Below, one piece after another: positions 1-64,000 of a stretch of 64,000 bases of DNA. Position numbers and translations under genes: made by a program. The DNA comes from a bacterium (GTDB lineage: Bacteria; Patescibacteriota; 4484-211; GCA-002791395), in the NCBI GenBank assembly GCA_027002475.1, contig JALWZS010000030.1, positions 54,827 through 118,826 on the forward strand, read 5' to 3'. Positions within the stretch are counted from its first letter, which is position 1, and each line of letters starts with the position of its first letter. The notes below the pieces were generated by a model, which saw only the letters and a program-made list of their open reading frames with translations, ran no database searches and was not told the DNA's origin.

Positions 1-1
1 T

Positions 2-3000
2 AGTGCTGATGGTGCTGGAGTGACAGCATATTATTTATCGAGTGGAGCTAGTAATGCTCCGTCCGGGACGGATCATGCATTGTTTACTTTATCTTACAGT
101 AGCTCATGGTCGACTCAATTAGCGGCTGATTGGCGGACTAATAATTGGTATGTTAGAGAGCAGAATAATGGTACTTGGGGAGCTTGGGACACAATATGGA
201 CAAGTGGTAATGATGGTTCTGGTTCTGGGTTAGATGCAGATTTGTTAGACTCACTTAGCTCTACTGATTTTGCCAGGTGGTATGGTAGGGTAGTTACCGA
301 CTTTAACAGTTATGCTACTTCGCCGAGTGGCTTTTATGGTGTGTCAGGGACAGCCGCTAACGGTCCTGAAGGAAGTTACCAAGCAATGATAAATGCAAGG
401 AACTTGGATGTTGGGTTCCAACTTGTTGGTGGATACAATACTGATGACTTGTGGTATCGGGGTTGGGCAAGTTCTGGTAGTACTTTTTATAGTTGGCGGA
501 GGCTACTTCATAGTGGTAACTTTAACTCATACGCTCCAACTTTAACTGGTGGAGGTGCCAGTGGTACTTGGGGAATTAGCGTTACTGGTAGCGCTGGTAC
601 ATTGGATGGCATAGATTCTTCTCAATTCTTACGGAGTGATACTGATGATTCGTTTTCAGGGACATTAACAGGTAATGGTGGTTTTTACTCTGCTACTAAG
701 GACGATATTACAACTAGAACGGATGGTGGATTCTGGCAAACAAGTACTGCAACAACAAGTGAAGGCTGGCCACAAACTACAGATAGCTGGTACCATCTGC
801 TTTCTTCTACACATAGTAATCAATCGAATTATTATTCGATGCAATTCGCGGGTAATTTTTATAACAGTAATGATATTTACTATCGTTCTACTGCAGGCTC
901 TGGAACTACGGCTTGGAACAAGTTATGGCATGCAGGCAATGATGGTTCTGGTTCTGGGCTAGATGCAGATTTATTAGATGGACATGATAGTAGTTACTTT
1001 CAAGTTGCAGGGACATACGATAACTATAGTTCGTGGACACTCGCAGGAACTAGTGGGACACCACAGACAATAAGTAGTGGGGATACAGCAACAATAGCAG
1101 CAGGGACGGGAATTACAACAACGGTGGGAGCAACAGACACAGTTACAATCGCTGCGACCCTGGGTACAGCTATTGAGAAAGACGAGTTAGTGAACAGTGG
1201 TACTCTTTCTTTCGACTGGACGGATGCAGAGATCACAGATGACCTTACTATCTCAAGTAATGGAACGGTAACTCTGAACACAACAAGTAGTACAAGTGAA
1301 GGGGCAATTAGGTGGGATGCTACTAATGACAGAATAATCGTCGGAACAGGTGCGTCGACAGCAACATTCTATAGTGGAGTCGGCAGTCAAGACCTAGCTA
1401 GCGTTTTGGCAAATGGAAACTCTGCAGGTAGTTACAGTATTAATATGAACAATCAAGGAGTGGCGAGTGTCGGTGTTTTGTCCTTTAATGAGGGGAGTAA
1501 TTTTAAGATTGATGCAAATGCATCAGGGTTATTATTTGATGGTGGTGATGGTACTTGGGATTTCTTAATTTATGACGACCAGATTTACAGTGATCAGATT
1601 AGAGTCGGTTATAACGGCAATGCTATTATATCAACCTATGATTCAGGGGAAGATTTACAGCTAACAAGTAATGGTGGAGATGTTTACGTGAACGACTACC
1701 TTGGAATAGGTAACTCTGCTCCGTCCTACGCTCTTGATGTCACTGGCGATCAAAGAGTAACAGGGCATTTAGCTATAGCGGATGTGGTAGATACAAACTA
1801 CGTCCTCAAAGCCAATGGGAACTCATACTTGGGTAACTACGTAGGGATTGGTACTGGAAATATTGGCACGGAGGGTTATCGCCTTATTGCTGCCGGTGCA
1901 GCTTATTTCTGGACGGACCTTAAGATTAACGGTAATGCAACTTTGGGCGACGCGTCGACAGATACTGTAGCTATAAGCGGAAATACAACTCTTGGTAGTA
2001 CGACAACAACAACTACTACGGTAAAGGGGTATATGTATAGAGGGCTACCAATACGATTTACAAGAACGACAGTAGCTATCAGCTCCTCAAATTCTACCAA
2101 AGACACTACTTGTACCAATGAATTTGGAAGTGCCTATCAAGCAGCTACTGTTACAGACTTAGCACTAAATGCTGGGGGCGGTGGGAGCAAGTCTGTATAC
2201 TACTTTACAACTTATGGGGAGACCTCATATAAATTTGCCTATACTATCAAATATGGTGGGAGCTATAACGGCGAAGCTATATTGCAAGCGGTTTATGATA
2301 CTACAAGCAGCTTGTCAGTAGCTTGTATACGCAAGGATGCAAACATTCTTGTTTCCCGTACGACCACAGCCGCTTCGAACGCCAATAGCACCAAAGACAC
2401 AACTTGTAGCACTGATTATGGCTCCAACTATCGTGCAGCTAATATATATGAAGTTTTCAGCTACGCAGCTTCATTGGGGGTCTCTAGTCGCGCTAAGTTA
2501 TTTAACGTAGCTGATTCCTCGAGTAGCTGGTACCCGCAGTGGGACAATACAAACGGAACAACAAATATACAGGCAACGACAGGTGGAACATATGGTGTTG
2601 CCTGTATTATGAAAGATCCTGCTGGTGGGGCTGACTATGCGGAAACAATTTTGGCTGGTCAAAAAGATATTGATGCTGGTGATATTCTAGTGTCAGATCC
2701 AAGCCATGACAACTCGGCGGTTAAGTCAATAAAGCCGTATCAAGGTACCATTTTAGGGGTCGTACCAACACAGCCCGGAATGCTTATAGGTGAAGATTTA
2801 GAAGGTGATGTTACGTCCATCGCTTTGGCCGGTCGAGTACCAGTAAAAGTAACTGCTAAAAATGGCCCAATAAATATAGGAGATCCAATTACATCTAGTG
2901 ATATAGCAGGCGTAGGTATGAAAGCGACAAGGTCAGGCTACATAGTAGGTACAGCCTTGAGTGGTTTTAGTAGTGATAATCCAGATGAAATCGGAACAGT

Positions 3001-3604
3001 GACGTTGTTTGTTAATCCTGGGTACTATTTAGTTGAGACGCAGTTAGCACAGACACAATTGGATGATATTGTTTCAACTGATGAAACTGTGACTGATAGC
3101 GATGTGTCGCAAGATCTTCCTATGACTGGAGAGATGAATGAATTAACAGTAACCGATTCGCTTAAGTCTACTGGTGTTACGCAATTAGTAGATACCGAAA
3201 TTACGGGTAGCCTAAGTATAAATGGCGATATTAGCAGTCCGCTCGGCAACCTGACATTCCAGGGCGAGAAAATAATCATGACTAAAGATGGCGACTTGAA
3301 GTTAGTTAATGGTGTACTTAGTGCTAAGGAAGTAAAGACAGATAGGGTCATTGCAAATGAAGTTGAATCAAAGTCTATTAAGACATCTACAGTGGTGGGG
3401 GCGGACGAATCGAGGGGAGAAGTGATGGCTGATGCCTTAGAGATTAGAGTTGCTGTGGACTGGGATAGTGCGCCTGCGGTAGTTAACCTTACTCCGAGTT
3501 ACAACACAAACGTGTGGGTAACGGATATTACCAAATCAGGATTTACAATCCATGTAGAAAAAGTTAACGTGGATCAAAGAGTGTATTGGTGGGCAATTTG
3601 GTAA
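2..3604 (+). CDS. Giant Ser/Thr/Gly-rich secreted or surface protein with phage tail-fibre-type repeats. The 5' end is cut by the window edge.
   Basis: Reading frame is open back to base 2. Two copies of the WxxGNDGSGSGLDADLLDG(H)xSxxF motif occur near aa 65 and aa 305. Composition is highly T/S/G/N-rich and beta-rich. The C-terminal region looks like a distinct beta domain. Confidence 0.6.
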   Translation, partial: SADGAGVTAYYLSSGASNAPSGTDHALFTLSYSSSWSTQLAADWRTNNWYVREQNNGTWGAWDTIWTSGNDGSGSGLDADLLDSLSSTDFARWYGRVVTDFNSYATSPSGFYGVSGTAANGPEGSYQAMINARNLDVGFQLVGGYNTDDLWYRGWASSGSTFYSWRRLLHSGNFNSYAPTLTGGGASGTWGISVTGSAGTLDGIDSSQFLRSDTDDSFSGTLTGNGGFYSATKDDITTRTDGGFWQTSTATTSEGWPQTTDSWYHLLSSTHSNQSNYYSMQFAGNFYNSNDIYYRSTAGSGTTAWNKLWHAGNDGSGSGLDADLLDGHDSSYFQVAGTYDNYSSWTLAGTSGTPQTISSGDTATIAAGTGITTTVGATDTVTIAATLGTAIEKDELVNSGTLSFDWTDAEITDDLTISSNGTVTLNTTSSTSEGAIRWDATNDRIIVGTGASTATFYSGVGSQDLASVLANGNSAGSYSINMNNQGVASVGVLSFNEGSNFKIDANASGLLFDGGDGTWDFLIYDDQIYSDQIRVGYNGNAIISTYDSGEDLQLTSNGGDVYVNDYLGIGNSAPSYALDVTGDQRVTGHLAIADVVDTNYVLKANGNSYLGNYVGIGTGNIGTEGYRLIAAGAAYFWTDLKINGNATLGDASTDTVAISGNTTLGSTTTTTTTVKGYMYRGLPIRFTRTTVAISSSNSTKDTTCTNEFGSAYQAATVTDLALNAGGGGSKSVYYFTTYGETSYKFAYTIKYGGSYNGEAILQAVYDTTSSLSVACIRKDANILVSRTTTAASNANSTKDTTCSTDYGSNYRAANIYEVFSYAASLGVSSRAKLFNVADSSSSWYPQWDNTNGTTNIQATTGGTYGVACIMKDPAGGADYAETILAGQKDIDAGDILVSDPSHDNSAVKSIKPYQGTILGVVPTQPGMLIGEDLEGDVTSIALAGRVPVKVTAKNGPINIGDPITSSDIAGVGMKATRSGYIVGTALSGFSSDNPDEIGTVTLFVNPGYYLVETQLAQTQLDDIVSTDETVTDSDVSQDLPMTGEMNELTVTDSLKSTGVTQLVDTEITGSLSINGDISSPLGNLTFQGEKIIMTKDGDLKLVNGVLSAKEVKTDRVIANEVESKSIKTSTVVGADESRGEVMADALEIRVAVDWDSAPAVVNLTPSYNTNVWVTDITKSGFTIHVEKVNVDQRVYWWAIW

Positions 3605-3759
3605 AAGGTTAAATACTATATTACGCACTGGAAATACCTTAATTTATTGTTGGATTGATTGCCGCTGGCGTGGCATGATTTACTATTTTCTGTCTTGTTG
3701 AGTTTCTATACCACACAACCGGCTTGGCCAAAATGGTAAAAATGCATAAAATGTTAAAC

Positions 3760-4014
3760 ATGGAGACTGTTACAGCTACAGAACTAAAACGTAATACGTC
3801 AGATATCTTAAATAAAGTTGTTTATGCGGGAAGAGATGTATTGATCAAAAGACATGGTGTTGTCGTTGCGAAAGTAGTTGCTGTAAAAAGAAACGATGAC
3901 ATCGAAGTTAAAGGTAGGCTCAAGAAATATAAGGGAGCAGTCCCAGGACTTGCTCGTGAAGTGAAGGGTGTGCGAAAAGGCCTAAATAAGGACACGGAGA
4001 AAAGGTTAATGTAA
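3760..4014 (+). CDS. Phd/YefM-family antitoxin-like small protein with a Lys-rich C-terminal tail. Several in-frame starts are possible between 3724 and 3760.
   Basis: The N-terminus VTATELKRNTSDILNKVVYAGRDVLIKRHGVVVAKVVAV matches the Phd/YefM fold signature. No toxin ORF lies on either side. Confidence 0.55.
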   Translation: METVTATELKRNTSDILNKVVYAGRDVLIKRHGVVVAKVVAVKRNDDIEVKGRLKKYKGAVPGLAREVKGVRKGLNKDTEKRLM

Positions 4015-4241
4015 GGTAGCTGTACCCTATACCCTAATCGAATCTCAGATCTGAAACTGTTGTGACTTCACTATGAGGGATTTACATTCTTGTTATGTCC
4101 GTCAGATAACAGTAGCGTTTGTGATAAAGGATACGGGTTAGTATTTCTCTTGTTAATGCATGCAAATCTTGGCGATAGCATAGAGGATTAAGATGGTTGT
4201 TTGGTTGTCTGGGGCGCGTTGGTGCTATACTGGGTTTAGTC

Positions 4242-4799
4242 ATGCCAAGAAAGAATGGACATTGGCAAGTAAATAATAGTCAGCTGGTTTATGGAAATCC
4301 GTGGATGCAAGTCTATGAGGATGATGTGACTGATTACAGTGGGGTTCGCACTACTTTTTCTCGTGCTAATGTTAGAGATGGTGTAACAATTGTTGCATTA
4401 GATTCTGATAATAATATCTACTTAATAAGTACTACGCGATACGCTGTGCAAAAAAACAGTGAAGAGTGTATTAGCGGCGGCATAAAAGAAGATGAAAGCC
4501 CACTGGACTGCGCTAAAAGGGAATTGGCTGAGGAAATAGGAGCTTTCTCTAATGAATGGATTAGCTTAGGAACGATTCATACTTTTCCAGATAAATTGGA
4601 GCATACTGAAAGTTTATTTATTGCTAAAAACATTAAACCCTTAAATCATAAGCCGCCACTTGATACATCTGAAAAACTGGATGTATCGAAGATCCCGTTC
4701 TCTTTGGCAGTTGAGTGGGTAATGAATAGTAAGATAATGCATAGCCCAAGTTGTGTTGCAATATTGAAGGCACAAAAGTATATAAACGGTGTTGATTAG
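4242..4799 (+). CDS. NUDIX hydrolase (ADP-ribose pyrophosphatase-like)
   Basis: Nudix box GGIKEDESPLDCAKRELAEEIG (GX5EX7REUXEEXGU). Confidence 0.8.
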   Translation: MPRKNGHWQVNNSQLVYGNPWMQVYEDDVTDYSGVRTTFSRANVRDGVTIVALDSDNNIYLISTTRYAVQKNSEECISGGIKEDESPLDCAKRELAEEIGAFSNEWISLGTIHTFPDKLEHTESLFIAKNIKPLNHKPPLDTSEKLDVSKIPFSLAVEWVMNSKIMHSPSCVAILKAQKYINGVD

Positions 4800-4800
4800 C

Positions 4801-5202
4801 TTATTTAATATTTTCTTTGATTAGCTTAGCTGTTTGGGCTAACTCATCTTGGCTAACCGTGCCGACCTTAACGGTTTGTAAATCCTTGATGTTTTGTAGT
4901 GGTGTTACTTTTATGTGAGCGTGTTTTACGTCAAAGCCCTCAACGATCACACCAACCCGTAGCGGTTTAATTGTTCTGTCTATAGCTTCCATTACCTTTT
5001 TAACGACATTCATTACATGCACATATGTGTCTTCGTCCATATGGTGTACAAAATCAAAGTGTTTTTTCGGAATCACAAGCACCATTCCTTTGTTTATTGG
5101 GTCTATGTCCATAAATGCTAGGACCTTTTCATCTTCATATACTTTGTGACTTGGGATTTCCCCTGCAGCTATTTTGCAAAAAATGCATTCAGACGCTTGC
5201 AT
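4801..5202 (-). CDS. HIT-family (histidine triad) nucleotide hydrolase
   Basis: N-terminal CIFCKI motif and the DVKHAHIKV histidine triad. Confidence 0.8.
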   Translation of the reverse strand: MQASECIFCKIAAGEIPSHKVYEDEKVLAFMDIDPINKGMVLVIPKKHFDFVHHMDEDTYVHVMNVVKKVMEAIDRTIKPLRVGVIVEGFDVKHAHIKVTPLQNIKDLQTVKVGTVSQDELAQTAKLIKENIK

Positions 5203-5220
5203 AAGTGAAGTTTATCATAC

Positions 5221-5772
5221 TTACTTTAAGTTAAAAGTTTCAAGTGGTTGGTAGGTGGAGCCGTTCCTGTTTAATTTTGACTCAAATAACGTAAAGGTAT
5301 CGACCGATAGAGGAGAGAGCTCTACGTCTGGGAGTGGTGTGTTGTCACTAATATCAAGCTTGCTCGCTCGCATTAGAGTCGTATGTATAATGGGTTTGGG
5401 TGGTTGGGTTGGCTGTACCGAGTGTACGGCTTCGTACAGTTTACTTTGTAAGTCGTTAAATTCTTTTGAGCCGTTAAAAGTAAGGCACACTGCTCGCGCC
5501 TTGTCGTCGCTAGGTAGTTGCATAATGGACTTTGGTGTTAGCGTAAATGGTTGTAACTCTTTAGTGGCTTTCTGCACCTCTTTTATGATTGCCGATACAT
5601 TTTCACTTGGAGTATTGCCGATAAACACTAATGTTACATGGAGGTTTTCTCGCGGGGTTAAGCGCAGATTGTCGGTTTGCTTTGATAAGCGTTGGTAGAG
5701 GGCATGTTGGTACAGTGATAGGTTGTTTGCATACGATTTAACTATAGGAATCGCAAGAAATAGTCGTTGCAT
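5221..5772 (-). CDS. 2H phosphoesterase, RNA 2',3'-cyclic phosphodiesterase (ThpR/LigT family)
   Basis: Two H-x-T-x motifs: LHVTLVF and IHTTLMR. Confidence 0.75.
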   Translation of the reverse strand: MQRLFLAIPIVKSYANNLSLYQHALYQRLSKQTDNLRLTPRENLHVTLVFIGNTPSENVSAIIKEVQKATKELQPFTLTPKSIMQLPSDDKARAVCLTFNGSKEFNDLQSKLYEAVHSVQPTQPPKPIIHTTLMRASKLDISDNTPLPDVELSPLSVDTFTLFESKLNRNGSTYQPLETFNLK

Positions 5773-5776
5773 AACC

Positions 5777-6052
5777 TTAGGACATCTCGATGTTGAAGCC
5801 TTCTAAGTTTTGCACCTCACCCTCGTGTATTGTCATGTTGGTGACCACGGCTTGTTCTGGTCCCTTTTTGCACCAGCTTATGAACTTATCAAGATCTTCC
5901 GGTTCGCCTTCGGCAACAATAAAAACCGACTCGTCTGGTTGGTTGATTATGTATCCAGCGATATTATTTTCTAAGGCTATATTTCTAGCATTGAACCGAA
6001 ACGAAACACCTTGTACTTCGCCTTCAAGAAGGATAGTTACATGTTTTTTCAT
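5777..6052 (-). CDS. acyP: Acylphosphatase
   Basis: VQGVSFRF signature and ~90-aa length. Confidence 0.85.
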   Translation of the reverse strand: MKKHVTILLEGEVQGVSFRFNARNIALENNIAGYIINQPDESVFIVAEGEPEDLDKFISWCKKGPEQAVVTNMTIHEGEVQNLEGFNIEMS

Positions 6053-6116
6053 AACTAATGTTAATATAACTTAATCTCAAGCCTTGTTCAAGCAACATGG
6101 TGTAAAATATATGTAA

Positions 6117-7205
6117 ATGGCTAAAAAATTAAGTAGTCTTTCTATATTTTTTCCTGCTTATAACGAAGAGGCAAATATTAAGAAAACCGTCGAGGAAGCA
6201 CTAAAAGTAGCAAAGAGTGTTACAGACAATTACGAGGTTTTAGTTGTTAACGATGGGAGTGGTGATGATACTGCAAGAATAGTTCAAGAGATTGTAAAGA
6301 AGGATCCACACGTTAGGTTAATAAACCATGCGCAAAATCAAGGTTATGGTGCTGCGCTCATGTCTGGATTTATGAATGCAACTAAGGGGTGGATATTTTT
6401 TAGTGATGCGGATTTACAGTTTGATTTGTCAGAAATAGAAAAACTTATTGAAAAAACAGATAAATACGATGTTGTATTAGGGTACCGCAAGAAACGGAAC
6501 GACCCTTTTATGAGACTGCTTAATGCTAAAGGGTGGAATGTTCTTAATAGGTTATTTTTTGGACTCAAAGTCAAAGATATCGATTGTGCGTTTAAGCTTT
6601 TTAGAGCAGATGCGATTAAGCCAATATTGCACGAGATTGAGTCTCGTGGTGCTATGATTTCGGCAGAACTATTGGTGCGGTTGCATAGAGCGGGATACGA
6701 GTTTGCAGAGGTTGGTGTAAACCATTATCCACGCACCGCAGGATCGGCAACTGGGGCTAAGCCGAGTGTTATTGTCAGGGCATTCAAGGAGATGGCGATG
6801 GTTTATCGAGGCGATCTCGGGAATGACTGGGTTAAGGGGACTATTAAGTTTATGGTTGTTGGTGGTTTTAACACAGTGGTGGATTTAGGGGTGTACTTTG
6901 GTTTAACGCATACCATTTTTTTGTTAGCAAACCACAAAATGTGGGCTAAAGGGATTAGTTATATTGTTGGGATGCTAAATAGTTTTATTTGGAATAGAGC
7001 AATTTCTAAGAGGGCAAAGGAAACTGTGGCTTTTGACATCTTGCCGCTTGCCGTAATTTCTGTTGCAGCAGTTGCAATTAATACGTCGGTTATGTATGTC
7101 TCTTATGAAACTTTAGGAATTAGTGAAATTTGGTCGTTGCTAATTGCGACAGGTGTGACGTTTGCTTGGAATTTTATGATGAGCAAAGTCCTTCGTCGGT
7201 CGTAG
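6117..7205 (+). CDS. GT2 glycosyltransferase (Dpm1/polyprenol-phosphate sugar transferase-like) fused to a C-terminal GtrA-like membrane domain
   Basis: FFPAYNEE...VVNDGSGDDT and a DxD-like SDAD. The C-terminal 4-TM segment has a GtrA-like pattern. Confidence 0.8.
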   Translation: MAKKLSSLSIFFPAYNEEANIKKTVEEALKVAKSVTDNYEVLVVNDGSGDDTARIVQEIVKKDPHVRLINHAQNQGYGAALMSGFMNATKGWIFFSDADLQFDLSEIEKLIEKTDKYDVVLGYRKKRNDPFMRLLNAKGWNVLNRLFFGLKVKDIDCAFKLFRADAIKPILHEIESRGAMISAELLVRLHRAGYEFAEVGVNHYPRTAGSATGAKPSVIVRAFKEMAMVYRGDLGNDWVKGTIKFMVVGGFNTVVDLGVYFGLTHTIFLLANHKMWAKGISYIVGMLNSFIWNRAISKRAKETVAFDILPLAVISVAAVAINTSVMYVSYETLGISEIWSLLIATGVTFAWNFMMSKVLRRS

Positions 7206-7556
7206 CCGATAGCGCCGCCTCTCTAGGGTGCTACCTTTCGTTATTTGCTTGCCCACCGCTTGCACCTTGAGGCCGATAAGGCGCTCTCTGTATAATTAAA
7301 TGCGTGAATCGTGCGTTGTTCAACCAATCTGAACGCTCGATACCAAGCCGATGCAGCCGCCAAATATGTTGGTTTTGCGCGTCGCTGGCGATCTAATAAT
7401 GTGCTCAATTGCTTCGTACTGCACGCCTAGCGCTTGTCTTGTAGTATGGATGCGCGTTTTGCGTGCGCTGCTTTGGCGGGTTGTGGCGGCGCGCCCTATA
7501 TAATTATGTCTTCGGGTAGTGCGTTTGGTGTGTACTTATGTTGTTATAATTAATGT

Positions 7557-8435
7557 ATGAAAAAAGTTGCTGGTTTGGTACTGCTCATATTAATACTGTT
7601 GTTGGGATATGTATTTCTTTCAAGCCGCGGCGAAAGGACTAGTAACAGCCAACTTAAAGTAGCAACGACAATTTTTCCTGCGTACGATATTGCTAGAAAC
7701 GTGTTGGGAGACAAAGTGGATCTCGTGCAAATATTGCCTGTTGGTGCAAGCCCGCATACCTATGAGCCTACAGTGCAAGACCAGCTTAAGCTACAAGGTA
7801 TAGATGTTTTATTTGTAATTGGGCACGGTTTGGACGATTTCGCTGTTAAGTTAGCAAAAAGCGCTAATTCTAGGGTAAAGATTGTTACTCTTGATAAGTA
7901 TGTTGAATACATGGGAGATGAAATGGATCCTCATTATTTTGTGTCGATAAATGGTGCAAAGTCGATAGCTCGAGTTATCGATGATACTATGTCCGACATA
8001 GATAAAAGTAATCAGCAGTATTACAACAATAATACTCAGGCGTATTTAACTCAGCTAGAAGATTTACTAGTCAATTCACGTCAAAAGCTTTCAACCCTTG
8101 GTGGTTCGTTAAAGATTGTAACTTTCCATAATGCGTTTTCCTTTTTTGCTGATGAATTAGGGATTGAGATCGTCGCTACATTAGAGCCCTTCCCTGGGAA
8201 AAAGCCCACGATTGAGTACCTTTCTGGAATTGAGGAAATTATTAAAGAACAAGGCATTAGTGCTGTTTTTAGTGAGCCGCAACTTTCTGGTGATGTAGTA
8301 GAGTCTTTGTCAAAAGATCTTGGGATAAAGGTTTATACGCTAGATCCCTTAGGTGGTTATGATAAGCGTGATTCATTTATATCGAACTATGCGGAGAACG
8401 TTGATACAATCATTAAGGCGTTCAATCAAAAATGA
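7557..8435 (+). CDS. Metal (Zn/Mn) ABC transporter substrate-binding protein (ZnuA/TroA family)
   Basis: Signal/TM N-terminus, cluster-9 SBP features, operon with ATPase and permease. Confidence 0.8.
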   Translation: MKKVAGLVLLILILLLGYVFLSSRGERTSNSQLKVATTIFPAYDIARNVLGDKVDLVQILPVGASPHTYEPTVQDQLKLQGIDVLFVIGHGLDDFAVKLAKSANSRVKIVTLDKYVEYMGDEMDPHYFVSINGAKSIARVIDDTMSDIDKSNQQYYNNNTQAYLTQLEDLLVNSRQKLSTLGGSLKIVTFHNAFSFFADELGIEIVATLEPFPGKKPTIEYLSGIEEIIKEQGISAVFSEPQLSGDVVESLSKDLGIKVYTLDPLGGYDKRDSFISNYAENVDTIIKAFNQK

Positions 8436-9142
8436 ATGAGAATCAAAAAAAAACAAGTATTGCTCCGATTTCCGTAAAAGATCTTGTTGTTGAGTATGGA
8501 AGTAATCCTGTGATAAAAGACGCTACCTTTGATGTGACAAAAGGGGCAATTACTTATATTGTTGGACGCAATGGTTCTGGGAAGTCTACTTTAGTTAGTG
8601 CTATTTTAGGTTTAATTCCTGTTAAATCTGGTGAAGTCTATTTATATGGGCAGCCGCGTACACAAGAAAAGGTGTCTGATTTATTTGGGTACATGCCTCA
8701 ATACTCACACATCGATAGGACATTTCCAATTACTGTTGCCGAGATGATTGAGCTTGAATGTACGCACAGTAAATCGTGTCCCTTGGGTGTAGAAGGGCAT
8801 TTAGAAAGGTTGGGTGGGGGATATCTTAGCGAAAAACCAATTCGTGCGCTTTCTGGTGGGGAATTGCAAAAAGTCCTTTTAGCACGAGCGCTAGTAACAG
8901 AGCCAGAGATTCTTGTTCTAGATGAGCCAATGAATAACCTTGACCATAAGAGTCAAGACAAACTACATGAGATGATACATGAAATGAATGAGTCTGGTAC
9001 GACAATTCTTATTGTTACGCATGACTATTCCTTTATAGATGAGCAGTCCGAAGAAGTCCTTTTAATAGACGACGGTAGGGTTTATAAAGGTCGCCTATCG
9101 CAGTTATTTAAAGAAATGGGGGTTAGATATGAGCATAATTGA
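8432..9142 (+). CDS. Metal ABC transporter ATP-binding protein (ZnuC-like)
   Basis: Walker A GRNGSGKST, signature LSGGELQKV, Walker B LVLDEP. Confidence 0.9.
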   Translation: MNENQKKTSIAPISVKDLVVEYGSNPVIKDATFDVTKGAITYIVGRNGSGKSTLVSAILGLIPVKSGEVYLYGQPRTQEKVSDLFGYMPQYSHIDRTFPITVAEMIELECTHSKSCPLGVEGHLERLGGGYLSEKPIRALSGGELQKVLLARALVTEPEILVLDEPMNNLDHKSQDKLHEMIHEMNESGTTILIVTHDYSFIDEQSEEVLLIDDGRVYKGRLSQLFKEMGVRYEHN

Positions 9143-9953
9143 TTTAATTTCCTTGCCATTTGTACAAAGAGCAATAATCGGCGGTGTTCTTGTTGGGATA
9201 CTAGCTGCGACACTTGGAGTATTTGTTGTGCTTCGTAGGCAGTCTTTTTTGACCGAAGCAGTCTCACACGCTTCCTTGGCTGGAGTCGCTGCAGCCTTAC
9301 TTATAGCGTGGGAGCCTGTACTTCTTGCAATTGTTGTCGCAATACTCCTTGCCTTGCTGATCACTTACTTTAAGCGGAAAGCTCCGCTTGAGTCTGACTC
9401 ACTCATCGGCATATTTTTTTCACTCTTTTTCGCATTAGGTATAGTGTTAATCAACTTGTCTCCAACTTATCAACCAGAGGTAATGACGTATCTCTTTGGC
9501 TCTATTTTGGCGATTACATGGGAAGATTTAATTTATGCGGGTGTGGTGTTTGTCGTTTTAATTACAATAACAAAATATTTGTATAAACAGCTACTATACT
9601 TTACCTTTGATCCAGTTGGCGCGTACATTCGTGGAATAAAAGTAGAAAGGTTGGAGTATGTGATAAACATTCTTACAGCAATTGCAGTTGTAATCTCGGT
9701 TAAAGTTGTTGGGGTAATTCTTGTTACTGCACTTTTTATAATTCCTGCATCTAGTGCTAAGCTTTTAGCTAAAAGCTTTACGCAGATGATTCCTATTTCT
9801 ATAATTCTGTCATTACTATCTGTCCTTGTTGGACTTTGGCTTTCTATAGTTTCAAATCTCCCTCCTGGAGCGTTAATAGTGTTAGTGTCGGGTGGGATAT
9901 TCTTGGTAGTATTTACTTTAAGTAGGCTTAATTTATTAGGCAAATCAAACTAG
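9129..9953 (+). CDS. Metal ABC transporter permease (ZnuB-like)
   Basis: Polytopic membrane protein overlapping the ATPase stop. ABC-3 family pattern. Confidence 0.85.
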   Translation: MSIIDLISLPFVQRAIIGGVLVGILAATLGVFVVLRRQSFLTEAVSHASLAGVAAALLIAWEPVLLAIVVAILLALLITYFKRKAPLESDSLIGIFFSLFFALGIVLINLSPTYQPEVMTYLFGSILAITWEDLIYAGVVFVVLITITKYLYKQLLYFTFDPVGAYIRGIKVERLEYVINILTAIAVVISVKVVGVILVTALFIIPASSAKLLAKSFTQMIPISIILSLLSVLVGLWLSIVSNLPPGALIVLVSGGIFLVVFTLSRLNLLGKSN

Positions 9954-10592
9954 CAGTTTGAATGTCTGTCTGCGATTTTTAACTTCAACTACCTTGATGA
10001 CATCAATCTTTTTTAAAAAGTTAGTGAGTTTATATGCCGTTTGCTTTTTTATGTTAAAGGAGTGAATTAAATCATGGTTTGTAAAAAGTGGTGGTAGATC
10101 TTTGGGCAGAAGTTTTGCGTAATCCTTTTTGGATTTGAAGGTATGTTTTGAAACTATTTGTTGTAGCTTTGTGTCGATAATACTTACGCCTTTACGCCGC
10201 CAGCTTCCTTTGTTGTTAGCACTTCTAATTTCTATGACATCGACAAGTAACACTTCTAGCGTCAGGTTTGGCTCTCGAATGAGATGTGGAATATAGACAA
10301 GTTCATCCACAACATTAACAAGCGAACCTGTTTTGGGGGACTGCCTTTTCCGCAGTAGCGTTTCCAGGGAGGCGTCGTAAAGCTCTATTGTCTTTTTCCT
10401 GGGAATTGGGGCAACCAGTGTTATTTTGTGTTTAGTAAGTAGTTCCACTAGCTTAGTTTTTAAGTTTAAAAAACTATGTGTTTGGATTTCAATTAGGCGA
10501 TTTCGCCAAACAACGTCAATTATGAAGTTACCGACTTTGCTCTCAACAAGAGAGCCCTTTTTGGCATAAAGTTGCTTAATTGCAGCATGCAA
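9945..10592 (-). CDS. Hypothetical protein, possibly a PD-(D/E)xK-type nuclease fold
   Basis: FIIDVV...LIEIQ resembles a D...E-x-Q/K nuclease core. No firm family assignment. Confidence 0.35.
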   Translation of the reverse strand: MHAAIKQLYAKKGSLVESKVGNFIIDVVWRNRLIEIQTHSFLNLKTKLVELLTKHKITLVAPIPRKKTIELYDASLETLLRKRQSPKTGSLVNVVDELVYIPHLIREPNLTLEVLLVDVIEIRSANNKGSWRRKGVSIIDTKLQQIVSKHTFKSKKDYAKLLPKDLPPLFTNHDLIHSFNIKKQTAYKLTNFLKKIDVIKVVEVKNRRQTFKLLV

Positions 10593-10638
10593 GCTATTTT
10601 CATTAAGTGTTCCGATATGGTTTGTGGGTTGGGGTGAT

Positions 10639-11289
10639 TTATTGTTTTTCAGCTTGATGTAGGAGTTCGTTCACTTTGTTCCAATTAACTGTTTCTATCC
10701 AATTTTTTATATACTCTCCTCTTCTGTTTTGGTATTTAAGGTAATATGCATGTTCCCATACATCTATTCCAAGGATTGGTAGTGAGCCATTTGATATTGG
10801 AGAATCTTGATTTGGCGTTGAATCTACTTCGAGACTTCCTGTTTCGTTAATAAAGAGCCACGCCCATCCGCTGCCAAATCTAGTAAGTGCGCTATTATAA
10901 AGTTCTTGCTTGAAGTTTTCCATGTCTCCAAAAGTCTTGTTAATTATGGCAACTAATTCTTTGGGCATGTCCTTATTTTGCGGTGGGGTCATAATGTACC
11001 AATATAGTGAATGGTTGGCATGTCCGCCTCCGTTATTTCTAATTGCGGTGCGTATGTCTTCAGGTATTGTCGCTAGGTTTGATAAGAGTTCTTGTAGTGT
11101 TTTTTCTTGTAGCTTAGGGTATTGCTCTAGCGCAGAATTAAGCTTGTTAACGTACCCTTGATGATGCTTAGAGTAGTGAAGCTCTATTGTCTTAGCGTCT
11201 ATATAAGGTTCAAGTGCATCATAGCTATAACCAAGCTCAGGAAGTGTGTAAGGATATTTAGTGTCCAGTATCTCAAAGGGGTTATTCAT
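10639..11289 (-). CDS. sodA: Fe/Mn superoxide dismutase
   Basis: YDALEPYIDAKTIELHYSKHH at the N-terminus and DVWEHAYYLKYQNRR at the C-terminus. Confidence 0.95.
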   Translation of the reverse strand: MNNPFEILDTKYPYTLPELGYSYDALEPYIDAKTIELHYSKHHQGYVNKLNSALEQYPKLQEKTLQELLSNLATIPEDIRTAIRNNGGGHANHSLYWYIMTPPQNKDMPKELVAIINKTFGDMENFKQELYNSALTRFGSGWAWLFINETGSLEVDSTPNQDSPISNGSLPILGIDVWEHAYYLKYQNRRGEYIKNWIETVNWNKVNELLHQAEKQ

Positions 11290-11480
11290 TAAAAATATTA
11301 TATAAAAGTATTAAGCTTGCAGCAAACAGCATAAATTCTAAACGAAGGCGCTCAATTCCCTATAAACACTACAGTACACTGGAGTACGGGAGCGGCAAAT
11401 TTTTGCAGTACTATTCGTGCTAAGAATGTTGCGGTGCTTATTGTTTCTGGTAGTACGCGTTGTGATCCGCGAGGGCGGAG

Positions 11481-12209
11481 CTACTTCCGCTGTGCTGTTA
11501 GCAGTAAGATTCCAGAATACCCGCTTCTGATAGGTTTTTTGCTTCTTGGAATACGAACTATGTTGATGTTTTTTGTTAGTCTGCCAAAAATTTGCAATAA
11601 TAATGTTTGGTTTACTGTGATTGTCGGATATCTAACGCCATCAACAAAGTAGTGCGTAGAGTTTTCCATAAACACAGCGACTAAATAGCCATCAGGATGC
11701 ACCAATTCGGTAAATCTCTTACATGCATTCATAAAGACATCGATTTGGTTTGATATGGCTTCGAGACAAAAATGAGATGTGGCAAGCGTATAACGTCTAC
11801 TGGTTGCTGTAAGGATGTTGTGTTTTCGAACTGCTACCGTCTGGAGCTTTTGTGGATATAAGCCTGACCGATAGGCGCGATCGTGCTTCATTAACATTCG
11901 CCAGTACTGTGACCATATGTGCGATGGGCTTACTGTTTGTTCCCTGAGAAACTTTAGATTGCTTTCTGATATATCGGTTAGTGTGATTTTTTTTGCGAAG
12001 GGCAGTAATGTCAGTGCAGGATATAAGTTTGGACCTGTTCCTACATCTATGACTGAATCGATCGGATTGATGCTTTTGTAAAAATCGGCAGTTAGCTGCA
12101 TGATTCGCATATCTTCTTCATGTAATACTCCGTAGTTGTTGGTTAAGTATGTTGTGGTTGGAAAGCCGTTCCACTCTGTAGTTTCGTGCATGATGGGGTT
12201 GTGGCGCAT
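11481..12209 (-). CDS. SAM-dependent methyltransferase of the NNMT/PNMT/TEMT family (small-molecule N-methyltransferase-like)
   Basis: YL..Y...ADFY...IDVGTGPNLYPALTLLPFAKKITLTDISESNL aligns with the NNMT motif LIDIGSGPTIYQLLSAC..F..I..TDY...N. The 5' extension in the ORF track (to 12278) overlaps the divergent regulator and is probably not translated. Confidence 0.7.
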   Translation of the reverse strand: MRHNPIMHETTEWNGFPTTTYLTNNYGVLHEEDMRIMQLTADFYKSINPIDSVIDVGTGPNLYPALTLLPFAKKITLTDISESNLKFLREQTVSPSHIWSQYWRMLMKHDRAYRSGLYPQKLQTVAVRKHNILTATSRRYTLATSHFCLEAISNQIDVFMNACKRFTELVHPDGYLVAVFMENSTHYFVDGVRYPTITVNQTLLLQIFGRLTKNINIVRIPRSKKPIRSGYSGILLLTAQRK

Positions 12210-12257
12210 GCTGTGCGTATTTAACGGTCTATTGGGTTTATAGTAAAATTGTTGTTC

Positions 12258-13043
12258 ATGGGGGTGAACAATGAGCACGTGGTGGCGACGCTTAAAAAGG
12301 TGGGGTTAAATGAAAAAGAGATTAGTGTTTATTTGAGTCTATTCAATCTTGGCAAATCCACGCCACATATGATATCGCAAGACACGGGCATTAATCGGAC
12401 GACCGTATACCGACAACTAGAAGGTTTAGAGAAGTTAGGCCTTGTTGTTCGCATTCTTGACCAAAATAAAACTTGGTTTGAGGTTACAGATGCGTCTTCA
12501 GTGGAGCGATTGGCTAAACAAAGGTTAATAGAAGCAGAGTCTTTACAATCTGAACTGGGCCAAATCGTCGAGTTCCTACAACAAAGCGATAAGCTAATAG
12601 CGTCTTCGACGACCGTAAAGTATTTTCGAGGCAAGGAAGGATTAAGACAACTTCTTTGGAATACACTTAAGGCAGGGGTGAGGAATGAGGTTGTAGGGTT
12701 AGGGTATCGTACTTGGAATGAAGATGTTGGGGAAAAGTTTGCAGAAAATTTGAGAAAAGAATATATAGCGCGCAAGGTATATTCGAGAGAGATATTAAAT
12801 CGGTTACCACCAATAAAAGAGTTTACGAAGCATAAGCTTTATGGGGAAAAACATTATAAGGCGGCATTAATTGACGAAACAGTTCTTAAAATCAGATACG
12901 ACACTTATATCTACAATGATGTCTTCGCTTTTTACTATGTTCGAAATAATGAACTATTTGGAGTTGAAATTCACAATAAAGAAATCACCGGTTCCCAAAA
13001 ACAAATCTTTGAGATTCTTTGGAATATGGCTAAAAAACTATGA
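12258..13043 (+). CDS. TrmB-family winged-HTH transcriptional regulator (paralogue 1)
   Basis: N-terminal EKEISVYLSLFNLGKSTPHMISQDTGINRTTVYRQLEGLEKLGLVVRI is a TrmB-type HTH. It has a C-terminal effector domain and is divergent from the NNMT-like methyltransferase. Confidence 0.75.
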   Translation: MGVNNEHVVATLKKVGLNEKEISVYLSLFNLGKSTPHMISQDTGINRTTVYRQLEGLEKLGLVVRILDQNKTWFEVTDASSVERLAKQRLIEAESLQSELGQIVEFLQQSDKLIASSTTVKYFRGKEGLRQLLWNTLKAGVRNEVVGLGYRTWNEDVGEKFAENLRKEYIARKVYSREILNRLPPIKEFTKHKLYGEKHYKAALIDETVLKIRYDTYIYNDVFAFYYVRNNELFGVEIHNKEITGSQKQIFEILWNMAKKL

Positions 13044-13063
13044 CGTTTAGGCTATCAGAAAGC

Positions 13064-14068
13064 TCAATGGTTTCGTTTATGCTTATTAAATTCCTGAATG
13101 GTTTCTTTTAGCATATTCATTTGATCTTCAGTGCTAATTGAAAACCTTACAAAGGATTTATCTAATCCGATATTGGCATTACCATTCCCTTGATTAAAGA
13201 TAAAATTGTGTGATTTAACGAAATTTGCAAATAAAGTTCCTTCTTCTTCTGAACTGAATTTTAGTAGTACGGCATTTATTCTGGATGGTAAATGGGGTAG
13301 ATTATTCTCGTCGAGAAACTTTTCGAAAGACTTTCTTCTTTCCTGAATTCCTTTGCGCATATTTTTAAAATAGTCTTCGTGATTTAGTGCGCTAATTGCT
13401 GCTCTGATTGATAAATAGGATACATTAGCCCACTGCGTTTGCGGCTTTACTTTGTCTACTACGTCAGGGTGTGCAATGAAGTACCCAATCCTATTTCCAG
13501 CCATACCATAGTCTTTGGAAAAGCTTCTGAATATCACGAGGTTTTCATAGTATTTAACTTGGTCGATCACAGAGAGTTCGGGAGCAAACTCTCCATAAGC
13601 CTCATCAACACAAACAATCGCGTGTTTGTTGTTTTTAATTAGCTCAATAACTTTATCTTTTGGAGTGATTCCAGAAGGGTTGTTGGGATTGGCCAGGAAA
13701 ATCAAAGTTGCGTCATGAATCGTGTCGGTTGTTATTGTATATTTTCCATCTGTAATAGATGGTATTTGAGTCAGTTGTCCACCAAATAGTTCGGCGTCTG
13801 CATAGACAAGATACGTAGGCGTAAATATATGCGTGGTTGCCCCAAAAGATCTTGCAAACATTTGAATGGCTTCATCGATTCCTGCTGTGAGGAAAATCAT
13901 TTCTTCAGATAAACCGTGTTTTTTAGCTAATTTAGAAATTAACTCTTTTGGCTGCGAGTGATAAACATTTGCGTGTAAGCAGTAGTCTTCTAACTCTTGA
14001 TAAATGAAATCTGGGAGCGGATCTTTTATGGTAGTGTATTGCAAGTTGACTGGCTGTTTAGTAGTCAT
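13064..14068 (-). CDS. Class I/II PLP-dependent aminotransferase, HisC-like (histidinol-phosphate aminotransferase family)
   Basis: PLP-lysine motif SFSKDYGMAGNRIGY. NPNNPSG substrate loop. Confidence 0.8.
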   Translation of the reverse strand: MTTKQPVNLQYTTIKDPLPDFIYQELEDYCLHANVYHSQPKELISKLAKKHGLSEEMIFLTAGIDEAIQMFARSFGATTHIFTPTYLVYADAELFGGQLTQIPSITDGKYTITTDTIHDATLIFLANPNNPSGITPKDKVIELIKNNKHAIVCVDEAYGEFAPELSVIDQVKYYENLVIFRSFSKDYGMAGNRIGYFIAHPDVVDKVKPQTQWANVSYLSIRAAISALNHEDYFKNMRKGIQERRKSFEKFLDENNLPHLPSRINAVLLKFSSEEEGTLFANFVKSHNFIFNQGNGNANIGLDKSFVRFSISTEDQMNMLKETIQEFNKHKRNH

Positions 14069-14081
14069 TTTGTTTGTGTAG

Positions 14082-15569
14082 TCATGTATCCCATGATACT
14101 CTACCTAATCGATCCTTCTTTTGCAGTATGAAGGCGACTTCTGTGTAGGAGTCTTCTCCTATAAAAGCATCATAGTGTTTTACATCTAGTACCTTAAGTC
14201 CCGCAAGGTGGCAATAGTGCTCAAATTCTTCTAGTTGTGGGAAATATCGACGATTACCTTGTTTTTCTGGTGAGTAAGGTTTATCTGTTGGACTCGCTTT
14301 AGCTGTAACTATTCCTGGTAAATCCTCGGGGTGGGTTTCTGTGTGTTTGATTATTAATTCCGGATATGGGCCAGTAGTGGGGTCTGGTATCTCAACAATT
14401 ACAACTCCGTCTTTTTTGACTAGGGAGCTTAATCTATTAAGCATTGTTACCATTTTGTGTGGGGAACCGGTAAAGTTAATGAAATTCCATGGGGCAACTA
14501 TTAAATCGGGCGTATCTTCGTAAATTGCTTCAAATGAATACGGTGTAAGTGTTTCTAACTGCGATTCAAGTGCGTGTATGAAATCACCTGCAAGTAGTTC
14601 GCGTTGTATGTCTTTGGGCAATTGAGTAAAATGAGGCACCTCTTGCAGTCGTTTTTTAAGTCTATGGCGGATATCATCTATTTGCTCGGGGGGCAGTACT
14701 TGCTGTAGCAGGGTATATAAGGGATCATTATTTGTGGCGCCTTCATTAGTTAATGCTTGTGCAAGTGTTAGCATACGCTCTTTTGTTTTGACAAGCCTTG
14801 AAGCGTTAATGTCGGTACCCACGACTGTATGCCCGAGGAGTGCTAGCGGAATAGCTATTCTCCCTTCTCCTGTACCAGCCTCTAGTATTGTTAAGTCTTG
14901 CTCTGGGAGTAAGTCTTGAATAGTTTCTAAAATAATGCGTAAGGTTTCTGCTGTGTTTGTGCGCTTTTTCTCAAGGCTTAGTAGATCTATCGTTTCTTGG
15001 ACTTGAAGCATACGCCTTGTTGTAGGTACTGTATCGTCGCTGTATAAACTTTTTGAGACGGCGATTAGCTTGAATACGTCTTCTGGGGTGCTTTCTAGAG
15101 TGTCTGGTGTTACGTGTAGTTCGTTAGGGGAGTGAGGTATTGTTATGTCTTCGTGACTGACTGCGATTATGGTGGGTACAGGGCTGTGCTTAAGTGATTG
15201 TGCTGCCTGTAGGAGTGTTTCTTCTGTAATTTCTGGGAAGGCTTGTTGGATAGTTTTTAAGTTTAGATCCAAGTGGGGTAAGGTTTCTAGAAAACCTGTC
15301 AGTTCATGTATTTCTGGCAGGGGGATATCGGTTGTGTCGATTACTATGTAGTGCAGGGGAGTGCCTGTACTTAGTATTTCAATTACTTTATAAAAGATAT
15401 CTTTGTAACTATCGGCGGCAAAATGTTCGCCGTTCATTTGGGAAGAATTTTCGGAGAGGTTAACAAGTAGAGTGTTTAATTTAAATGTTTTGAGGAGTTC
15501 TTGACGTTTAATTTCTAGTAGATTGGGAGTTCTAAGTTCTTTTGCTCCTTGCATTCTTTGTCGGGTCAT
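14082..15569 (-). CDS. Two-domain protein (paralogue P1). An unknown ~230-aa N-domain is followed by a class-I SAM methyltransferase domain (TPMT/TehB-like motif I) carrying a long insertion.
   Basis: Motif I ILEAGTGEGRIAIPLALLGHTVVGTDIN. Post-motif DLIVAPWNFINFTG...VKKDGVVIVEIPDP. Collinear with P2 at 17943-19415. Confidence 0.65.
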   Translation of the reverse strand: MTRQRMQGAKELRTPNLLEIKRQELLKTFKLNTLLVNLSENSSQMNGEHFAADSYKDIFYKVIEILSTGTPLHYIVIDTTDIPLPEIHELTGFLETLPHLDLNLKTIQQAFPEITEETLLQAAQSLKHSPVPTIIAVSHEDITIPHSPNELHVTPDTLESTPEDVFKLIAVSKSLYSDDTVPTTRRMLQVQETIDLLSLEKKRTNTAETLRIILETIQDLLPEQDLTILEAGTGEGRIAIPLALLGHTVVGTDINASRLVKTKERMLTLAQALTNEGATNNDPLYTLLQQVLPPEQIDDIRHRLKKRLQEVPHFTQLPKDIQRELLAGDFIHALESQLETLTPYSFEAIYEDTPDLIVAPWNFINFTGSPHKMVTMLNRLSSLVKKDGVVIVEIPDPTTGPYPELIIKHTETHPEDLPGIVTAKASPTDKPYSPEKQGNRRYFPQLEEFEHYCHLAGLKVLDVKHYDAFIGEDSYTEVAFILQKKDRLGRVSWDT

Positions 15570-15589
15570 ATCTAAATTATGCAGAGTTT

Positions 15590-15631
15590 ACGCAAAAAAG
15601 AAAGCCCCGACCGCATGAGAGCGGTCGGGGC
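15590..15631 (-). terminator. Rho-independent terminator: 11-bp perfect stem GCCCCGACCGC/GCGGTCGGGGC followed by a T-run on the minus strand
   Basis: Lies directly 3' of the minus-strand CDS 15638-16231. Confidence 0.8.
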
Positions 15632-15637
15632 TCGAAT

Positions 15638-16231
15638 TTATTCTTTGGTCTTGCGGCTTTTGTCGATTAGCGGCCGCAAGCCCTTTTCATCCCCTTTCTG
15701 AAGAGCCTGCTCGAGCTCTTCAGAAAGGGAACAGGGCTCGATCTCTCCTTCGGCGATGAAGGCGTGCTTGGCCCAAAAGGCCAGCGCCTCCTTTCGCTCA
15801 GAAGAAGAGATCCTAGTACTCCAAAGTTTGGAGTCCCCTGGCTCTCGCGGAGCCAGGTTAGCGCCAGGAAATAGGGTGAACAAAATCAAATCACCCTGTT
15901 TGCCCCAGCGCCCGAAAAGCACCACCCCGTGGTTGGGGTGGCGCTCATATCCCCTGACGAAGCGGCTGGGGGTGAACCGCCCGGGGCGGTAACCCCAGAA
16001 CACCTCGTCAGAGGCTTTTGTGGGAGTCACCCCTGTGAGCCCAAAGGACTCGTCAGGGAAAAAGACCCCCTCGAACCGCCCCACCCGTTCTTCGGGCGGG
16101 ACAGTTTTTGCGATTTCGGACTCCAGTCGCTCAACCAACTGAGCGACGAAGTCCGAAAATGACATCCCCTCGGGCACGATGAAGTCGCCCTCATGTGCCC
16201 GAAGGTGCTGCATATTGTAAAAAATTTTCAC
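15638..16231 (-). CDS. Hypothetical protein X, encoded in a GC-rich foreign-codon island (GTG start)
   Basis: SD GGAGGGCAAAG sits directly upstream of GTG. Codons are rich in GGG/CCC/GTG/TTC, unlike the AT-rich host. No recognisable domain. Confidence 0.55.
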   Translation of the reverse strand: MKIFYNMQHLRAHEGDFIVPEGMSFSDFVAQLVERLESEIAKTVPPEERVGRFEGVFFPDESFGLTGVTPTKASDEVFWGYRPGRFTPSRFVRGYERHPNHGVVLFGRWGKQGDLILFTLFPGANLAPREPGDSKLWSTRISSSERKEALAFWAKHAFIAEGEIEPCSLSEELEQALQKGDEKGLRPLIDKSRKTKE

Positions 16232-16265
16232 TTTGCCCTCCTTTGGGGGATTGGTGTAGGGTTTT

Positions 16266-16303
16266 CAACAAAAAAACCCGACTGCGCGTGTGCACAGCCG
16301 GGG
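16266..16303 (-). terminator. Rho-independent terminator (stem CCCGGCTG...CAGTCGGG + T7) between cassette genes Y and X
   Basis: On the minus strand the hairpin is followed by TTTTTTTG, immediately 3' of CDS 16320-16940. Confidence 0.65.
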
Positions 16304-16319
16304 GCAAGAAATGGCGTGT

Positions 16320-16940
16320 TTATTGCTTGTTCAGCGCGTTGAGAGCGCGGATAAATTCTTCACGCTCTTTGCTGGGATGCTCCTTCTGCAGGAGCTCCAG
16401 CGCCTTTTCGACGCTCACCTCCTTCTGGGCCCCACTGCTCCAAGCCCCCACATATATTGCTGCTGAATATGTGTGGGTGTTCAGGAAGACCTTTCCTTTT
16501 TCGTCGATTTCAAGGAAGAAAGTCTCCCTCAAGGATGTATACCAAAAACAACGATAATACTCGTAACGAATTATGGTGACCCTTTCCCCATCAGTTATGT
16601 GCGGGGCCACCAGTTCTTCGAAGCTGGGAATCTCGCTGTCCTCGAGTTCCCCGAGGTCAACTATACTAACCTCGAGATCTTCTTGCTCGAGGAGTCTTTT
16701 CAAGCCCTCGACCCCTTCTGTGCCGAGGGCACTCGCCCACTCTGCATACCGAGCGTAATCTGGGTCGTCGCTCGGTGTGGTGACAGTGGGCTCCTCAGCT
16801 ACGGCGTCGTCATTCCATATGTCTTCGAAATGGCTGACGACACGCTTTTTCCCTAGGAAGATGTGAGTGCAAAACACATCTTCCTCGATTGGCCCTCGGG
16901 CCGCTTTTTCTTTACTCATGCTTTCCAGTTTTATTTTCAT
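16320..16940 (-). CDS. Hypothetical acidic protein Y, encoded in the GC-rich foreign-codon island
   Basis: ATG preceded by the same GGAGGGCAAAG leader as gene X. GC-rich codons. The track ORF extends to 17237, but the RBS-supported start is at 16940. Confidence 0.55.
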   Translation of the reverse strand: MKIKLESMSKEKAARGPIEEDVFCTHIFLGKKRVVSHFEDIWNDDAVAEEPTVTTPSDDPDYARYAEWASALGTEGVEGLKRLLEQEDLEVSIVDLGELEDSEIPSFEELVAPHITDGERVTIIRYEYYRCFWYTSLRETFFLEIDEKGKVFLNTHTYSAAIYVGAWSSGAQKEVSVEKALELLQKEHPSKEREEFIRALNALNKQ

Positions 16941-17124
16941 CTTTGCCCTCCTTTTGGGCTGGTTGTGGGGGTATGCTACTTCCCCCGAAAGAAAAAATTG
17001 ATTGTTAAAGTTCTCGAGAGATGCCTGTATTATACTATGGGGTGCATCACATGTCAAGTGGTAACTAGCGGATGCTGGTTTGTGTATAATACTGTAGTGG
17101 TCGGACATACCTTGTATGTGGCTC

Positions 17125-17154
17125 ATATTTGTCAAGTGCATACTTGACAAATAT
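17125..17154. promoter_or_regulatory. Perfect 12-bp inverted repeat ATATTTGTCAAG-N6-CTTGACAAATAT. It overlaps a TTGACA(-35)-16bp-TATACT(-10) promoter for the TrmB-like gene and a mirrored TTGACA facing the GC-rich cassette.
   Basis: Read directly from the sequence. It sits 27 bp upstream of the ATG at 17181. Confidence 0.7.
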
Positions 17155-17180
17155 GCTTGCGCATGTATACTATAAGTAGT

Positions 17181-17969
17181 ATGGCAGAAATCGCAGAGAT
17201 TCTTACTAGTGCAGGCCTCAGTGATGGCGAATCCCAAGTTTACTTAAAGCTTCTTGAAACAGGTCGTACAAGTGCATCGACACTTGCAAGAGAAATGTCT
17301 ATGGCTAGAGGAGTGGTTTACTTCATCTTGGAACAACTTGAAAAGAAAGGATTGGTTGTTAGATTACCAAACGGCAAGCGATTCTTATACCAAGCCAAAC
17401 ATCCGAGCGAACTCTTGGCGCTAATAGATAGAAAAAAGCATGAACTAGAATCAAGTAAAGCTTCTATTGGCTCAATTATCCCAATGCTAAGTGAAATGTA
17501 CTCATCAACATCGGTTAAACCTGTCGTAAGTTACTTTGGTGGAGTTGAGGGAGTAAAGAAGGTTTATTTAGACACTCTTAAGGTTGGTGAAACGATATAT
17601 GCTGCGATGCATAGCGGTAGGGTGAATATGGACGTTCATAAGTGGGTGCGTGAAAAGTACGTTCCAGAGAGAGTAAACCGTGGAATAAAAGCTAAGGTCA
17701 TAATGTCTGCGAACGAACGCGTAGAGATTTTTAAGAAGGAAAACAAAGAAAAACTGCGTGAGATGATCGTTGTTGATAGCGATATATTCCATGTGAAAAT
17801 GGAAGTTAATATCTATGGTAACAAAGTTGGGTTCATATCTTCGCATGCAGATGCTGACTTATTCGGAGTTATCATTGATAGTCCATTTGTTGCTCAAAGT
17901 ATGTTGGCGCTTTGGAAGTTAGCTTGGATTGGTGCAGGTGGCTCACTGCCTCGTAGCGATGATAAATAA
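17181..17969 (+). CDS. TrmB-family winged-HTH transcriptional regulator (paralogue 2)
   Basis: MAEIAEILTSAGLSDGESQVYLKLLETGRTSASTLAREMSMARGVVYFILEQLEKKGLVVRL. The track start at 17157 would place the promoter inside the ORF. Confidence 0.75.
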   Translation: MAEIAEILTSAGLSDGESQVYLKLLETGRTSASTLAREMSMARGVVYFILEQLEKKGLVVRLPNGKRFLYQAKHPSELLALIDRKKHELESSKASIGSIIPMLSEMYSSTSVKPVVSYFGGVEGVKKVYLDTLKVGETIYAAMHSGRVNMDVHKWVREKYVPERVNRGIKAKVIMSANERVEIFKKENKEKLREMIVVDSDIFHVKMEVNIYGNKVGFISSHADADLFGVIIDSPFVAQSMLALWKLAWIGAGGSLPRSDDK

Positions 17970-19415
17970 CTCTGAGATTGTGTTAGTTTGCAGCTCTTTA
18001 GATTTTGGAATAATCCTTTCACGAGCAATCTTTTCTACAGAAAACCCGGCTAGCTGCAAAAGCATAGACAGCTCATCGGCGTTAGGGTAGTAGCGCAGTG
18101 CACCAAAACCATCATCATCTTCTTTGTATAATTGGTTGCCATGATGTTGAGCTTTTGCCCTAAAAAAGCCTGGCGGATTACTAGGGTGTTTGTAGTAATA
18201 CTCAGCTAACATACTTGCATACGGTTCATCTTTTGGGTTCGGGACTTCAATATATAGCACACCGCCCTTAGGTAGTGTGTTATATAAATGATTTAGGGTC
18301 CGCAGCATTTGGTCTGGCCCTCCAATAAAGTTAAGTGTATTCCATGCGAGAATTATCATTTCAGGTTGATTCGCCATAGCGTGTAGAGAGCGTTTATCAA
18401 GTTCTTGAATACCCATTTCAATCGGATGAAAACGGGTTAAAGCCTGCTCTACCTCATTTGATTGCAATAATTGCTCTGTATCAATCTCTAGCTCGGGGGC
18501 TACTCTTAGGAATTCATCTACAAGAGAATCGTCTGGAATGGCTCTTTTGGTTAATGCGGTAGTTGCCTCTTGCAACCGCTTCACTGCTGAGTCTAACCTA
18601 GTAGTAGCTGCATCGATGCCAATGACATTAAATCCAAGCAAAACGAGAGGTATCGCTATTCTCCCTTCACCAACTCCAGCCTCAAGAATATACCTTGGAA
18701 GATGCCCTGTCTTTTCATTAAACATGCGTATCCCTTCTAACACGTAAGTTAGTGACAACCTTAAGTCAGCGGATATCCGTTCAAGACTCCTTAGATTTAC
18801 ATGTTCTTGCCTGCGTTTTAATTGTTCGACCAATTCTTCGGTTTGAGCTGGAAAACGTGAGCGATTAAACGCGGCATCTTTAGCGGCTAGAAGATGAGGT
18901 TGAATATTGTCTTGTGAAGTTATTACACTATCAATCCCACCAATACTTCGAAGTTTTGCGGCAAGTTCATCATCTGTTGTTCGGACAATGAAGTAAGGGA
19001 TTTGCTTTGCTGTAACATTGTCTATGGCTTTTTGCACTTCATCTATGGAGTGCCCTTGTTGAATAAGATCATTTTCTATGGTGGCTTTGTCGTTGCCATC
19101 TGTTGCGGCTACTGCAAGGGCTGATTTCACTCGCAGTATACCTGTCAGATGAGGAAAATCTTCTTCGGATTCAACGTCTACTATTACTATATGAGTTATT
19201 TGTTCTTCTGCTAGTCTAGATATCAATTGTTGCGGAATCTCACTAACTGTAAGAATATCAACATCAGCTACCAAGTCATGTGCAGTTTCTGTAAGTGTGG
19301 GATCGGTTGCAAGAATATTGACAGGGAAGTTGCGTAAGGTCTCAGTAAATGTGGGTAATTTTTCGCGGTGTTCTTTGCCTATCAAACGCCTATGGCTAGT
19401 GCTGGCCTTTGTCAT
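17943..19415 (-). CDS. Two-domain protein (paralogue P2), an N-domain plus a class-I SAM methyltransferase domain, like 14082-15569
   Basis: Motif I ILEAGVGEGRIAIPLVLLGFNVIGIDAA. MIILAWNTLNFIGG...LPKGGVLYIEVPNPKD. Confidence 0.65.
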   Translation of the reverse strand: MTKASTSHRRLIGKEHREKLPTFTETLRNFPVNILATDPTLTETAHDLVADVDILTVSEIPQQLISRLAEEQITHIVIVDVESEEDFPHLTGILRVKSALAVAATDGNDKATIENDLIQQGHSIDEVQKAIDNVTAKQIPYFIVRTTDDELAAKLRSIGGIDSVITSQDNIQPHLLAAKDAAFNRSRFPAQTEELVEQLKRRQEHVNLRSLERISADLRLSLTYVLEGIRMFNEKTGHLPRYILEAGVGEGRIAIPLVLLGFNVIGIDAATTRLDSAVKRLQEATTALTKRAIPDDSLVDEFLRVAPELEIDTEQLLQSNEVEQALTRFHPIEMGIQELDKRSLHAMANQPEMIILAWNTLNFIGGPDQMLRTLNHLYNTLPKGGVLYIEVPNPKDEPYASMLAEYYYKHPSNPPGFFRAKAQHHGNQLYKEDDDGFGALRYYPNADELSMLLQLAGFSVEKIARERIIPKSKELQTNTISELFIIATRQ

Positions 19416-19452
19416 GTATCATTATCCTAGCACATCTGGGCGAATAAGGGGG

Positions 19453-21201
19453 TTATTTAATCAACCCTTCGGTTTGGAGTTTCCAGAGTTTTTGATAGTG
19501 GCTACTGTTTTTAACCAATTCTTGATGGGTTCCTTCTTCAACGATTTTACCTCTATCTAACACAATAATTCTATCTGCACGCTGAATCGTTGAAAGCCTA
19601 TGTGCAATTATGATTGTTGTCTTACCCTTTCTTACTTTCCAGAATGCATCCTGAATTAACTTTTCAGACTCAGAATCTAAGTTGCTCGTCGCTTCGTCGA
19701 AAATGATTATATTTGGTTGACTTAAAATCATTCGTGCAATTGCTAATCTTTGACGTTGTCCTCCAGAAAGCTTAATGCCTCGCTCTCCAACCATTGTGTT
19801 ATATCCATCGGGAAGCGACTCAATGAATTTGTCGAGATGCGCCATTTTAGCAGCCGCCTTAATCATCTGCTTTGTAGGACGGTTTAGACCATACCCGATG
19901 TTATATGCAATCGTGTTGTTAAATAGTATTGGCTCTTGTGGAACGACACCCATAAAATGCCGTAAGTATTGTTTTTTCATTTCGCGTATATCAATTCCAT
20001 CAAGACTAATTATTCCTTCCTGTGGGTCATAAAATCTAAGAAGCAATTTCGTGATAGTGGTTTTCCCGGATCCTGAGCGACCTACAAGGGCGACTGCCTC
20101 ACCTGGTTTTATATCAAGATTAATATTGCGTAGCGCTTTGTTCTCGTTATCGTTATAGCTAAAAGACACGTTTTTAAACTCAATCTCACCGCGTATGTTT
20201 TTAATCCTTTTTGGTTTAACTGGATCTGGGACTTTGGTTTCCTCGTCGAGAAGAGCAAAGAACTTTTTTATATCTGCATAGTTTTTGGCAATGTTTCTTA
20301 ATCTGTAAAAGAGCCTGCGAACTTGACCAAAGAACCTATTTAAAAATACAAGAATTAACGCGAACTGCCCGGTGCTAATCGTACCGTGTTTAAGGTCTGA
20401 TATAAGAAGTACCATAATAACAGCATATCCCGTAAAGTTTAATGCAGTATTAATTAGGTCAACAAATCTAAAAGAGTACGAAAAGCTCCATATTTTTCTA
20501 TACCAATCCTTAAATGTGTTTGTGAGATTTCGTAGTTCACTGTCTTCTTGGGCGAATAATTTGACGGTATCGTAATTAAGCCAATTCTCGGTGATGATGC
20601 CAGAGACTTTATCGTCCGCATTAACAAAATCTACTCGTCTTGAAATGTTTAGAGGAATCAAGAAACGCATTGCGATAAGGTTGATGACAAGTAGGATGAG
20701 TGTAACAAGCGTGTATTTAGGATTAACCATCCAATATGAAACTAGTAGGATGCCAAATAGTATTATTAAACGATAAATTTCTTGTAAGACTTCAGTGATG
20801 GAAAAAAATGCTCCAGAGCCACGCTTAAAAGCGCTAATTAAAGCCCCAGTGTTTTTCTCTGTGTGGAATGCGAAATCAAGATCTTGTACATGCTTAAATA
20901 TCTTTAGAGTTACATCTCTGGAGCTTCGAATAATAAATTTATCATGAGCGAGCCATATAAGAACGTCTAAGATGTTATCCATAAAGATGATGAAAAGGAA
21001 GGCTATCGTTAGGGGGATTAAGTTTGAGAATTTTCCGGCATTGATGTTATCAATGTAAAATTGGAAAAAGTAAGGGTAAAGACTTGTTGTTATCGCAATA
21101 AGTGTTACCAAAAAGAAGGTTAGAAACACCCAGAATTTATACTTCATATGGAAAGAGAAGAGTTGTTTTAGGGTTTGTAGCATAGATTTCACATAATACA
21201 T
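19453..21201 (-). CDS. ABC exporter, fused permease-ATPase (MsbA/MdlB type)
   Basis: Six-TM N-half. GRSGSGKTT, LSGGQRQRLAIAR, IIIFDEATSNLD. Confidence 0.9.
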   Translation of the reverse strand: MYYVKSMLQTLKQLFSFHMKYKFWVFLTFFLVTLIAITTSLYPYFFQFYIDNINAGKFSNLIPLTIAFLFIIFMDNILDVLIWLAHDKFIIRSSRDVTLKIFKHVQDLDFAFHTEKNTGALISAFKRGSGAFFSITEVLQEIYRLIILFGILLVSYWMVNPKYTLVTLILLVINLIAMRFLIPLNISRRVDFVNADDKVSGIITENWLNYDTVKLFAQEDSELRNLTNTFKDWYRKIWSFSYSFRFVDLINTALNFTGYAVIMVLLISDLKHGTISTGQFALILVFLNRFFGQVRRLFYRLRNIAKNYADIKKFFALLDEETKVPDPVKPKRIKNIRGEIEFKNVSFSYNDNENKALRNINLDIKPGEAVALVGRSGSGKTTITKLLLRFYDPQEGIISLDGIDIREMKKQYLRHFMGVVPQEPILFNNTIAYNIGYGLNRPTKQMIKAAAKMAHLDKFIESLPDGYNTMVGERGIKLSGGQRQRLAIARMILSQPNIIIFDEATSNLDSESEKLIQDAFWKVRKGKTTIIIAHRLSTIQRADRIIVLDRGKIVEEGTHQELVKNSSHYQKLWKLQTEGLIK

Positions 21202-21281
21202 GGGTTTTTGTTCGCTGTAAAGCGTTATTCGTCTACTCTCAAAACATGGTGTAAAATCTTTGTTAGAATACACTAACTTGT

Positions 21282-21358
21282 GGGCCCATAGCTCAGTTGG
21301 CTAGAGCGCCACGCTGGCAGCGTGGAGGTCAGGGGTTCAAATCCCCTTGGGTCCACCA
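21282..21358 (+). tRNA. tRNA-Ala (anticodon GGC), CCA encoded
   Basis: Cloverleaf with a G3:U70 pair and anticodon loop CTGGCAG. A terminator-like hairpin GCCGAACTGTTTCGGC follows. Confidence 0.9.
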
Positions 21359-21547
21359 TTACTTAGTGGAGCCGAACTGTTTCGGCAGGTACAGGGTATC
21401 GTTAGCTATTGGCAGGTTTTTGTGTTTAAGAGCTTGGTTTTTAAGTCCGCAGGATGGTTTTAATTCTTTGTGTTTTGGTTAAATATGCCGCTGTCTCTTG
21501 TTGTGGTGCGTTGTAGCTTTAGGTAGTGTATGTAAGTATCTCTGGCG

Positions 21548-22348
21548 TTAGCCAATAATTTTGTATTCTTCTCCTATGGAGTTGACCCAGTCTCTATAAA
21601 GCCGTTCGAGTTTGGTTGTTGTTTCCCTAGGTGATAGTGTTTTGTATTCATTTATACCCATTGCCTCAGAGAAATACACTTTGATTGTTGGGAAAAACCT
21701 TCTAACTCCAGGAATTAACCGCCAAATATCTTTTGGACCAGTACCTGATATAAAGGAAAATACGATATTTATATCTTGATTTGGAGTGGTTTGGTTTATC
21801 ACGTGTCCAACGCCCGGGTACCAGTGACCATCTTTGCTGTGTCTATCTGGGAAAATAATAACAAGAGCCCCCTTGGAAAGTCGTTTAGCAGCCAAGGCGA
21901 TGCTCTGCCGGTTTTTTGTTCGACTAACATCTTCGGTTTCCGTTTCCATCGTATTTAATTTATCGAGCTTTCTTCGAAGCCATGTACTTCGATAGCCGTT
22001 ACTTTTTTTGTGAGAGACGTATACTGGAATGAAATTAGATTTCGCAGAAGGCACTAGGTTTAATAGGTTCACATTGGCAATTAATTGAATGTCTTTGCGG
22101 TTTGGCAGGGAGGCTATGAGAGTTAGTACCTCTATCTCAAATGGGTGATTTGCCACAATTAGAGTAGGGGCTTTTTCTAAAACAGCTCTTGTTTTCTCGT
22201 TAGGAATAATGGTGTTGATTTTTGTGCCTGTTTTAGCGGCAAGATCTTTTAATGCGGCAGGCCAACTATGTTTATTAGCATACTCCTCGAGTTCTAAAAT
22301 CCTTTTACGTAATTCTGGAATTTTATGTATAGGGCTTTTCCTTTGCAT
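21548..22348 (-). CDS. Lysophospholipid (PlsC-like) acyltransferase
   Basis: VANHPFEIE (NHxxxxE/D motif I) and IFPDRHSKDG (FPEGTR-like). Confidence 0.55.
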   Translation of the reverse strand: MQRKSPIHKIPELRKRILELEEYANKHSWPAALKDLAAKTGTKINTIIPNEKTRAVLEKAPTLIVANHPFEIEVLTLIASLPNRKDIQLIANVNLLNLVPSAKSNFIPVYVSHKKSNGYRSTWLRRKLDKLNTMETETEDVSRTKNRQSIALAAKRLSKGALVIIFPDRHSKDGHWYPGVGHVINQTTPNQDINIVFSFISGTGPKDIWRLIPGVRRFFPTIKVYFSEAMGINEYKTLSPRETTTKLERLYRDWVNSIGEEYKIIG

Positions 22349-22432
22349 GTTTCTACCAGAGTACTTTATCAAAAAATTAATAAAGTACACAATCTTCTTG
22401 TAACGTAGCCATTTAGCTAGTACAATTCGTTC

Positions 22433-25252
22433 ATGGAGACGAGGAAATATTCTCATCGAGAGATTGAGGCTAAGTGGTGGCAGAAGTGGCGAGACGAAAA
22501 GGTATATGAGGTCGATGTTCAAAATGCTAAAAAGCCTTTTTACAACCTTTGGATGTTTCCATATCCCTCTGGAGCGAGAATGCATGTAGGGCATGCTTAC
22601 GGCTCGACCGGTTCAGATGTATTTGGACGCTATAAGAGAATGCATGGATACGATGTTTTACAACCAATGGGGTTTGATGCCTTTGGTATTCACGGTGAAA
22701 ATTACGCAATCAAAGTTGGCGAGCATCCTTGGAAGCTAATGGAGGATTTATGTAACAGGTTTCGTGATGAGCAATTTTTGCGCATTGGTCATGGATACGA
22801 TTGGAGCAAAGAAGTACGTACTTACTGGCCGCAGTATTACAAGTGGACTCAGTGGATATTTTTGCAATTGTTTAAACATGGTTTAGCTGAAAAGAAAACA
22901 GCAAGAGTTAATTGGTGTCCAAGTTGTAAAACAGTTTTGGCAGATGAACAAGTGATTGGTGGGGCGTGTGAGCGTTGTCATACCGAGGTGGAGAAAAAAG
23001 AGTTGGAACAGTGGTTCTTTAAAATCACAAAGTTTGCACAAAAGTTATTAGACGATTTGGATGATATGGATTGGAGTCCACACATAAAAGAGCTTCAAAG
23101 GAATTGGATAGGACGTAGCGAGGGAGCTGAAATATCTTTTAAGGTTGCGGGATCTGATCATACAATTACAGTCTTTACCACTCGTCCTGATACTTTGCCA
23201 GGTGCCACTTTCCTTGTTCTAGCGCCTGAGTATAAGGGGCTAAGTGATTTAGTGGCGGAAAATAAGCGCGAAGAAATTGATGCGTATGTTAAGACTGCCA
23301 CAGCCAAAAGTACAATAGAACGGTCTGAAGCAAAAGAAAAAACGGGTGTATTTACAGGGAGTTATGCTATAAATCCAGTTACAAACGAAAAGATGCCTAT
23401 TTGGATTGCTGATTACGTTTTGTCTGACTATGGTACTGGAGCAATTATGGCGGTTCCTGCTCACGATGAAAGAGATTTTGAGTTTGCCGTGAAACATGGA
23501 TTGCCAATTCGTGAAGTTGTAAAGGAGGACGATTCATATGTTGGGTTTGTGTTGTCTGAATGGAGTAAAGATTTTGGTGCATTTGTTAATCGTCTTAAGG
23601 ATTTAAACGTTAACTTCCTTGAATTAGATGAGGATACTGCTGTTTTCTCTTTTGATAAATCGATTCTTAAAAAGATCGTTGACATTGCTAAGGACTATGT
23701 TGCCAAAGGTTCATGGCATGACTTTGTAGGCAGTGATTTAACTGTAGTATTTGAGGATGGTGAGGTCTATCATGTTCCTAAATATGAGGAGAACCCAAAG
23801 GTTTGGGCGCGAATGTGTACGCTTAATCCAGACCTTAAAGCTTCGTTTGGCGGCATTTGGGATATGTTGCTAGCATCTAAGTATCAAAACTATGGTAAGG
23901 TGTGTTTTACTGGAGATGGAATCAGTGTCAACTCAGAGTTACTAGATGGGCTTTCTACTGCTGATGCTAAAGGCAAGGTTATCGATTGGCTTGAGCAAAA
24001 AGGCTTAGGTAAAAAAAGCATTACCCTTAAATTAAGGGACTGGCTGATTTCAAGGCAGCGCTACTGGAGTGCGCCTATTCCAGTCGTATATTGTGATAAA
24101 TGTGGAGTAGTACCGGTTAATGAAGAAGACTTGCCGGTAAAGCTACCTTACGTAGAGGACTGGAAGCCAAAAGGTGATGGAAAGGGACCGTTAGCAAATA
24201 TTCCAGAATTTGTTAATACAACGTGTCCAAAGTGTGGTGGTCCAGCACAGCGAGAGACTGACACGTTAGATAATTTCTTAGATAGTGCATGGTATTTCTT
24301 TAGATATCCATTTGTTAAGCGCAATGATGTGCCTTTTGCAGGTCCAGGAGTTAATGATGCAGATAACGCTAAGCCAGACTCTAATGCGTTTAAGAGGTGG
24401 CTCCCAGTTGATTTATACCTTGGTGGTGCAGAACACGCAGTCTTGCACCTAATGTACACCAGATTTATAACAATGGCGTTTAAAGAGATGGGATTCATTG
24501 ATTTTGATGAACCATTCAAGAAGTTTTTTGCCCACGGAATGATAATTAAAGACGGTAAAAAGATGAGCAAGAGTCTTGGAAATATCATTAATCCTGATGA
24601 GTACATTGATATGGTTGGTGCAGATGTGCTTAGGACGTATCTTATGTTCTTGGGACCTTTGGCTCAAGGCGGCGACTTTAGTGACAGTGGTATGAGTGGA
24701 ATTGTTCGGTTTAAAAATAAGATAATTGATCTTGTACGAAAATCGCAGGAGGTAAAAGAAAGTGATAAAAACTTGGAGTCAAAGCTACATAAAACTATTA
24801 AAAAAGTAAATGATTCGATTGAATCTTTTAAATACAACACTGCAATAAGTGCGTTAATGGAGCTTTCTAATGAATGGGCAAAAGGTCAATTATCAAAAAC
24901 CGATGCCGAAAAAGCCCTAAAGCTGCTTGCTCCGTTTATGCCTTTTATCACAGAAGAATTGTGGCAAGAGTTTTACGCTGATAAAAACTCAGAGACGTTT
25001 GTCACTATACATAAGCAACCTTGGCCGGAGTATGATGAGTCTAAGGTGATTGAAGAGGCAATTAAACTACCTGTACAAATCAACGGTAAATTAAGGGCAA
25101 CAATCATTATTGATCCTGAGGTTGTGGGAGATGAGGACAAGATTATTAAGTTGGCTAAGGATAACGAGGTAGTTTCTCGTTTTTTGGCGGATAAGGAGAT
25201 AATTAAGACTATTTATGTGAGTGGACGTATCTTAAACTTTGTTGTAAGCTAA
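22433..25252 (+). CDS. leuS: Leucyl-tRNA synthetase
   Basis: PYPSGARMHVGHAY (HIGH region), KMSKSLGN, and an editing-domain insertion. Confidence 0.95.
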   Translation: METRKYSHREIEAKWWQKWRDEKVYEVDVQNAKKPFYNLWMFPYPSGARMHVGHAYGSTGSDVFGRYKRMHGYDVLQPMGFDAFGIHGENYAIKVGEHPWKLMEDLCNRFRDEQFLRIGHGYDWSKEVRTYWPQYYKWTQWIFLQLFKHGLAEKKTARVNWCPSCKTVLADEQVIGGACERCHTEVEKKELEQWFFKITKFAQKLLDDLDDMDWSPHIKELQRNWIGRSEGAEISFKVAGSDHTITVFTTRPDTLPGATFLVLAPEYKGLSDLVAENKREEIDAYVKTATAKSTIERSEAKEKTGVFTGSYAINPVTNEKMPIWIADYVLSDYGTGAIMAVPAHDERDFEFAVKHGLPIREVVKEDDSYVGFVLSEWSKDFGAFVNRLKDLNVNFLELDEDTAVFSFDKSILKKIVDIAKDYVAKGSWHDFVGSDLTVVFEDGEVYHVPKYEENPKVWARMCTLNPDLKASFGGIWDMLLASKYQNYGKVCFTGDGISVNSELLDGLSTADAKGKVIDWLEQKGLGKKSITLKLRDWLISRQRYWSAPIPVVYCDKCGVVPVNEEDLPVKLPYVEDWKPKGDGKGPLANIPEFVNTTCPKCGGPAQRETDTLDNFLDSAWYFFRYPFVKRNDVPFAGPGVNDADNAKPDSNAFKRWLPVDLYLGGAEHAVLHLMYTRFITMAFKEMGFIDFDEPFKKFFAHGMIIKDGKKMSKSLGNIINPDEYIDMVGADVLRTYLMFLGPLAQGGDFSDSGMSGIVRFKNKIIDLVRKSQEVKESDKNLESKLHKTIKKVNDSIESFKYNTAISALMELSNEWAKGQLSKTDAEKALKLLAPFMPFITEELWQEFYADKNSETFVTIHKQPWPEYDESKVIEEAIKLPVQINGKLRATIIIDPEVVGDEDKIIKLAKDNEVVSRFLADKEIIKTIYVSGRILNFVVS

Positions 25253-25267
25253 GTAGTAGATTTCAGG

Positions 25268-25921
25268 TTGTACGCATTACTACCGATGAAAACTCAGACA
25301 GATAACAAAGAAAACTATTTAGATAAAGGTTTATCCCTTTTTGTTCGCAAGTACAGGTACGAGTTAATTGCTAGCTTTAGTTTGGTTGCTTTAATTCTTG
25401 GTATTACTGTGGGGGCAATTTTTTTCAAACAAGCGCAATCAAAAGTTGTTCTTAAAACAACTAGTGAAAGCGCCCAATCTTTAAATAAAGAGCGTGTGGT
25501 TTACGTAGACATTGCTGGTGCGGTCAAGTCTCCTGGACTATACAGTTTTACCTCAAGTAATGCACGGATAAAATATGCTATAGAAAGGGCTGGTGGATTA
25601 ACCAAATCGGCTGATCTTACGTGGATTAACAGATATATAAATATGGCCGAACTTCTGGTTGATGGGCAAAAGCTTTATATTCCAAGCGTTGGCGATAAGC
25701 AAGAGACCGGTAATGCGGGCAGTAAGAGTACCGAGGGGGCAAAGATAAACATCAATCACGCAACGAAGGCACAATTAAAAAGCCTTCCCGGCATTGGAGA
25801 TGTTTACGCGCAGAGGATTATCGACAATCGACCGTATCAAAAGCCAAGTGATCTACTAAAGGTATCTGGTATTGGCTCAAAGACCTATTCTAAAATAAAG
25901 GACTTAATCGAAGCGCCATGA
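25268..25921 (+). CDS. comEA: Competence protein ComEA (membrane-anchored HhH DNA-binding protein)
   Basis: TM anchor, SLBB-like segment, and C-terminal tandem HhH KININHATKAQLKSLPGIGDVYAQRIIDNRPY. Confidence 0.85.
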   Translation: MYALLPMKTQTDNKENYLDKGLSLFVRKYRYELIASFSLVALILGITVGAIFFKQAQSKVVLKTTSESAQSLNKERVVYVDIAGAVKSPGLYSFTSSNARIKYAIERAGGLTKSADLTWINRYINMAELLVDGQKLYIPSVGDKQETGNAGSKSTEGAKININHATKAQLKSLPGIGDVYAQRIIDNRPYQKPSDLLKVSGIGSKTYSKIKDLIEAP

Positions 25922-27051
25922 CGGCTAAATGGGGCATCGCTGGCACTGCTAGGGTTGGGTTGATAGTACTGCTATTTTTTATTATAGGTGTGGCGCGTAG
26001 TTATGTGAACACCTTTTTTACTGCGTTACCGGAACCGGTGACTACCACGAAAGTGCTTGTTGGGTATGTTAAGGAAGTTAAGGTTGCAGGTGGAAAACAG
26101 TTCCTTACGTTGACTTCTTTGCATGCAAGGTACAATGATGTGAACTTAATTACGTCAAGTTATCCCAGATATAAATTGGGACAAGTACTTGAGGTTAGGG
26201 GAGATTTCAACGGTAAAAGGTTTGTTTTTCCGGATATACGTGTAGGGTGCGCTAAAAAGGTGCCATTAAACGTGTGGATACTGAGGGTGCGCCAAAGCAT
26301 TATCGATAAGGCCGCCCATGTGCTACCCCAACCGTATTTAGGCATTGTAATGGGGGTAGTCTTTGGGATAAAAGATGCTTTACTAGAATCTACGAACGAT
26401 TTGTTTAGAGATGCTGGTATTATTCACATGCTGGTAGCGTCGGGGTATAACATTAGTGTTTTGATTGCGTTTGTGTCTTCAGCTACCTCCTTTTTGACGA
26501 GGCGACTTAGAATGCTCGTTATCTTAGCATTTGTTTTCTTTTACGCAGCGTTAAGCGGGTTTGAGCCGCCAATAATTAGGGCTAGCATAATGGGTGGCGC
26601 AACTCTTTTGGCGATGTCTGTAGGACGCCAAAAACTCTCATTTATATGGTTGATATATAGTGCTATCTTAATGCTATTGGTATCTCCCACAATACTTTCT
26701 TCGGTGTCTTTTCAACTTTCTTTTGCGGCAACGCTGGCTATTATTTTATTTAATACCCGTTTGGAAAAGCTGCTAGTGCTAATACCATCTGTTATTCGAA
26801 CAGATCTTGCGACTACAATTTCGGCTCAACTTCTAACTACCCCGATAATCTGGTGGTATTTCGGCAGGATACAACCGCTTTCTATATTAATAAATTCGCT
26901 GGTCTTGTGGTCTGTTCCCATAGTTATGCTATTTGGGGCTTTATGTGTAGGCATATCGTATGTATACATGCCGATTGCCAAACTGTTTGCACTTGTAGCG
27001 GTAATGCTGATTGATTATGTACTTGCCATTGCTAGGGGACTATCTTTTTAA
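25918..27051 (+). CDS. comEC: ComEC/Rec2 N-terminal part (DUF4131 + competence membrane domain). It ends in a T5A4 tract.
   Basis: Polytopic membrane protein. Pairs with the following MBL-domain ORF in the +1 frame. Confidence 0.75.
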   Translation: MTAKWGIAGTARVGLIVLLFFIIGVARSYVNTFFTALPEPVTTTKVLVGYVKEVKVAGGKQFLTLTSLHARYNDVNLITSSYPRYKLGQVLEVRGDFNGKRFVFPDIRVGCAKKVPLNVWILRVRQSIIDKAAHVLPQPYLGIVMGVVFGIKDALLESTNDLFRDAGIIHMLVASGYNISVLIAFVSSATSFLTRRLRMLVILAFVFFYAALSGFEPPIIRASIMGGATLLAMSVGRQKLSFIWLIYSAILMLLVSPTILSSVSFQLSFAATLAIILFNTRLEKLLVLIPSVIRTDLATTISAQLLTTPIIWWYFGRIQPLSILINSLVLWSVPIVMLFGALCVGISYVYMPIAKLFALVAVMLIDYVLAIARGLSF

Positions 27052-27910
27052 AAGAAAAAAGATACAAAGGATTGCTTTACTGGGTGTATTATTTGCCGCG
27101 TCATTTCTAGCATGGTTGCTGTACCGAACGGTGCGGTTTAATAACTCTATAACTTTTCTTAATGTTGGTGAAGGAGATTCTATTTTGCTAGTTACACAAA
27201 ACGGTAAATCGGTGTTGGTTGACGGGGGGCCTAGTGAAGAGGTTTTGGCTGGGTTAGGGCAGGTTTTACCTCCATTATCTAATAATATCGATGTGGTAAT
27301 CGCGACGCATTTGCATGCAGATCATATCACTGGTTTGCTTTCGGTTTTGCTTCGCTACCGTGTGGGTTTGCTGTTACTACCCGCACGGCAATATGATTCT
27401 CCGGTAGCTCAAGGCTTAACTGCTTTGGCAAATAAACGCAATATAGCAACACGTTTTATTCATAGGGGAGATTCGATTAAGGTCGATGACGTAAATATCT
27501 TAACTGTATGGCCTGATATGACCCGCGATTTGTCTGAAAACATCAACGCCTCGGCGCTAATGTTTTTGGTGCAGTCTGGCGTGTTTAGGGCGCTACTTAC
27601 AAGTGACGTGGAGCTTGGCTGTAATACGGCTACCGTGCTTAAAGAGTACGTTAAAGAAATTGGAGAAGTAGATGTGTTAAAAGTTCCACACCAAGGAAGT
27701 GCTAGTTCTTTATGCGAGGATGCTCTTATGGACTTATCGCCTACAATTGCGGTAATTCCAGTTGGCAAAAATAGCTATGGGCACCCTGCTCCTAATACGC
27801 TGGAGTTGCTAGAGGCGCTTGGTGTGTATATAGTTAGAACAGATTTAGATGGCAACACGACTATTTGGTGGAAGCTTGGTAGTCGTGATTGGACTATGTC
27901 ACACTGGTAA
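27011..27910 (+). CDS. comEC: ComEC/Rec2 C-terminal metallo-beta-lactamase domain part
   Basis: HLHADHITGL (HxHxDH). Overlaps the upstream comEC part by 41 bp in another frame. Confidence 0.75.
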   Translation: MIMYLPLLGDYLFKRKKIQRIALLGVLFAASFLAWLLYRTVRFNNSITFLNVGEGDSILLVTQNGKSVLVDGGPSEEVLAGLGQVLPPLSNNIDVVIATHLHADHITGLLSVLLRYRVGLLLLPARQYDSPVAQGLTALANKRNIATRFIHRGDSIKVDDVNILTVWPDMTRDLSENINASALMFLVQSGVFRALLTSDVELGCNTATVLKEYVKEIGEVDVLKVPHQGSASSLCEDALMDLSPTIAVIPVGKNSYGHPAPNTLELLEALGVYIVRTDLDGNTTIWWKLGSRDWTMSHW

Positions 27911-27933
27911 CACAATGTATCATAATATTACAT

Positions 27934-28887
27934 ATGCGCGCAAAAAAGAGAAACTATTACTACTTGAAAAAGAAAAAAGAAGCAATAAAGAGACTCCTAA
28001 CGTTAGTTTCGTTACTCTTTGTGTTGGTTGGTGTAGTCATAGTTATGTTTTTAATGCATTGGAACCCGTTTAAAGGGTTTAGTGCGTCTTGGTTGTCGTC
28101 AGTTGTAAAAGACGAGGCCCCTAAGGTAATCAATAGGGGCGAGTCGCTTATCAAGGAAGAATTATCTAAGTCGAGCGAAGGGGAAGATGAACAAAACTTT
28201 AAGGGGAGTGTTATCTTTCGCATTGGAATAATGTCAGATACACATGGTGCTACGGAAAATATAAAAGAAGCTTTAGCCCAAATGCAACTTGACGGCGTTG
28301 ATCTTGTTGTACACCTTGGGGATTTTACTGCTGGCGGAGATCTTAATCAGCTTAAAGAAGCATACGATGCGCTTGAAAGCAGTGGCATGCCGTATCGGGT
28401 TGTCCCTGGAGACCATGACTTTAATTGGATACCAGATCATTCCTATTCAAACTTCGAGAAGTATTTTGGTAGGGCAGGTAGTTCTGTTGTGGCTGATAAA
28501 AATGTGGTTGTCATAATGTATGAAAATGCGACCGACACAACAGAGGAGAGTATTGACTGGTTAAAAACTACTTTGTCTAAGTATTCTGACACATCTGCAC
28601 CAATATTATTTTTTAGTGCCAAGCCTTTGTATAGCCCCTATTTTAAGGCAAAAGAAGATGCTCGTGGCGCTGATGTTGTTTCATTGCTAATTGACAAGGG
28701 GGTTATGTATGCGTTTGCTGGTGATACTCATGTATACGCACAATACAAGGATTTAAGTGGGAGGTTAAATATGGTAACAGTTGGTGCCTTGGGGGAGTAT
28801 AAAAATCCACTACCCCAATGGGTTTTAGTTAATATTTACAGTAGTGGAGATATTGAGGTAAAGCCCAAGCCACTTGTTGATTTTTAA
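27934..28887 (+). CDS. Calcineurin-like metallophosphoesterase, membrane-anchored
   Basis: IGIMSDTHG, VHLGDF, VPGDHDF. Confidence 0.8.
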   Translation: MRAKKRNYYYLKKKKEAIKRLLTLVSLLFVLVGVVIVMFLMHWNPFKGFSASWLSSVVKDEAPKVINRGESLIKEELSKSSEGEDEQNFKGSVIFRIGIMSDTHGATENIKEALAQMQLDGVDLVVHLGDFTAGGDLNQLKEAYDALESSGMPYRVVPGDHDFNWIPDHSYSNFEKYFGRAGSSVVADKNVVVIMYENATDTTEESIDWLKTTLSKYSDTSAPILFFSAKPLYSPYFKAKEDARGADVVSLLIDKGVMYAFAGDTHVYAQYKDLSGRLNMVTVGALGEYKNPLPQWVLVNIYSSGDIEVKPKPLVDF

Positions 28888-28927
28888 GTATTGTTCTTTT
28901 TTGAAATTCGGGTTAGAATCTCATTTA

Positions 28928-29509
28928 ATGATTGAAAAGACAGTAGTTCTAGTTAAGCCAGATGGAGTTCAACGTGCCCTTGTTGGGAAGATTATTTCAA
29001 GGTTTGAAGATGTTGGGTTGAAGCTTGTTGCGTTAAAGATGGTTTGGGTTGATAAAGATCATGTCGCTAAACACTATACCGATGAAAAAGGTTACCTTAC
29101 AAGCGTTGGTGAAAAGACACTAAATACATATGAAAAATATGGAAAAGATCCTAACGAGGAGTTAGGAACCGATGATCCATACGAGATTGGGAAGATGGTT
29201 AGGAATTGGAATATTGAATTTTTAAGTTCGGGCCCGGTTGTTGCTATGATTTGGGAGGGGGTTCATGCTGTTGCTACGGTAAGAAAGATTGTCGGTGGAA
29301 CCTTGCCATTTGCTGCAGAGCCAGGAACGATTAGAGGTTCTTTCTCTATAGATTCACCGGTTTTGGCAAACGATAAAAAGAGAACTGTTCGTAACTTAGT
29401 ACACGCTTCTGGGAATACTGAAGAGGCTGAGTTTGAAGTGAAACTGTGGTTTCACGATGATGAAATTTACTCTTACAAACGTGCCGATGAGGCAATAATG
29501 TTTGAGTAG
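28928..29509 (+). CDS. ndk: Nucleoside diphosphate kinase with a ~45-aa insertion
   Basis: MIEKTVVLVKPDGVQRALVGKIISRFEDVGLKLVALK. NLVHASG (NIIHGSD equivalent). Confidence 0.85.
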   Translation: MIEKTVVLVKPDGVQRALVGKIISRFEDVGLKLVALKMVWVDKDHVAKHYTDEKGYLTSVGEKTLNTYEKYGKDPNEELGTDDPYEIGKMVRNWNIEFLSSGPVVAMIWEGVHAVATVRKIVGGTLPFAAEPGTIRGSFSIDSPVLANDKKRTVRNLVHASGNTEEAEFEVKLWFHDDEIYSYKRADEAIMFE

Positions 29510-29622
29510 TTTCTCGTAAGACCTCACTGGACTTTGCCCACTGTATACTTGCCAGTAATGTTCTTGTGTTCTAATAAATATTAGCTTGCAGTTTGTTGTT
29601 TATGGTGTTTGTGTCTTGGAAC

Positions 29623-29699
29623 TGGTACCCCTGGGAGGACTCGAACCTCCAACCTTCTCCTTAGGACGGAGCTGCTCTATCCAATTGAGCTACAGAGGC
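29623..29699 (-). tRNA. tRNA-Arg (anticodon CCT), CCA encoded. Has an unusual G32 and a 27:43 G·A mismatch.
   Basis: Reverse complement folds as GCCTCTG/CAGGGGT acceptor, GCTC/GAGC D-stem, GGAGG-TTCGAGT-CCTCC T-arm and anticodon loop GTCCTAA. Confidence 0.75.
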
Positions 29700-29719
29700 T
29701 TGTGGGTTTAACCTTGATA

Positions 29720-30379
29720 TTATACCAGCTTTGTCTTATGTCCTTGTGTAAATAAGACTGTTTCTCCTACAAGTACTAAGTGCTTGTCTTTTATAATGAT
29801 CCCGGAGCCTTCGGGAGATGCAAGAATTGGGTTGTTAGTTGTTTTACTGTATTCTTGTAATTCTCGATCGAGCTCTTCAATCCCTACGTAGTGGGGCGAG
29901 AATTCAAAATGTGTCAGATTCAGTCCTGATAAGTCTTTAAGATTAACGAAGTTATCATCACAATCAAAACTTGGGATTGAGGCCATTGCAATGTTGGGTG
30001 TCATGATAATACTTCCTGCACTCATACCAGCGAGAATCCCACCTTGTTGCACGAACTCTTTGAGTGGTTCCATTAGACCTTTCTCTTTTAGGACTTTGAG
30101 GAAATAGAAGGTGTTACCTCCTGATAAAAATATTGCACTGCTTTGTAAGAGTGTGTTTAGTTGCTTGGCTGAAAACTCTTTATCTGCGAAGAATGTAGTG
30201 ATGTTATTAATTCCAAGTCTTTTAAATGGGTCTTGAAATGCTGTAAAAAACGGTTCATAACCGTTAGAACTTGATGGAATAAATGTAATAGCAGGATTAC
30301 TAGGGAGCATGTTAACAAACGCCTCATTAAGTTCCTCGTTATCTTCAAAGCTTCCGCCACTGTATAGTACTAGCTTCAT
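29720..30379 (-). CDS. Peptidase S51 (dipeptidase E / cyanophycinase-like)
   Basis: FLSGGNTFYFLKVL...GGILAGMSAGSII. The S51 nucleophile lies in an SAG context. Confidence 0.7.
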   Translation of the reverse strand: MKLVLYSGGSFEDNEELNEAFVNMLPSNPAITFIPSSSNGYEPFFTAFQDPFKRLGINNITTFFADKEFSAKQLNTLLQSSAIFLSGGNTFYFLKVLKEKGLMEPLKEFVQQGGILAGMSAGSIIMTPNIAMASIPSFDCDDNFVNLKDLSGLNLTHFEFSPHYVGIEELDRELQEYSKTTNNPILASPEGSGIIIKDKHLVLVGETVLFTQGHKTKLV

Positions 30380-30533
30380 GCGCAAAGTATATGTGTCTTT
30401 ACTTTGATACGCAACCGGTTGCGATATGTGGCGGCGCATTTAGGGAGTAAGTGCTATTTAATGAGTTTGTTTTAGCAGCCAACCTTTAGGTAGTTGGAAA
30501 GATTTGTATCGTTTGCGGTTTGTTGTTTGACAG

Positions 30534-30610
30534 TGGTCGGGGTGGCCGGACTTGAACCGGCGGCCTCTACGTCCCGAACGTAGCGCGCTAGCCATCTGCG
30601 CCACACCCCG
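30534..30610 (-). tRNA. tRNA-Pro (anticodon CGG), CCA encoded
   Basis: C1:G72, anticodon loop TTCGGGA, T-arm GCCGG-TTCAAGT-CCGGC. Confidence 0.9.
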
Positions 30611-30683
30611 ATAAAACAATATCAAGTGTGGCCATAAAGTACGAACTCTTAAATGTTCGTTACTCCTGCGCCACACCCCGTCT

Positions 30684-30992
30684 TTGTGGATTATATCTCA
30701 AACCAACTTCATGCAGTATACTAGTATTGTGAGTAAAACCTTAACGAATAATCAGGCGCTCATAAACGCGATAGGGTGGTACGGGGTTCTTGCTATACTG
30801 CTTGCGTATGTACTTTCAAACCTTGAAACAATATCCATAAATTCCTTGGTGTACTTAGGGCTGAATTTTACAGGAAGTATCGCAATTGTATTAGAAGCAT
30901 TTACTAAAAAAGACCGACCAGTAATCGTGCTTAATACGATTTGGGCACTGATTGCAGTTTGGGGAATTATCAGATTTTTTGTAGCATCATGA
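30684..30992 (+). CDS. Small hypothetical membrane protein (2-3 TM)
   Basis: Hydrophobic helices only. Confidence 0.4.
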   Translation: MWIISQTNFMQYTSIVSKTLTNNQALINAIGWYGVLAILLAYVLSNLETISINSLVYLGLNFTGSIAIVLEAFTKKDRPVIVLNTIWALIAVWGIIRFFVAS

Positions 30993-31540
30993 AGAGCAAG
31001 CAAGGTAATAGCGTGAATCTACCGAGTGGAGTTGAGCTTGAGCCTAACGAGTCGTTGATAATGATGGTAAGGCAGCATTGGTTTGTCTTCAGGGACTCTG
31101 TTTTGTTAATGACATTTGTTCCGTTTGTCTTGCTGTCTGCAGTATTCTTCCTTGAATATACATCTTGGCCAAGTGGTTTAGTAAATATTTTGAGAATGCT
31201 CTCACTGTACGCTGCTGGTATTAGTATGATTATTGGGACGTTTTTGTTCTTATGGCGTTACTTTTTATGGAAACGAACTGTGTACTTATTAACAGATAAG
31301 CGAATTATTATTGTTCGACAGTTGGGGTTATTTACGCATGATGATAGAGAAACGGGTTTAGCTATGATCCAAGATGTTCGTTCAAGGGTTGGTGGTTTGC
31401 AGGCGACGCTTTATGGGTACGGAGATGTGATTATTCAAGTATCAAGCCAGGATGCGCAGTTAATACTTGAAAAAGTAGGGCACCCAAGAGAAGTTCAACG
31501 GGCAATAATAAAGGAAGCGCACCTAAAACCTAAGAGTTAA
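30989..31540 (+). CDS. Membrane protein with a bacterial PH (bPH_2/YdbT-like) domain
   Basis: Two TM helices followed by YLLTDKRIIIVRQLGLF...IQDV. Confidence 0.6.
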   Translation: MKSKQGNSVNLPSGVELEPNESLIMMVRQHWFVFRDSVLLMTFVPFVLLSAVFFLEYTSWPSGLVNILRMLSLYAAGISMIIGTFLFLWRYFLWKRTVYLLTDKRIIIVRQLGLFTHDDRETGLAMIQDVRSRVGGLQATLYGYGDVIIQVSSQDAQLILEKVGHPREVQRAIIKEAHLKPKS

Positions 31541-32722
31541 CTAACGTAGGTTGATGGAATATAGGTTGTAGTTATCTGAATCTAGGTTAAACCTTGTTAA
31601 TGCAATAATTTTTGAGCCATTAAGGTTAGGGTAAACTTGCAAATCTTTAATAGAGCCTGTGAAAATATGTGTCCTGTTGGTGCCTGTTATTTCGATAATC
31701 TCAATTTTTGTGGTGTTTGCAGATATGTCTGTGACAATAATTAGGTGCTTGCTGTCTGGGAACCACTCTAGCTTGTGGCGTAGTTGTTTATCCACCGATA
31801 CGATTGGCTTTTCGCCAAGAGTGCTAGGTGTAGGTGAGAGTGCGTTTACTGTAGGGTTCGTACGTACGACGGGCTTAATAAAATACTCATCTTGCTCATT
31901 AGAAGTTTCTTTATATAAAACGTATGTCTTGTCAGGTGACCAGCTCACAACATCAAGTTTTTTAAGCTCTTTTATAAAGTCTGGGGAAAGTGTAGCAAAC
32001 TCTTCTGCTTCTTCTTTTTGCTTAATCTTTTCCCACTTTTCTTGAAGCGTATTAATAGACGTTACGCTAGTTAACTCGCGAGAGCTGAACTCAAACAAGT
32101 AGTACTTTTTTGAAGAGGCTTCGCTATTACCATTTGTGTCTGTATCTATTGTAAGGAGGAGTTCTGAGCTGTCAGGGGACCAAGAAATATCGGCTTGTGA
32201 GTATGCAACTGTACCGTCCTTAATTAACAATTGTGGATCTTGGGATCTATTGAATGGCTTTTCTTCTAAATCGATAAGCCAAATCCCGTTGGTCTCACCG
32301 GCGCTGACGCTATACACTATTTTTTGCCCATTAGGTGAGAGTTTAGGGTTAGATACCCCAGTATAGGTTAAGGGCTGAAGGGTAGGGAACTTAGGGATTA
32401 GGAGGGCATCGATTTCGGTTACAAGTTCTTTTCTTACTATTACCTCATTCGACCAGCTGTTAAATCCTTCTTTTTCTAGAACGACCTTGTATGTTCCAGG
32501 CTTAAGACCGGTGATAGATGTATTTGTTGCATCTTGGGGAACGTCGTTAATATATACAAGAGCGCCATCAGGGGTAGAAGAAATAGATATTATCCCTGTG
32601 CCTTGTATTGTGTTGGTCTTTGGGTCATACCTAAAGCCGCTTGCAAAAAAGATTACAGCTATCGTTGCAAGCGTTATAAGTAGTCCTGTAACTATGGAGT
32701 AGAGGAAATATCGTTTACTCAT
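31541..32722 (-). CDS. Membrane-anchored PEGA-domain protein with a TolB-like beta-propeller
   Basis: N-terminal TM. PEGA signature GALVYINDVPQDATNT...YKVVLEKEGFNSWS. Repeated SPDG/SWSPD propeller blades. Confidence 0.65.
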   Translation of the reverse strand: MSKRYFLYSIVTGLLITLATIAVIFFASGFRYDPKTNTIQGTGIISISSTPDGALVYINDVPQDATNTSITGLKPGTYKVVLEKEGFNSWSNEVIVRKELVTEIDALLIPKFPTLQPLTYTGVSNPKLSPNGQKIVYSVSAGETNGIWLIDLEEKPFNRSQDPQLLIKDGTVAYSQADISWSPDSSELLLTIDTDTNGNSEASSKKYYLFEFSSRELTSVTSINTLQEKWEKIKQKEEAEEFATLSPDFIKELKKLDVVSWSPDKTYVLYKETSNEQDEYFIKPVVRTNPTVNALSPTPSTLGEKPIVSVDKQLRHKLEWFPDSKHLIIVTDISANTTKIEIIEITGTNRTHIFTGSIKDLQVYPNLNGSKIIALTRFNLDSDNYNLYSINLR

Positions 32723-32788
32723 CGTTGGGTATATAATACCTCATTACTGCAACCAATAGGTGCCCTCTTTACGTGTTACAATTGCTTC

Positions 32789-33799
32789 ATGTTCAACATG
32801 GTAAAACGTATTGGGATAGATCTTGGTACTGCGAACTCACTGGTTTATGTTGAAGGAAAGGGTGTGGTGCTAAATCAACCTACCGTGGTTGCTGTTTCTG
32901 AGGACGATGGTAAAGTGATTGCGATTGGGCAAGAAGCTAAGGATATGCTTGGGAGAACTCCTATGAATATAGTGGCTCGTAGGCCCATGCAAGATGGTGT
33001 GGTTGCGGACTACACCGTAACAGAGGCTATGATTAGGTTTTTCCTCGACAAGATTATGGGCAGTGTACGGTTGTTAAAGCCGGAAGTTATGGTATCTGCT
33101 CCTGCGGGGGTAACTAGCGTAGAGAGGCGCGCGGTGCTAGATGCAACTCTTTCTGCAGGTGCTAGAACCGCTTATCTTATTGATGAAAGCTTGGCTGCAG
33201 CCATAGGCGCAGGGATTCCCATTGCTGAACCCTCTGGGCACATGATTGTAGATATGGGTGGTGGCACGACTGAGGTTGCTGTTATTAGTTTGGGGGGGAT
33301 TGTGGTTCATGAAACCGCTCGCGTTGGTGGCAATAAGCTAGACGAAGCCATTGCTAACTATATACGCAAAAAGCACGACCTTGTTATAGGTGAACGGATG
33401 GCTGAAAAGATAAAAATAGAAATAGGTTCGGCGATACCTCTGGATGAGATTAAGACTATGGAGGTTAAGGGGCGAGACGCAATTGCTGGATTACCAAAGA
33501 CGGTGGTTGTAAGCTCGAGTGAGGTTACAGAGGCAATGCAGCGGCACTTAGAAGCGATGCTGTCAACAATAAAAAGTGTTTTAGAAAAAACACCGCCAGA
33601 ATTGGCAAGCGATATTGCTGATAAGGGTATGGTTATATCCGGTGGTACGGCACTTCTTAATAATATGCCTGCGTTTCTTGCACAGGGAATTGGTGTTCCC
33701 GCACATGTTGCTGAGGATCCACTGCTTTGTGTTGTCCGTGGTACTGGGATCGCAATCGAGAACCTAGATCGATTTATGCGAAATATTAAGAGTAAATAG
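32789..33799 (+). CDS. mreB: MreB/Mbl actin-like rod-shape protein (paralogue 1)
   Basis: IGIDLGTANSLVYV...DMGGGTTEVAVISLGG. Confidence 0.9.
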   Translation: MFNMVKRIGIDLGTANSLVYVEGKGVVLNQPTVVAVSEDDGKVIAIGQEAKDMLGRTPMNIVARRPMQDGVVADYTVTEAMIRFFLDKIMGSVRLLKPEVMVSAPAGVTSVERRAVLDATLSAGARTAYLIDESLAAAIGAGIPIAEPSGHMIVDMGGGTTEVAVISLGGIVVHETARVGGNKLDEAIANYIRKKHDLVIGERMAEKIKIEIGSAIPLDEIKTMEVKGRDAIAGLPKTVVVSSSEVTEAMQRHLEAMLSTIKSVLEKTPPELASDIADKGMVISGGTALLNNMPAFLAQGIGVPAHVAEDPLLCVVRGTGIAIENLDRFMRNIKSK

Positions 33800-33801
33800 T
33801 A

Positions 33802-34911
33802 ATGGTTATCGGCATAGACGCTAGCCGTGCTGTCAGCATCAAGCGCAGCGGTACGGAAAACTACTCCTATCAAATATTGCTGGCACTTGCCAGGTGCGCC
33901 CGACAGGGCGAATTGCTAGCTTACATATCTGGGAATGGATTGGTTTTAAATAATGTAAGAACGCAGAGGATTCCTAATAAGAGGCTGTGGACGCAATTGG
34001 GACTTATGAAGCAAACTTGGAAAGATCCGCTAGATGTTTTATTTATTCCCGCACATGTAATACCTTTTCTTAAAAAGCCAACACTTCCAACTGTGGTGAC
34101 GGTTCATGATCTACGTACTGAGTTTATTCCAAAGCACTCAAGCTGGTTGCAGCGTTTTTACCTAAATCGCCTACATGAAAAGTTGCGCGCTCACCTAGCT
34201 ACCAAGATTATTGCGGTGTCAGAATCGACAAAAAAGGATTTAGTGAAAAGGCTTCATGTGCCGGAAAGTAAAATACAGGTAATCTACGAAGGTGTGGATA
34301 CTCAATTTTTCAATGTAAATAAGCTGAACGATAAAAGAATATTTGAAGATACACTTAAGAAGTATGGGTTGGAAAAGGAAGGATATTTACTTTTTGTTGG
34401 AACTATACAACCTCGCAAAAATCTAACTAGGTTGATGGAAGCTTACTCTAAATTTATAAAAGACAACCCTGATATAAAACTAGCTATTGCCGGGCAAGCA
34501 GGATGGATGTCTAAAGAGATCTACGAAAGACCTAAAGAGTTGGGGATAGAGAGAAACGTTATGTTTTTAGGTTATGTAGAACTGGAGGATCTACCATTTT
34601 TATACGCTGGAGCAAGGGCGACTGTTTATCCAAGCCTTTATGAAGGTTTTGGGTTGCCAATATTAGAATCTCTGGCTATGCGAACTCCTGTATTAACATC
34701 AAACTTGGCTAGCATGCCTGAAGTAGGAGGAGATTTAGCCGTTTATGTTGATCCGTATAATGTTGACAGTATTGTTGATGGGTTGCATGAGGTAGTGTCG
34801 ACTTCTCTTGATGAGAGCAAGGTACGTAAACATCTTGAACAGTTCTCGTGGGATAAGGCAGGGCTTGAGACCTATCAGCTTTTGGCAAAGACCGCTAATG
34901 AGGGCAAGTAA
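33802..34911 (+). CDS. GT4 (group 1) glycosyltransferase
   Basis: GT-B C-terminal domain, EGFGLPILESLAMRTPVLTS motif. Confidence 0.85.
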   Translation: MVIGIDASRAVSIKRSGTENYSYQILLALARCARQGELLAYISGNGLVLNNVRTQRIPNKRLWTQLGLMKQTWKDPLDVLFIPAHVIPFLKKPTLPTVVTVHDLRTEFIPKHSSWLQRFYLNRLHEKLRAHLATKIIAVSESTKKDLVKRLHVPESKIQVIYEGVDTQFFNVNKLNDKRIFEDTLKKYGLEKEGYLLFVGTIQPRKNLTRLMEAYSKFIKDNPDIKLAIAGQAGWMSKEIYERPKELGIERNVMFLGYVELEDLPFLYAGARATVYPSLYEGFGLPILESLAMRTPVLTSNLASMPEVGGDLAVYVDPYNVDSIVDGLHEVVSTSLDESKVRKHLEQFSWDKAGLETYQLLAKTANEGK

Positions 34912-35782
34912 AACGACCGAACAAGTAAATATCGCTGGTGTGCGTGTAAACAGCCTAACGCTTAATGAGGCAGTGACTTATGTAATGGGGTTGGCAAAGG
35001 AGCGCAATTTCTGCTCACATGTCGTTACTCCAAACCCTGAAATAATTCTAGAAGCCAGCAAGCGAAAGGACTTTTTAGATGTGTTGAATAATGCAGATTT
35101 ATCACTGCCTGATGGTATTGGAGTCTTAATAGCGGCAGAGGTATTAAATGAGAGTATTCCCAATATTCCTGTTGTTCGTGGTCTATTTATTTTATATGCT
35201 TGGATTAAATCTATCTTGCGAGTAATTATTAGAAAAAGCCCAACTGTTTTAAAGGAAAGAGTTAGCGGAGTTGATGTAGTTTATGACTTATTTAACGCAA
35301 GTGGACCTTTGTCGGTATTTCTGATCGGTTGGCTAGACGAGAAGGTTCTCGAAAAAGCAGTTAAATCGATAGAAAAAAACTGGGTTAACGTGAATGTTGT
35401 GGGTTATGACTGGGGAGGCAAAATTGATGTTAACGGAGTGGGCGAAAAAGACGATGTTCTTATTAGGAAAATTAACACCGTTACTCCAGATGTATTGTTG
35501 GTTGGTGTAGGGGCACCCAAGCAAGACTTATGGATAAGTAAAAACCTTAAGGATCTTAAGGCTGGCGTAGCTATTGGCGTTGGTGGGACTATTGATTTTA
35601 TAGCTGGTGAACAAAAACGTGCGCCTGTTAGTGTAAGAAGGGTAGGGCTCGAATGGTTCTGGCGTTTAGTTCTTCAACCGTTTAGAATTAAACGCATAAT
35701 AAATGCGATAGTGCTATTTCCTTTTTATGTTAGCTTATATAAGCTGCGTATGGTAAAATCTACCCATGGCGCCAAATACTAG
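34898..35782 (+). CDS. GT26 WecB/TagA/CpsF-family glycosyltransferase
   Basis: INIAGVRVNSLTLNEA start and LSLPDGIGV motif. The 5' extension in the track overlaps the upstream gene. Confidence 0.75.
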   Translation: MRASKTTEQVNIAGVRVNSLTLNEAVTYVMGLAKERNFCSHVVTPNPEIILEASKRKDFLDVLNNADLSLPDGIGVLIAAEVLNESIPNIPVVRGLFILYAWIKSILRVIIRKSPTVLKERVSGVDVVYDLFNASGPLSVFLIGWLDEKVLEKAVKSIEKNWVNVNVVGYDWGGKIDVNGVGEKDDVLIRKINTVTPDVLLVGVGAPKQDLWISKNLKDLKAGVAIGVGGTIDFIAGEQKRAPVSVRRVGLEWFWRLVLQPFRIKRIINAIVLFPFYVSLYKLRMVKSTHGAKY

Positions 35783-37358
35783 CGCTTCTATTCTAGATAA
35801 AGTTGAGGACCTACTTCTTGCGAAGCCGAAGGTTCGAGTAACAGAAAAAGATGCGAAGCGAGTTCTTTTAATTTCCCCTGAAGTGGCTCCATACGCGACT
35901 GTTGGTGGTCTGTCCATGGTTTTGCCTGCTCTGGCTAAAGCTTTATACGATTTGGGGCATGATGTTCGCATATTTATGCCTAAGTTCGGTTTTATTAAGG
36001 AAGAAAAGTATCCTTTAGAAATGGTTTTTGAAGGGCTAAAAGTTCCAACGGATAGTGAAAGTAAACCCTTTTTGATATGTAACGTAAAAAAGCATACCCC
36101 TAAGGGGCGTCCACAGGTTTATATGTTAGAAAACCGTGAATACTACGAACTTCGTGAGAATGTGTATGGATACAAAGATGACGCGATCCGTTGGAATCTC
36201 CTTAGCAGGGGGGCATTAGAGTTTTTGTTGCAATCAGAGGATTGGATACCTGACGTTATTCATGCAAACGATTGGCCTACAGGTGCGGTAGTTAACTATC
36301 TAAAAACTAAGTATAAAGACACAAAACTAGCTTCTGTTGCTACGGTATATACAATCCATAACTTGATGTATCAAGGGATGTTTGATCACAAAATGGTAAG
36401 CGATTTAGACTATGATGACGGTAAGAGTGAGATAGCTGGTTTCTTTAATGAAAGAATATTTACACAAAATTTTATGAGGCGAGGGATTTTATATGCTGAT
36501 GTTGTATCTACAGTTAGCCCTAATTACGCTAAAGAGATACAAAAGCCAAGGTTCGGTGAAGGGCTAGATAGATTGCTAACCGAGGTTAGGGCAAAAGTTT
36601 CAGGTGTTCTTGATGGCATAGATTACGAAGTTATGAATCCTGCTACGGATAAATTAATTCCCTACAACTACGACATTTATAGCTTGGATAAAAAAGAGCT
36701 AAACAAATTGAGTTTACAAGAAGAATTTGATTTAACAAAGGATAAGAACATCCCACTATTTGGGTATGTTGGAAGGATCGACGACCAGAAGGGGCTAGAT
36801 ATACTAATGGATGTCATTCCTCCTTTGCTTCGTGATTTTAATGTACAGTTTGTATTTGTTGGTGGAGTTGCTGGTGGAGGAAACAGTAGCTTGGCACACA
36901 GAATCAAAGAGTTGCAGGAACAATATCCTGATAAAATCGGTGCTCATTTATTGATAGATTTTGAGTTAAGCCATCTGATCTTTGCTGGTTCTGATGTAGT
37001 TGTTGTACCAAGTCGTTTTGAACCTTGTGGTTTGGTTCCTATGGAGGCGATGCGTTATGGTGCGATTCCTTTGGTTCATGCAGTAGGCGGCATGGTAGAC
37101 AGTGTTAAACCATATGATCCGGAACTTAATGAAGGCTTTGGGTTTATGTTTAGAAATTACGATCCATATAGTTTGTTTGCTCAGATAATTAGAGCGCTAG
37201 AGGTTTATCGCAACAAACCGGTTTGGGAACAGTTAATAAAGCGTGCAATGAAGCAAGATAACTCATGGACCAATAGGGCATTGGAGTATGTACGTTTGTA
37301 TGATAAAGCAATCCAAAAGGCTAGACGTGGGATTGGTCCTAAGGGCAAATTTTTGTAA
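35766..37358 (+). CDS. glgA: Glycogen/starch synthase-like GT5 (GlgA family) with a C-terminal extension
   Basis: EVAPYATVGGLSMVLPALAKAL (KxGGL motif). GT-B C-domain with EPCGLVPMEAMRYG. Confidence 0.8.
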   Translation: MAPNTSASILDKVEDLLLAKPKVRVTEKDAKRVLLISPEVAPYATVGGLSMVLPALAKALYDLGHDVRIFMPKFGFIKEEKYPLEMVFEGLKVPTDSESKPFLICNVKKHTPKGRPQVYMLENREYYELRENVYGYKDDAIRWNLLSRGALEFLLQSEDWIPDVIHANDWPTGAVVNYLKTKYKDTKLASVATVYTIHNLMYQGMFDHKMVSDLDYDDGKSEIAGFFNERIFTQNFMRRGILYADVVSTVSPNYAKEIQKPRFGEGLDRLLTEVRAKVSGVLDGIDYEVMNPATDKLIPYNYDIYSLDKKELNKLSLQEEFDLTKDKNIPLFGYVGRIDDQKGLDILMDVIPPLLRDFNVQFVFVGGVAGGGNSSLAHRIKELQEQYPDKIGAHLLIDFELSHLIFAGSDVVVVPSRFEPCGLVPMEAMRYGAIPLVHAVGGMVDSVKPYDPELNEGFGFMFRNYDPYSLFAQIIRALEVYRNKPVWEQLIKRAMKQDNSWTNRALEYVRLYDKAIQKARRGIGPKGKFL

Positions 37359-37371
37359 ATAGCCATACATT

Positions 37372-38535
37372 ATGAAACTTGCGTTACTGCTACATGCTTA
37401 TCAGCCGCCAACGCAATTCCCAGAGGTTCTAAGAAAAATAGCAAAGGAAACATATTTACCCTTACTTGAAACACTGCAGCAAGTTAATACTGGAAAAGTA
37501 ACGATGAATCTAGCAGGTTCACTTGTTGAGCAGTTAAGGGTACAGGGGTTGGGTTATATCGTAGATGGCTATGTAGATTTATCGACAAAAGGAGTTATAG
37601 AATTAGTTGGTACTGCAGCATACCACGCCTTATTACCAAAACTTCCAACAAGCGAGATAGAACGTCAGGACAGTGTTAACCGACTAATAAATTCTGATCT
37701 TTTCGCTGCTCGCAACCCGAAAGGTTTTTTTATTCCTGAGATGTGGAATAATTTGCAAGTTTTATCGTCAATAAGTGACTTGGGTTATAAGTGGACTGTA
37801 CTTTCTGAATCTGCCTTCCCTGGCGCTGGGATTGTGGAACAAGGGCAGCATGCTTCGCTAGGCACTAATAAAAAACTGTATGTATTAAAGGACAAAGAAC
37901 TGGTGCTCTTTTTTAGAGATCGACCGTTATCTCTTATGTTAGCGTTTGACCACACGTTAACCTACAAGAAAGCTTTGCGCGCAATTAAGGAACATATAGA
38001 CTATTCTGGAGATGAGTATGTAATTTTGGCGGTTGATGCTGAGACCTTTGGACATCACATAAAAGGAAACCTTTCATTACTACGAGAACTTTTGGACTCA
38101 GACGAGTTGGAGTTTGTTGGAATCTCTGATTTACTAACGCTTCCTTTGGAAAAACATGAGGTAGCACCGGTAGAGGCAACGTGGGGGGCCATGGAGCAAG
38201 AGAATGGGGAAAGGGTGTTTGTTCGCTGGGATAATAAGGATAATCCAATACATGCGTTGCAATGGGAACTCTTTAACTTAGCACTTTCGGTTGGTGTTCA
38301 TGAGTCTGTTAGCCCTGACATTTTGGACAAAGCATTGCACTCGGACCAATTTTGGTGGGCGAGTATGGCACCTTGCTGGCACGCACAGATGATTATAAGA
38401 GGAGCAGACATGCTATATCAGTCAGTTGCTGCGAATGCTGAAGATAATGACGATGTCCAAAAAGCTAAGGGCTTATACGATAGTCTAGTACGACGAGTTA
38501 ATGAAAATGGTGCTGGTGAAGTAAGGATATGTTAA
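37372..38535 (+). CDS. GH57-family alpha-glucan-active enzyme (amylase/branching-enzyme-like)
   Basis: N-terminal LHAYQPPTQ and catalytic-region pattern typical of GH57. Confidence 0.7.
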   Translation: MKLALLLHAYQPPTQFPEVLRKIAKETYLPLLETLQQVNTGKVTMNLAGSLVEQLRVQGLGYIVDGYVDLSTKGVIELVGTAAYHALLPKLPTSEIERQDSVNRLINSDLFAARNPKGFFIPEMWNNLQVLSSISDLGYKWTVLSESAFPGAGIVEQGQHASLGTNKKLYVLKDKELVLFFRDRPLSLMLAFDHTLTYKKALRAIKEHIDYSGDEYVILAVDAETFGHHIKGNLSLLRELLDSDELEFVGISDLLTLPLEKHEVAPVEATWGAMEQENGERVFVRWDNKDNPIHALQWELFNLALSVGVHESVSPDILDKALHSDQFWWASMAPCWHAQMIIRGADMLYQSVAANAEDNDDVQKAKGLYDSLVRRVNENGAGEVRIC

Positions 38536-39089
38536 ACCTCGCCCAGCCACCGAAGCACTTTTTCATGATTGTTGTTCGGGAAGTAAGTATTAGTAACTGT
38601 GTACGACTTTAGTTTACTTTCGTTTACCAAGTTAATATATTCATCTCGTTTTTCCTTATACCAGTCAGGCGGTTTTGCTATTCTGGCGTAAGAAGAGTTA
38701 CTTTTTAGGCGGTCATTGATTCTTTGTTGTATTTCATTCGTTGAGAACTGCGACGACACGTGAATAAGTTCAAAGCCTTCTTCATATAAGATTTGGTCGA
38801 TGGAAGTAAATACATCGGAGTTCTTGTAGTTTGTGTATATGTGATTGGTAATATGAAACTTCTCGAAAATAACACACTTACTCTTAAGTATGTTGCCGAT
38901 TTCAATATATTTTTTAATTACAGGCCATCCGAAGTCAGTGCCAAAGATACCTACGTCAGCGTTGAACCATATGCAACCATCCAATATGGTATTAGTTAGA
39001 TTATATTTTCTCTCTAAGAAGTCCCATACACCATGTATTACATAGCTTTTTCCGGCGAGTTCAGGACCTTCAAATATTAACTTATGCAT
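38532..39089 (-). CDS. P-loop nucleoside/nucleotide kinase-like protein (dNK/AAA_28-like)
   Basis: Walker A IFEGPELAGKSYV and ~185-aa length. Confidence 0.45.
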   Translation of the reverse strand: MHKLIFEGPELAGKSYVIHGVWDFLERKYNLTNTILDGCIWFNADVGIFGTDFGWPVIKKYIEIGNILKSKCVIFEKFHITNHIYTNYKNSDVFTSIDQILYEEGFELIHVSSQFSTNEIQQRINDRLKSNSSYARIAKPPDWYKEKRDEYINLVNESKLKSYTVTNTYFPNNNHEKVLRWLGEV

Positions 39090-40155
39090 ATTTTAGTATT
39101 TTCTCATATAGCTTTAGGTAGTTTTTTGCCATTGCTGTGGTCGAGAAATGTTTTTCTACATGTTTACGGCAGTCACTGCGCTTTATGGTGTCGATTTTAT
39201 TTAGCAATCTAATCCAAGTACGCATATTGTTGTCTTTAGCGATAAATCCAGTCTTTCCATCCTTAACTATTTCAGGGACAGAGCCTCTGTTGGTTGCAAT
39301 CACAGGTGTTCCTGATGCCATTGCTTCAATCATAACCAAACCAAACGGTTCCTCCCACCTTAGTGGCATTAAAAATGCATAAGCGTTACTGTAAAGTTTA
39401 ACTAACTCTTTTTTAGACTGTTGTCCTAGGTACTCTATCTGGTCGCCTAAGAATGGTTTAATTGTTTTATTGAAAAAATCTTCGTCTCCAGGATAATATG
39501 AACCAACAATTTTAAGCTTCATACCAGACTTTAATGCAACGCGCACTGCAATGTCTGTTCCCTTGTTTGGCATAATTCTACCTACAGTAAGTAAATACTT
39601 ATCAGGGGTGCCACCAAACTGCCAATGGTCAATGTTTGTGCCGTTATATACGGTTCCTGCCCATTTTACTTTGGGTCTGGGTTTGCGCTGGCTGTAGGTG
39701 AGTGAGGCTAAGTGTAAGTTGCTAAAACGGTTATACTCGTGCAAGATTTTATAGGCATCGTCGGTTAAAGGATCATGAATAGTTGCCAGTACTGGTAATT
39801 TCATTTGTATTGGAGCATAGTCTAAAATGCTAAACGGTCGTGCGTGTGAGTGGAATATGTCAAATTCATTTTCCTGCATGTACCTAAATGCCTGAGCAAG
39901 CATTAGGTTCTCATAATGGTAACTTGCTGTCGGGTGGTTATACTTTTTATAAATCTTAGGCGAGCTAAATGGCAGCATGTTAAACGTTTCCAAATTCGCC
40001 TTGGTCTTTGTGCCAATAGGAGCAAAGAATGTGACATTGTGCCCTAGATTAGTTAGTTCATCAGCTAATGTTCCGGCAATAGTCATGTTGGCATAAATTA
40101 CTTTTTTGGGTACTGGATAAATCAAGTTGTTAGTGCAATAAATACCAATTTTCAT
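39082..40155 (-). CDS. GT4 (group 1) glycosyltransferase
   Basis: EPFGLVMIEAMASGTPVIATNRGSVPEIV. Confidence 0.85.
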   Translation of the reverse strand: MKIGIYCTNNLIYPVPKKVIYANMTIAGTLADELTNLGHNVTFFAPIGTKTKANLETFNMLPFSSPKIYKKYNHPTASYHYENLMLAQAFRYMQENEFDIFHSHARPFSILDYAPIQMKLPVLATIHDPLTDDAYKILHEYNRFSNLHLASLTYSQRKPRPKVKWAGTVYNGTNIDHWQFGGTPDKYLLTVGRIMPNKGTDIAVRVALKSGMKLKIVGSYYPGDEDFFNKTIKPFLGDQIEYLGQQSKKELVKLYSNAYAFLMPLRWEEPFGLVMIEAMASGTPVIATNRGSVPEIVKDGKTGFIAKDNNMRTWIRLLNKIDTIKRSDCRKHVEKHFSTTAMAKNYLKLYEKILKYA

Positions 40156-41246
40156 TTTTCTATGAGTTTGTAGTAGAGCTCTTCGTATTTATCTACCATT
40201 TTAGCGGCAGAGAAATTGTCTACAAATCGTTGTCTTGCCTGCTCTCGATTTAGTTTATCTACCACGTTTATTTTTTCTGCTAGTTCGTCTATTGTTTCTA
40301 CTAAAAATCCAGAGACTCCATCTTCAATAATTTCTGGGAGTGCACCACGTTTATTTGCAATGACGGGAGTGCCAACGGCAAGCGATTCTATTGCAACCAA
40401 ACCAAATGGTTCATCCCACTGAACTGGCATTAGTGTTGCAGTGGCTTTCTTTAAAAACGCTTTTTTTTGATGATTATCAAGAGGTCCCAAGTACTCAACT
40501 TGCTGGGAGCTTAGATATGGTTCTACTTCTTCTTTAAAGAATTTAATACTTGCCTCGTCATGGTCATCTATTGGTCCAGCTATTTTTAGTTGCTTATCGG
40601 TTTTTAGTATTGCTTGAATTGCTTGCCCTACGCCTTTAAATCCACTTATGTAGCCTAAGTATGCAAAGTAATTTCCAGGTTTCGTTGAATACTCATGCCA
40701 TTCTTGTAACGGTAGCCCATTGTGTATAACACTTGATGGGCGTCCAACATGCTCTTGTAACATTTTCGCTTGGAATTCACTTACGGAAACGACGTGCGCA
40801 TTAAAATCTTTATTAACTACGTATTTATGGTAGCTCGGGGGAAATTCATTGCGAAGACTTAGTTCAAAAGCTACTGGATGATGCATTGTCGTGACAACTG
40901 GTGTTGGAATAAATCCAGCGTATAGGTCACTTTCAAAGTATGTATGATCATGGATAATGTCAAACTCTTTGTATTTAGAATACGCTTTTTTAGCAGCTAA
41001 ATGTGTGTACCAGCCAATATCTCTCACTTGAGATGCTTTGTCACGGCTTACCGCTACTGGCCAAACAGGTTCGATCCGCGCTGACACTTTAGAGTCTGCG
41101 CTGCCAAAGAGCGTTACATTGTGCCCTCTAGCGGCCAATTCTTCAACTAGATAATAAACCATTTGCTCTAAACCTGCTTTATTGATCGGCGGAACCGATT
41201 CATAACAGTTAGTTACTTGTGCAATGTTTAATGAGCGTTTATTCAT
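40152..41246 (-). CDS. GT4 (group 1) glycosyltransferase
   Basis: EPFGLVAIESLAVGTPVIANKRGALPEII. Confidence 0.85.
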   Translation of the reverse strand: MNKRSLNIAQVTNCYESVPPINKAGLEQMVYYLVEELAARGHNVTLFGSADSKVSARIEPVWPVAVSRDKASQVRDIGWYTHLAAKKAYSKYKEFDIIHDHTYFESDLYAGFIPTPVVTTMHHPVAFELSLRNEFPPSYHKYVVNKDFNAHVVSVSEFQAKMLQEHVGRPSSVIHNGLPLQEWHEYSTKPGNYFAYLGYISGFKGVGQAIQAILKTDKQLKIAGPIDDHDEASIKFFKEEVEPYLSSQQVEYLGPLDNHQKKAFLKKATATLMPVQWDEPFGLVAIESLAVGTPVIANKRGALPEIIEDGVSGFLVETIDELAEKINVVDKLNREQARQRFVDNFSAAKMVDKYEELYYKLIEK

Positions 41247-42469
41247 CGTTGTTCGAGGTCAGGGAACGTTGCTGTATACTTCTTGTAAGAATTTTCGTAT
41301 TCTTTGTATTTTTCTTGTGGCTTACTAGACCAGTTGTATTGCCACATTTTTTTTATAAGCGTTGTATATAGCTCTTCTGCTTGTGCTTTGTCTTGATTAC
41401 TTATGGGTAGCGTTCGGATTGACTTTATTAACTGTGTTGCACCTGCTTCGACAATCTCCGGGTTCCACCATGGCCAGTTAGAAAGCCAATATGGGTGACA
41501 AGAAGAAAGACCTTTATCAAGATGCTTTTCAGCAGAACTGTACTTTAAATCAATGTCTTCAGTTGGTTTGTTTATAGATAGCAGATGGGTTGATGCAAGA
41601 TCGGCTAGCTCCCAATATAGTTGTTGAAGTTCGTTATCACTGTCTTTCCATAGACTAAAAGGGTTATTGGGGGTTGGGCTATAAATCTCCCCAGACACCC
41701 AACTAGAATCAAGTATCTCTGTTTCCACCTTTGTAAACCCGTGTTGGTTGGAAACTTCTGAAAGCTGTTTTATTGCGATAGTGGGGTTTTTGTGAACATC
41801 GAACAGGAAGTTAAGTCTCTCGGTGTAATGATGGCCAAAGATTTCAACATCGCTAACCGAAACTATGGTGTTATGACTAGCGTGTTGACTTAGCCAGTCT
41901 GCAAATTTTTCGACGGATAATACCCTTGGGAAAGCTCTAAGAATGTTGGTAACATTCCTTGATGAGACAATTAGCTTATACGAGTCGATCTGGATAAATG
42001 GCTCTACGAGACTACTGTCTTTAATAGCATTACTATCGATGAGGATCTTAGCTCCTAAGCTACTTAATTTGCGAGTAACTTCTTGGTTGACAGCTAGCTC
42101 TGGTGGGTAAATGACATCTATTGGGCTTGTTTGCATAAAGTATTCAATAACACCGCGGTTGTATTCTAGTTGCCGTAAGTAAATTTCGCTTGTAGTGAAG
42201 GGGAGCAGTGGGTGATATAAGGGGGAATTGACAAATTCTAATTGTTGACTTTGCACGAGCTTTCTTGCCAACTTAAAAAACTCACTTTTTTCAATTCGGT
42301 CTAGCTGTAAAATTAAGGACCCGCTTATGTTAACAGTAAGCTTAAGGTCAGGATGGTCTAACAATCGTTTCATAAATGGGATATAACTAGACTCTGTTAC
42401 TTGTTTTACAATTGAGTCTTTTTGTGTGGGCGGTTGGTAGAAATGTAGTACTGGCGACCAGTTGAGCAT
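41243..42469 (-). CDS. GH57-family alpha-glucan-active enzyme (second copy)
   Basis: N-terminal LHFYQPPTQ. Collinear similarity to 37372-38535. Confidence 0.7.
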   Translation of the reverse strand: MLNWSPVLHFYQPPTQKDSIVKQVTESSYIPFMKRLLDHPDLKLTVNISGSLILQLDRIEKSEFFKLARKLVQSQQLEFVNSPLYHPLLPFTTSEIYLRQLEYNRGVIEYFMQTSPIDVIYPPELAVNQEVTRKLSSLGAKILIDSNAIKDSSLVEPFIQIDSYKLIVSSRNVTNILRAFPRVLSVEKFADWLSQHASHNTIVSVSDVEIFGHHYTERLNFLFDVHKNPTIAIKQLSEVSNQHGFTKVETEILDSSWVSGEIYSPTPNNPFSLWKDSDNELQQLYWELADLASTHLLSINKPTEDIDLKYSSAEKHLDKGLSSCHPYWLSNWPWWNPEIVEAGATQLIKSIRTLPISNQDKAQAEELYTTLIKKMWQYNWSSKPQEKYKEYENSYKKYTATFPDLEQR

Positions 42470-42471
42470 GT

Positions 42472-43488
42472 GTGTATTATAAACTAATCGTGGACTATAA
42501 GGAAAAGATAAAAGCCAACGCTAAGCAAAAACTTAAAGACGTTGTTAGATCTAAAAACCTTCAAATTGTTAAATTCTACGGCGATGAATATACCGAGCGC
42601 TTTGTACGGGCTCATGTTACAGATAAAAACGGAAAGGATTATTTCTTAAAAGTTCTTGTAGATAACCACGAACTTTTGTTAGCTCGTAGATTTCACGCTG
42701 AGGTTAATTTTTATGAGTATGCAAGCAAATGCTCGGTGTCCAAGCACTTAAATGAACTTGTTGCTTATGATATTAGTAATCAACCCTTCTGGTATATGCG
42801 TGAGCAACTACCTGGTGTCGCTGCGGGAGACTTTGCACGAGACTTTGGTTTTGGGGAGCACAGTTACAATGTGACTTTGACCAAAGAGCTGGTTTCTTTT
42901 TTAAGTAGCAAATGGCGCATGGGTGAAAAGAACAAAATGCGGGATTCATTACCTTTAGCTAGAGACAATCGCATCATAGAATATATGGAGTGGTGGTATG
43001 ATAAAAACCGTTTTTATTTAGGAGATAACAGGGTTAATAAACTACTTAAATTTATTCGTGAGAATGCTGAAGCATATAAACTTTCTTACTGGGTGCTTAA
43101 CCACAACGACTTATGGCCAAGCAATATAATCTTAGGAGATGAAAAAATGGTAATTATCGACTGGGAGACTGTAGGTTTTGGATTTCCTCTGTTTGATGTA
43201 GGGTTGCTTCTTGCCAATTCATGGGGTAATAGTGAATGGGCTAGCGGTCTATCGACCAGCATGCTAGACGCATTTGCAGATTTCACTTATGAAGTTATTG
43301 GAGTACGTAATCAATATTGGAATAAGGTCTATTTGCAGGTGGGGTACTTGTATTGGGCGATAACCCTTTTCATGCAGGCTGATATACACAGGGGGTGGCT
43401 TAAGCTACAAGGTTATGGTGAGCACCCAAAGTGGGATAAGCTAGTTGGTATGCTAAAAAAGCAAATTGATGTAATATTATCGCTATGA
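42472..43488 (+). CDS. APH/choline-kinase-fold phosphotransferase, a possible sugar (maltose-type) kinase
   Basis: Brenner motif LNHNDLWPSNIIL and IDWE. Confidence 0.65.
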   Translation: MYYKLIVDYKEKIKANAKQKLKDVVRSKNLQIVKFYGDEYTERFVRAHVTDKNGKDYFLKVLVDNHELLLARRFHAEVNFYEYASKCSVSKHLNELVAYDISNQPFWYMREQLPGVAAGDFARDFGFGEHSYNVTLTKELVSFLSSKWRMGEKNKMRDSLPLARDNRIIEYMEWWYDKNRFYLGDNRVNKLLKFIRENAEAYKLSYWVLNHNDLWPSNIILGDEKMVIIDWETVGFGFPLFDVGLLLANSWGNSEWASGLSTSMLDAFADFTYEVIGVRNQYWNKVYLQVGYLYWAITLFMQADIHRGWLKLQGYGEHPKWDKLVGMLKKQIDVILSL

Positions 43489-44042
43489 AGTTATATCTAG
43501 TTAGACACGGATATACAGGTAAGCCTGAAAAGTTGCAGGTAAAGCATGATGGGCTTAATGAAATCGGCGTGCAGCAAGCAGAGAGCGCGGCTAAGTTTTT
43601 AGCTAGTGATAGTAAAGTTGCACTGGTGATTTCAAGCCCATATCTTAGAGCATTTCAAACAGCAAGTACGATTGCAAAGCGCTTAAGCGTCCCCCTAGAA
43701 CAGGACGATAGGTTGGTTGAGATCCCATTATGGTTAAGCCCTGGTGATTTACATGATGATAGTACCGAGGAATATAAGGAAGCTTTAAGTATTTTGTCTA
43801 ATGCTCAAGTTGGAGTGGGTGTATTGTTTCAAGAGTTGCGAAATAGGTTTGAGTATGACGATTCGGTGGTTTTGGTTTGTCACGGCAATATAATTCGTGC
43901 AATCCTAGCGTACACACTGAAGATGAGTTTAGAATCGGTAGTTCGTCTTTTTATTGAGAACGGTTCAATAACTTTATTAAAAGACGAACTGGATCAAGAT
44001 GGCAAGATTTATTACGGTTTGCGCTACCTAAATCGCGTCTAG
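43485..44042 (+). CDS. Histidine phosphatase superfamily (PGAM/SixA-like)
   Basis: LVRHGYTG (RHG motif) and a distal VLVCHGNIIRA catalytic His. Confidence 0.75.
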   Translation: MKLYLVRHGYTGKPEKLQVKHDGLNEIGVQQAESAAKFLASDSKVALVISSPYLRAFQTASTIAKRLSVPLEQDDRLVEIPLWLSPGDLHDDSTEEYKEALSILSNAQVGVGVLFQELRNRFEYDDSVVLVCHGNIIRAILAYTLKMSLESVVRLFIENGSITLLKDELDQDGKIYYGLRYLNRV

Positions 44043-44282
44043 CTACCAATCTGGATACTCAAATACTGACTCCTCTTTATTACTGGTGGCAGAGTCGTCT
44101 CCTTTACCGAGTAAAGCTAAAACTTGTTGTTTGGTGTAACGCCGATCACCTCTAGAGTTTATTCGGATGGATTGGATTTTGCCTTTTTTCTCCCAGCGTT
44201 TTAGCGTTAGTCTTGAAACGCGAAGTATTTCGGCGACTTCGCCAATGGTTAGTATTTCGGGGTACTCATCAAGCATATACAA
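44043..44282 (-). CDS. Small excisionase/MerR-type HTH DNA-binding protein
   Basis: LTIGEVAEILRVSRLTLKRWEKKGKI matches the excisionase-family HTH. Confidence 0.65.
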   Translation of the reverse strand: MYMLDEYPEILTIGEVAEILRVSRLTLKRWEKKGKIQSIRINSRGDRRYTKQQVLALLGKGDDSATSNKEESVFEYPDW

Positions 44283-44391
44283 AATGTATCATACGGTATC
44301 GTATGTGTAAAGACTGTGTCTAAGTTGTGCGTATCCCCATACGACAAATCCCCCAAAAGGGGGATTGTCATTATTTATGAAGTAAGCTTTA

Positions 44392-44769
44392 TTACTGCAA
44401 CTCTACGGTTGCACCAGCTTCTTCTAATGTAGCCTTCATTTCTTTAGCGTCATCTGCCTTTACATTTTCGGCAACTGTTGCTGGTAAAGAATCTGTAAGA
44501 TCCTTAGCTTCCTTTAAGCCAAGATCTGGCTTAATGCTACGGATTGCCTTAATCACATTTATTTTCTTGTCACCTGCGTTTGTAATGACAACATTGTATG
44601 CAGACTTTTCTTCGGCTTCAGCACTTTCTCCCGCTGCAGGAGCCGCCGCTACGGCTACTGGTGCAGCAGCAGATACGCCGAATTTATCTTCTAGCATTTT
44701 CACTAACTCTGAGACCTCAAGAACGTTGAGTTCTTCTATTTGCTTTACGATATCTTCGATTTTTGCCAT
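44392..44769 (-). CDS. rplL: 50S ribosomal protein L7/L12
   Basis: MAKIEDIVKQIEELNVLEVSELVKMLEDKFGV... with an Ala-rich hinge. A terminator hairpin ATCCCCCAAAAGGGGGAT lies at 44348-44365. Confidence 0.95.
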   Translation of the reverse strand: MAKIEDIVKQIEELNVLEVSELVKMLEDKFGVSAAAPVAVAAAPAAGESAEAEEKSAYNVVITNAGDKKINVIKAIRSIKPDLGLKEAKDLTDSLPATVAENVKADDAKEMKATLEEAGATVELQ

Positions 44770-45302
44770 TACTGCTCACCCCCTTTAGCTATTCTAATTT
44801 GATCTAGGGTATAAACTAAACTTCGATTTATTCCAGATAAAGTACGAACTAATCCTGAAACAGGGGCTTGGATTTGACCAAGTAGTTTGGCGATTAGCTT
44901 ATCATAACTTGGTAATTTTGCTATCTCATCGATTTTTTGAGTAGGCAATAGTTCGTTATTGATGATACCTCCCTTAATAGAAACTTGTGGGTTAGCTTTA
45001 ATAAATTCTGCTAACTTTTTAATTGGAGATATTATGTCTTCGTGTAAGTAAAGAACTGCAGTAGGGGATTTTAATACGTCAATACCATGTACGCTGTTTA
45101 AAATGTTGCTGCGCATGAGTGCTATACGAAGTAAGGTGTTTTTTACAATGTGGAAAGTCCCACCTAGCTCTTCAACTGCGTTGCGCAACTGTTCTATTTC
45201 TCTTGCTGAAGCTCCTTGGTAATCTACAAATACTAAACCTTCTATTTCCGCAAGGGACTCAGTTAATTTCTTGACTTGTTCAATGTTTTTCTTATTTGGC
45301 AT
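44769..45302 (-). CDS. rplJ: 50S ribosomal protein L10
   Basis: Position and composition match L10. Start overlaps the rplL start region. Confidence 0.9.
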   Translation of the reverse strand: MPNKKNIEQVKKLTESLAEIEGLVFVDYQGASAREIEQLRNAVEELGGTFHIVKNTLLRIALMRSNILNSVHGIDVLKSPTAVLYLHEDIISPIKKLAEFIKANPQVSIKGGIINNELLPTQKIDEIAKLPSYDKLIAKLLGQIQAPVSGLVRTLSGINRSLVYTLDQIRIAKGGEQ

Positions 45303-45408
45303 TTTATCCTGCGTTGGCTTCTTGTTACAAAATTTAAGCTATGCACCAACGGTCTTTGGTATCCGAGTCGAATTATACAAGAATCCTTGATATTCGCAAG
45401 CATGCGAC

Positions 45409-45834
45409 TTACTCGACAACCTCGATGCCCATGCTACGTGCTGTACCCTCAATTATTTTCATCGCTGCTTCAACACTTTTTGCGTTGAGGTCATCCTTTT
45501 TAAGCTCGGCGATTTCTTGTACTTGTGCTTTTGTTACCGTGCCAACCTTTTCTACCGGTACGGCGCCGCTGCCCTTTTCTGCACCAGCTGCTTTGAGTAA
45601 TAAAGAGCTTGCTGGTGGGGTTTTTGTTACAAATGTAAAACTATTATCTTCGTATAGAGTTATTTCGACAGGAATAATCTGACCCTTTTTGTCTTGCGTT
45701 GCAGCATTGTATTGATTACAGAACTCCATAAGTGGAATACCGTGCTGACCTAATGCTGGACCAACTGGTGGTGCTGGACTCGCCGTCCCAGCAGGAAGGT
45801 TTAATTTTATGATTGTTTTTACTTGCTTTGCCAT
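45409..45834 (-). CDS. rplK: 50S ribosomal protein L11
   Basis: [33 protein letters not shown]. Confidence 0.95.
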
Positions 45835-45843
45835 GGGTTTGGA

Positions 45844-46389
45844 TTATAGTTTACCGACCTGTAAGAAATCAAGCTCAACTGGAGTCTCTCGGCCAAATAT
45901 TGAAACTAGTACTTTTATTGTTCCCTTAGCCTTGTCGATTTCATCGACCGTTCCGACAAAGTCAGCAAACGGACCATCTGTAATCTTGACGCCTTCTCCA
46001 ACCGTAAACTGTGTTTCAAACTGTGGAGCATCTTGTTTGGCAAAGTTCTTGATTGCTTCAACTTCTTTCTCTGATAAAGGAACGGCTTTATCTGCAGTTC
46101 CAACAAAAGCGGTTACGCCTGGAGTTCCTTTGACGACGCTGATAATTTGGTCATTAAGTACTGTCTTGATAAGGATGTATCCAGGGAACAAGCGTTCTGT
46201 TACTTCACGGCGCTTGCCATCTTTGACCTCGATTTTTTGTTGTGTAGGAATAAAAATCTCAAGGATCTGGTCCTCCATATTAAAAAATTTCAGCCTCTTT
46301 TCGAGGTTGATTTTAACTTTTTGTTCATGACCGCTGTATGTATGTACTACGTACCAGCGAGGTTCGTTTTGTTTATTTAATACGCTCAT
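45844..46389 (-). CDS. nusG: Transcription termination/antitermination factor NusG
   Basis: RWYVVHTYSGHEQKV NGN domain and C-terminal KOW. Confidence 0.95.
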   Translation of the reverse strand: MSVLNKQNEPRWYVVHTYSGHEQKVKINLEKRLKFFNMEDQILEIFIPTQQKIEVKDGKRREVTERLFPGYILIKTVLNDQIISVVKGTPGVTAFVGTADKAVPLSEKEVEAIKNFAKQDAPQFETQFTVGEGVKITDGPFADFVGTVDEIDKAKGTIKVLVSIFGRETPVELDFLQVGKL

Positions 46390-46394
46390 AATGT

Positions 46395-46577
46395 TTACTG
46401 TATAAATTCACCAAGTATTTTAGTAAGACCGTAGTCGATGATTCCAACGTAGGCCCCAACAATAATCGTAGTTATTATAACAACTATTGTCATCCTTATA
46501 GTTTCATCTTTACTTGGCCACGTGACCTTCTTAAGTTCGCTTCGAACTTCCTCAAAAAACTTGATGACGCCTTTCAT
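46395..46577 (-). CDS. secE: Preprotein translocase subunit SecE
   Basis: 60-aa single-TM protein directly upstream of nusG. Confidence 0.85.
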   Translation of the reverse strand: MKGVIKFFEEVRSELKKVTWPSKDETIRMTIVVIITTIIVGAYVGIIDYGLTKILGEFIQ

Positions 46578-46662
46578 TTCTGGTTGATTTTACCACGAGA
46601 CTAAGTATAATGACAACGTGTACGTACTGTAAAAAGTAGCAGTTGGTTATATGTAAAAATAA

Positions 46663-49494
46663 ATGCCCCAGTTTAAAAATACTTCGAATAAACCAGTCGA
46701 TATACATCAATATAGAAGCCGATTGCAATCTCTTGTGAACAAAAAATCTAATGCATCTACACCTCAATCGGCGAGTACAAATCTTGTTTCACCAAAACCG
46801 ACGGCTCCTAAAACTCCACCTAAAGCACGACTTGCTCAAGTTCATCACAAGGCACCTGCAACCAATGCGTCGTCACAAAAAGGCCCTAGCGGTGTAGCAC
46901 AAAAGGTCCAACCTGGGCTAAAACCAAGGCGGTTACCACCTAAGCCAAGATCTACTATGAAGGTACCATTAACTAAACAAGTTGGTACAAACCCTGCTAC
47001 GTCTTCGTTGACTAGCTCTAACAGCATTATAAAAAGAACACCTGCACCTATTAAAAATGTTAAGTCGGTTGTTACTAAAAGTAAGCCCGTTGCTCCAGTC
47101 AAAAAGAGTAAACCTGCTGTTGTGGCCCCTCAGGTTAAAGCTCCAGCTGAGCCTAAACAGACAAAGCCCGAGTTTACAAAACTTAATCCTAAATCTATCG
47201 AGTATTGGCATAAGGCGTGGAATTACTACGTCGATGGGGCAACTATAAAAGATCCTAATCGGGAAAAAATAATACTGCAGGTTTCGCTTCCTCAAGATAA
47301 CGAGATAGAGATGGCAGCAGCGGAGCAAATGTATGCTTCTTTGGTTAGCCTTGGAAATAGACCTGGCAAGGTTTTTGAAATTATTGTGAGTTTATTCCCT
47401 AAACTCGAAATACTGTTTAAAAATCATGACGATGCTATCTCTTTTGAAATTGCTGCAACTGAAAAGTTGATAAGGTTTCAGATAGTAACTCCAGTTGAGT
47501 GGCGTGATTTTATTGAGCGTCAAGTGCACGGTGCGTACCCAGAAGCACATATTGAACCAATTCAGTATAAAGACTTTATCCCAGAAACTGGGAATATTCA
47601 CTTTGCTCAATTACAGCTAAAAGGACGTGCCTTTTATCCGATACGACTACTTGAAGATTTTGAAACAGATCCATTAAGTAGTCTTACGTCTACCGTTAGT
47701 AAACTAATGGATGGTGAGCGTGCAATTGTTCAGTTTCTACTTCAACCAGCAGATGATTCGTGGCGTAAACGGGGGCAGAGGTTCGTACAATTAGCACAAG
47801 CGCCACCTAAGGGTGAAAACGAGCACAAGCCACAAATCCCACAATCTGTTATAGAAGGCGTCTCTAACAAAATATTAAAACCTGGTTTTAGGACTGTTAT
47901 CAGGATAATGGTGGAGTCTCCGAATGACTTTAATGCTCAGCAAACTCTTAGAAATATTGTAGGTTCGTTTGATCAGTTCTCACAACCACACTTAGCGATA
48001 TTTAAATCTAAAGGGGATAAAAAGCTAAAGGCAAAAACGGTAGAGGAATTTATAACCAGATCGTTTCCACGGTTTGGTAACTATCCAATATTAAACACAC
48101 TTGAGCTAGCAACCTTATATCACTTCCCAAATAAAGAGATAAAAACCCCAAGGATTGATTGGTTGCGAGTCCGCAAAAGCGCTCCACCTACGAATATACC
48201 ATCAGAAGGGCTGTATTTGGGTAAAAGTGAGTACAGAAACGAGGTCGTAAAAATTAGGATAAAAAGAGATGACAGGCGCCGCCACATGTATATCATTGGA
48301 CAAACTGGTTCAGGTAAATCGCAGTTTTTGCAATTTATGGCAACGCAGGACATTATGAATGGTGATGGGTTAGCGTTTATTGACCCGCATGGAGATGTTG
48401 TCGAAAACCTACTGCAGGTAATTCCTAAAGAACGAGTAGAGGATGTAGTTTACTTTAATCCTGCAGACACAGAACGCCCGATGGGGCTTAATATTTTAGA
48501 CGTAGAAGGCGAGCAAGCGCAGCACATGACCGTCAATTCGTTTATTGAACTTTTGTATAAGCTGTATGACCCAAATAGACAGGGAATGGTTGGACCACAG
48601 TTGGAGCGAGCAGTTCGTAACGTTATGTTAACAGCAATGGCAGAACCTGGAAATTCTATGGTTGAGGTTTTAAGGCTTTTAACAGACACGAAATATGCGG
48701 AGAAAAAGATACCATTAATTAAAGACCCTGTTGTTAAATCGTACTGGGTTGATCAGATTGCAAACACGAACGAGTTTCATAAGTCAGAAACCTTAGGTTA
48801 CTTTGTAAGTAAATTCGATAGGTTTGTTACTGAAAAGCTAATGAGAAATATTATTGGTCAATCTAAATCTGCATTTGATTTTAGGGATATTATGGATAAT
48901 AAAAAGATTCTTTTGATTAACCTTAGTAAGGGTAAGATTGGGGAAGCGAACAGTACCTTCTTAGGACTTCTTCTGGTTCCGCGGATACTAGCAGCGGCGA
49001 TGGCTAGGGCTGATATGCCAGAGGAGGAGCGTAAAGACTTTTTCTTGTATGTTGATGAGTTTCAAAACTTTGCCACACCAGACTTTGCGGAGATCTTAGC
49101 AGAGGCAAGAAAGTATCGCTTGGCGCTCATTGTTGCTAACCAATACATTGCACAGATTCAAGAGGATATCAGAAATGCAGTCTTCGGAAACGTTGGTTCG
49201 ATGTTTTGCTTTAGGGTTGGTGCAGATGATGGTGAGCATATGGAAAAGCAGTTCCAACCAGTGTTTACTCAAGCGGACTTAATTAACCAAGCGGTAGGTG
49301 AAAGCGTAGTTAGGCTCTTGATTGATGGACAACCATCTAGGCCATTTTCATTTAGAACCGATTGGCCGGCTATGCAAGCAGTAAAACGTAACCCGAAGAT
49401 GGCAGAAGTTATTAAAGAAATTAGCCGTCTTAAATATGGGCGGGATAGAGCAATTGTTGAACGTGAGATTGCAACACGTGCAGGATTCGAATAA
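46663..49494 (+). CDS. VirD4/TraD-like type-IV coupling-protein ATPase (FtsK/HerA superfamily). It has a 170-aa Lys/Pro/Thr-rich disordered N-terminal tail and an uncharacterised middle domain.
   Basis: Walker A YIIGQTGSGKSQF. Walker B FLYVDEFQNF. Arginine-finger region EARKYRLALIVANQYIAQI. TATAAT lies about 55 bp upstream. Confidence 0.7.
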   Translation: MPQFKNTSNKPVDIHQYRSRLQSLVNKKSNASTPQSASTNLVSPKPTAPKTPPKARLAQVHHKAPATNASSQKGPSGVAQKVQPGLKPRRLPPKPRSTMKVPLTKQVGTNPATSSLTSSNSIIKRTPAPIKNVKSVVTKSKPVAPVKKSKPAVVAPQVKAPAEPKQTKPEFTKLNPKSIEYWHKAWNYYVDGATIKDPNREKIILQVSLPQDNEIEMAAAEQMYASLVSLGNRPGKVFEIIVSLFPKLEILFKNHDDAISFEIAATEKLIRFQIVTPVEWRDFIERQVHGAYPEAHIEPIQYKDFIPETGNIHFAQLQLKGRAFYPIRLLEDFETDPLSSLTSTVSKLMDGERAIVQFLLQPADDSWRKRGQRFVQLAQAPPKGENEHKPQIPQSVIEGVSNKILKPGFRTVIRIMVESPNDFNAQQTLRNIVGSFDQFSQPHLAIFKSKGDKKLKAKTVEEFITRSFPRFGNYPILNTLELATLYHFPNKEIKTPRIDWLRVRKSAPPTNIPSEGLYLGKSEYRNEVVKIRIKRDDRRRHMYIIGQTGSGKSQFLQFMATQDIMNGDGLAFIDPHGDVVENLLQVIPKERVEDVVYFNPADTERPMGLNILDVEGEQAQHMTVNSFIELLYKLYDPNRQGMVGPQLERAVRNVMLTAMAEPGNSMVEVLRLLTDTKYAEKKIPLIKDPVVKSYWVDQIANTNEFHKSETLGYFVSKFDRFVTEKLMRNIIGQSKSAFDFRDIMDNKKILLINLSKGKIGEANSTFLGLLLVPRILAAAMARADMPEEERKDFFLYVDEFQNFATPDFAEILAEARKYRLALIVANQYIAQIQEDIRNAVFGNVGSMFCFRVGADDGEHMEKQFQPVFTQADLINQAVGESVVRLLIDGQPSRPFSFRTDWPAMQAVKRNPKMAEVIKEISRLKYGRDRAIVEREIATRAGFE

Positions 49495-49523
49495 AAACCT
49501 CATACTTATAGTATACTTTTGGC

Positions 49524-50036
49524 ATGTCATATGTAGTTAAACCGTTCAAGCACCTTTTAAAGGTAATCCTAGACGTCTATAAAAAGATGATAGTGAAAAA
49601 GCATATGGAGATTAACTTTTGGGTTTTGTATATGTTTATTCTTGGCTTTGTAGGTTCACGATTTGTAGTTAAGATCTTTCCAGAGGCTGCTTTGATTATA
49701 AATGGGATTCATGTTCACCATTTCGCTTATGGATTTATGCTACTTGCAGCGATAGGCTTTGCAGCGTTAAATGATGTTCACCGGAAGCATCCACGTTTTT
49801 TAGGCAGTGCATATGGTCTTTCTTTGGGTATTGCGTTCGACGAATTTGGAATGTGGATACTCCTTGACGATGATTATTGGGTGCGTCAATCATATGATGC
49901 AATTATGGTAATAGGTGCGTTTTTGGTGTCGGTTGTTTACTTCTCGGAGTTTTGGAGAATTTTATTCAAGAAATCTATTGATGTGTTAACCAAGGAAATT
50001 AAGTTTTCAAAAAAGAAGCATTGGTGGCAGGGGTAG
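49524..50036 (+). CDS. Hypothetical 4-TM membrane protein, probably co-transcribed with the coupling-protein-like ATPase
   Basis: Hydrophobic helices. The stop lies 12 bp inside the 3' end of the opposite-strand tRNA-Trp. Confidence 0.45.
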   Translation: MSYVVKPFKHLLKVILDVYKKMIVKKHMEINFWVLYMFILGFVGSRFVVKIFPEAALIINGIHVHHFAYGFMLLAAIGFAALNDVHRKHPRFLGSAYGLSLGIAFDEFGMWILLDDDYWVRQSYDAIMVIGAFLVSVVYFSEFWRILFKKSIDVLTKEIKFSKKKHWWQG

Positions 50037-50100
50037 AGGGATTCGAACCCCCACTAACGGTTTTGGAGACCGTTGTGCTAGCCGTTGACACTATACCCCT
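50025..50100 (-). tRNA. tRNA-Trp (anticodon CCA)
   Basis: AGGGGTA...TACCCCTGCCA acceptor, anticodon loop CTCCAAA. Canonical position between rpmG and secE. Confidence 0.9.
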
Positions 50101-50293
50101 TAGATGAGACCCATTATAACTTAAGAAATCATTGGTGTATATCGTTGTTTGGAGATGTGGGTACTAACTTGTTATCGCTAACGTTGACTATTTGGTAATT
50201 GATTAACTTTTTAGGGTTAGCCTTTATGAAAAAGACCGGACTGGCGTTGCAATGCCGATATATATCGGAAGAAGCGTCTCCACTAGAAAAAGG

Positions 50294-50500
50294 CTAGTTG
50301 TTTTTTGGTATCTTTTTCTCGATGTGGGGAGTGTGTTTTTGGCACTGCGGGCAATACTTCATTAGGGGCTCTTCTTCGGTGAATTTGTATTCTGCTTTTA
50401 CCTTTTTGCGAATGTGGTAGTTTTGGCTATTGCATACACTACAATGCAAAGCCATTGGCACTACTTTTTTCTTCTTTTTGCTTTTGCTTGCTTTAGCCAT
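50294..50500 (-). CDS. rpmG: 50S ribosomal protein L33 (zinc-ribbon type)
   Basis: CSVCNSQNY...CPQCQKHTPHIEKK and a Lys-rich N-terminus. Confidence 0.85.
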   Translation of the reverse strand: MAKASKSKKKKKVVPMALHCSVCNSQNYHIRKKVKAEYKFTEEEPLMKYCPQCQKHTPHIEKKIPKNN

Positions 50501-50693
50501 AACGTTAATTTAACTTTTGGATTATAGCATATGGTTGGGTAGCTTTCGCGTGAGCACTCTTGCGTCATCTAAATCGTACGTAGGGTAAAAGGTAGTCCTT
50601 GCTTCATCCTTCGCTAAAGCTTCGGACGACGAAAAAGCTACAGACTACACTCTCATACTTAACAAGTTCCGGTATTTTCTTTGCAGTCGTAAA

Positions 50694-50787
50694 AGGGAGT
50701 TCACCTTCGCCAAAGGCTACGGTGAACACCCCTACTTCGTCTAAACCGCACGCAGGGCAAGCCCTACGTAGCTTTAGCGAAGTAGGG
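50694..50787 (-). repeat. Structured ~95-bp element immediately 3' of tRNA-Thr(GGT), copy 1 of a tRNA-Thr-associated repeat
   Basis: About 90% identical to 55353-55476. Nested hairpins CCCTAC...GTAGGG and GTTCACC...GGTGAAC. Confidence 0.7.
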
Positions 50788-50864
50788 TGGAGCCGTTGGG
50801 CGGATTCGAACCGCCGACCTCATCCTTACCATGGATGCGCTCTAACCAACTGAGCTACAACGGC
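50788..50864 (-). tRNA. tRNA-Thr (anticodon GGT), CCA encoded
   Basis: GCCGTTG/CAACGGC acceptor, anticodon loop ATGGTAA, T-arm GGCGG-TTCGAAT-CCGCC. Confidence 0.9.
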
Positions 50865-51216
50865 GTGTAGATACAAACGTTAATTTATCACACAAATGTA
50901 TTATTGAGAATGGGTAGCAAGACGTTTGATGTACGCGCCTGTTGTCAATTACCTTATTGTCATTGCGATACCGCTTGTAGCGGGAGAAGCAATCCCAAGT
51001 CACGAAAGATCGCCACGTCGCCTTGCTCCTCGCGATGACGAGTCGATTATCAAATAACTACTTCGCAGTTTATCGCAATGACGAATCGATTGTCACGTCG
51101 CTTTGGCTTCTCGCAATGGACGCATGCAAGGTATGCTTACAGGCGAAACTACGTTGCTGTACGATATCACTCTACGTTATTGTGAGGAGAAAACTAGAGA
51201 TTTGCGACGTGGTAAT

Positions 51217-52332
51217 CTATCTTGTTATCGCGTAGCTTTCGACTTCTTCTTTTAAGCTCTTAGCTTTTTCGTTTTGCTTGAAGTAATCTTGTACCGGTGC
51301 GAGGTATGAGTTTATGTAATCTGTTAATGCTAACTTTAAGTCGAGTGGGTGAACTCCTTTTTGTGCAAATAGTTCTTCAAGTTCTTTGTAATTTTCAAAC
51401 TCTAGGCTTCCGCCGTGTTCTGGCTTACGGTTAATAACGACCTTTTCTTCTTTTGCAAAGACCAAATACTTAAAGTACTCAAGGATTGGGTTTTCTTCGA
51501 TAATTCCTTCTGGGCACCATGCGTTTTTTATTTTCTTTGCTACATCATCTGGGGTATCTGTCATAAAGATTGCACTATTTGGGTTTGATTTGCTCATCTT
51601 AAGCCGAATTGCTCGATCTGTACTCGTCTCACCGTCCGTTTTGTCCGTTGGTGGGAGTAGTCCAAGCAACATGTGGTGGCTAATGACAATAGGCTTTGCA
51701 AAACCTAATTTGGGTGCAACCTCTCTTGCGAGCATATTGACCTTTCGTTGATCCATGCCAAGCTGTGCGACATTAGCTTTTAGCATGAATACGTCGGTTG
51801 CTTGCATTAGGGGATAGAGGATTTGGGAAGCTGTTAGAGTATCCGATTCTTTCCTGCCCATAATCTCAACCGTTCGAATAACTCGTGGTAAATTCGTCTC
51901 GACCGCAATTCGCATCACTAAATCCCAATATCCTTCTTGTTTAACTAAATCGCTTGCCCATACAAATTCGATGTTTTCTGTGCTCATGCCAGATGCTTTC
52001 CAAATCTCGATAAAATACTGTCCAACCTTTTTGATTTTTTCTAAATCGCCGCCGATTTTGTGGTTTGCCCATGCGTGCCAGTCTGCTACAAGTACTTTGA
52101 ATTTAAATCCTGCCTTAATCATTTTATTAATATTGATTGTTCGAAGAATGCCTTGAGGAAGATGAATTCTGCCGCTTGGTTCAAAACCATCGTATGCAAT
52201 TAGCTCTTTACCTGACTTTAATAGCTTGAGCAACTCTTCTTCAGTAACAATTTCCTCTCCGACTTGTTTAACAAGGTCTAGTCTTTCCTTTATTGATAGT
52301 CCCTTAACCATTGATTTATTATACACTGGCAA
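51217..52332 (-). CDS. tyrS: Tyrosyl-tRNA synthetase, archaeal/eukaryotic type, with a degenerate HIGH motif (HLPQ)
   Basis: AYDGFEPSGRIHLPQG aligns with archaeal GFEPSGKIHLGHY. KMSKS is present. Length 371 aa. Confidence 0.8.
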   Translation of the reverse strand: MPVYNKSMVKGLSIKERLDLVKQVGEEIVTEEELLKLLKSGKELIAYDGFEPSGRIHLPQGILRTININKMIKAGFKFKVLVADWHAWANHKIGGDLEKIKKVGQYFIEIWKASGMSTENIEFVWASDLVKQEGYWDLVMRIAVETNLPRVIRTVEIMGRKESDTLTASQILYPLMQATDVFMLKANVAQLGMDQRKVNMLAREVAPKLGFAKPIVISHHMLLGLLPPTDKTDGETSTDRAIRLKMSKSNPNSAIFMTDTPDDVAKKIKNAWCPEGIIEENPILEYFKYLVFAKEEKVVINRKPEHGGSLEFENYKELEELFAQKGVHPLDLKLALTDYINSYLAPVQDYFKQNEKAKSLKEEVESYAITR

Positions 52333-52427
52333 GTAGTGTAGAGGGTGTGAGATGTTGTGTACTTATTGTTTAAATGTTTGATGTTGTGTTGCTTCTTGTG
52401 GGAGTTTATAGTATCTTAATAAAGACG

Positions 52428-52529
52428 CTCTTATAAAGAGAGGTGGAGGGACCGGCCCGATGAAGCCTCGGCAGCCTGCAAAAGCAAGGTGCCAATTCCG
52501 GCAAGGTGAAGACCTTGAAAGATGAGAGG
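52428..52529 (+). promoter_or_regulatory. SAM-I (S-box) riboswitch aptamer in the metK leader
   Basis: CTCTTATAAAGAGAGGTGGAGGGACCGGCCCGATGAAGCCTCGGCAGCC...AAGGTGCCAATTCCGGCA...GATGAGAG matches the S-box consensus. Expression-platform terminator at 52547-52569. Confidence 0.9.
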
Positions 52530-52546
52530 GATAAAGAGAATACTCC

Positions 52547-52569
52547 AAGCCCTTTCAGAGGGCTTTTTT
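52547..52569 (+). terminator. Riboswitch-controlled intrinsic terminator (GCCCTTTCAGAGGGC + T6)
   Basis: Perfect 5-bp GC stem followed by TTTTTT, about 35 nt before the metK start. Confidence 0.8.
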
Positions 52570-52604
52570 ATTAGCCCTCAAATGATTAGTAAAGGAAAAC
52601 AAAA

Positions 52605-53765
52605 ATGTTATTTACGTCAGAATCAGTTACACAGGGGCATCCAGACAAGGTCTGCGATCAAATCAGTGATGCAGTTTTAGATGCTTGTTTGGCGCAAGAT
52701 CCTAACTCTAGGGTAGCGTGTGAGGTTGCGACCAAAACAGGGTTTGTCATTTTAATGGGTGAGATTACAACTAATGCTCGAGTTGATTTTGAGGAAATTG
52801 CTAGAAATGTCCTTTTAGACATTGGCTATGACAGTAGTGAAGCGGGTTTGGATGGTAATACCTGTGGAGTTTTAACATCAATTAGCAAACAATCTCCAGA
52901 TATCGCACGAGGTGTAAATTCGGCCAAAGATGAGAGAGAAACTTTAGGTGCAGGAGATCAAGGTTTGATGTTTGGCTATGCTTGCAACGAAACAGAAAAC
53001 TTAATGCCACTTCCCATCGAGCTTGCTCATAAGCTAGTAAAAGGTTTAGCCAACGCAAGAAAATCAGGTGAACTTCCATGGCTTAGACCAGATGGCAAAA
53101 GTCAGGTAACTGTTGAATATGATGACAACGGGCGACCAAAACGAATTGACACGGTCCTAATTAGCACTCAGCACTCGCCAGATGTCAGTCAACAAGAGAT
53201 TCGTGAAGCTTTGATTGATAAGGTAATTATGCCGCAATTGCCAAAAGACTTAGTTGATGAGAGTTTAAAGATTTTGGTTAATCCAACTGGGCGTTTTGTG
53301 ATTGGTGGTCCTGCTGGAGATGCTGGGCTTACTGGTAGAAAGATTATGGTTGATACTTATGGGGGGATGGCAAGGCATGGTGGGGGAGCATTTTCCGGGA
53401 AAGATGCAACTAAAGTTGACCGGTCTGCGGCGTATGCTCTTCGCAAGGTCGCTAAAACAGTTGTTTCTAAAGGAATGGCAGATAGGTGTGAGGTGCAAGC
53501 CGCTTATGCAATCGGTGTAGCAAAACCTGTTAGTTTGTTTGTTGAAACTTTTGGTACAGGGAAGGTAAGTGATAAAGAGATTTTAGAGTTTATCAAAAAA
53601 GAGTTTGACTTAAGACCGGGAGCGATTATTCAAGATTTAGGTCTTAGAAAGCCTATTTTTAGGCCCCTAGCTACATACGGTCACTTCGGAAGAGAGGACT
53701 TGGGGGTGGAGTGGGAGAAGGTCGTAGAGTGTGAATCAACTGTGAGGGCGACAAATGTTGTTTGA
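52605..53765 (+). CDS. metK: S-adenosylmethionine synthetase
   Basis: [26 protein letters not shown] and GGGAFSGKD. Confidence 0.95.
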
Positions 53766-53821
53766 TTAGTTCTTTATTCTCTACTTCAGTACTGCGAAAC
53801 AGTGTATTTCTACTTGTAAGT

Positions 53822-54733
53822 TCAGCTAGCTTTAGTTACAACTTGCTTTATCAAAAACATTACGTAGTCAATATCTAGCTCTGTGTTGAGTTGATACTCT
53901 GTTTCACCACTTGTCCATCTACTCATACTTGATACATCTCTAAGTTTCTTCTCGGGGTCCTTAAAGTGTTTAACATGCATTGGTAAAGAAATCTTTAGAC
54001 CCTGTTTCTGGGGTACTATCTCTAATATCCGATCGTTGTTATTGTATACTTTAATGTATTTCTTAGTGGCTGAGATATTGGGTTCAAACAGATTTTGTAT
54101 TCTTTGTGCAAGGATCTCGTATAGTTCCTTGCTATGTGTCCAATCATTTTTAAACAAATCAGTTATTGTATAGGTTTTAACTTCTTTTGCGACAGATTTA
54201 ACTATTCTGCTTTTTGTTACTGTCTGAATTGACTCACTAGAGTCGACAGCCTTAATTTGATAAAAATCGATTGTGTTGTTTTCATACATTTTTGCCTCCC
54301 ATAGTTCGATAGGTAAATCTTTGAAATTGATTGCTGCTGTTTGGTGATGAGTGAATGAGTCAGCGATGAAAATAACTTTGGATTGAGTCCAGTCTACATC
54401 ACCTCGCGTAAGGTTTTTCTTATTATGCTCATTGTATTCAAGAATGAAATCAGCCTTGTTGTTAAGCATTAAAGCGAGGTAGGCGTATCCTTGGTCGATG
54501 ACGCTAAAACTACGTTCCTTTTTGTATTCAATTATAACGAAGGAATTTGTCTCTGAATCAAATGCGAGAGTGTCGATACGTAAATTGTGCAGTTGGAATT
54601 CATGGGCTACAAATTCCAGATTAAAAACGCTTTTAAGATTTTTCTCAACTAAAGTTTGAATATTTTTCTCGAGGTTAATTTTCTTCTTGGGGATGGGAGT
54701 GAGAGTTGTATGTTTTATACTAAACAAAGGCAT
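53822..54733 (-). CDS. Hypothetical protein with an N-terminal PD-(D/E)xK restriction-endonuclease-like core
   Basis: LRIDTLAFDSETNSFVIIEYKK (D...ExK) preceded by an EF..H helix. No further family assignment. Confidence 0.45.
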   Translation of the reverse strand: MPLFSIKHTTLTPIPKKKINLEKNIQTLVEKNLKSVFNLEFVAHEFQLHNLRIDTLAFDSETNSFVIIEYKKERSFSVIDQGYAYLALMLNNKADFILEYNEHNKKNLTRGDVDWTQSKVIFIADSFTHHQTAAINFKDLPIELWEAKMYENNTIDFYQIKAVDSSESIQTVTKSRIVKSVAKEVKTYTITDLFKNDWTHSKELYEILAQRIQNLFEPNISATKKYIKVYNNNDRILEIVPQKQGLKISLPMHVKHFKDPEKKLRDVSSMSRWTSGETEYQLNTELDIDYVMFLIKQVVTKAS

Positions 54734-54804
54734 TTACTTATATTTTACCATTATTCTAAGTTGTAAAACGTTGTTATTGTTTTTGGTTGTTGGAGGGAGA
54801 AAAG

Positions 54805-54892
54805 TGGTCCGGGGGGTAGGATTCGAACCTACGTAGGGATTAGTCCCGCGGGGTTTACAGCCCCGAGCAATTGACCACTATGCGACCCCCGG
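54805..54892 (-). tRNA. tRNA-Tyr (anticodon GTA), long variable arm
   Basis: CCGGGGG/CCCCCGG acceptor, anticodon loop CTGTAAA, variable stem GGGA-CTAA-TCCC. 88 nt. Confidence 0.85.
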
Positions 54893-55001
54893 TAGTTTAA
54901 CGTATAGATTATAAGCAAAGAATGCTAATTTATAAACTAGCAACTTCAAATTATAGCATTATGAGAGATGGGGAGCGCTTCGATTTAGAACAAAAGTGCT
55001 T

Positions 55002-55238
55002 TTAAAGTAAATGTTTATTTCTAAAAGCAATCCCAGAGCCTGTTTTAAGATAGGTCTCAAACTTTCGTGCTGTAGACTCTTTCTCGAATGCTAAGTACGC
55101 AACAAGATGCACTGGTAAGAATCGCTTGGTTGAAACAACATTTCCTCTTTTGTGTTCAGACAATCTCTGTCGCAAGTTAGAGCTAAAGCCTGTGTAATAT
55201 TGCCCATTAGCTAGTTGTAAGATGTAAACGTAATACAT
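55002..55238 (-). CDS. GIY-YIG nuclease-domain protein (UPF0213/YhbQ-like)
   Basis: MYYVYILQLANGQYYTGFSSNLRQRLSEHKRG. Confidence 0.8.
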   Translation of the reverse strand: MYYVYILQLANGQYYTGFSSNLRQRLSEHKRGNVVSTKRFLPVHLVAYLAFEKESTARKFETYLKTGSGIAFRNKHLL

Positions 55239-55352
55239 CGTTAGAACGCGTACTGTTAACTATAATAGCTTAGAAGCTATAGGTAGGCAATACTCTCATA
55301 CTTCGCTATGTAAACTTCGTACAGTATGCTTATTCAACAAGTTTCTTGTGGG

Positions 55353-55476
55353 GGGAGCTCACCTTCGCCTCCTCCTTCGCTAATGCTACGGAGGACAAGA
55401 GAAGGCTACGGTGAACACTCCTACTTCGTTTAAATCGTACATAGAGCAAGCCCTACGTAGCTTTAGCGAAGTAGGG
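55353..55476 (-). repeat. tRNA-Thr-associated repeat copy 2 (3' of tRNA-Thr TGT), with an extra ~30-bp internal segment
   Basis: Shares ...GGCTACGGTGAACAC.CCTACTTCGT.TAAA.CG.AC..AG.GCAAGCCCTACGTAGCTTTAGCGAAGTAGGGTGGAGCCG with 50694-50787. Confidence 0.7.
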
Positions 55477-55553
55477 TGGAGCCGCCTCGGAGATTCGAAC
55501 TCCGGACCTACGGTTTACAAAACCGTCGCTCTGACCAACTGAGCTAAGGCGGC
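55477..55553 (-). tRNA. tRNA-Thr (anticodon TGT), CCA encoded
   Basis: GCCGCCT/AGGCGGC acceptor, anticodon loop TTTGTAA. Confidence 0.9.
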
Positions 55554-55555
55554 CT

Positions 55556-55583
55556 AATTAAGTTATCTGTAGATAACTTAATT
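55556..55583. promoter_or_regulatory. Perfect 13-bp inverted repeat AATTAAGTTATCT-GT-AGATAACTTAATT, 3 bp upstream of the tRNA-Thr(TGT) 5' end
   Basis: Read directly from the sequence. Confidence 0.6.
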
Positions 55584-55969
55584 TTAGGAGAAAATGCATA
55601 TACATTTTCTCCAGTGAAACCGATTAGGTTTCGTGCGTATTGTATCAAAAAAGGCTCCTAGGGAAAATCTCAAAAGCTTAAGACCTTGCCTAGGAGCCTT
55701 ATTCATAAGAATAAAGCCATCCCGCTTAGACGCAGTAGCCTTGTTAGGCAGGGAACGTATTCTGCTTTAAAAAGCAAAAGTTCGTGATCGCACACTAGCC
55801 CCACGGGGTTAATGTATATTGACCACAGTTTCTTAAAGAGTGTCAAGCAAAATTAAACGCCCCTTTTCTACGTACAAAGCAGGATTTTAAGGTTCGTTGC
55901 GCTTTGCGCATGACCAATTATTTTATATACCCTATATAGGCAAGTTGTCAATATAGAGGGAGGTCTATA

Positions 55970-56110
55970 TGTTAGGGGTTAGAGAGTTATAGGGTTGGAG
56001 GGTTACAGAGTTAGAGAGTTGGAGAGTTAAAGAGTTAGAGGGGTGAAGAGTTGAAGAGTGGGAGAGTTCAAGAGCTAGAGAGTTGTAGAGTTGGAGGGTT
56101 TAAGGGGTGG
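55970..56110. repeat. Tandem array of about 17 imperfect 8-bp units (RGAGRGTT on plus, AACTCTNN on minus)
   Basis: ggttagag agttatag ggttggag ggttacag agttagag agttggag agttaaag ... Non-coding. Abuts the fmt stop. Confidence 0.8.
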
Positions 56111-56993
56111 TTAGGTAGCCTGATGCGAATTGTTTCCATGAAATAGGAGACTTGCCTTCTAGCTGTAGCTTATTGATCTGCAGTGTATCGTTTAATAACT
56201 GTGAGTTTAGTAGCAAGACTCTTTTTTCTTGCCATTTTGACGGGACATTTTGGTTTGGGCTAAAGTACTTTACTAGCTCGGATAGATACGCCCAAGCAAT
56301 AGGCTTAGGATAAAAGGCTCTGATTTTCCTGTCTATGACCTTAATATCTTCACTAAAGTCTATGTGCGCGTCGTCTTTTTTTATACTTTTTGTGTAGGAA
56401 GCTTCACCTACTTGCTCTTTTTCTATCAAATTATCGTTTGCAAGTTCGTCTAGTGCTTCAAGAAACATAGTTATCCCAAGTGGGAAGGCTTTTTGTGCTA
56501 AATTATAGGTTGTGTCGGTTAGCGCTATACTGAAAGATACTTGTTTTATGATTGGACCAGTATCGAACTTTTCGTTAATTTTCATCAAAGTAACTCCGGT
56601 TTCGGTTAGACCGTCAAGTATGGCTTGTTGCATAGGGCTAACTCCACGGTATTTTGGAAGGAGTGATGGGTGTATGTTAAAGGTCCCGTGTCTTGGCGCT
56701 TCATACACAGATTTTGGTATTAGGTAGCCAAATGATGCAACTAGACCGACGTCAGGATTTAAGGACTTTAGGTATTCTTCTTGTTCAAGTAGTTCCTGTT
56801 TAGACGAGATGTTAATCGTGGTTAGTTCATTTTCCATAGCAATTTCAAAAGGTGAAGTATATGCAAATGGCATACTTGCTTTAGACTTGTTTGTTATAAC
56901 CGCTGCGATTTCATGCTTGTCACCCAGTTGCTTGATTAGGCTGTGCATAGCCAAACTTGAATAGTAGTCTGTTCCGAAAAATACAATTTTCAT
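56100..56993 (-). CDS. fmt: Methionyl-tRNA formyltransferase
   Basis: MKIVFFGTDYYS...NIHPSLLPKYRG. C-terminal Fmt domain. Confidence 0.85.
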   Translation of the reverse strand: MKIVFFGTDYYSSLAMHSLIKQLGDKHEIAAVITNKSKASMPFAYTSPFEIAMENELTTINISSKQELLEQEEYLKSLNPDVGLVASFGYLIPKSVYEAPRHGTFNIHPSLLPKYRGVSPMQQAILDGLTETGVTLMKINEKFDTGPIIKQVSFSIALTDTTYNLAQKAFPLGITMFLEALDELANDNLIEKEQVGEASYTKSIKKDDAHIDFSEDIKVIDRKIRAFYPKPIAWAYLSELVKYFSPNQNVPSKWQEKRVLLLNSQLLNDTLQINKLQLEGKSPISWKQFASGYLTTP

Positions 56994-56994
56994 T

Positions 56995-58062
56995 TTAGCT
57001 TTGCGGTATCTGAACTTTATTAAGCAGAGAGATTTGTTCTAACGATATTCCACATCCGCGTGCAACTGTGGTTAATGGGTCTTTGTCTATAAATACCGGC
57101 ATTTGAGTTTCGTTGGCAATTCTTTTATCAAGCCGTCTAATTAAAGCTCCGCCACCAGTTAGAACTATTCCTTGAGAGTAAAGGTCGGATATTATTTCTG
57201 GAGGGGTTTCTTCAACCGTGTCTTTAATGTTGTCGACAATAAGTGAAATTGCAGGGTTTAATGCTTCATAAAGATCGTTTTCTGATATAGTTATCTCGCG
57301 CGGTAAGCCCGTTCTTAAGTCGCGACCTCTGATCGTTGCGGTTTCTGGCTCGCTTTCGGTATTAGGCAGTGCAGAGCCAATTTGTATCTTAACCTTTTCG
57401 GCTGTTCGCTCTCCAATTATTAAGTTGTGACGTTGCTTAACCCAATCAACAATGGCCTTGTCCATCTCGTCACCTGCAACACGAATTGATCTGCTAACAA
57501 CTATTCCGCCAAGACTAATAACTGCCATCTCTGATGTGCCACCACCAATATCTACAACCATACTTCCAGATGCTTCTTCAACTGGAAGCCCTGCGCCAAT
57601 CGCTGCTGCCATTGGTTCTTCAATTAAATAAACTTTTCTTGCGCCGCTTCTTCTTGCTGCGTCAATGACTGCTTTTCTCTCAACCTCGGTTATCCCAGAA
57701 GGGATTCCAACAGTCATTCTAGGGCGTGGAATTTTATAGCTAAACGGTTTTCTGGTTTTGTGTACCTTTTTAATAAAATAAGAGAGCATTGCTTCTGTTG
57801 CATCAAAGTCAGAAATGACACCGTCTCTTAGGGGACGAAGAGCAATAATGTTTGCTGGAGTTTTACCAATCATCTTTTGCGCATCCGTTCCGACTGATAA
57901 AACGTCTTTGGTTTTTTTATGTATTGCTACAGTTGAGGGCTCGCGTATTACAATGCCTTTTCCTAGTACAAAAACTAACGTGTTGGCGGTCCCTAAATCT
58001 ATACCAATATCATGTGTGAAATATTGCCAAATGTTGTCGATTAAAGAATTGTTACTGCTCAT
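56995..58062 (-). CDS. mreB: MreB rod-shape protein (paralogue 2, next to mreCD-PBP2)
   Basis: IGIDLGTANTLVFV...DIGGGTSEMAVISLGG. Confidence 0.9.
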   Translation of the reverse strand: MSSNNSLIDNIWQYFTHDIGIDLGTANTLVFVLGKGIVIREPSTVAIHKKTKDVLSVGTDAQKMIGKTPANIIALRPLRDGVISDFDATEAMLSYFIKKVHKTRKPFSYKIPRPRMTVGIPSGITEVERKAVIDAARRSGARKVYLIEEPMAAAIGAGLPVEEASGSMVVDIGGGTSEMAVISLGGIVVSRSIRVAGDEMDKAIVDWVKQRHNLIIGERTAEKVKIQIGSALPNTESEPETATIRGRDLRTGLPREITISENDLYEALNPAISLIVDNIKDTVEETPPEIISDLYSQGIVLTGGGALIRRLDKRIANETQMPVFIDKDPLTTVARGCGISLEQISLLNKVQIPQS

Positions 58063-58133
58063 GAATATCAAAATGATTATACAGCACTATCTTTATCTAT
58101 TTTTATTTTGGGATGACTATATAATGATGGTGC

Positions 58134-58922
58134 ATGCTCAGAAGATACATAATTTTACTATTTATCAGCTTAGTCCTTATAACCTCTGATAGAGTGATTG
58201 GGTTTGGCTCTGTAAAGACTGTACTACAGGTGCCATTAATGCCAATTAGCTATGGTTTATATAGCGTAGGCTACACTGTTGATGGTTTGGTTAAGTTTAT
58301 CGTCAGTCTCCCTAGTGTTTATCAAGAGAACTTAAAGATGCAGGACAAAATTAAAAGTTTAGAGGAATCTCTAGTGCGTTATGACGACTTGGTAGAGGAA
58401 AATAAAGCCTTAAGGCAGCAGCTAAATATTGCTGGAGAACGCAGCGGTCAAAAAGTGATGGCAAGTGTGGTTGGCATTGATGATAGTAACGGGGCAATTT
58501 TTATACTTATAAACAAAGGAGCTCGTGACGGGTTGAAAGAAGATATGATTGTTGTTCTTGGCAAGTCTCTTGTTGGGCGAATTACTAAAGTTAATAGAGT
58601 TAGTTCTTACGTTTTGCCAATCATCTCAACACAAAGCAAGGTTCCGGTTAAGGTGTTAACTGGTGGCGATGATGTTGTTAAAGGACTTTTGGTTGGTGAA
58701 CTAAATAAAAACATTGTGTTAACAGAAGTACTCCAAAAAGACGAAATTCATACTGGGGATTTAATTGTTGTGAGCGGTGAAGGCGGTATCTATCCTACAG
58801 GATTGTTGGTCGGCAGGGTCGGAGAGATTACTTCTAAGGATAATGAGCTTTTTAAAAAGGCTACAGTAGAACCCGTATGGGTGCTAGAAGACCTAAGGAC
58901 AGTCTTTATTGATATTAAATGA
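58134..58922 (+). CDS. mreC: Rod-shape protein MreC
   Basis: N-terminal TM, coiled coil, beta-rich C-domain. Lies upstream of mreD-mrdA. Confidence 0.75.
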   Translation: MLRRYIILLFISLVLITSDRVIGFGSVKTVLQVPLMPISYGLYSVGYTVDGLVKFIVSLPSVYQENLKMQDKIKSLEESLVRYDDLVEENKALRQQLNIAGERSGQKVMASVVGIDDSNGAIFILINKGARDGLKEDMIVVLGKSLVGRITKVNRVSSYVLPIISTQSKVPVKVLTGGDDVVKGLLVGELNKNIVLTEVLQKDEIHTGDLIVVSGEGGIYPTGLLVGRVGEITSKDNELFKKATVEPVWVLEDLRTVFIDIK

Positions 58923-59277
58923 TATGAAGCAATACATTTTACTATTACTATTAATTCTTATTAGTGTAGCTCAAGTGGCATGGGGTAGCTTTATGGTTGT
59001 GTTTGGCATAGTTGTGCCGATACTGCCAATTTATGTTTGGTGGATTTACCTTGTTCATAAGCCCAATATGGCAATGTGGTTTGCGTTTATTGGCGGTTTG
59101 GTTGTGGATCTGCTGTCGGCTTCGAGTTTAGGGTTTCACGCGTTTGTACTCCTTCTAGCGTTAGGTGTTGTAATTCTTTTTAATAGCAGGATTGCGAAAG
59201 ACAGTTTTATCGCAAACGTGATTACACTCCTTATAATCGTTGCAATTTATATAGCAGTTCCTTTTTACTTAGGCTAA
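58909..59277 (+). CDS. mreD: Rod-shape protein MreD
   Basis: Small polytopic membrane protein between mreC and PBP2. Confidence 0.6.
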   Translation: MILNDMKQYILLLLLILISVAQVAWGSFMVVFGIVVPILPIYVWWIYLVHKPNMAMWFAFIGGLVVDLLSASSLGFHAFVLLLALGVVILFNSRIAKDSFIANVITLLIIVAIYIAVPFYLG

Positions 59278-59286
59278 CTATAAATT

Positions 59287-61266
59287 ATGAAAAGTCGTTT
59301 ATTTTATACGGATAACATTAGGCAAGTAGAGCATAAACAGTATGGTAGCGATAAACATGTTGGGCTTGATAGATTTAGTCGCTGGCAAGAAGGAATATCG
59401 GGTCTAAAAGCTGCATTTGATAGTGACAAGTTTGATAGTAGTTGGAGGTTTGCGGTATTTGGGATTGTTTTGCTTGTTGGCATATTAATCCTTGTTGGTC
59501 GGTTGTTTACGCTCCAGATTGTTAGAGGTAGAGAGTACTTTACTAAGTCGGAGCGTAATCGAGTCTTAGTAAAAATGCTTACCCCAGATCGTGGCGTGAT
59601 TTACGATCGTAACGGTGTGATTTTGGCAAGAAACGCACCAGCATTTTCTGTTGGAGTGGTTTACTCTAAGCTGCTTGAGGGTGATATTGAAGATACGAAA
59701 AAAATGCTTAAAGACACTTTGGATATAAGCGATGAAGAGTTGGAGGCTTCTCTTAGTTATGCAAGTGCGCGACCAAATACAGAAACCATAATCAAGAAAT
59801 ACATAACCTATGACCAGCAGCTGGTTCTAAAGGTAAAATCATTTGAATATCCAGGTGTATTTGTTGTTGAAGATAAGGCAAGACAGTACCCATTGGGTAA
59901 ATACTTTTCTGCAATATTGGGGTATACAGGTGAGATTAGTCCAGAGGAGCTTTCTGAAAAAGATCCTCAAAAATACACTCTAAAAAGTTACACAGGTAAG
60001 GACGGTATTGAGCAACAATACGAAAACTACCTCTCAGGCGTTCTTGGGCAAGAGGTGATAGAGATTGAAGCAAACGGAAAAGCCATCAGTAAGTCGGTAC
60101 TAAAAGCCCCAGTTGCAGGACAAGATATAACCTTAACAATTGACGCCAATGTTCAAGAGTTTATTGGTCAGTTACTGGAAAAATCAATAAAAGAATACGA
60201 TGCTACTGGCGGAAGCATGATAATAATGTCGCCAAGCACAGGTGAAGTGCTTGCAATGGTTTCCTTACCAACATATGACAACAACGTCTTTGTTACCAAA
60301 GACGCTGATAGCGTAGTGAAGGTTTTAACTGATCCCCGTGGTCTTTTGCTTAATAGGTCAATTGGTGGATTATATGCGCCTGGTTCTATAGTAAAAATGG
60401 CAATAGGGGCGGAGGCTCTTCAGGAAGGTTTAATAACGGCTGATACGAAAATATCAGGGAAACCACAAGTAATAAGAGTTGGTGCATGGGAGTTCCCGGA
60501 CTGGACGTATTCATGGGGTAGGGCACCGTATGGTTTAATGACTGTTTCAGATGCAATCTCTGTAAGTTCAGATACCTTCTTTTATAAACTTGGTGGAGGA
60601 TATCCACCTCAGTGTGGTGAAGGAAGTGTGCCTTGTGATGTTAAAGGACTTGGGGTTAATGGTGTAGTTAAAGCTCTTCAGGAGTTTGGTTTTGGCTTCC
60701 AAACAGGCATAGATTTGCCTGGAGAAGCAAGTGGTTTGGTACCTAATCCTGCGTGGAAACTTGAAACTAGAAAAGAGGAATGGTTCTTAGGGAATACATA
60801 CCACCTTAGTATCGGGCAAGGTGATTTATTAGCAACTCCAATTCAAGCAATAAATTTGAGTAATACTATTGCTACAGATTCAAAAACTATTCGTCCACAT
60901 TTGATAAAAGATAAAGCTATCGTAAAAAGGGAAGGGTACAATAAAGGCGTAGATAAGCCCGTTTACCTTGAAAACCTGCATGCTGTTCGTGAAGGTATGG
61001 TTAAAGCTACGTCCGTTGGGATTGTGTATCCCCTTAGAAACGTAGCCGTTAAAGTCGCTGCAAAGACAGGAACCGCAGAGTTTGGAAGTCTTAATGCAAA
61101 GGGAGAGTACGATACTCACGCTTGGGTTACTGGTTTTGCGCCAGTAGAAAATCCACAGGTTAGTTTTGTTGTGATGTTGGAATCTGGCGGTAAATCTTCG
61201 AATGCTGCTAGGGTGGCTGCAGAGTTTATTAATTGGTATTTTGACTCTTACTTAAAGGAACAGTAA
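59287..61266 (+). CDS. mrdA: Penicillin-binding protein 2 (elongasome transpeptidase)
   Basis: SIVK (SxxK), SWG (SxN-like) and KTGTAE motifs. N-terminal TM plus dimerisation domain. Confidence 0.85.
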   Translation: MKSRLFYTDNIRQVEHKQYGSDKHVGLDRFSRWQEGISGLKAAFDSDKFDSSWRFAVFGIVLLVGILILVGRLFTLQIVRGREYFTKSERNRVLVKMLTPDRGVIYDRNGVILARNAPAFSVGVVYSKLLEGDIEDTKKMLKDTLDISDEELEASLSYASARPNTETIIKKYITYDQQLVLKVKSFEYPGVFVVEDKARQYPLGKYFSAILGYTGEISPEELSEKDPQKYTLKSYTGKDGIEQQYENYLSGVLGQEVIEIEANGKAISKSVLKAPVAGQDITLTIDANVQEFIGQLLEKSIKEYDATGGSMIIMSPSTGEVLAMVSLPTYDNNVFVTKDADSVVKVLTDPRGLLLNRSIGGLYAPGSIVKMAIGAEALQEGLITADTKISGKPQVIRVGAWEFPDWTYSWGRAPYGLMTVSDAISVSSDTFFYKLGGGYPPQCGEGSVPCDVKGLGVNGVVKALQEFGFGFQTGIDLPGEASGLVPNPAWKLETRKEEWFLGNTYHLSIGQGDLLATPIQAINLSNTIATDSKTIRPHLIKDKAIVKREGYNKGVDKPVYLENLHAVREGMVKATSVGIVYPLRNVAVKVAAKTGTAEFGSLNAKGEYDTHAWVTGFAPVENPQVSFVVMLESGGKSSNAARVAAEFINWYFDSYLKEQ

Positions 61267-61289
61267 AATACTTTTTAGGTACGCATCCG

Positions 61290-62381
61290 ATGAAAACTAA
61301 GCAGTCCGTAGATAACTTATTTAAACTATTAACCCTACACAATGTTAAAGGGCTTGGTGACAGGACATTATTTAAGCTTTTTGAAACTACAAGTAATCTA
61401 GATTCTTTACTAGAAAAAGTTGAGAGTGGGGATTTGGGGATTGGCGGGAAAAAGCTAGAACTGATACTGCCCAGTAGAAGCGAAATCTTGAAGATGATTG
61501 GTGTAATTGATCGGTTAAACGTGAAAGTCATTCCGTCTTTTTCTAAAGATTACCCTTCACAGTTGAAGCATTTGTATGATCCGCCGCCAGTTCTTTATGT
61601 GAGAGGGGCGTTTAATTTTAGTTTTGAGACGTCGCTTTCTGTTGTAGGCACACGTGCATACTCAAGCTATGGAAACAGTGTTCTTAAAACACTATTGCCT
61701 GATGTGATTAGCTCTGGTATTACCGTCATTTCTGGAATGGCAATGGGTATTGACGCATTAGCGCATTGGATTGCATTAGAGACTGAAGGTTTTACTGTTG
61801 CTGTTATGGGAAGTGGCATAGACATAGTTGCCCCAAGACAAAACGCCCAACTTTACGAAGAGATTGTAGATAAAGGTTGTGTAATTTCGGAGTTCCCAAT
61901 TGGGACTGAACCTACACGCTATACTTTCCCACAACGTAATAGAATAGTCGCAGCACTTGCTAAAAGCGTTTTAATTGTTGAGGCTCCTGCAAAATCGGGT
62001 GCGCTAATTACTGCAGAATATGCTGCCGACATAGGAAGGGACATCTTAGCGGTTCCAGGGAGTATTTTAAGTAGTTCGTCGCAAGGCACTAACAAGCTAA
62101 TTGCTTCTGGAGCAAGGCCTGTACTAAGTGTAGACGACTTGTTGGATTCGTTTGGATTGGTCCGTGGGCAATTAAATGTTTTAAGCGAGAATTATGAAGA
62201 GTTGGGGAGTATGGAAAAGACGATTTTAGAACATATAGGTAGTGCGACTGTTAGTATAGATGACATTGTTCAATCGCTTAAGGATCATGGTTATGATGAA
62301 ATAATAAATGCTATTTCGACTTTAGAAATTGCTGGAGTGTTAACCAGAGTATCTGGAGATGTGTTGATGGTCTCTCGCTAA
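61290..62381 (+). CDS. dprA: DNA-processing protein DprA/Smf
   Basis: SAM-like N-domain. Rossmann DprA core VVGTRAYSSYG...VISGMAMGIDALAH. C-terminal winged-helix. Confidence 0.85.
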   Translation: MKTKQSVDNLFKLLTLHNVKGLGDRTLFKLFETTSNLDSLLEKVESGDLGIGGKKLELILPSRSEILKMIGVIDRLNVKVIPSFSKDYPSQLKHLYDPPPVLYVRGAFNFSFETSLSVVGTRAYSSYGNSVLKTLLPDVISSGITVISGMAMGIDALAHWIALETEGFTVAVMGSGIDIVAPRQNAQLYEEIVDKGCVISEFPIGTEPTRYTFPQRNRIVAALAKSVLIVEAPAKSGALITAEYAADIGRDILAVPGSILSSSSQGTNKLIASGARPVLSVDDLLDSFGLVRGQLNVLSENYEELGSMEKTILEHIGSATVSIDDIVQSLKDHGYDEIINAISTLEIAGVLTRVSGDVLMVSR

Positions 62382-63472
62382 AAGAAGCGTCCAACATCAT
62401 AGATACTAATAATTACAATTAGTACCATTAAGATAATAAAACCAGCAACATGTATCCAACCTTCGTATTTTGGCAAAACCTTTTTACCTGTGATACCTTC
62501 AATAACAACAAATACTAGTCGTCCACCATCTAATGCGGGGAAGGGGAGTATGTTAACAATTGCAAGGTTAATAGAAATTAATGCAAGAAGTTGGAGATAA
62601 GGGAATATCCCCTCACGTGCAGCATCACTGGTGATTTTTGCTACGCCTATTGGTCCAGCAATATCAGTTGGTACGTGTCCTTGCGTAAGTTGTTTTAGCA
62701 TGTCGCCAAAGCCAATTAGAATTGCTTTGGCAAGTTCATAGGATGTAACTATGCTTTCGCCTGGAATTTGCCACCATTTGAGTTTAACGTAGTCAACGGT
62801 ATATGTTGTTTGAATCTCAATCCCAATAGAACCTTGTCCCTCTGGGGGATTCGCGCGTGCAAGTACTGTTTTTTCTTCACGAGTTTTGTCGTCATTTAGG
62901 TCTTTTTGTATTAACAAATCGATTTTTTCTCCTTTATGCTCATCTATAAAGTTAATAAAATCGTCTTGCTCTTTCATGTAGTTAAACTCTTTTTGCTGTG
63001 GTGTTTTAAATGCAATAATGTACGTGTCTGGTTCTAACTTAGCCTCTTGAGCAGGCGAGTTGGGTGCTACATCATTGATTTTGACTATGAAGTTAACGTC
63101 AGGTTTGCCAAGTCCAATAAAGACAATTGCAATTACAACAACTGCGAGCAAGTAATTCATAATGATTCCTGCGGTTAAAACGAAACTTCTGACTAAAGGA
63201 GATTTGTAACTAAATGCCCTTTTCTTTTCTTCTTCAGATAATTCTTCTTCCAGTTCGTTCTCACCAAGTAAACGGACAAAGCCGCCAATTGGGAGTATGC
63301 GAATGGTGTATTCAGTTTCGCCATCGTTAAAAAGGGTAATCAGCTTTGGTCCCATGCCAATGGCAAATTCATCTACTCTAATGCCAGACCATTTAGCAGC
63401 AATAAAATGTCCAAATTCATGGACAAATACAAGAATGGATAATGTGATTATTAGTACGATTACAGTAAACAT
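62378..63472 (-). CDS. rseP: RIP site-2 metalloprotease RseP (M50)
   Basis: HEFGHFIAA (HExxH), PDZ domain, and LDGG toward the C-terminal TMs. Confidence 0.85.
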   Translation of the reverse strand: MFTVIVLIITLSILVFVHEFGHFIAAKWSGIRVDEFAIGMGPKLITLFNDGETEYTIRILPIGGFVRLLGENELEEELSEEEKKRAFSYKSPLVRSFVLTAGIIMNYLLAVVVIAIVFIGLGKPDVNFIVKINDVAPNSPAQEAKLEPDTYIIAFKTPQQKEFNYMKEQDDFINFIDEHKGEKIDLLIQKDLNDDKTREEKTVLARANPPEGQGSIGIEIQTTYTVDYVKLKWWQIPGESIVTSYELAKAILIGFGDMLKQLTQGHVPTDIAGPIGVAKITSDAAREGIFPYLQLLALISINLAIVNILPFPALDGGRLVFVVIEGITGKKVLPKYEGWIHVAGFIILMVLIVIISIYDVGRFF

Positions 63473-63521
63473 ATTTTCTGCCAGATGCCATTATACGTGG
63501 GAGACCTTTTGGAAGCAAAGG

Positions 63522-64000
63522 TTAAACTGACATAATTGCAGCAACCTTTTTTTCTTTTAGCTCGTTAATCTTTTTATTGTACTCATCGACTAAGTCTTGA
63601 ACCTCTTGGCGTGCGCTGTCTCGTTCGTCTTCTGAAATTTTTCCATCCTCTTCTAATCCATCGATTGCCTTCATCTTTTCTTGGCGGATGTTTCTTATAG
63701 CAATTCGTGCTTCTTCTGCTAGTTGCCCAACTGTTTTTGCGTATTGTTGCCGCCTTTCTTCAGAGAGCGCTGGCATGGTTATACGAATGTTCGTTCCGTC
63801 AACTGCTGGAGATACGCCAAGATTAGACTGAGATATAGCAGATTCTATTGCATCAACAATGCTTTGATCCCAAGGTTGAATAAGGATAACGTTAGGTTCG
63901 GGAGAAGAAATAGCAGCGACCTCTTTTAATGGATATGTTCCTTCGTAGGCACTTACTTCGATATCTTCGACTAGACTCGGTGAGGCTTGGGAAGAACGGA
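63522..64000 (-). CDS. frr: Ribosome recycling factor. The 5' end runs past the window edge.
   Basis: ...ITMPALSEERRQQYAKTVGQLAEEARIAIRNIRQ...EDERDSARQEVQDLVDEY. The ORF is open upstream to the window end. Confidence 0.85.
   Translation of the reverse strand, partial: RSSQASPSLVEDIEVSAYEGTYPLKEVAAISSPEPNVILIQPWDQSIVDAIESAISQSNLGVSPAVDGTNIRITMPALSEERRQQYAKTVGQLAEEARIAIRNIRQEKMKAIDGLEEDGKISEDERDSARQEVQDLVDEYNKKINELKEKKVAAIMSV

Follow-up and report, generated by a model that had tools for sequence, protein, structure and literature searches.

In the EsaI/EsaR and ExpI/ExpR quorum-sensing pairs, the genes for the enzyme and the regulator are convergent with overlapping 3′ ends, and the EsaR/ExpR-type regulator represses from a 20-bp palindrome at the promoter of its own gene until the product of the enzyme relieves the repression. 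Among TrmB-family proteins, TrmBL2 is an archaeal chromatin protein and global repressor (PMC3031468), with little DNA specificity and a C-terminal domain without known ligand (PMC3031468, PMC4158304). Here we describe two modules, each made of a TrmBL2-type regulator gene and a gene for a methyltransferase of an unannotated family, in a 64-kb stretch of DNA from a member of the Patescibacteria (the whole stretch analysed, hereafter the window). All eight open reading frames of the region were present, at the coordinates given in an earlier note on this DNA or near them.

Results and discussion

The canonical module comprises P2 (17943–19415, minus strand) and the regulator TrmB2 (plus strand, ending at 17969), the 3′ ends of which overlap by 27 nt (17943–17969); a gene for an ABC exporter lies 37 nt upstream of P2 on the same strand. 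In the diverged module, TrmB1 (12258–13043, plus strand) is convergent with P1 (14082–15569, minus strand) and the HisC-like gene that follows it. These two were the only TrmB-like genes in the window, and both adjoin a family methyltransferase.

P1 and P2 had been described as collinear paralogues. This held for about 300 C-terminal residues (30% identity, E = 2e-35) but not for the N-terminal halves, which hardly align. P1 is 490 aa long according to the gene caller, with a start five codons later than previously given. The assignment to the class I SAM methyltransferases was borne out, as both proteins carry the EAG(T/V)GEGRIAIPL..LG..V.G.D motif and the (I/V)E(I/V)P(D/N)P segment and pass the gathering score of Pfam Methyltransf_23 (31.3 and 33.5 bits for P1 and P2, respectively, against 27), and neither motif I nor the acidic residue following strand 2 is disrupted. 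A structure model of P2, in which the methyltransferase domain reached block-mean pLDDT values of mostly 67–90 and the N-domain was modelled at low confidence, showed four helices between strand 263–267 and strand 329–332. The insertion noticed earlier between the methyltransferase motifs is thus helical, spans 60–85 aa in P1/P2 and falls between strands 2 and 3.

The family is rare: 1.84 billion proteins yielded 59 representatives at E ≤ 1e-10. Its members have motifs in common that begin some 40 residues ahead of motif I and continue to the C-terminus, including the family-specific W(H/N)T(F/L), IE(I/V)PD(R/P), P-Y-A, HP..P.G and RYFP, and are preceded by N-terminal regions of 170–800 aa (about 180 aa in P1/P2). 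No Pfam domain was found in the N-terminal regions of the 60 members searched, and two long members gave marginal HEAT-repeat matches. P1 and P2 belong to no curated housekeeping rRNA/tRNA methyltransferase family, a check that the earlier note had called for: their best NCBIfam scores were about 25 bits against cut-offs of 175–366, and the top model, daptide amine methyltransferase, scored far under its cut-off. P1/P2 represent an unannotated family whose conserved C-terminal part is a class I SAM methyltransferase domain with a helical insertion.

Conservation and age of the pairing

Since related loci were sampled via the methyltransferase, the pairing was counted from the methyltransferase side and not from that of the TrmB-like subfamily: a convergent gene for a TrmB-like protein of about 260 aa follows the family methyltransferase at each of the 15 independent, intact loci fetched, with the 3′ ends abutting or overlapping. 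The TrmB-like gene is immediately downstream in L002, L006–L011, L014–L018, L019, L020, L022 and L024, and the sole exception was L013, where a transposase gene stands in place of the 3′ end of the methyltransferase gene. The synteny sought by the earlier note is therefore kept at each intact related locus examined. As the two genes recur together, with a putative palindromic operator, across the related fragments fetched, the pairing is real and not due to chance. The paired loci are labelled as Saccharibacteria, Doudnabacteria and unclassified bacteria, and the two-gene cassette appears to be specific to Patescibacteria (candidate phyla radiation).

The modules had been thought to be duplicated in situ. 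P2, however, is more similar to P0003 from another metagenome (38% identity) than to P1 (25–30%), the partners of other loci match TrmB2 (E = 1e-26 to 1e-38) better than TrmB1 (1e-9 to 1e-17), and a syntenic relative adjoining ZnuABC holds a single module only. Judged from these comparisons, the two modules are old paralogues or separate acquisitions, rather than products of a recent duplication in place.

The regulators and their putative operator

TrmB1 and TrmB2 both scored well above the cut-off of 25.6 bits for PF01978 (52.7 and 49.3 bits, respectively), in agreement with their earlier assignment as TrmB-type HTH proteins. Their sequences align from end to end at 25% identity (249 aa, E = 1e-22). 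TrmB1 could also be aligned over its whole length with the partners of 12 other loci, and TrmB2 is 27–33% identical to such partners, also over the full length, and 42% identical to that of L019 over the 154 aa present there. For TrmB2 a start at 17181 was preferred over one at 17163 by alignment. PF01978 was found in all 14 TrmB-like regulators examined and the effector (sugar-binding) domain PF11495 in none of them. An arginine and a tyrosine of the recognition helix are invariant across the aligned regulators, Tyr50 being the DNA-recognition residue in TrmB proteins (PMC4158304). TrmBL2 was the best solved relative of TrmB2 both in the profile search (E = 1e-6, profile positions 9–176) and, for the fold of the whole protein, in Foldseek (E = 2e-7), with TM-scores that are low (0.33) because the regulator was modelled poorly beyond the winged helix. 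The regulators are thus of TrmBL2 type, without a sugar-binding domain, and the earlier remark that TrmB proteins sense sugars, which would make their pairing with methyltransferases unusual, does not apply to them.

Upstream of TrmB2, positions 17125–17154 form the perfect palindrome TATTTGTCAAGT-GCAT-ACTTGACAAATA with the core TTGTCA-N10-TGACAA, which occurs once in the window, where 0.02 matches were expected by chance. Its right arm includes the −35 box of the predicted TrmB2 promoter TTGACA-16-TATACT (17144–17171, plus strand; 11 of 12 consensus matches), which would leave a very short leader or none before the ATG at 17181. This site, to which the earlier note had drawn attention, proved to belong to a conserved class of putative operators tied to the TrmB-like gene, with the general form TTGTCA-N8/N10-TGACAA (20–22 bp) over the −35 box of the regulator promoter. 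The N10 form was present in the window and also, ahead of the TrmB-like gene, in L020, both of the same subfamily; the N8 form was found at 12 of the 14 other loci. N8 palindromes numbered 24 in 4.3 kb of upstream regions against 2 in 142.5 kb elsewhere, an enrichment that is inflated by the pattern having been derived from the very regions counted, although the contrast is large. At most loci a second palindrome covers the −35 box of a divergent promoter 60–130 bp away. The counterpart in the window is a perfect sigma-70 consensus promoter (TTGACA-17-TATAAT, 17029–17057, minus strand; 12 of 12 matches) directed away from TrmB2, with visible counterparts in other loci and, on reading the sequence, a half-site at most. 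No TTGTCA-N8/N10-TGACAA site was found in front of the methyltransferase genes at the loci examined, and no inverted repeat or other recognisable operator upstream of TrmB1. This placement of the operator, at the regulator's own and the divergent promoter and before none of the methyltransferase genes, does not support a regulated pathway of methylation as simply conceived in the earlier note.

The divergent promoter leads into two GC-rich genes on the minus strand, F206 (16320–16940, 206 aa, from the gene call; GC 0.49–0.56) followed by E197 (15638–16231; GC 0.55–0.60, against about 0.40 for the window), which have the Shine–Dalgarno context AAAGGAGGGCAAAG in common. A terminator-like hairpin follows F206 (16277–16302, minus strand), and a GC-rich one, with a run of T after it on either strand, lies after E197 (15602–15633). 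F206 gave no family match in Pfam, NCBIfam, PHROG and PADLOC searches, and E197 none in Pfam or NCBIfam. In L020, a homologue of E197 (36% identity, E = 2e-30) is encoded next to the TrmB-like gene and divergently from it, and both proteins weakly match phrog_23674 (E = 0.0006–0.0025). Genes downstream of the divergent promoter differ between loci and are often GC-richer than their surroundings.

Neighbours of the diverged module

The gene at 11481–12209 (minus strand), separated by a 48-bp intergenic region from the divergent TrmB1, encodes an NNMT/PNMT/TEMT-superfamily SAM methyltransferase (PF01234, 64.3 bits against 25; PDB relatives PNMT and NNMT, E = 3e-7). This part of the earlier description stood, but the label "eukaryote-like" is needless, the best model being that of the bacterial SCO2525 family (NF040568, 182 bits, under the cut-off of 240). 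The gene at 13064–14068 (minus strand) encodes a class I/II PLP aminotransferase of HisC type, as had been suggested (Aminotran_1_2, E = 2e-37; PDB HisC, E = 2e-28), with hisC TIGR01141 as best NCBIfam model (183.8 bits, under the cut-off of 276.55) and the motif FSKDYGMAGNRIGY, read from the translation, containing the Schiff-base lysine. The fold-level families of both proteins are clear, and their scores are too low for NCBIfam equivalogs to assign a specific function. No other histidine-biosynthesis gene was found among the ORFs scanned. As the HisC-like gene is on the same strand as P1 and 13 nt downstream of it, the two probably form one operon. Neither an NNMT-like nor a HisC-like gene was found in any of the other loci; both are outside the conserved unit, and the NNMT-like gene is accessory to the first module. 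The arrangement of this module with an aminotransferase was seen in this genome only. Amine methylation is possible for this module alone, as judged from the structure of the P1–HisC operon.

Proposed function and alternatives

The reading we favour, to which we give about an even chance, is that of two anciently diverged cassettes of a TrmBL2-type repressor and a multi-domain methyltransferase, forming an autoregulated switch with the methyltransferase as partner. We propose that the TrmB-like dimer would repress its own expression as well as the divergent transcript (F206 and E197 in the window), while the methyltransferase would be a functional partner of the switch and not its target. Most likely the enzyme would make or remove a methylated small molecule or peptide amine that is sensed by the C-terminal domain of the regulator; less likely, it would methylate the regulator itself. 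Effector sensing is something that we purely infer, since the C-terminal domain of TrmBL2 is without known ligand and its DNA binding is little specific. Convergent overlapping transcription may also set the expression of the two genes against each other. The first module would be a diverged copy with an aminotransferase acquired in the P1 operon, which would fit amine formation followed by N-methylation.

It is unlikely, though well worth weighing, that the regulator is instead a phage- or ICE-type, cI/cro-like repressor silencing the cargo of a mobile or conflict island, with the methyltransferase as an accessory, for example in self-protection or counter-defence. The divergent promoters with two operators would suit such a switch, as would the variable GC-rich cargo of the window (0.55–0.60 against 0.40), L002, L006, L007, L010, L014, L017 and L020, and the match of E197 and its L020 homologue to a phage family. 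E1/ThiF-type clusters lie on the divergent side of L002, L006 and L022, one with a JAB domain, and the ThiF protein matches defence-associated E1–E2 models; the block in L002 breaks the rpsP-KH ... trmD neighbourhood, and one copy is disrupted by an IS element. However, neither integrase or recombinase genes nor phage structural genes or an att duplication were found in the window, the adjacent tRNA-Ala gave no repeats when these were looked for, and the "cargo" there amounts to two genes. PADLOC matches were generic only (methyltransferase, HTH), phrog_23674 is weakly matched and without assigned function, and the E1 clusters of L022 and L002 are not BLAST-similar. We find it rather improbable that the locus encodes, in line with the earlier note, a small-molecule amine methylation pathway duplicated in place, in which the aminotransferase product is methylated by P1/P2 and the NNMT-like enzyme under TrmB control. 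The spacing of P1 and the HisC-like gene, the N-methyltransferase class of the NNMT/PNMT type and the daptide amine methyltransferase model, albeit far below cut-off, speak for it, but all other loci lack both accessory genes, the operator precedes no methyltransferase gene, the module duplication is not recent and the regulators have no effector domain of known type.

That the methyltransferase tunes DNA binding of the TrmBL2-like or another nucleoid protein by protein methylation, its N-terminal region recognising the partner, we hold to be improbable indeed. The strict one-to-one pairing and the role of TrmBL2 as chromatin protein and global repressor (PMC3031468) are consistent with it, and the long N-terminal regions with their marginal HEAT-repeat matches suggest macromolecule recognition; against this, the family has no specific likeness to known protein lysine, arginine or N-terminal methyltransferase families, and its structural matches are all generic. 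It is extremely improbable that P1/P2 are housekeeping RNA methyltransferases standing beside HTH regulators by chance. The CmoM, NpmA and cap methyltransferase models of NCBIfam and Pfam match weakly and in part, within the SAM-binding core only, RNA methyltransferase models score 10–20 times under curated cut-offs, and the family is rare, with a constant partner and a dedicated operator. This last explanation is already contradicted by synteny.

Comparison with known systems

The NNMT-like and HisC-like proteins pass the Pfam gathering scores of the SCO2525/NNMT-PNMT-TEMT and HisC/CobD-type families, respectively, and miss the equivalog cut-offs. P1/P2 are 12–21% identical to small-molecule and peptide N-methyltransferases of the Methyltransf_11/23/25 class (CcbJ 4HGY, YunM 7WZF, CypM 7WZG, MtfA 3G2M and GSMT 5GWX), from which they differ by the helical insertion, the family-specific motifs and the N-terminal region. 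The EsaI/EsaR and ExpI/ExpR pairs offer a works-like analogy only, as the LuxI/LuxR families are not homologous to a SAM methyltransferase and a TrmB-family protein. The regulators resemble the sugar-sensing TrmB and TrmBL1 in their PF01978 domain for DNA binding, in having a palindromic operator and in acting, as we infer here, as repressors; they differ in the absence of PF11495 from all 14 examined and of any sugar transporter or glycolytic context. Like TrmBL2 (TK0471/PF0496; PDB 5BPD, 5BOX, 5BQT), they are of about 260 aa, with a TrmB-type N-terminal winged helix in which the recognition-helix tyrosine is kept (PMC4158304), a long helix for dimerisation and a C-terminal domain that lacks the sugar-binding part. 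Unlike that archaeal, DNA-coating protein, to which they are only about 20% identical, these regulators are bacterial, are tied to a defined 20–22 bp palindrome at their own promoter, and are paired with a methyltransferase gene at all intact sampled loci.

Conserved pairing of a methyltransferase gene with a TrmB-like gene

The open reading frames described in the earlier note were confirmed at their positions. P1 (14082-15569) and P2 (17943-19415), both on the minus strand, score above the Pfam gathering threshold for Methyltransf_23 and are indeed paralogues, with 30% identity across approximately 300 C-terminal residues (E 2e-35). The plus-strand genes TrmB1 (12258-13043) and TrmB2 (17163 or 17181-17969) code for proteins with a PF01978 TrmB winged helix that share 25% identity along their full length. 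These are the only two TrmB-like genes in the 64-kb window and each is found beside a family methyltransferase gene.

The same synteny, which the earlier note had proposed looking for in related genomes, is present in every intact locus fetched: a TrmB-like gene lies immediately downstream of the methyltransferase gene, on the opposite strand (loci L002, L006, L007, L008, L009, L010, L011, L014-L018, L019, L020, L022 and L024), all loci having been retrieved via the methyltransferase and the pairing being counted from that side. The partner proteins were called at 253-291 residues, or about 260 after start correction. The 3' ends of the two genes overlap by 4 nt in L002, L009, L011, L014, L016 and L022 and by 26-32 nt in L006, L007, L019, L020 and the window itself (17943-17969), and are 0-46 nt apart in L008, L015, L017, L018 and L024. 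The only unpaired locus, L013, carries a transposase gene (862-1737, with integrase-like motifs) in place of the 3' end of the methyltransferase gene. The pairing spans three visible subfamilies of the methyltransferase (P2-like, a ‘WHTFCE’ type and a ‘WHTLGFAG’ type of roughly 1000 aa). The source genomes are labelled as an unclassified ‘bacterium’ MAG (L002), Ca. Saccharibacteria (L006), Ca. Doudnabacteria (L007) and Gammaproteobacteria (L008). Together with the gene content of the window, the labels of the relatives point to a patescibacterium as the probable source of the window. We found no literature on a TrmB-methyltransferase pairing and no paper combining ‘TrmB’ and ‘Patescibacteria’.

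Some of these labels deserve comment. The TrmB-like proteins of L006 and L007 are roughly 70% identical by eye despite their different phylum-level labels, and L008 (‘uncultured Gammaproteobacteria bacterium’) has the cassette and the operator as they occur in Patescibacteria MAGs, so that its label is possibly wrong through misbinning.

Predicted operator and promoters

In 12 of 14 independent loci, the 300 nt preceding the TrmB-like gene contain between one and three copies of a palindrome of 20 bp, TTGTCA-N8-TGACAA, when at most one mismatch per arm is allowed. The N8 form was counted 24 times in 4.3 kb of upstream windows against twice in the other 142.5 kb, a contrast that is stark even though the nominal P value is inflated because the pattern was derived from the same upstream regions. 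One palindrome usually overlaps the -35 box of the regulator promoter, and a second one, at a distance of 60-130 bp, covers that of a divergent promoter. No operator-like site was found ahead of the methyltransferase gene in any locus.

The P2 subfamily uses an N10 spacing, with TTGTCA-AGTGCATACT-TGACAA at 17129-17150 in the window and TTGTCA-ACTTAACACT-TGACAA immediately 5' of the corrected regulator start in L020. The palindrome at 17125-17154 to which the earlier note had drawn attention is perfect and its core occurs only once in the window. Its right arm includes the -35 box of a promoter, TTGACA-16-TATACT. On the opposite strand, a perfect consensus promoter at 17057-17029 is directed at F206 and E197, the two genes between the modules, and has a half-site at most. 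No inverted repeat was detected upstream of TrmB1.

Type of the regulators

All 14 partner regulators match PF01978 (TrmB1 with 52.7 bits and TrmB2 with 49.3 bits against a gathering threshold of 25.6), can be aligned over their full length and have a well conserved C-terminal domain. Arg43 and Tyr47 of the recognition helix (TrmB2 numbering from 17181) do not vary among the 14 sequences; the conserved recognition-helix tyrosine of TrmB is Tyr50 (PMC4158304). The earlier note had called the pairing unusual on the premise that TrmB regulators normally sense sugars. This premise does not hold for these proteins, as the TrmB effector (sugar-binding) domain PF11495 was found in none of the 14 members at E<=0.1, and the nearest solved relatives are structures of TrmBL2. 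More specifically, a profile of the regulators matched 5BOX and 5BPD (TrmBL2) with an E value of 1e-6 and the match extended to profile position 176, into the C-terminal domain, while the top eight Foldseek matches of a regulator model, itself a poor one, were all TrmBL2 at full length (E 2e-7). TrmBL2, at about 264 aa, lacks the sugar-binding part and has been characterised both as a protein of chromatin and as a global repressor (PMC4158304, PMC3031468). Against the NCBIfam equivalogs for TrmB and TrmBL1 the scores were 22-29 bits, with cut-offs of 600-650. The TrmBL2 equivalog was matched with 23 bits against a cut-off of 530, so the similarity is one of architecture and not of orthology: about 260 aa, with a winged helix, a long helix and a truncated C-terminal domain. 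On these comparisons the cassette regulators are classed as TrmBL2-type proteins and not as sugar sensors.

The P1/P2 methyltransferase family

A profile built from P1 and P2 was searched exhaustively against 1.84 billion representatives and retrieved 59 proteins of 134-1119 aa at E<=1e-10, six of them at E<=1e-30. Word-indexed protein searches were near-empty beyond the query, returning one match with P1 alone, three with the 60-sequence alignment and six with a domain-only alignment. Scans of a genome collection with the P1+P2 alignment and of metagenomes with the P2-subfamily alignment returned nothing, and cluster look-ups of family members gave nameless metagenomic singletons.

The conserved part of the family runs from approximately 40 residues ahead of motif I through to the C-terminus and contains the motifs DLREWE.KTADT..SL, GTGEGRI, W(H/N)TF, IEIPDR..PYA, HPDEP.GT, RYFP and KE.FI.A.KP. 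The sole invariant residue in 60 aligned sequences is the Trp that follows strand 4. A Rossmann-like fold, a motif I of the form (E/D)xGxGxG and an acidic residue after strand 2 place the family among the class I SAM-dependent methyltransferases; strands 2 and 3 are split by a helical insertion, and a further insertion ahead of strand 4 occurs in many members. The N-terminal regions of the 60 members (170-800 aa) contain no recognisable Pfam domain, and the long members gave only marginal HEAT (HEAT_2) matches at permissive Pfam thresholds. An AlphaFold model of P2 has a mean pLDDT of 66, with block means that are mostly 67-90 for the methyltransferase domain but only about 60 for the N-terminal one. 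Structure searches with this model returned generic methyltransferases only and no hint of a substrate. The N-terminal domain was modelled with a (beta-alpha)5 topology at low confidence and its profile had neither a PDB nor a Pfam match. A reading of this domain as a CheY-like receiver was rejected, hhalign giving a probability of 0.4% against CheY and the candidate Asp positions not being conserved.

A class I methyltransferase might simply have a housekeeping role on RNA, and P1 and P2 do match NCBIfam models of housekeeping and RiPP methyltransferases. These matches cover motif I only and are far under the cut-offs (CmoM 25.4 against 366; PrmC 15.9 against 199). A role as a housekeeping rRNA/tRNA methyltransferase is effectively excluded. 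NpmA was rejected likewise, the relatives reaching at most 16.6 against a cut-off of 60, as was the daptide-type RiPP methyltransferase NF041820 (24.5 and 25.1 bits against 175, in the motif I region only). Among the anti-phage defence systems of PADLOC there were generic matches and none that was specific: mad2 via the core of the methyltransferase (E 7e-10 and 3e-7) and Csa3/CasR via the HTH. Judged by sequence, P1 and P2 are members of a family of their own that carries no annotation.

Variable genes on the divergent side

The genes on the divergent side of the regulator differ from locus to locus, and in most loci this side has a G+C content above that of the flank. In the window, the block at 15638-16940 has a G+C content of 0.49-0.60 against approximately 0.40 for the window and looks foreign. 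It consists of E197 (15638-16231) and F206 (16320-16940), neither of which has a family match; a strong Shine-Dalgarno context (AAAGGAGGGCAAAG) is identical in the two genes, and a GC-rich, terminator-like hairpin follows each of them. In L020 exactly this place is taken by a homologue of E197 (36% identity, E 2e-30) that is also G+C-rich. Both proteins weakly match the phage protein family phrog_23674; E197 has no relatives in viral contigs and none in the PDB.

Three loci have ThiF/E1-like clusters past the TrmB-like gene, in L002 (14273-17921), L006 (about 11556-13661) and L022 (11335-14322). The clusters of L002 and L006 are mutually homologous, and the former also codes for a protein weakly matching ThiS-like proteins. 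The L022 cluster, which includes a Prok-JAB protein, has no BLAST similarity to either.

ORF-poor gaps of 0.6-2.2 kb are present on the divergent side in several loci. Those of 1.2-2.2 kb (L022 9128-11335, L024 9308-10808, L008 4942-6472 and L010 2940-4162) are unusual in such compact genomes. L008 also has a stretch of roughly 80 nt in two copies 967 nt apart, in which blocks of 33 and 30 nt are 93-94% identical. L006 (8917-9587) and L007 (8901-9362) share non-coding blocks that are 87-93% identical and have hairpin potential; they lie downstream of the divergent promoter, in the interval that separates the TrmB-like gene from the following ORFs, and are candidates for a non-coding RNA or a long leader. 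These blocks have no Rfam match and were not found in the other loci or in the window. Neither the ORF-poor gaps of L006 nor those of L022 gave an Rfam match, and seven loci gave none at gathering threshold.

History of the two modules

The earlier note had regarded the two modules as duplicated in situ. P2 is however closer to P0003, a relative from another metagenome (38% identity), than to P1 (25-30%), and L019, which is syntenic with the window over a glycosyltransferase gene and ZnuABC, has a single, P2-like module. TrmB2 is far nearer than TrmB1 to the partners in other loci. From these three observations module 2 is taken to be the canonical cassette, and module 1 is on the same comparisons either an old paralogue or was acquired separately.

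Several other features of the window were recorded. An ABC exporter gene (19453-21273; ABC_membrane and ABC_tran) precedes P2 on its strand at a distance of 37 nt, and P2 may therefore be co-transcribed with it. Just past this gene is a tRNA-Ala(GGC) (21282-21358), and no att-like duplication or second copy of the tRNA 3' end was found elsewhere in the window. A 215-aa ORF (9945-10592) between ZnuABC and an Fe/Mn superoxide dismutase gene is assigned to DUF8091 in the precomputed Pfam annotation, and a separate Pfam scan gave no match; at the corresponding position L019 lacks this ORF, SodA and the entire module 1. A SAM riboswitch (S box, 89 bits) at 52428-52528 precedes a 386-aa ORF (52605-53765), and the genome bearing it also has three extra SAM-dependent methyltransferases.

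Proposed function of the cassette

We propose that the regulator would repress its own gene and control the divergent transcript. The methyltransferase would be the functional partner of the regulator and not its target, and may make or remove the effector, or modify the regulator. The overlap of the convergent transcripts might add some mutual interference.

The earlier note had instead proposed a pathway for methylation of amines or small molecules. Module 1 has the features that would suit it, with a HisC-like gene (13064-14068, minus strand) inserted between methyltransferase and regulator and an NNMT/PNMT/TEMT superfamily gene (11481-12209, minus strand) on the divergent side. The product of the latter matches PF01234 (64.3 against 25 bits), and the model that fits it best is that of the bacterial SCO2525 family (NCBIfam equivalog, 182 bits, below the cut-off of 240), for which the literature gives no function. 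The former belongs to the class I/II aminotransferase fold family and is nearest to HisC and CobD, below the equivalog cut-offs; its identification as HisC itself was rejected (TIGR01141, 183.8 bits against 276.55), and no further his genes were found among the ORFs scanned in the window. Neither gene occurs in any of the other loci, and the amine pathway is plausible only for module 1. Overall the earlier interpretation is partly supported, in that the pairing of TrmB-like and methyltransferase genes is real, while the premise of sugar sensing and the duplication in situ are not upheld.

Two alternatives concern the cassette as a whole. The methyltransferase may act on the regulator as a protein substrate. 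Alternatively, the cassette may be a switch whose repressor guards mobile or conflict cargo, with which the phage-like match of E197, the ThiF/E1-like clusters and the G+C-rich divergent sides are consistent; the PADLOC searches gave this reading nothing specific. There is also a more ambitious model that we consider rather unlikely. The TrmBL2-like repressor and its dedicated methyltransferase would form an undescribed signal-and-switch unit of Patescibacteria, in which a methylated effector is made or destroyed, or the repressor is methylated, the two-operator switch opens, and variable cargo of foreign appearance (phage-like genes, E1/JAB ubiquitin-like systems or long non-coding transcripts) is released. 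If true, these episymbionts would have a lineage-specific means of controlling genes for conflict or host interaction.

Transcription factors are very few in Patescibacteria and, to our knowledge, almost nothing is known about gene regulation in this group. The proposed partnership of regulator and methyltransferase offers a concrete, testable regulatory unit, with three items defined across several lineages: a regulator subfamily, its operator over the -35 box and an obligately linked enzyme family. Should the methyltransferase feed the switch, the two would make a new kind of signal-and-receptor pair; should the switch guard foreign cargo, it would bear on how ultrasmall symbionts handle mobile DNA and defence. 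The analysis also corrects the habit of annotating ‘TrmB’ as a sugar sensor.

Among known systems, the closest comparison for the regulators is TrmBL2. Proteins of that type are characterised by abundant, largely sequence-independent binding to chromatin, whereas the cassette regulators are associated with a specific and conserved operator, which argues that they would bind site-specifically. Taken as a whole, the cassette looks like an undescribed, lineage-restricted variant of the repressor-plus-enzyme cassette.

Follow-up and report, generated by a model that had tools for sequence, protein, structure and literature searches.

The question raised by this locus is where a GC-rich pair of genes in an AT-rich genome came from and what the pair may do. 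The window, the whole 64-kb stretch of DNA that was analysed, contains a single strongly GC-rich stretch at 15600-16960, with a peak GC content of 0.62 compared to 0.40. It holds two minus-strand genes, here called X and Y, beside a gene for a TrmB-family regulator. The best explanation of the locus as a whole, given a probability of about 0.45, is a variable-slot accessory operon in which X would be a nuclease and Y its inhibitor. That Y-X was acquired or is the accessory cargo of a variable slot is likely; the nuclease and inhibitor mechanism is a tentative and rather doubtful proposal from sequence comparison.

Composition and layout of the GC-rich islet

The GC content in 300-nt windows was 0.55-0.62 at 15600-16200 and 0.50-0.53 onward to 16950, compared to 0.37-0.45 in the flanks. 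No other part of the 64 kb exceeded 0.54 and the mean outside the island was 0.404 (sd 0.033). GC3 was 0.67 in X and 0.59 in Y compared to 0.33-0.38 in neighbouring genes. GGG made up 56-70% of glycine codons, CCC 43-54% of proline codons and TTC 62-67% of phenylalanine codons. The per-codon likelihood under native usage was -0.21 for X and -0.15 for Y, while native genes span -0.01 to +0.13. The initial annotation had described two minus-strand genes in a GC-rich cassette with foreign codons. Both genes were located, and the GC and codon statistics both differ from those of the flanks.

X and Y have a strong Shine-Dalgarno site (GGAGGG) and a long leader. The native genes here have no Shine-Dalgarno site and carry a -10 box immediately 5' of the start codon; they look leaderless. 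If Y-X is foreign, the locus would be a clean natural case of Shine-Dalgarno-led GC-rich genes in an otherwise leaderless AT-rich genome, useful for studies of foreign-gene translation.

A second, independent ENA assembly contains the same locus with 99.96% identity across 12.8 kb, so the island junctions, both of which lie inside a single contig in the two assemblies, are not an assembly artefact. The left boundary is formed by MT1 (14082-15569, minus strand), a gene of native composition which Pfam and alignment place as a paralog of MT2 on the other side. No integrase, transposase or att site was found nearby and no tRNA gene flanks the island, the nearest being at 21282. The only repeat was an internal 18-nt ribosome-site block. 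No RNA family was detected in the island with Rfam at gathering or permissive thresholds.

The order of the operon is promoter, leader, Y, attenuating terminator, X and terminator. A motif scan located a consensus sigma-70 promoter at 17029-17057 on the minus strand (TTGACA, 17-nt spacer, TATAAT; 12 of 12 matches). Equally perfect promoters are present 5' of the X homolog in L004, a locus of a distant relative, and of the island in L015. The 5' leader of approximately 80 nt (16941-17028, minus strand) contains a GGGGG/CCCCC hairpin at 16967-16986 and the ribosome-site block CCCAAAAGGAGGGCAAAG at 16941-16958, with the Shine-Dalgarno site at 16946-16951. The leader did not fold better than shuffled sequences (z = -0.9). 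The leader in L004 has a similar layout, with a hairpin plus GCCCAAAGGAGGGTAAA.

Gene Y (16320-16940, minus strand) is followed by an intrinsic terminator or attenuator at 16267-16302 on the same strand, which was found by terminator scan and folding and has an 11-bp stem and then T7. The region 16223-16310 folds at -33.4 kcal/mol (z = -3.45). The second ribosome-site block, CCCCAAAGGAGGGCAAAG, lies at 16231-16248 on the minus strand, with the Shine-Dalgarno site at 16236-16241, and leads into gene X (15638-16231, minus strand). A strong intrinsic terminator ends the operon (15592-15633, minus strand; terminator scan and repeat search), with a 13-bp stem that includes 10 GC pairs and a T-run. 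The MT1 promoter, of leaderless type (CATAAT), comes directly after it. Each gene therefore has its own intrinsic terminator as first described, at 16302 to 16277 for Y and at 15633 to 15602 for X, and both proteins start with MKI.

The cassette had been read as a tandem duplication with a repeated leader of about 35 bp. The repeat was confirmed for an 18-nt block (16231-16248 and 16941-16958) which is 17/18 identical and spans the Shine-Dalgarno site; further upstream the likeness is at chance level. Outside this block nothing is repeated. X and Y have no detectable similarity (E 9.7), so the cassette is not a gene duplication. The two copies of the block, with a spacing of 710, bracket a 710-bp unit made up of Y and its terminator. 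Among all sequences compared the block was found only 5' of Y, of X and of the L004 X homolog. The ancestral state may have been promoter, leader, ribosome site and X, as in L004, and Y with its terminator would then have entered as the 710-bp unit. Insertion of Y is suggested by the absence of Y from L004 together with the ribosome-site block on both of its sides.

The TrmB regulator and its slot in other loci

TrmB2 (17181-17969, plus strand) is a TrmB-family winged-helix regulator (Pfam PF01978, E 4e-13). Its longest ORF runs from 17157 and a -10 box is located at 17166-17171, 9 nt 5' of the ATG at 17181. TrmB2 probably starts at this ATG and is leaderless. The perfect palindrome reported beside the gene was recovered at 17124-17155 as CATATTTGTCAAGT-N4-ACTTGACAAATATG, with two 14-nt arms that are 100% complementary and 4 nt apart, and is a candidate TrmB2 operator. 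It overlaps the -35 box of the TrmB2 promoter (plus-strand TTGACA at 17144, TATACT ending at 17171). The core of the palindrome, ACTTGACA, also serves as the -35 box in the promoters of the cargo genes, in L004 and L015 as well as in the window. TrmB2 may bind the palindrome and autoregulate, and would probably gate the operon. We infer its control of the Y promoter from adjacency only. Since over 80 bp separate the centre of the palindrome from the Y promoter, the sequence gives no clear sign that TrmB2 represses Y-X.

The arrangement resembles the TrmB/TrmBL1 sugar regulons of Thermococcales in the N-terminal TrmB winged-helix domain, the divergent target operon and the palindromic candidate operator at the regulator's own promoter. 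Unlike those regulons the locus has no sugar transport or glycolytic genes, and the candidate operator is unrelated to the Thermococcales motif. The C-terminal effector domain of TrmB2 had no match to a recognised sugar-binding family in Pfam, unlike TrmB and TrmBL1, and regulation by TrmB2 is predicted here.

The conserved flank of the slot is MT2 (17943-19415, minus strand), a 490-aa class I SAM methyltransferase (Pfam Methyltransf_23) whose gene is convergent with TrmB2 and overlaps the 3' end of that gene. The same convergent overlapping pair is present in L004, L036 and L037. The initial annotation had placed the cassette between duplicated TrmB/methyltransferase modules. Paralogs are indeed present but they are old, with protein identities of 25% between TrmB1 and TrmB2 and 30% between MT1 and MT2. 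Both methyltransferases matched mad2 in PADLOC only through a generic methyltransferase domain.

Other loci carry different genes at the same position. L004 has the order methyltransferase, TrmB, X homolog and genes for proteins of 413 and 178 aa, with an island GC of 0.50-0.57 compared to 0.39-0.46 in its flanks; it contains X without Y. L015 has TrmB beside an island with a GC of 0.50-0.59, in which an X-family gene from another subfamily lies together with genes for an NrdG-like radical SAM protein and an IetA-like AAA ATPase. The X-family gene in both lies in a GC-rich island divergent from the TrmB gene, in line with the regulator adjacency that had been proposed. In L021 TrmB adjoins a GC-rich island with a ThiF/E1 protein, a JAB-like protein and a 479-aa protein. 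L036 and L037 have the methyltransferase and TrmB pair followed by unrelated orphan genes. GC-rich cargo in the TrmB slot includes an X-family gene in three of four cases, and the codon preferences of the islands differ between loci. A contig scan with the methyltransferase alignment gave no loci and one with the TrmB alignment gave seven, none with an X homolog and with taxonomic labels that disagree (Gammaproteobacteria, Peribacteria). Because different GC-rich cargo lies beside TrmB in other loci, the slot is a recurrent site for foreign-looking genes.

Y-X is a real accessory islet. It shares with genomic islets and defence-island hotspots an atypical GC content and codon usage, orphan genes and cargo that differs at the same flanks in relatives (X itself being common to the window and L004). 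Part of the cargo of relatives resembles defence components (E1/JAB, IetA-like AAA ATPase). Unlike usual islets the site has no integrase, tRNA target or direct-repeat boundaries, and it seems to include the promoter, leader and regulator as conserved components. Most genomic islands are AT-richer than their host, whereas the Y-X island is GC-richer.

The alternative that survives best, unlikely but to be taken seriously, is that the Y-X operon is long resident. MT2-TrmB2-X would then be vertical from an ancestor shared with the L004 organism, and only Y would be lineage-specific. The GC content and Shine-Dalgarno sites would have been kept by mRNA or translation selection, or by GC-biased gene conversion at a recombination-prone locus. 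Identity between the window and L004 is 35-38% for X, 34% for MT2 and 45% for TrmB2. X is thus as diverged from its counterpart as the flanks are, which fits long residence as well as acquisition, and the simple recent insertion implied earlier falls short as an account. Long residence also agrees with the promoter, leader layout and ribosome-site block kept in the window and L004, with the absence of mobility genes and with the rank of the L004 protein as the closest to X among 1.84e9 representative proteins. Synonymous sites should, however, have equilibrated at such divergence, and GC3 is 0.60-0.67 in both lineages. X homologs in two further loci, L008 and L009, do have native low GC. The slot cargo was replaced in L015, L021, L036 and L037, and the differing codon preferences of the islands fit different donors. 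If the composition has instead been maintained in long-resident genes, the locus would be a case against simple amelioration models.

A further reading of the acquired operon, itself improbable, is that in this group of uncultured low-GC bacteria with leaderless translation the TrmB regulator, the divergent consensus promoter and the conserved leader form a fixed landing pad. This would repeatedly capture GC-rich Shine-Dalgarno-dependent foreign cassettes, with X-family genes as recurrent cargo, and would be integron-like without an integrase. The foreign signals would be functional and would partition cargo from host expression. The cargo might for example be translated only under particular ribosome or tRNA states, and its signals would not be mere un-ameliorated history. 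A leader block is 88% identical among L021, L014 and L026, where TrmB is only 48-55% identical and the cargo is unrelated. Together with the ribosome-site block conserved between the window and L004 this is a hint of a dedicated junction element. No integrase was found in the window, L004, L015 or L021, and no attC-like repeats were found. If Y-X is indeed cargo of a variable slot, recurrent TrmB with a variable island would suggest an unrecognised accessory-gene hotspot or regulatory platform in poorly sampled bacteria.

The X family and the orphan Y

X is a protein of 197 aa with a near-neutral pI of 6.0. Its GTG start is backed by alignment with the N-termini of homologs. An exhaustive HMMER (phmmer) search of 1.84e9 representative proteins with X and Y concatenated gave relatives for the X part only. 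These were 56 distant relatives, the best with 38% identity (E 7e-23). X aligned to phrog_23674 with an E of 0.0025 (X residues 60-162, profile positions 50-149 of 157), and PHROG 23674 was matched by 49 of the 57 aligned sequences, X and its relatives (best 5e-29). It had been stated that neither protein resembles a family; this no longer applies to X, and Y remains an orphan. No match to X was found in NCBIfam or PADLOC, and no Pfam hit at E <= 0.1 or <= 5.

The residues conserved in X are H9, R82, R85, T119, F121, G123, E130, D133, F152, W153, H156 and A157. Each of these columns is kept in at least 52 of the 57 sequences; position 121 is Tyr in 39 and Phe in 15. Sequence and profile searches show that X truly belongs to an unnamed family which is widespread, occurs in both phages and bacteria, and has enzyme-like invariant residues. 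PHROG 23674 comprises phage proteins whose function is not annotated and the family has no Pfam entry. As no function is known for any member, membership tells which family X belongs to but not what it does.

PHROG 23674 proteins such as Pectobacterium phage CBB gp601 / Cronobacter phage GAP32 gp368 and Pseudomonas phage Astolliot UOL48742 belong to the same family as X. They are close to X in size (150-180 aa) and have the motifs H..aH, FWgyRpGR..PSR, T.Y/F.G..aPrE..Dp and FW..HAl in common with it, but they are only about 25-36% identical to X. In the phages these genes lie among tRNA genes, with neither a TrmB regulator nor a Y-like partner. X homologs also occur in jumbo phages and in the phage-like contigs L033 and L043. 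The homologs in L008 and L009 are directly 3' of tRNA genes. No conserved partner gene was found beside X homologs, and none of the other X contexts, L004 and L015 included, contains Y.

When the PDB was searched with profiles of the whole X family and of three subfamilies, the only match was one of 22-24 residues, in the FW..HA motif, to 4fbd and 2pd0. These are apicomplexan proteins without known function, and the paper on 2pd0 confirms that none is assigned to it. No literature was found on the PHROG 23674 identifier or on TrmB in Patescibacteria.

Y starts with ATG and is a candidate inhibitor or partner of X. Its length is 206 aa and not 207 as first given, and it is acidic (pI 4.7). Searches of 5.8e9 and 1.84e9 proteins gave self hits only, and Y had no match in Pfam, PHROG, NCBIfam, PADLOC, phage genomes or BFVD. 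By these searches Y is a true orphan, unique to this organism. Word-indexed homology searches of X, Y and MT1 gave self hits only. Since the native MT1 also has no word-level relatives, orphan status is weak evidence in a poorly sampled lineage. The GC content of Y by codon position is 0.58/0.36/0.59 and Y is, on indirect evidence, probably coding. The length of the ORF was dropped as proof of coding (P about 0.08). The AF2 single-sequence model of Y had a pLDDT of 67 with 118 residues at or above 70, which would be a confident fold for a single-sequence prediction. A fold search with this model gave no match.

Possible functions of X and Y

An effector/immunity-like pair is the best functional guess for X and Y. 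X would be a metal-independent ribonuclease and distant kin of bacterial RNase A-like toxins of the CdiA-CT Ykris type. It may cut RNA, perhaps tRNA, to give 2',3'-cyclic phosphate and 5'-OH ends. Y, which is acidic, upstream and followed by a terminator before X, would be made in excess and would restrain X in the manner of an antitoxin or immunity protein.

In CdiA-CT Ykris His175 and Thr276 are invariant, Tyr278 is often replaced by Phe, the motif reads IITGYPTP and the spacing is 101; this toxin degrades tRNA in vivo (PMC5435912). The N-terminal His of the X family is kept in 53 of 57 sequences and the Thr in 55 of 57. Position Thr+2 is Tyr (39) or Phe (15), then Pro-Gly, and the median spacing from His to Thr is 96 residues. 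The invariant His and Thr approximately 100 residues apart, with Tyr/Phe at Thr+2, are a motif-level resemblance only. The family also has a TGYP-like motif in common with the PF18431 toxin (CdiA-CT of Yersinia kristensenii, PDB 5E3E; PMC5435912). Pfam PF18431 was matched by 2 of 57 relatives, with hits ranging from weak to significant (best E 6.4e-5). Fusions to a 2H cyclic phosphodiesterase (P0056) and to a P-loop kinase-like domain (P0029) occur among the relatives. 2H phosphodiesterase and kinase-like enzymes act on the RNA ends that such a nuclease makes. The tRNA degradation by the toxin is paralleled by the association of X homologs, including those of phages, with tRNA genes and RNA-end-processing enzymes. 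The pI of Y, its predicted fold and its upstream position with an attenuator speak for Y as the partner of X.

Against a nuclease, X itself has no PF18431 match and the PDB profile searches, with the whole family or the three subfamilies, never recovered the CdiA-CT structure. The X-family invariants R82, R85, E130, D133 and H156 are not known to occur in the toxin family, and the near-neutral pI of X also counts against a nuclease. X differs from the toxin in a conserved C-terminal extension (PRE..DP, FW..HA) and an RxxR motif, has no secretion or delivery domain attached, and has its putative immunity gene upstream and not downstream. Many phage and bacterial X homologs look solitary, which would be odd for a toxin. 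The lack of a conserved partner and the absence of Y from L004 also argue against a nuclease and inhibitor pair. The defence pair suggested in the initial annotation found no counterpart, as no known anti-phage system in PADLOC 2.0 matches X or Y.

The pair is similar to type II toxin-antitoxin systems in its two small adjacent same-strand genes, with an acidic upstream product expected in excess, and in its accessory island-like location and patchy distribution. It differs in the terminator between the genes and in the size of the proteins, which at approximately 200 aa each are larger than usual. Y lacks a DNA-binding domain, and the separate divergent TrmB would have to provide autoregulation. 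No known toxin or antitoxin family in Pfam, NCBIfam or PADLOC matched X or Y, and the pair is not conserved.

No long-standing open question is touched directly. If X is a nuclease, a family absent from Pfam and NCBIfam would gain a testable activity, that of an RNase A-like nuclease linked to tRNA genes and RNA-end-healing enzymes. It would also bear on why jumbo phages keep an X-family gene inside tRNA clusters.

It is considerably less probable that X is a metabolic enzyme under sugar-sensing TrmB-type control whose substrate is a nucleotide, nucleoside or sugar phosphate, and that Y is its accessory subunit. TrmB regulators classically respond to sugars. X homologs in L030 and L044 adjoin CUT1-type sugar ABC transporter genes, which also counts against a conflict reading, and phage homologs are near NUDIX, NT5C nucleotidase, dNMP kinase and NrdD/NrdG genes. 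The invariant His, Arg, Glu and Asp residues would suit a phosphoryl-handling enzyme. However, these neighbourhood associations are one or two cases each, the cassette has no metabolic partner genes, and TrmB2 lacks a recognised sugar-binding match. The orphan status, foreign composition and variable cargo of relatives (E1/JAB, IetA-like AAA) look conflict-related.

A phage-derived remnant or moron is very unlikely. Y-X would then be leftover or domesticated genes, for example for host takeover or anti-defence, with no toxin and immunity relation. The X family is a PHROG found in jumbo phages and phage-like contigs, small acidic orphans like Y are typical of phage accessory genes, and the L015 island has a phage-like NrdG-type gene. 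There are, however, no other phage genes, integrase or att sites nearby, neither phage genomes nor BFVD gave a match to Y, and phage DNA does not usually exceed its host in GC content.

An artefact or non-coding locus (a chimeric assembly, a structured RNA locus with chance ORFs, or real plus-strand genes) is already largely refuted and can practically be dismissed: stop-free runs of at least 197-206 codons did arise in 8-11% of simulated sequences of the same composition and Y has no homologs, but both junctions lie within one contig in two assemblies, no Rfam match came near a family threshold, the plus-strand ORFs that had been weighed as the real genes are mirror frames without expression signals, the same architecture recurs in unrelated samples (L004, L015), the 56 homologs of X are in the same frame, and the codon-position GC, Shine-Dalgarno sites, start codons and terminators all fit minus-strand genes.

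Composition and anatomy of the cassette

The interval holding the two minus-strand genes X and Y differed from its flanks in both base composition and codon usage, as the initial annotation had claimed. GC content per 300-nt window rose from 0.37 (15300-15600) to 0.55-0.62 (15600-16200), was 0.50-0.53 to approximately 16950 and then fell to 0.40-0.42. Off-island 300-nt windows had a mean GC of 0.404 (sd 0.033, maximum 0.537), placing the island peak more than 6 sd higher. The 1-kb bins over the 64 kb ranged from 0.36 to 0.47 save the two covering the island. GC3 was 0.67 in X and 0.59 in Y compared to 0.33-0.38 in six neighbouring genes, and both frames had GC1 > GC2 < GC3, the pattern expected of coding sequence. 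The foreign codons were GGG (56-70% of Gly), CCC (43-54% of Pro) and TTC (62-67% of Phe). Native-usage likelihood per codon was -0.21 for X and -0.15 for Y, outside the range of the 49 other ORFs in the window (-0.01 to +0.13). Within a separate intergenic GC-rich stretch of 350 nt (7206-7556, GC up to 0.54) there were two TATAAT boxes but no ORF. Rfam gave no match to this stretch at E <= 0.1, and it could encode a small RNA that is as yet undescribed.

Both annotated ORFs were found. X (15638-16231, minus strand) encodes 197 aa from a GTG start and Y (16320-16940, minus strand) encodes 206 aa, not 207, from an ATG start. The sigma-70 promoter at 17057..17029 (minus strand; TTGACA, 17-nt spacer, TATAAT) matched the consensus at 12/12 positions. 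In the 80-nt leader that follows it, a small GGGGG/CCCCC hairpin precedes CCCAAAAGGAGGGCAAAG-ATG. Each gene had its own intrinsic terminator, one past the Y stop codon at 16302..16267 (11-bp stem and T7) and one past X at 15633..15602 (GC-rich 13-bp stem). The ribosome site of X, CCCCAAAGGAGGGCAAAG, lies after the Y-X terminator and its final base is the first base of the X GTG. The perfect palindrome described at the right boundary was also present (17124-17155; 14-nt arms, 4-nt spacer). It overlaps the -35 box of the plus-strand promoter of TrmB2, the TrmB-family regulator gene (TTGACA at 17144, TATACT to 17171), whose -10 box ends 9 nt before the ATG at 17181. Y-X forms a self-contained operon. 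Its promoter is very strong, its ribosome sites are strong and a terminator separates the two genes. The operon is divergent to a TrmB-family regulator gene carrying the palindrome at its own promoter. The leader of about 35 bp said to be shared by both genes was reduced to a ribosome-binding site, because only an 18-nt block was repeated (17/18 identical, 710 bp apart) and similarity further upstream was at chance level.

Nearly all long ORFs in the window other than X and Y were without an upstream Shine-Dalgarno motif. Many native starts had a TATAAT-like box 5-12 nt upstream, as for leaderless mRNAs (examples include starts 7557, 10639-11289, 22433, 32789, 41243-42469, 56995-58071, 58134, 17181 and 15569), which suggests that the mRNAs of this organism are predominantly leaderless. 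TrmB2 and the methyltransferase gene MT1 are both of this type. Within the window a long leader combined with a GGAGGG site occurred only at Y and X, and the cassette therefore departs from the host genes in translation as well as composition.

The whole locus was present in a separate ENA assembly (sample SAMN10217877) with 99.96% identity across 12.8 kb. Rfam gave no match in the island at curated thresholds and terminator-like noise only at permissive ones. Stop-free runs of at least 197 codons occurred in 11% of simulations at island GC, so ORF length by itself was not decisive. Judged by its homologs, X is a real gene. Y is probably coding based on its frame-specific composition, ribosome site and start codon, terminator and single-sequence AlphaFold model (mean pLDDT 67, 118 residues at 70 or above), from which it is predicted to be well folded.

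Relatives of X and Y

X and Y had been taken for a tandem duplication. Their best BLASTP E value against each other was 9.7, indicating that they are unrelated, and the pair is therefore not a tandem gene duplication. Neither protein matched Pfam, NCBIfam or PADLOC, and in a word-indexed search of 5.8 billion proteins each matched only itself. MT1, which has native composition, also returned only self matches in that search, so the lineage is poorly sampled. Exhaustive HMMER searching of 1.84 billion representatives gave 56 relatives, every one matching X, and zero for Y. The best were P0004 (38% identity, E 7e-23), P0005 and P0006. PHROG 23674, a phage family without an assigned function, was matched by 49 of the 57 aligned sequences (X and its relatives) and by X itself at E 0.0025. 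X is assigned to this family on these profile matches. The earlier view that neither protein resembles a known family thus holds for Y, which has no relative, but not for X.

Homologs of X annotated as hypothetical proteins were found by tblastn in the jumbo phages CBB, GAP32, XbC2 and Kaldavass and in Pseudomonas phage Astolliot. The gene lies amid tRNA genes in both phages inspected (CBB and Astolliot). A phage remnant, as these homologs might suggest, is one of the less likely rival readings of the cassette. Two low-GC contigs (L008, 70-230; L009, 1-70) had X homologs directly 3' of tRNA genes, and in L008 the X promoter is separated from the tRNA terminator by 150 nt of very GC-rich, structured-looking sequence.

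The slot beside TrmB regulators

The closest X homolog was carried by Logan contigs L004-L007. They encode, in this order, a 496-aa methyltransferase, a convergent TrmB gene, a divergent X homolog and orphans of 413 and 178 aa. Identity to the window was 34% for the methyltransferase (against its methyltransferase MT2), 45% for the regulator (against TrmB2) and 35-38% for X. The X homolog and the 413- and 178-aa genes had a GC content of 0.50-0.57 compared to 0.39-0.46 in the flanks. As in the window, the X block had a perfect TTGACA-17-TATAAT promoter, and the ribosome site, GCCCAAAGGAGGGTAAA-ATG, lies 3' of a leader hairpin. Y was not present at L004.

L015 carries a TrmB gene that is more distant (28% identity) and divergent to a 5-kb island (GC 0.50-0.59). 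The island encodes an X-family protein from a different subfamily together with an NrdG-like radical-SAM protein, an IetA-like AAA ATPase and an orphan. The TrmB of L021 was 48% identical to that of L015. Against a background of 30% GC, the L021 locus has a GC-rich island coding for three proteins, one ThiF/E1-like, one JAB-like and one of 479 aa. The L021 island (1939-4731) had PADLOC E1-E2 matches for the ThiF/E1-like protein and a JAB-type HxH...S..D motif, the 479-aa protein being an orphan; by analogy it resembles ubiquitin-like conjugation defence modules. L036 and L037, both GTDB MAG contigs, kept the convergent methyltransferase-TrmB pair, with unrelated orphans on the divergent side. 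MAGs with related TrmB loci had inconsistent taxonomic labels, Candidatus Peribacteria among them. A Patescibacteria-like origin of the window is at most a guess.

Comparison of L004, L015, L021, L036 and L037 indicates that the slot divergent to the regulator holds varying cargo, often GC-rich, in an arrangement that appears recurrent but not universal. The commonest cargo was an X-family gene. The proposed adjacency to TrmB-like genes was borne out in L004 and L015, where an X-family gene is divergent to TrmB, but several further TrmB loci had no island.

Genes for a SAM methyltransferase (490-525 aa) and a TrmB-family protein converge with overlapping 3' ends in four distant lineages (window 17943-17969; L004 2411-2442; L036 8747-8750; L037 8757-8777). 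From this comparison the convergent pair is a conserved two-gene module. In the window the module occurs twice, as the paralogs MT1 (with an aminotransferase)/TrmB1 and MT2/TrmB2. Just 5' of the first cargo gene, L015 (9139-9263), L021 (4732-4854), L014 (1196-1304) and L026 (772-880) share a leader block of roughly 110 nt. It was 73-88% identical across these loci, compared to 48-55% for the TrmB proteins, and the cargo was unrelated. The surrounding leaders in L015 and L021 were 0.8-1 kb with abundant GAGAGAG-type repeats. The block could represent either a regulatory RNA or a junction element.

The L004 layout is promoter, leader, ribosome site and X, while in the window the ribosome-site block flanks Y on both sides. 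The simplest history would be insertion of Y and its terminator (a 710-bp unit) between leader and X, duplicating the ribosome-site block. X may be an old resident or may have been acquired repeatedly. Its divergence equals that of the flanks, which favours long residence, and a rival reading of the cassette is a long-resident operon whose GC was maintained. Acquisition, or some maintaining force, is favoured by the GC3 of 0.60-0.67 that persists in both lineages, by the native low GC of the X homologs on contigs L008 and L009, and by codon preferences that vary among islands.

Possible function and regulation

No solved structure matching the X family by sequence was found and the structure model of X was too poor for fold assignment. 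Residues H9, R82, R85, T119, G123, E130, D133, F152, W153, H156 and A157 (X numbering) were nearly invariant and position 121 was Tyr or Phe, a pattern which looks enzyme-like. PF18431, the bacterial RNase A-like CdiA-CT domain, matched 2 of the 57 aligned sequences (best E 6.4e-5). The CdiA-CT toxin has invariant His175 and Thr276, spaced by 101 residues, often has Phe in place of Tyr278, and degrades tRNA in vivo (PMC5435912). Its local sequence, taken from mutagenic primers, is IITGYPTP (PMC5435912). The X family had His in 53/57 and Thr in 55/57 sequences at a median spacing of 96 residues, with Tyr (39) or Phe (15) at Thr+2 followed by Pro-Gly. RNases of the CdiA-CT type generate 2',3'-cyclic phosphate and 5'-OH ends. 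X-family fusions included a 2H cyclic phosphodiesterase (P0056) and a P-loop kinase-like domain (P0029), and homologs occur inside phage tRNA clusters and directly 3' of tRNA genes. The chance that X is a nuclease is put at about one in three. X resembles the PF18431 toxin domain in motif, but X itself did not match the Pfam model and is not demonstrably a member. Further points against a nuclease are that the toxin PDB entry was never recovered in profile searches of the PDB, that the X family carries additional invariant residues, and that no conserved partner gene adjoins the X homologs. Two homologs adjoin sugar ABC transporters, which also speaks against a nuclease and would suit a rival reading, a nucleotide or sugar enzyme under TrmB regulation.

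If X is nuclease-like, acidic, lineage-specific Y (pI 4.7) would restrain it in the manner of an antitoxin or immunity protein. Upon transcription of the operon, the internal terminator would give Y in excess of X. TrmB2 may autoregulate at the palindrome 17124-17155 and gate the cassette. The palindrome half-site ACTTGACA also serves as the -35 box in the Y promoter and in the cargo promoters of L004 and L015. The X-Y pair was a member of none of the catalogued toxin-antitoxin and defence families. The cassette island has neither the mobility hallmarks of classical genomic islands nor an integrase as in integrons, and is best filed as a small acquired accessory operon, possibly a toxin/inhibitor operon. 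It is unusual in having Shine-Dalgarno-led GC-rich genes within a leaderless low-GC genome and in its recurrent slot beside a regulator.

Elsewhere in the window, a 1194-aa ORF (20-3604) had no Pfam match at E <= 1e-5. A SAM-I riboswitch (52428-52528, 89 bits) lies 5' of metK (52605-53765), an ordinary arrangement. The 943-aa product of 46663-49494 combines VirD4/TrwB-type coupling-protein domains with HerA-like ones and could belong to a conjugative or type IV secretion-like apparatus.

Follow-up and report, generated by a model that had tools for sequence, protein, structure and literature searches.

What is an ATPase with the motifs of a type IV coupling protein (T4CP) doing between secE and tRNA-Trp, and did it arrive there recently or has it long been resident? 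The stretch of bacterial DNA that we analysed (64,000 nucleotides, hereafter the window) carries in this interval a 943-residue ORF and a membrane-protein ORF, as an initial annotation of the sequence had described (Table 1). The ATPase is identical to a protein in public data (P0001), for which the precomputed families are PF26449, PF10412, PF01935 and PF02534. Its start codon is backed by an N-terminus, MPQF/Y..N, that is conserved among orthologues, and no second copy of the gene was found within the 64-kb window. The 85-nt spacer that separates it from secE contains a single promoter-like match (46584-46611, plus strand), a count no higher than that obtained with shuffled sequence.

Table 1. 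Features of the secE/tRNA-Trp region and of the ATPase encoded there; positions are counted from the first nucleotide of the window.
Feature	Position	Strand	Basis
secE-nusG-rplK-rplJ-rplL block, without rplA; conserved left neighbour	44392..46577	-	ORFs; synteny confirmed in relatives by Pfam-annotated genes
rplK	45409-45834	-	ORF call
nusG	45844-46389	-	ORF call
secE	46395-46577	-	ORF call
Divergent intergenic region secE/ATPase gene, 85 nt	46578..46662	.	Sequence
ATPase gene, DUF8128/T4CP-like, 943 aa; anchorless, putatively partner-fused form	46663..49494	+	ORF call
Conserved extreme N-terminal motif MPQFKN...YRSRLQSLVNKK	46663..46746	+	Direct reading of orthologues, no statistics
K/P/S/T-rich low-complexity linker ("histone-like" tail)	46747..47187	+	Composition
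Amphipathic Trp helix SIEYWHKAWNYY, at the TM-helix position of other family members	47197..47232	+	Alignment and model
DUF8128 domain (PF26449), predicted VirB4 N-terminal-domain-like fold	47260..48207	+	Precomputed PF26449; AlphaFold and Foldseek
VirD4/TrwB-type P-loop ATPase domain	48208..49377	+	Pfam, NCBIfam, phmmer, Foldseek
Walker A GQTGSGKS, residues 546-553	48298-48321	+	Motif reading
All-helical insertion, residues 617-731	~48511-48855	+	Helices 448-562 of structure model
Walker B VDEFQNF, residues 797-803	49051-49071	+	Motif reading
Small membrane protein, 3-4 TM helices, 170 aa as ORF, 143 aa in public gene call	49524..50036	+	ORF and hydrophobic segments
tRNA-Trp and rpmG, right-hand remnant of the canonical cluster	50025..50500	-	ARAGORN and ORF list
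tRNA-Trp	50025-50100	-	ARAGORN
rpmG	50294-50500	-	ORF call

The C-terminal half of the protein had been proposed to be a VirD4/TrwB/TraD-type ATPase domain, and both sequence and fold bear this out. Pfam scans gave scores above the gathering cut-offs for T4SS-DNA_transf (PF02534, 35.9 bits versus 20.1), TrwB_AAD_bind (PF10412, 35.6 versus 20.5), DUF87 (29.9 versus 23.2) and TraG-D_C (PF12696, 22.5 versus 22), and TrwB_AAD_bind and TraG-D_C were matched by 19/19 diverse family members. Among the profiles that the initial annotation had suggested, TraG-D_C, DUF87 and TrwB_AAD_bind thus pass, whereas FtsK_SpoIIIE (PF01580) remains below its cut-off (17.5 bits versus 24, over the P-loop only), with the FtsK gamma domain absent from the Pfam scans. 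TrwB was matched at 1e-6 by phmmer and over 410 columns in a Foldseek search with the full model (TMt 0.61, rmsd 5 Å), and a family profile searched against the PDB retrieved DotL at 7e-7 and TrwB at 2e-6. The Walker A and Walker B motifs and the ARKYR...ANQ region (residues 815-827) are intact and invariant over 19-75 homologues. Between the Walker A and B strands the model displays an all-helical insertion of ~115 residues, a T4CP trait, which was superposed only as part of the whole domain. The single top-scoring profile of any library on this domain was PADLOC mad8 (66.5 bits, E 7e-19, residues 519-881), for which we found no domain description in the text of the MADS preprint; HerA and DndH profiles matched weakly, DptH came up at E 0.019 when the family profile was searched against the PDB, and HerA structures and Cag-beta (8dol) were among the Foldseek fold matches. 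A HerA-type helicase, which had been named as an example of a family outside the type IV secretion systems (T4SS) whose assignment would overturn the proposal, is not supported: HerA equivalogs in NCBIfam scored 12-16 bits versus cut-offs of 800-970, and no nuclease gene neighbours the ATPase gene, either here or at 80 related loci. The gene beside secE encodes a genuine secretion-type motor ATPase of 943 residues.

The region that precedes the motor had been called uncharacterised. It corresponds to Pfam DUF8128, which is precomputed on P0001 and on all 120 homologues listed; a local Pfam scan of the window protein did not report PF26449, and the library copy used may predate it. DUF8128 was mentioned in no paper found by literature search. 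When the domain was modelled alone with AlphaFold (pLDDT 93, pTM 0.91) and submitted to Foldseek, the only significant PDB matches were 14 TrwK/VirB4 chains (E 1e-7 to 8e-5). The full model is collinear with VirB4 over ~890 columns (E 5.6e-17), and its best whole-model matches are TrwK/VirB4 structures with both domains covered, at moderate TM-scores (0.41-0.46) and with a different interdomain orientation (rmsd ~18 Å). In the model, DUF8128 adopts a fold seen in the N-terminal domain of VirB4, a relationship that is new here, and the protein would therefore be built like VirB4 but with a coupling-protein-type motor.

The N-terminus is less conventional. Its first residues follow a pattern, MPQ[FY].N ... 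ES+.RLQ.L.N, that is common to P0002, P0006, P0007, P0008 and P0009. The low-complexity stretch that comes next had been likened to histone H1: residues 1-175 of the window ATPase include 26 lysines and 26 prolines, with a net charge of +30 and no hydrophobic segment. The tails of 11 orthologues, which range from 79 to 202 residues, have net charges of -14 to +9, and the basic composition is therefore not conserved and peculiar to this genome, so that the histone-like character gives way to a variable disordered linker. The tail alone, used as a database query, returned no matches, not even the identical public protein, presumably owing to low-complexity filtering.

An N-terminal hydrophobic 19-mer, corresponding to a transmembrane (TM) helix, is found in 101/114 homologues and is absent from 12/12 proteins of the clade to which the window belongs. 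In the window protein itself no hydrophobic 19-mer precedes DUF8128, the Kyte-Doolittle maximum being 0.15. The Trp helix SIEYWHKAWNYY, modelled as helical with pLDDT above 90, aligns with SSFRWLAEWCL in P0011 and, in other homologues, with the TM helix at its juxtamembrane end. In 50/81 loci a small ORF on the same strand lies directly upstream of the ATPase gene, and in Patescibacteria its product is mostly disordered and of low complexity, with one C-terminal helix. A profile of the C-terminus of this partner matches the N-termini of P0010-P0012 at the position of the Trp helix (E 1e-12 to 1e-14, with shuffled controls above 0.4), and it is proven at the level of sequence that the N-terminal extension in the sister group is the upstream partner protein, fused in frame. 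The same profile gave no significant match on the window protein's own tail, which shares with the partner its position and an aligned S-x3-W-x3-W motif; from these two features we infer that the N-terminus of the window protein is also a fused partner. Loss of the anchor with fusion of the partner in this clade is new here.

The initial annotation had also placed a four-TM protein after the ATPase. A protein with 3-4 hydrophobic segments is indeed present, its 170-aa ORF overlapping tRNA-Trp by 12 nt, but a tie to the ATPase did not hold up. None of its 119 homologues has a Pfam family, and a homologue adjoins the ATPase in only one other relative (L086); in L084 and L085 it is located elsewhere, and downstream of the ATPase in L001, L081-L083, L087 and L088 it is absent. 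The protein is probably a neighbour and not a partner. We considered it as a surrogate anchor and rejected that role because of this adjacency in one other relative only.

The position of the ATPase gene, by comparison, is stable. The divergent junction with secE recurs in 8/8 clade relatives examined (L001, L081, L082, L083, L086, L087, L088 and L089), and across eight related loci the ATPase at this position is 54-71% identical. In L081 rpmG lies ~3.7 kb past the ATPase gene, with other genes between. A neighbour-joining tree recovers the window clade as monophyletic and sister to TM-type WWE3 sequences. Relatives of the window ATPase occur in at least 599 species genomes, all in Patescibacteria-type contexts, and the DUF8128 profile covers 4,826 clusters at 50% identity, in which the domain is always N-terminal. 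The family defined by DUF8128 and a VirD4/TrwB-like ATPase is very large and restricted to Patescibacteria, and the gene beside secE is a vertically inherited chromosomal gene, an old resident of the core genome and not a mobile insertion. A published survey reported 5,713 T4CP homologues in 2,918/3,035 Patescibacteria genomes (96% of genomes, ~two copies per genome), more genomes than contain VirB4 (2,417), placed 148/5,713 of them near virB4 and suggested that they had been exapted (Quinonero-Coronel et al., 2025; PMC12102498). Judged by abundance and Pfam content, these homologues are most probably the DUF8128 ATPase family. Neither DUF8128 or a VirB4-like domain, nor the partner gene upstream, nor an anchorless form with the partner fused is described in the survey, and among the rows listed in its supplementary tables neither a WWE3 genome nor that of P0009 appears.

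Taken together, we favour, with a probability of about 0.6, the reading that the locus encodes the version of this Patescibacteria core ATPase found in the WWE3-related clade, vertically inherited and acting as a putative hexameric translocation or recruitment motor that most plausibly serves a T4SS. The general plan of the family is an N-terminal membrane anchor, then DUF8128, then a VirD4/TrwB-type P-loop ATPase with its all-helical insertion; in most lineages the gene comes after that of the small low-complexity partner and the protein starts with one or two TM helices. In the window's clade the gene is divergent beside secE, and its product lacks the TM helix and has a long N-terminal extension, which in the window protein would be made up of a ~28-residue N-terminal motif, a fast-evolving disordered linker (K/P-rich here perhaps by chance) and the Trp-rich helix, which may dock on DUF8128 where the membrane helix formerly stood. 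The protein would form a hexameric ring like other members of the superfamily, and ATP would power the feeding or recruitment of a substrate, either DNA or protein, to a channel in the envelope, for which the chromosomal monoderm-type T4SS of Patescibacteria is the most plausible candidate, with DUF8128 as a putative docking module, as the N-terminal domain of VirB4 is. Against coupling to a T4SS, VirB4, virB6, pilins and a relaxase were all missing from the window, where the scan covered 40 ORFs of about 200 aa or more, and from the flanks of 80 related loci, and the survey's figure of 148/5,713 homologues near virB4, its larger number of genomes with a T4CP homologue than with VirB4, the dispensability of the homologue in Southlakia epibionticum and the missing membrane anchor by which the window protein might reach a channel all point the same way. 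The minimal conjugation or secretion apparatus that had been suggested for this locus is not borne out by these searches. One window ORF, of 1,194 aa, is without a Pfam match.

The same findings would fit an exapted, T4SS-independent motor, a nucleic-acid translocase from the FtsK/HerA superfamily that sits close to the membrane and, for example, takes up host DNA or RNA or acts like FtsK in chromosome segregation or dimer resolution. We regard this as unlikely, though it deserves serious consideration. Linkage of the gene to virB4 is very rare and its distribution is wider than that of VirB4, and in Southlakia epibionticum the T4CP homologue is dispensable for epibiotic growth while the T4SS is essential. 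BLAST clustering of the neighbours in 80 loci found that the small upstream ORF recurs and that the other recurrent neighbours are housekeeping genes (dnaX, cysS, smpB and ribonucleotide reductase); an XerC/D-type recombinase lies within three genes of the ATPase in 17/80 loci. The NCBIfam profiles for the DNA-import ATPases CedB and CedD give weak P-loop matches, and Patescibacteria rely on host nucleic acids (bioRxiv 10.64898/2026.06.21.733656). However, FtsK_SpoIIIE fails its cut-off with no gamma domain reported, and the idea of an FtsK replacement is weakened because TM7x carries a separately annotated ftsK (PMC10768705). The Xer neighbours are convergent and confined to related Microgenomatia and Dojkabacteria, and may therefore reflect inherited gene order. 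As for DNA uptake, comEA and comEC (25268-27910) and dprA (61290-62381) do lie within the window, as had been pointed out, but at 19-21 kb and 12 kb, respectively, from the ATPase gene they provide no link to it, and deletion of comEC in S. epibionticum already abolishes competence.

A bolder proposal, which we hold to be quite doubtful, is that the DUF8128 ATPases are a surviving VirB4/VirD4 hybrid, with VirB4-type docking and a coupling-protein motor, standing apart from the canonical T4SS and serving as the phylum's general motor by which macromolecules, host nucleic acids for instance, are taken across the envelope. If so, the WWE3 clade would show that this motor works without an anchor of its own, tethered through a fused partner. 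More doubtful still is a paralogue of the VirB4-type assembly ATPase, which would power pilus or channel assembly by pilin extraction and dock by its VirB4-like N-terminal domain. TrwK and VirB4 are the best structural matches to the whole model over both domains, DUF8128 alone matches VirB4 chains only, and length and two-domain order are as in VirB4; the TM helices with which most homologues begin may also recall VirB3-VirB4 fusions. Sequence profiles nonetheless favour a T4CP: the CD1115 VirD4-like family scores 51 bits versus 13-22 bits for VirB4 families in NCBIfam, the VirB4 profiles fall below cut-off on the window ATPase (TIGR00929 13.9 bits versus 643; CD1110 13.2; AAA_10 14 versus 27.5), AAA_10 is matched by only 4/19 diverse family members, and the PDB profile search that yielded DotL and TrwB left TrwK unmatched. 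The T4CP helical insertion and the TraG-D_C motif also stand against this paralogue, as does the monophyletic VirB4 that Patescibacteria already possess.

We consider it very improbable that the block, which the initial annotation had read as an insertion, is a fragment of a conjugative or integrative element that was recently inserted at tRNA-Trp together with its coupling protein. The block does separate genes that are adjacent in most bacteria, it abuts the 3' end of tRNA-Trp, and what lies downstream of the ATPase gene differs among relatives, with toxin-antitoxin pairs in some. GC content is nevertheless uniform across the block (0.38-0.44), and neither att-like flanking repeats nor a duplicated piece of tRNA-Trp was found, the repeats of 12-18 nt being at chance level and none pairing tRNA-Trp with the secE side. 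The ORF list holds no integrase or relaxase at the locus. Uniform GC and an identical arrangement in related genomes had been named beforehand as pointing to an ancestral arrangement, and the same junction is present in at least eight WWE3-related genomes, within a family distributed vertically in Patescibacteria. Least credible of all is a role in defence against phages, as an ATPase of the HerA, DptH or MADS mad8 type, to which the mad8, HerA, DndH and DptH matches and the HerA folds would lend themselves: the flanks are secE/nusG and a small membrane protein, so that a mad1-mad8 operon is apparently absent from the locus, no methyltransferase, nuclease or MADS/Dnd/NurA partner is adjacent here or in relatives, HerA families in NCBIfam reach ~16 bits versus 800-970, and the gene, unlike those of defence islands, is near-universal in one phylum and has stable housekeeping neighbourhoods.

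Patescibacteria, which make up a sizeable part of bacterial diversity, live off other cells, and the transport of macromolecules across their envelope is poorly understood. Nearly all genomes of the phylum carry this ATPase family, frequently as two copies. The predicted DUF8128 docking fold, the small partner, and the fusion and anchor loss in one clade provide experimental handles for the few tractable Saccharibacteria, and the results bear on the divergence of the T4SS ATPases VirB4 and VirD4. For annotation, the locus should not be taken for a mobile element or for evidence of conjugation.

Among known systems, the T4CPs (VirD4, TrwB of R388, TraD, DotL/IcmO and Cag-beta) share with the window protein the Walker A, Walker B, RK and Q motifs and the ~115-residue all-helical insertion between Walker A and B. 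They differ in that the window protein has ~310 residues of DUF8128 before the motor and no TM anchor, and in that its gene, which resides on the chromosome, occurs phylum-wide and is inherited vertically, shows no linkage to relaxase or mating-pair-formation genes. VirB4 (TrwK of R388) likewise has an alpha/beta domain at the N-terminus and a RecA-like ATPase after it, but at the sequence level the window protein matches neither VirB4 profiles nor TrwK, and it is not encoded with virB3, virB6 or virB8. The closest parallel for the partner is the CagZ-Cag-beta pair of Helicobacter pylori, in which a small protein, a T4CP regulator, is likewise paired with a coupling ATPase and cagZ presumably adjoins the cag-beta gene. 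The likeness lies in the pairing and not in any demonstrated relation of sequence or fold, and the Patescibacteria partner is for the most part disordered, with a single helix at its C-terminus, and in the window's clade is apparently fused to the ATPase itself.

The ATPase gene and a second ORF, encoding a 170-aa membrane protein, lie between secE and tRNA-Trp on the strand opposite to both, as the initial annotation described in reading the block as an insertion. The block does not have the features of a recent or mobile arrival. GC content is uniform (0.38–0.44 over the secE–tRNA-Trp block and its flanks), repeat searches at the block returned only chance-level matches of 12–18 nt, with no att-type repeats and no copy of any part of tRNA-Trp at the border with secE, and the window ORF list contains no integrase or relaxase. 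The divergent secE/ATPase junction is present in every clade relative with readable context (loci L001, L081, L082, L083, L086, L087 and L088/L089), whose ATPase proteins are 54–71% identical to the window protein, and these loci usually share the upstream order GH57, APH, His_Phos, (MerR), rplL, rplJ, rplK, nusG, secE. The arrangement beside secE is therefore ancestral to the clade, the alternative that the initial annotation had itself set against an insertion. In the remaining 78 loci of a scan covering one genome per species, the gene is located elsewhere, away from secE, so the secE-side position reflects a rearrangement that is old and specific to this lineage. Among clade loci, variation is restricted to the stretch downstream of the ATPase gene, which holds the small membrane protein in the window and L086, HicAB in L087, a PIN-type pair in L088, and thymidine kinase, a deacetylase and then rpmG-tyrS in L081. 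The ATPase gene is vertically inherited and belongs to the ordinary core genes of its lineage; the locus is no mobile element.

The 170-aa protein belongs to a real family (119 homologues, no Pfam domain) that occurs in unrelated contexts elsewhere; it was not counted as a partner of the ATPase because it adjoins that gene only in the window and L086. Its ORF overlaps the 3' end of the convergent tRNA-Trp gene by 12 nt, and its start is uncertain, the public gene call of the same protein beginning at Met28 (143 aa).

Features of the window (coordinates in nt)
Feature	Position	Strand	Remark
1,194-aa ORF	20-3604		
Methyltransferase-domain paralogue 1	14082-15569		about 490 aa
Methyltransferase-domain paralogue 2	17943-19415		about 490 aa
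comEA	25268-25921		other operon than ATPase gene
comEC, Competence domain	25918-27051		other operon than ATPase gene
comEC, metallo-beta-lactamase domain	27011-27910		other operon than ATPase gene
MreB paralogue 1	32789-33799		
Glycosyltransferase-rich region	33802-41246		
GH57 gene 1	37372-38535		
GH57 gene 2	41243-42469		
rplL	44392-44769	-	ORF list
rplJ	44769-45302	-	ORF list
rplK-rplJ gap	45303-45408		106 nt
rplK	45409-45834	-	ORF list
nusG	45844-46389	-	ORF list
secE	46395-46577	-	ORF list
ATPase ORF, 943 aa	46663-49494	+	between secE and tRNA-Trp
170-aa ORF	49524-50036	+	between secE and tRNA-Trp; 3-4 hydrophobic segments
tRNA-Trp	50025-50100	-	right of 170-aa ORF
rpmG	50294-50500	-	right of tRNA-Trp
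tRNA array	50025-55553		
303-aa ORF	53822-54733		unannotated
MreB paralogue 2	56995-58071		
mreC	58134-58922		
PBP2-type transpeptidase	59287-61266		
dprA	61290-62381		other operon than ATPase gene

Several other features of the window were recorded. The canonical place of rplA, between rplK and rplJ, lacks this gene; in L081, L082, L083, L086, L087 and L088 it contains nothing or unrelated ORFs of 84–389 aa. No L1 gene was found among the window ORFs scanned, and ribosomal protein L1 may have been lost or relocated in the clade. The classical array tRNA-Thr, tRNA-Tyr, tRNA-Thr, (tuf), rpmG, tRNA-Trp, secE is recognisable and broken at several points, with tuf absent and with the 303-aa ORF, metK and tyrS between tRNA-Tyr and tRNA-Thr(ggt). 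After comEA and leuS, comEC apparently consists of two ORFs in different frames with a 41-nt overlap; a frameshift, an error in sequencing or a true split of the gene could each account for this. The 1,194-aa ORF matches no Pfam family at E ≤ 1e-5. Both MreB paralogues score above 445 bits to MreB_Mbl; the second is divergent and adjoins mreC, followed by the transpeptidase. The two methyltransferase-domain proteins form a paralogous pair, as do the two GH57 glycoside hydrolases, whose genes lie within the glycosyltransferase-rich region.

Sequence comparison identifies the protein as a predicted NTPase of the T4CP type, intact and conserved. The ATPase motifs quoted in the initial annotation are present, and alignments of 19 and of 75 homologues show no variation at G546, T548, G549, G551, K552, D798, E799, R816, K817 and Q827. 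The assignment of its ATPase domain to the coupling-protein type is borne out by four T4CP or HerA-central Pfam families above gathering thresholds and by TrwB and DotL as best PDB sequence matches, both with the single protein and with a family profile; TrwK/VirB4 went undetected in these two PDB searches. The best NCBIfam matches are VirD4-like CD1115 (51 bits, residues 534–860) and then TraD families, with VirB4 families at 13–22 bits. TrwB_AAD_bind, DUF87 and TraG-D_C are matched by all 19 diverse members, AAA_10 by only four. In a defence-system library the ATPase domain matched mad8 of MADS (66.5 bits); there are no defence partners near the ATPase gene, and its distribution differs from that of defence islands.

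The middle domain, previously described as uncharacterised, corresponds to PF26449 (DUF8128), and modelling shows it as a predicted docking fold like the VirB4 N-terminal domain. Residues 170–516 alone gave a very confident AlphaFold model (pLDDT 93, pTM 0.91) built of repeated beta-alpha-beta units. Compared with solved structures, it significantly matches only 14 TrwK/VirB4 chains of the R388 T4SS (E 1e-7 to 8e-5); after these comes an unrelated oxidase (E 8e-4). VirB4 also provides the best structural matches to the full model. The alignment is collinear across some 890 columns (E 5.6e-17), and its large rmsd reflects the two domains being oriented differently relative to each other.

A TM-like segment precedes DUF8128 in 101 of 114 homologues and is absent from all 12 proteins of the window's clade (P0001–P0012). 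In 50 of 81 loci a small ORF, the putative partner, lies directly upstream on the same strand (about 90–320 aa; gap -22 to +129 nt). The encoded sequences have low complexity and abundant P, Q, A and E, and many end in a conserved Trp-rich helix (e.g. LPLTDDQIVQGL..SWRWLAQWCLRRLKQ). A profile of their C-termini matches the N-terminal extensions of the sister-group proteins P0010, P0011 and P0012 (E 1e-12 to 1e-14; shuffled controls about 0.5 or worse), so in these proteins the extension is the partner fused in frame, in place of the membrane helix. The same profile gave no detection in the window protein. Aligned at the same place, the window protein has an S-x3-W-x3-W motif (SIEYWHKAW vs SSFRWLAEW), it has anchor loss, gene position and monophyly in common with the sister group, and its Trp helix is modelled at pLDDT above 90, as would fit packing on DUF8128. 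From these features we infer the same partner-fusion origin for the window tail; the partner is separate in most lineages and fused in the sister group, and probably also in the window protein.

The histone-H1-like character ascribed to this tail stands as composition (residues 1–175 contain 26 Lys and 26 Pro, with net charge +30 and no hydrophobic stretch) and fails as a conserved trait. Tails of the 12 clade members span 79–202 aa and net charges of -14 to +30, with an acidic tail in P0007, and only the window's is strongly basic, so the histone-like character is peculiar to this genome and probably represents a fast-evolving disordered linker, with no conserved DNA-binding module. Conservation is confined to an N-terminal motif of roughly 28 residues (MPQ[FY].N...RLQ.L.N) and to the Trp helix. 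Searching a database with just the tail as query gave no matches.

The nearest public proteins are from candidate division WWE3, with remoter homologues (~48% identity) in Levybacteria, Shapirobacteria, Saccharimonadia and Pacebacteria; precomputed domains in all of these are PF26449 with TrwB_AAD_bind, DUF87, T4SS-DNA_transf and TraG-D_C. The scan found a relative in at least 599 species genomes, and a DUF8128-only profile retrieved 4,826 50%-identity clusters at E ≤ 1e-3 (866 at E ≤ 1e-30), DUF8128 being always N-terminal in proteins of about 800–1,100 aa. According to a 2025 survey, 2,918 of 3,035 Patescibacteria genomes together encode 5,713 VirD4-type 'T4CP homologues'; just 148 of these are encoded near virB4, and VirB4 itself occurs in 2,417 genomes (PMC12102498). 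These are most probably the same family. The family is already known at survey level and as a Pfam DUF entry; no paper naming DUF8128 was found. Apparently new are the fold assigned to DUF8128, the partner gene that recurs upstream, and the anchorless fused variant tied to relocation beside secE. Some genomes carry second ATPase copies, tandem or nearby (L042, 819 + 858 aa, at 1260-3527 and the next ORF; L053, 790 + 1,073 aa), in line with the survey, whose genomes carry about two T4CP homologues each; L045 has one ORF of 1,568 aa. Several binchicken MAG records (L001, L003, L006, L007 and others) are labelled Gammaproteobacteria, Bdellovibrionales, Bathyarchaeia or Saccharibacteria; their Patescibacteria-typical gene content and ATPase family make these labels look unreliable.

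A T4SS-independent role, for example in nucleic-acid uptake or an FtsK-like function, would fit an ATPase gene that lacks T4SS linkage and is distributed more widely than VirB4. In Southlakia epibionticum, where the T4SS is essential, epibiotic growth does not require the T4CP homologue, and the survey accordingly states that exaptation 'cannot be ruled out' (PMC12102498). No VirB4-like or other T4SS gene, sought as a partner, was present among the window ORFs scanned. The competence genes comEA, comEC and dprA are in the window as annotated, but their proposed tie to the ATPase is not supported, as they lie 12–21 kb away in separate operons. Overall we regard a T4SS-independent role as the less likely reading, but as a serious alternative. 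Many Microgenomatia and Dojkabacteria loci (L003, L007-L009, L015, L017-L019, L021-L023, L029, L032, L037, L039, L040) have a XerC/D-type tyrosine recombinase gene at most three genes downstream of the ATPase gene, usually convergent; this could be inherited gene order or hint at an FtsK-like link. The more far-reaching reading, in which a VirB4/VirD4 hybrid serves as a general Patescibacterial import motor, seems unlikely.

By analogy with TrwB, VirD4 and VirB4, a coupling-type ATPase of this kind would assemble into a hexameric ring on the cytoplasmic side of the membrane and use ATP to recruit a macromolecular substrate or feed it to a channel, the obvious candidate being the chromosomal monoderm-type T4SS of Patescibacteria. 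In the window's clade, tethering would occur via protein contacts (the fused partner or DUF8128), with no helix of its own. The AlphaFold model of residues 170–943 (pLDDT 91.3, pTM 0.83) has, between its Walker A and Walker B strands, an inserted helical region at the position of the all-alpha domain of TrwB, and TrwB superposes on the model over about 410 columns (TMt 0.61, rmsd 5 Å).
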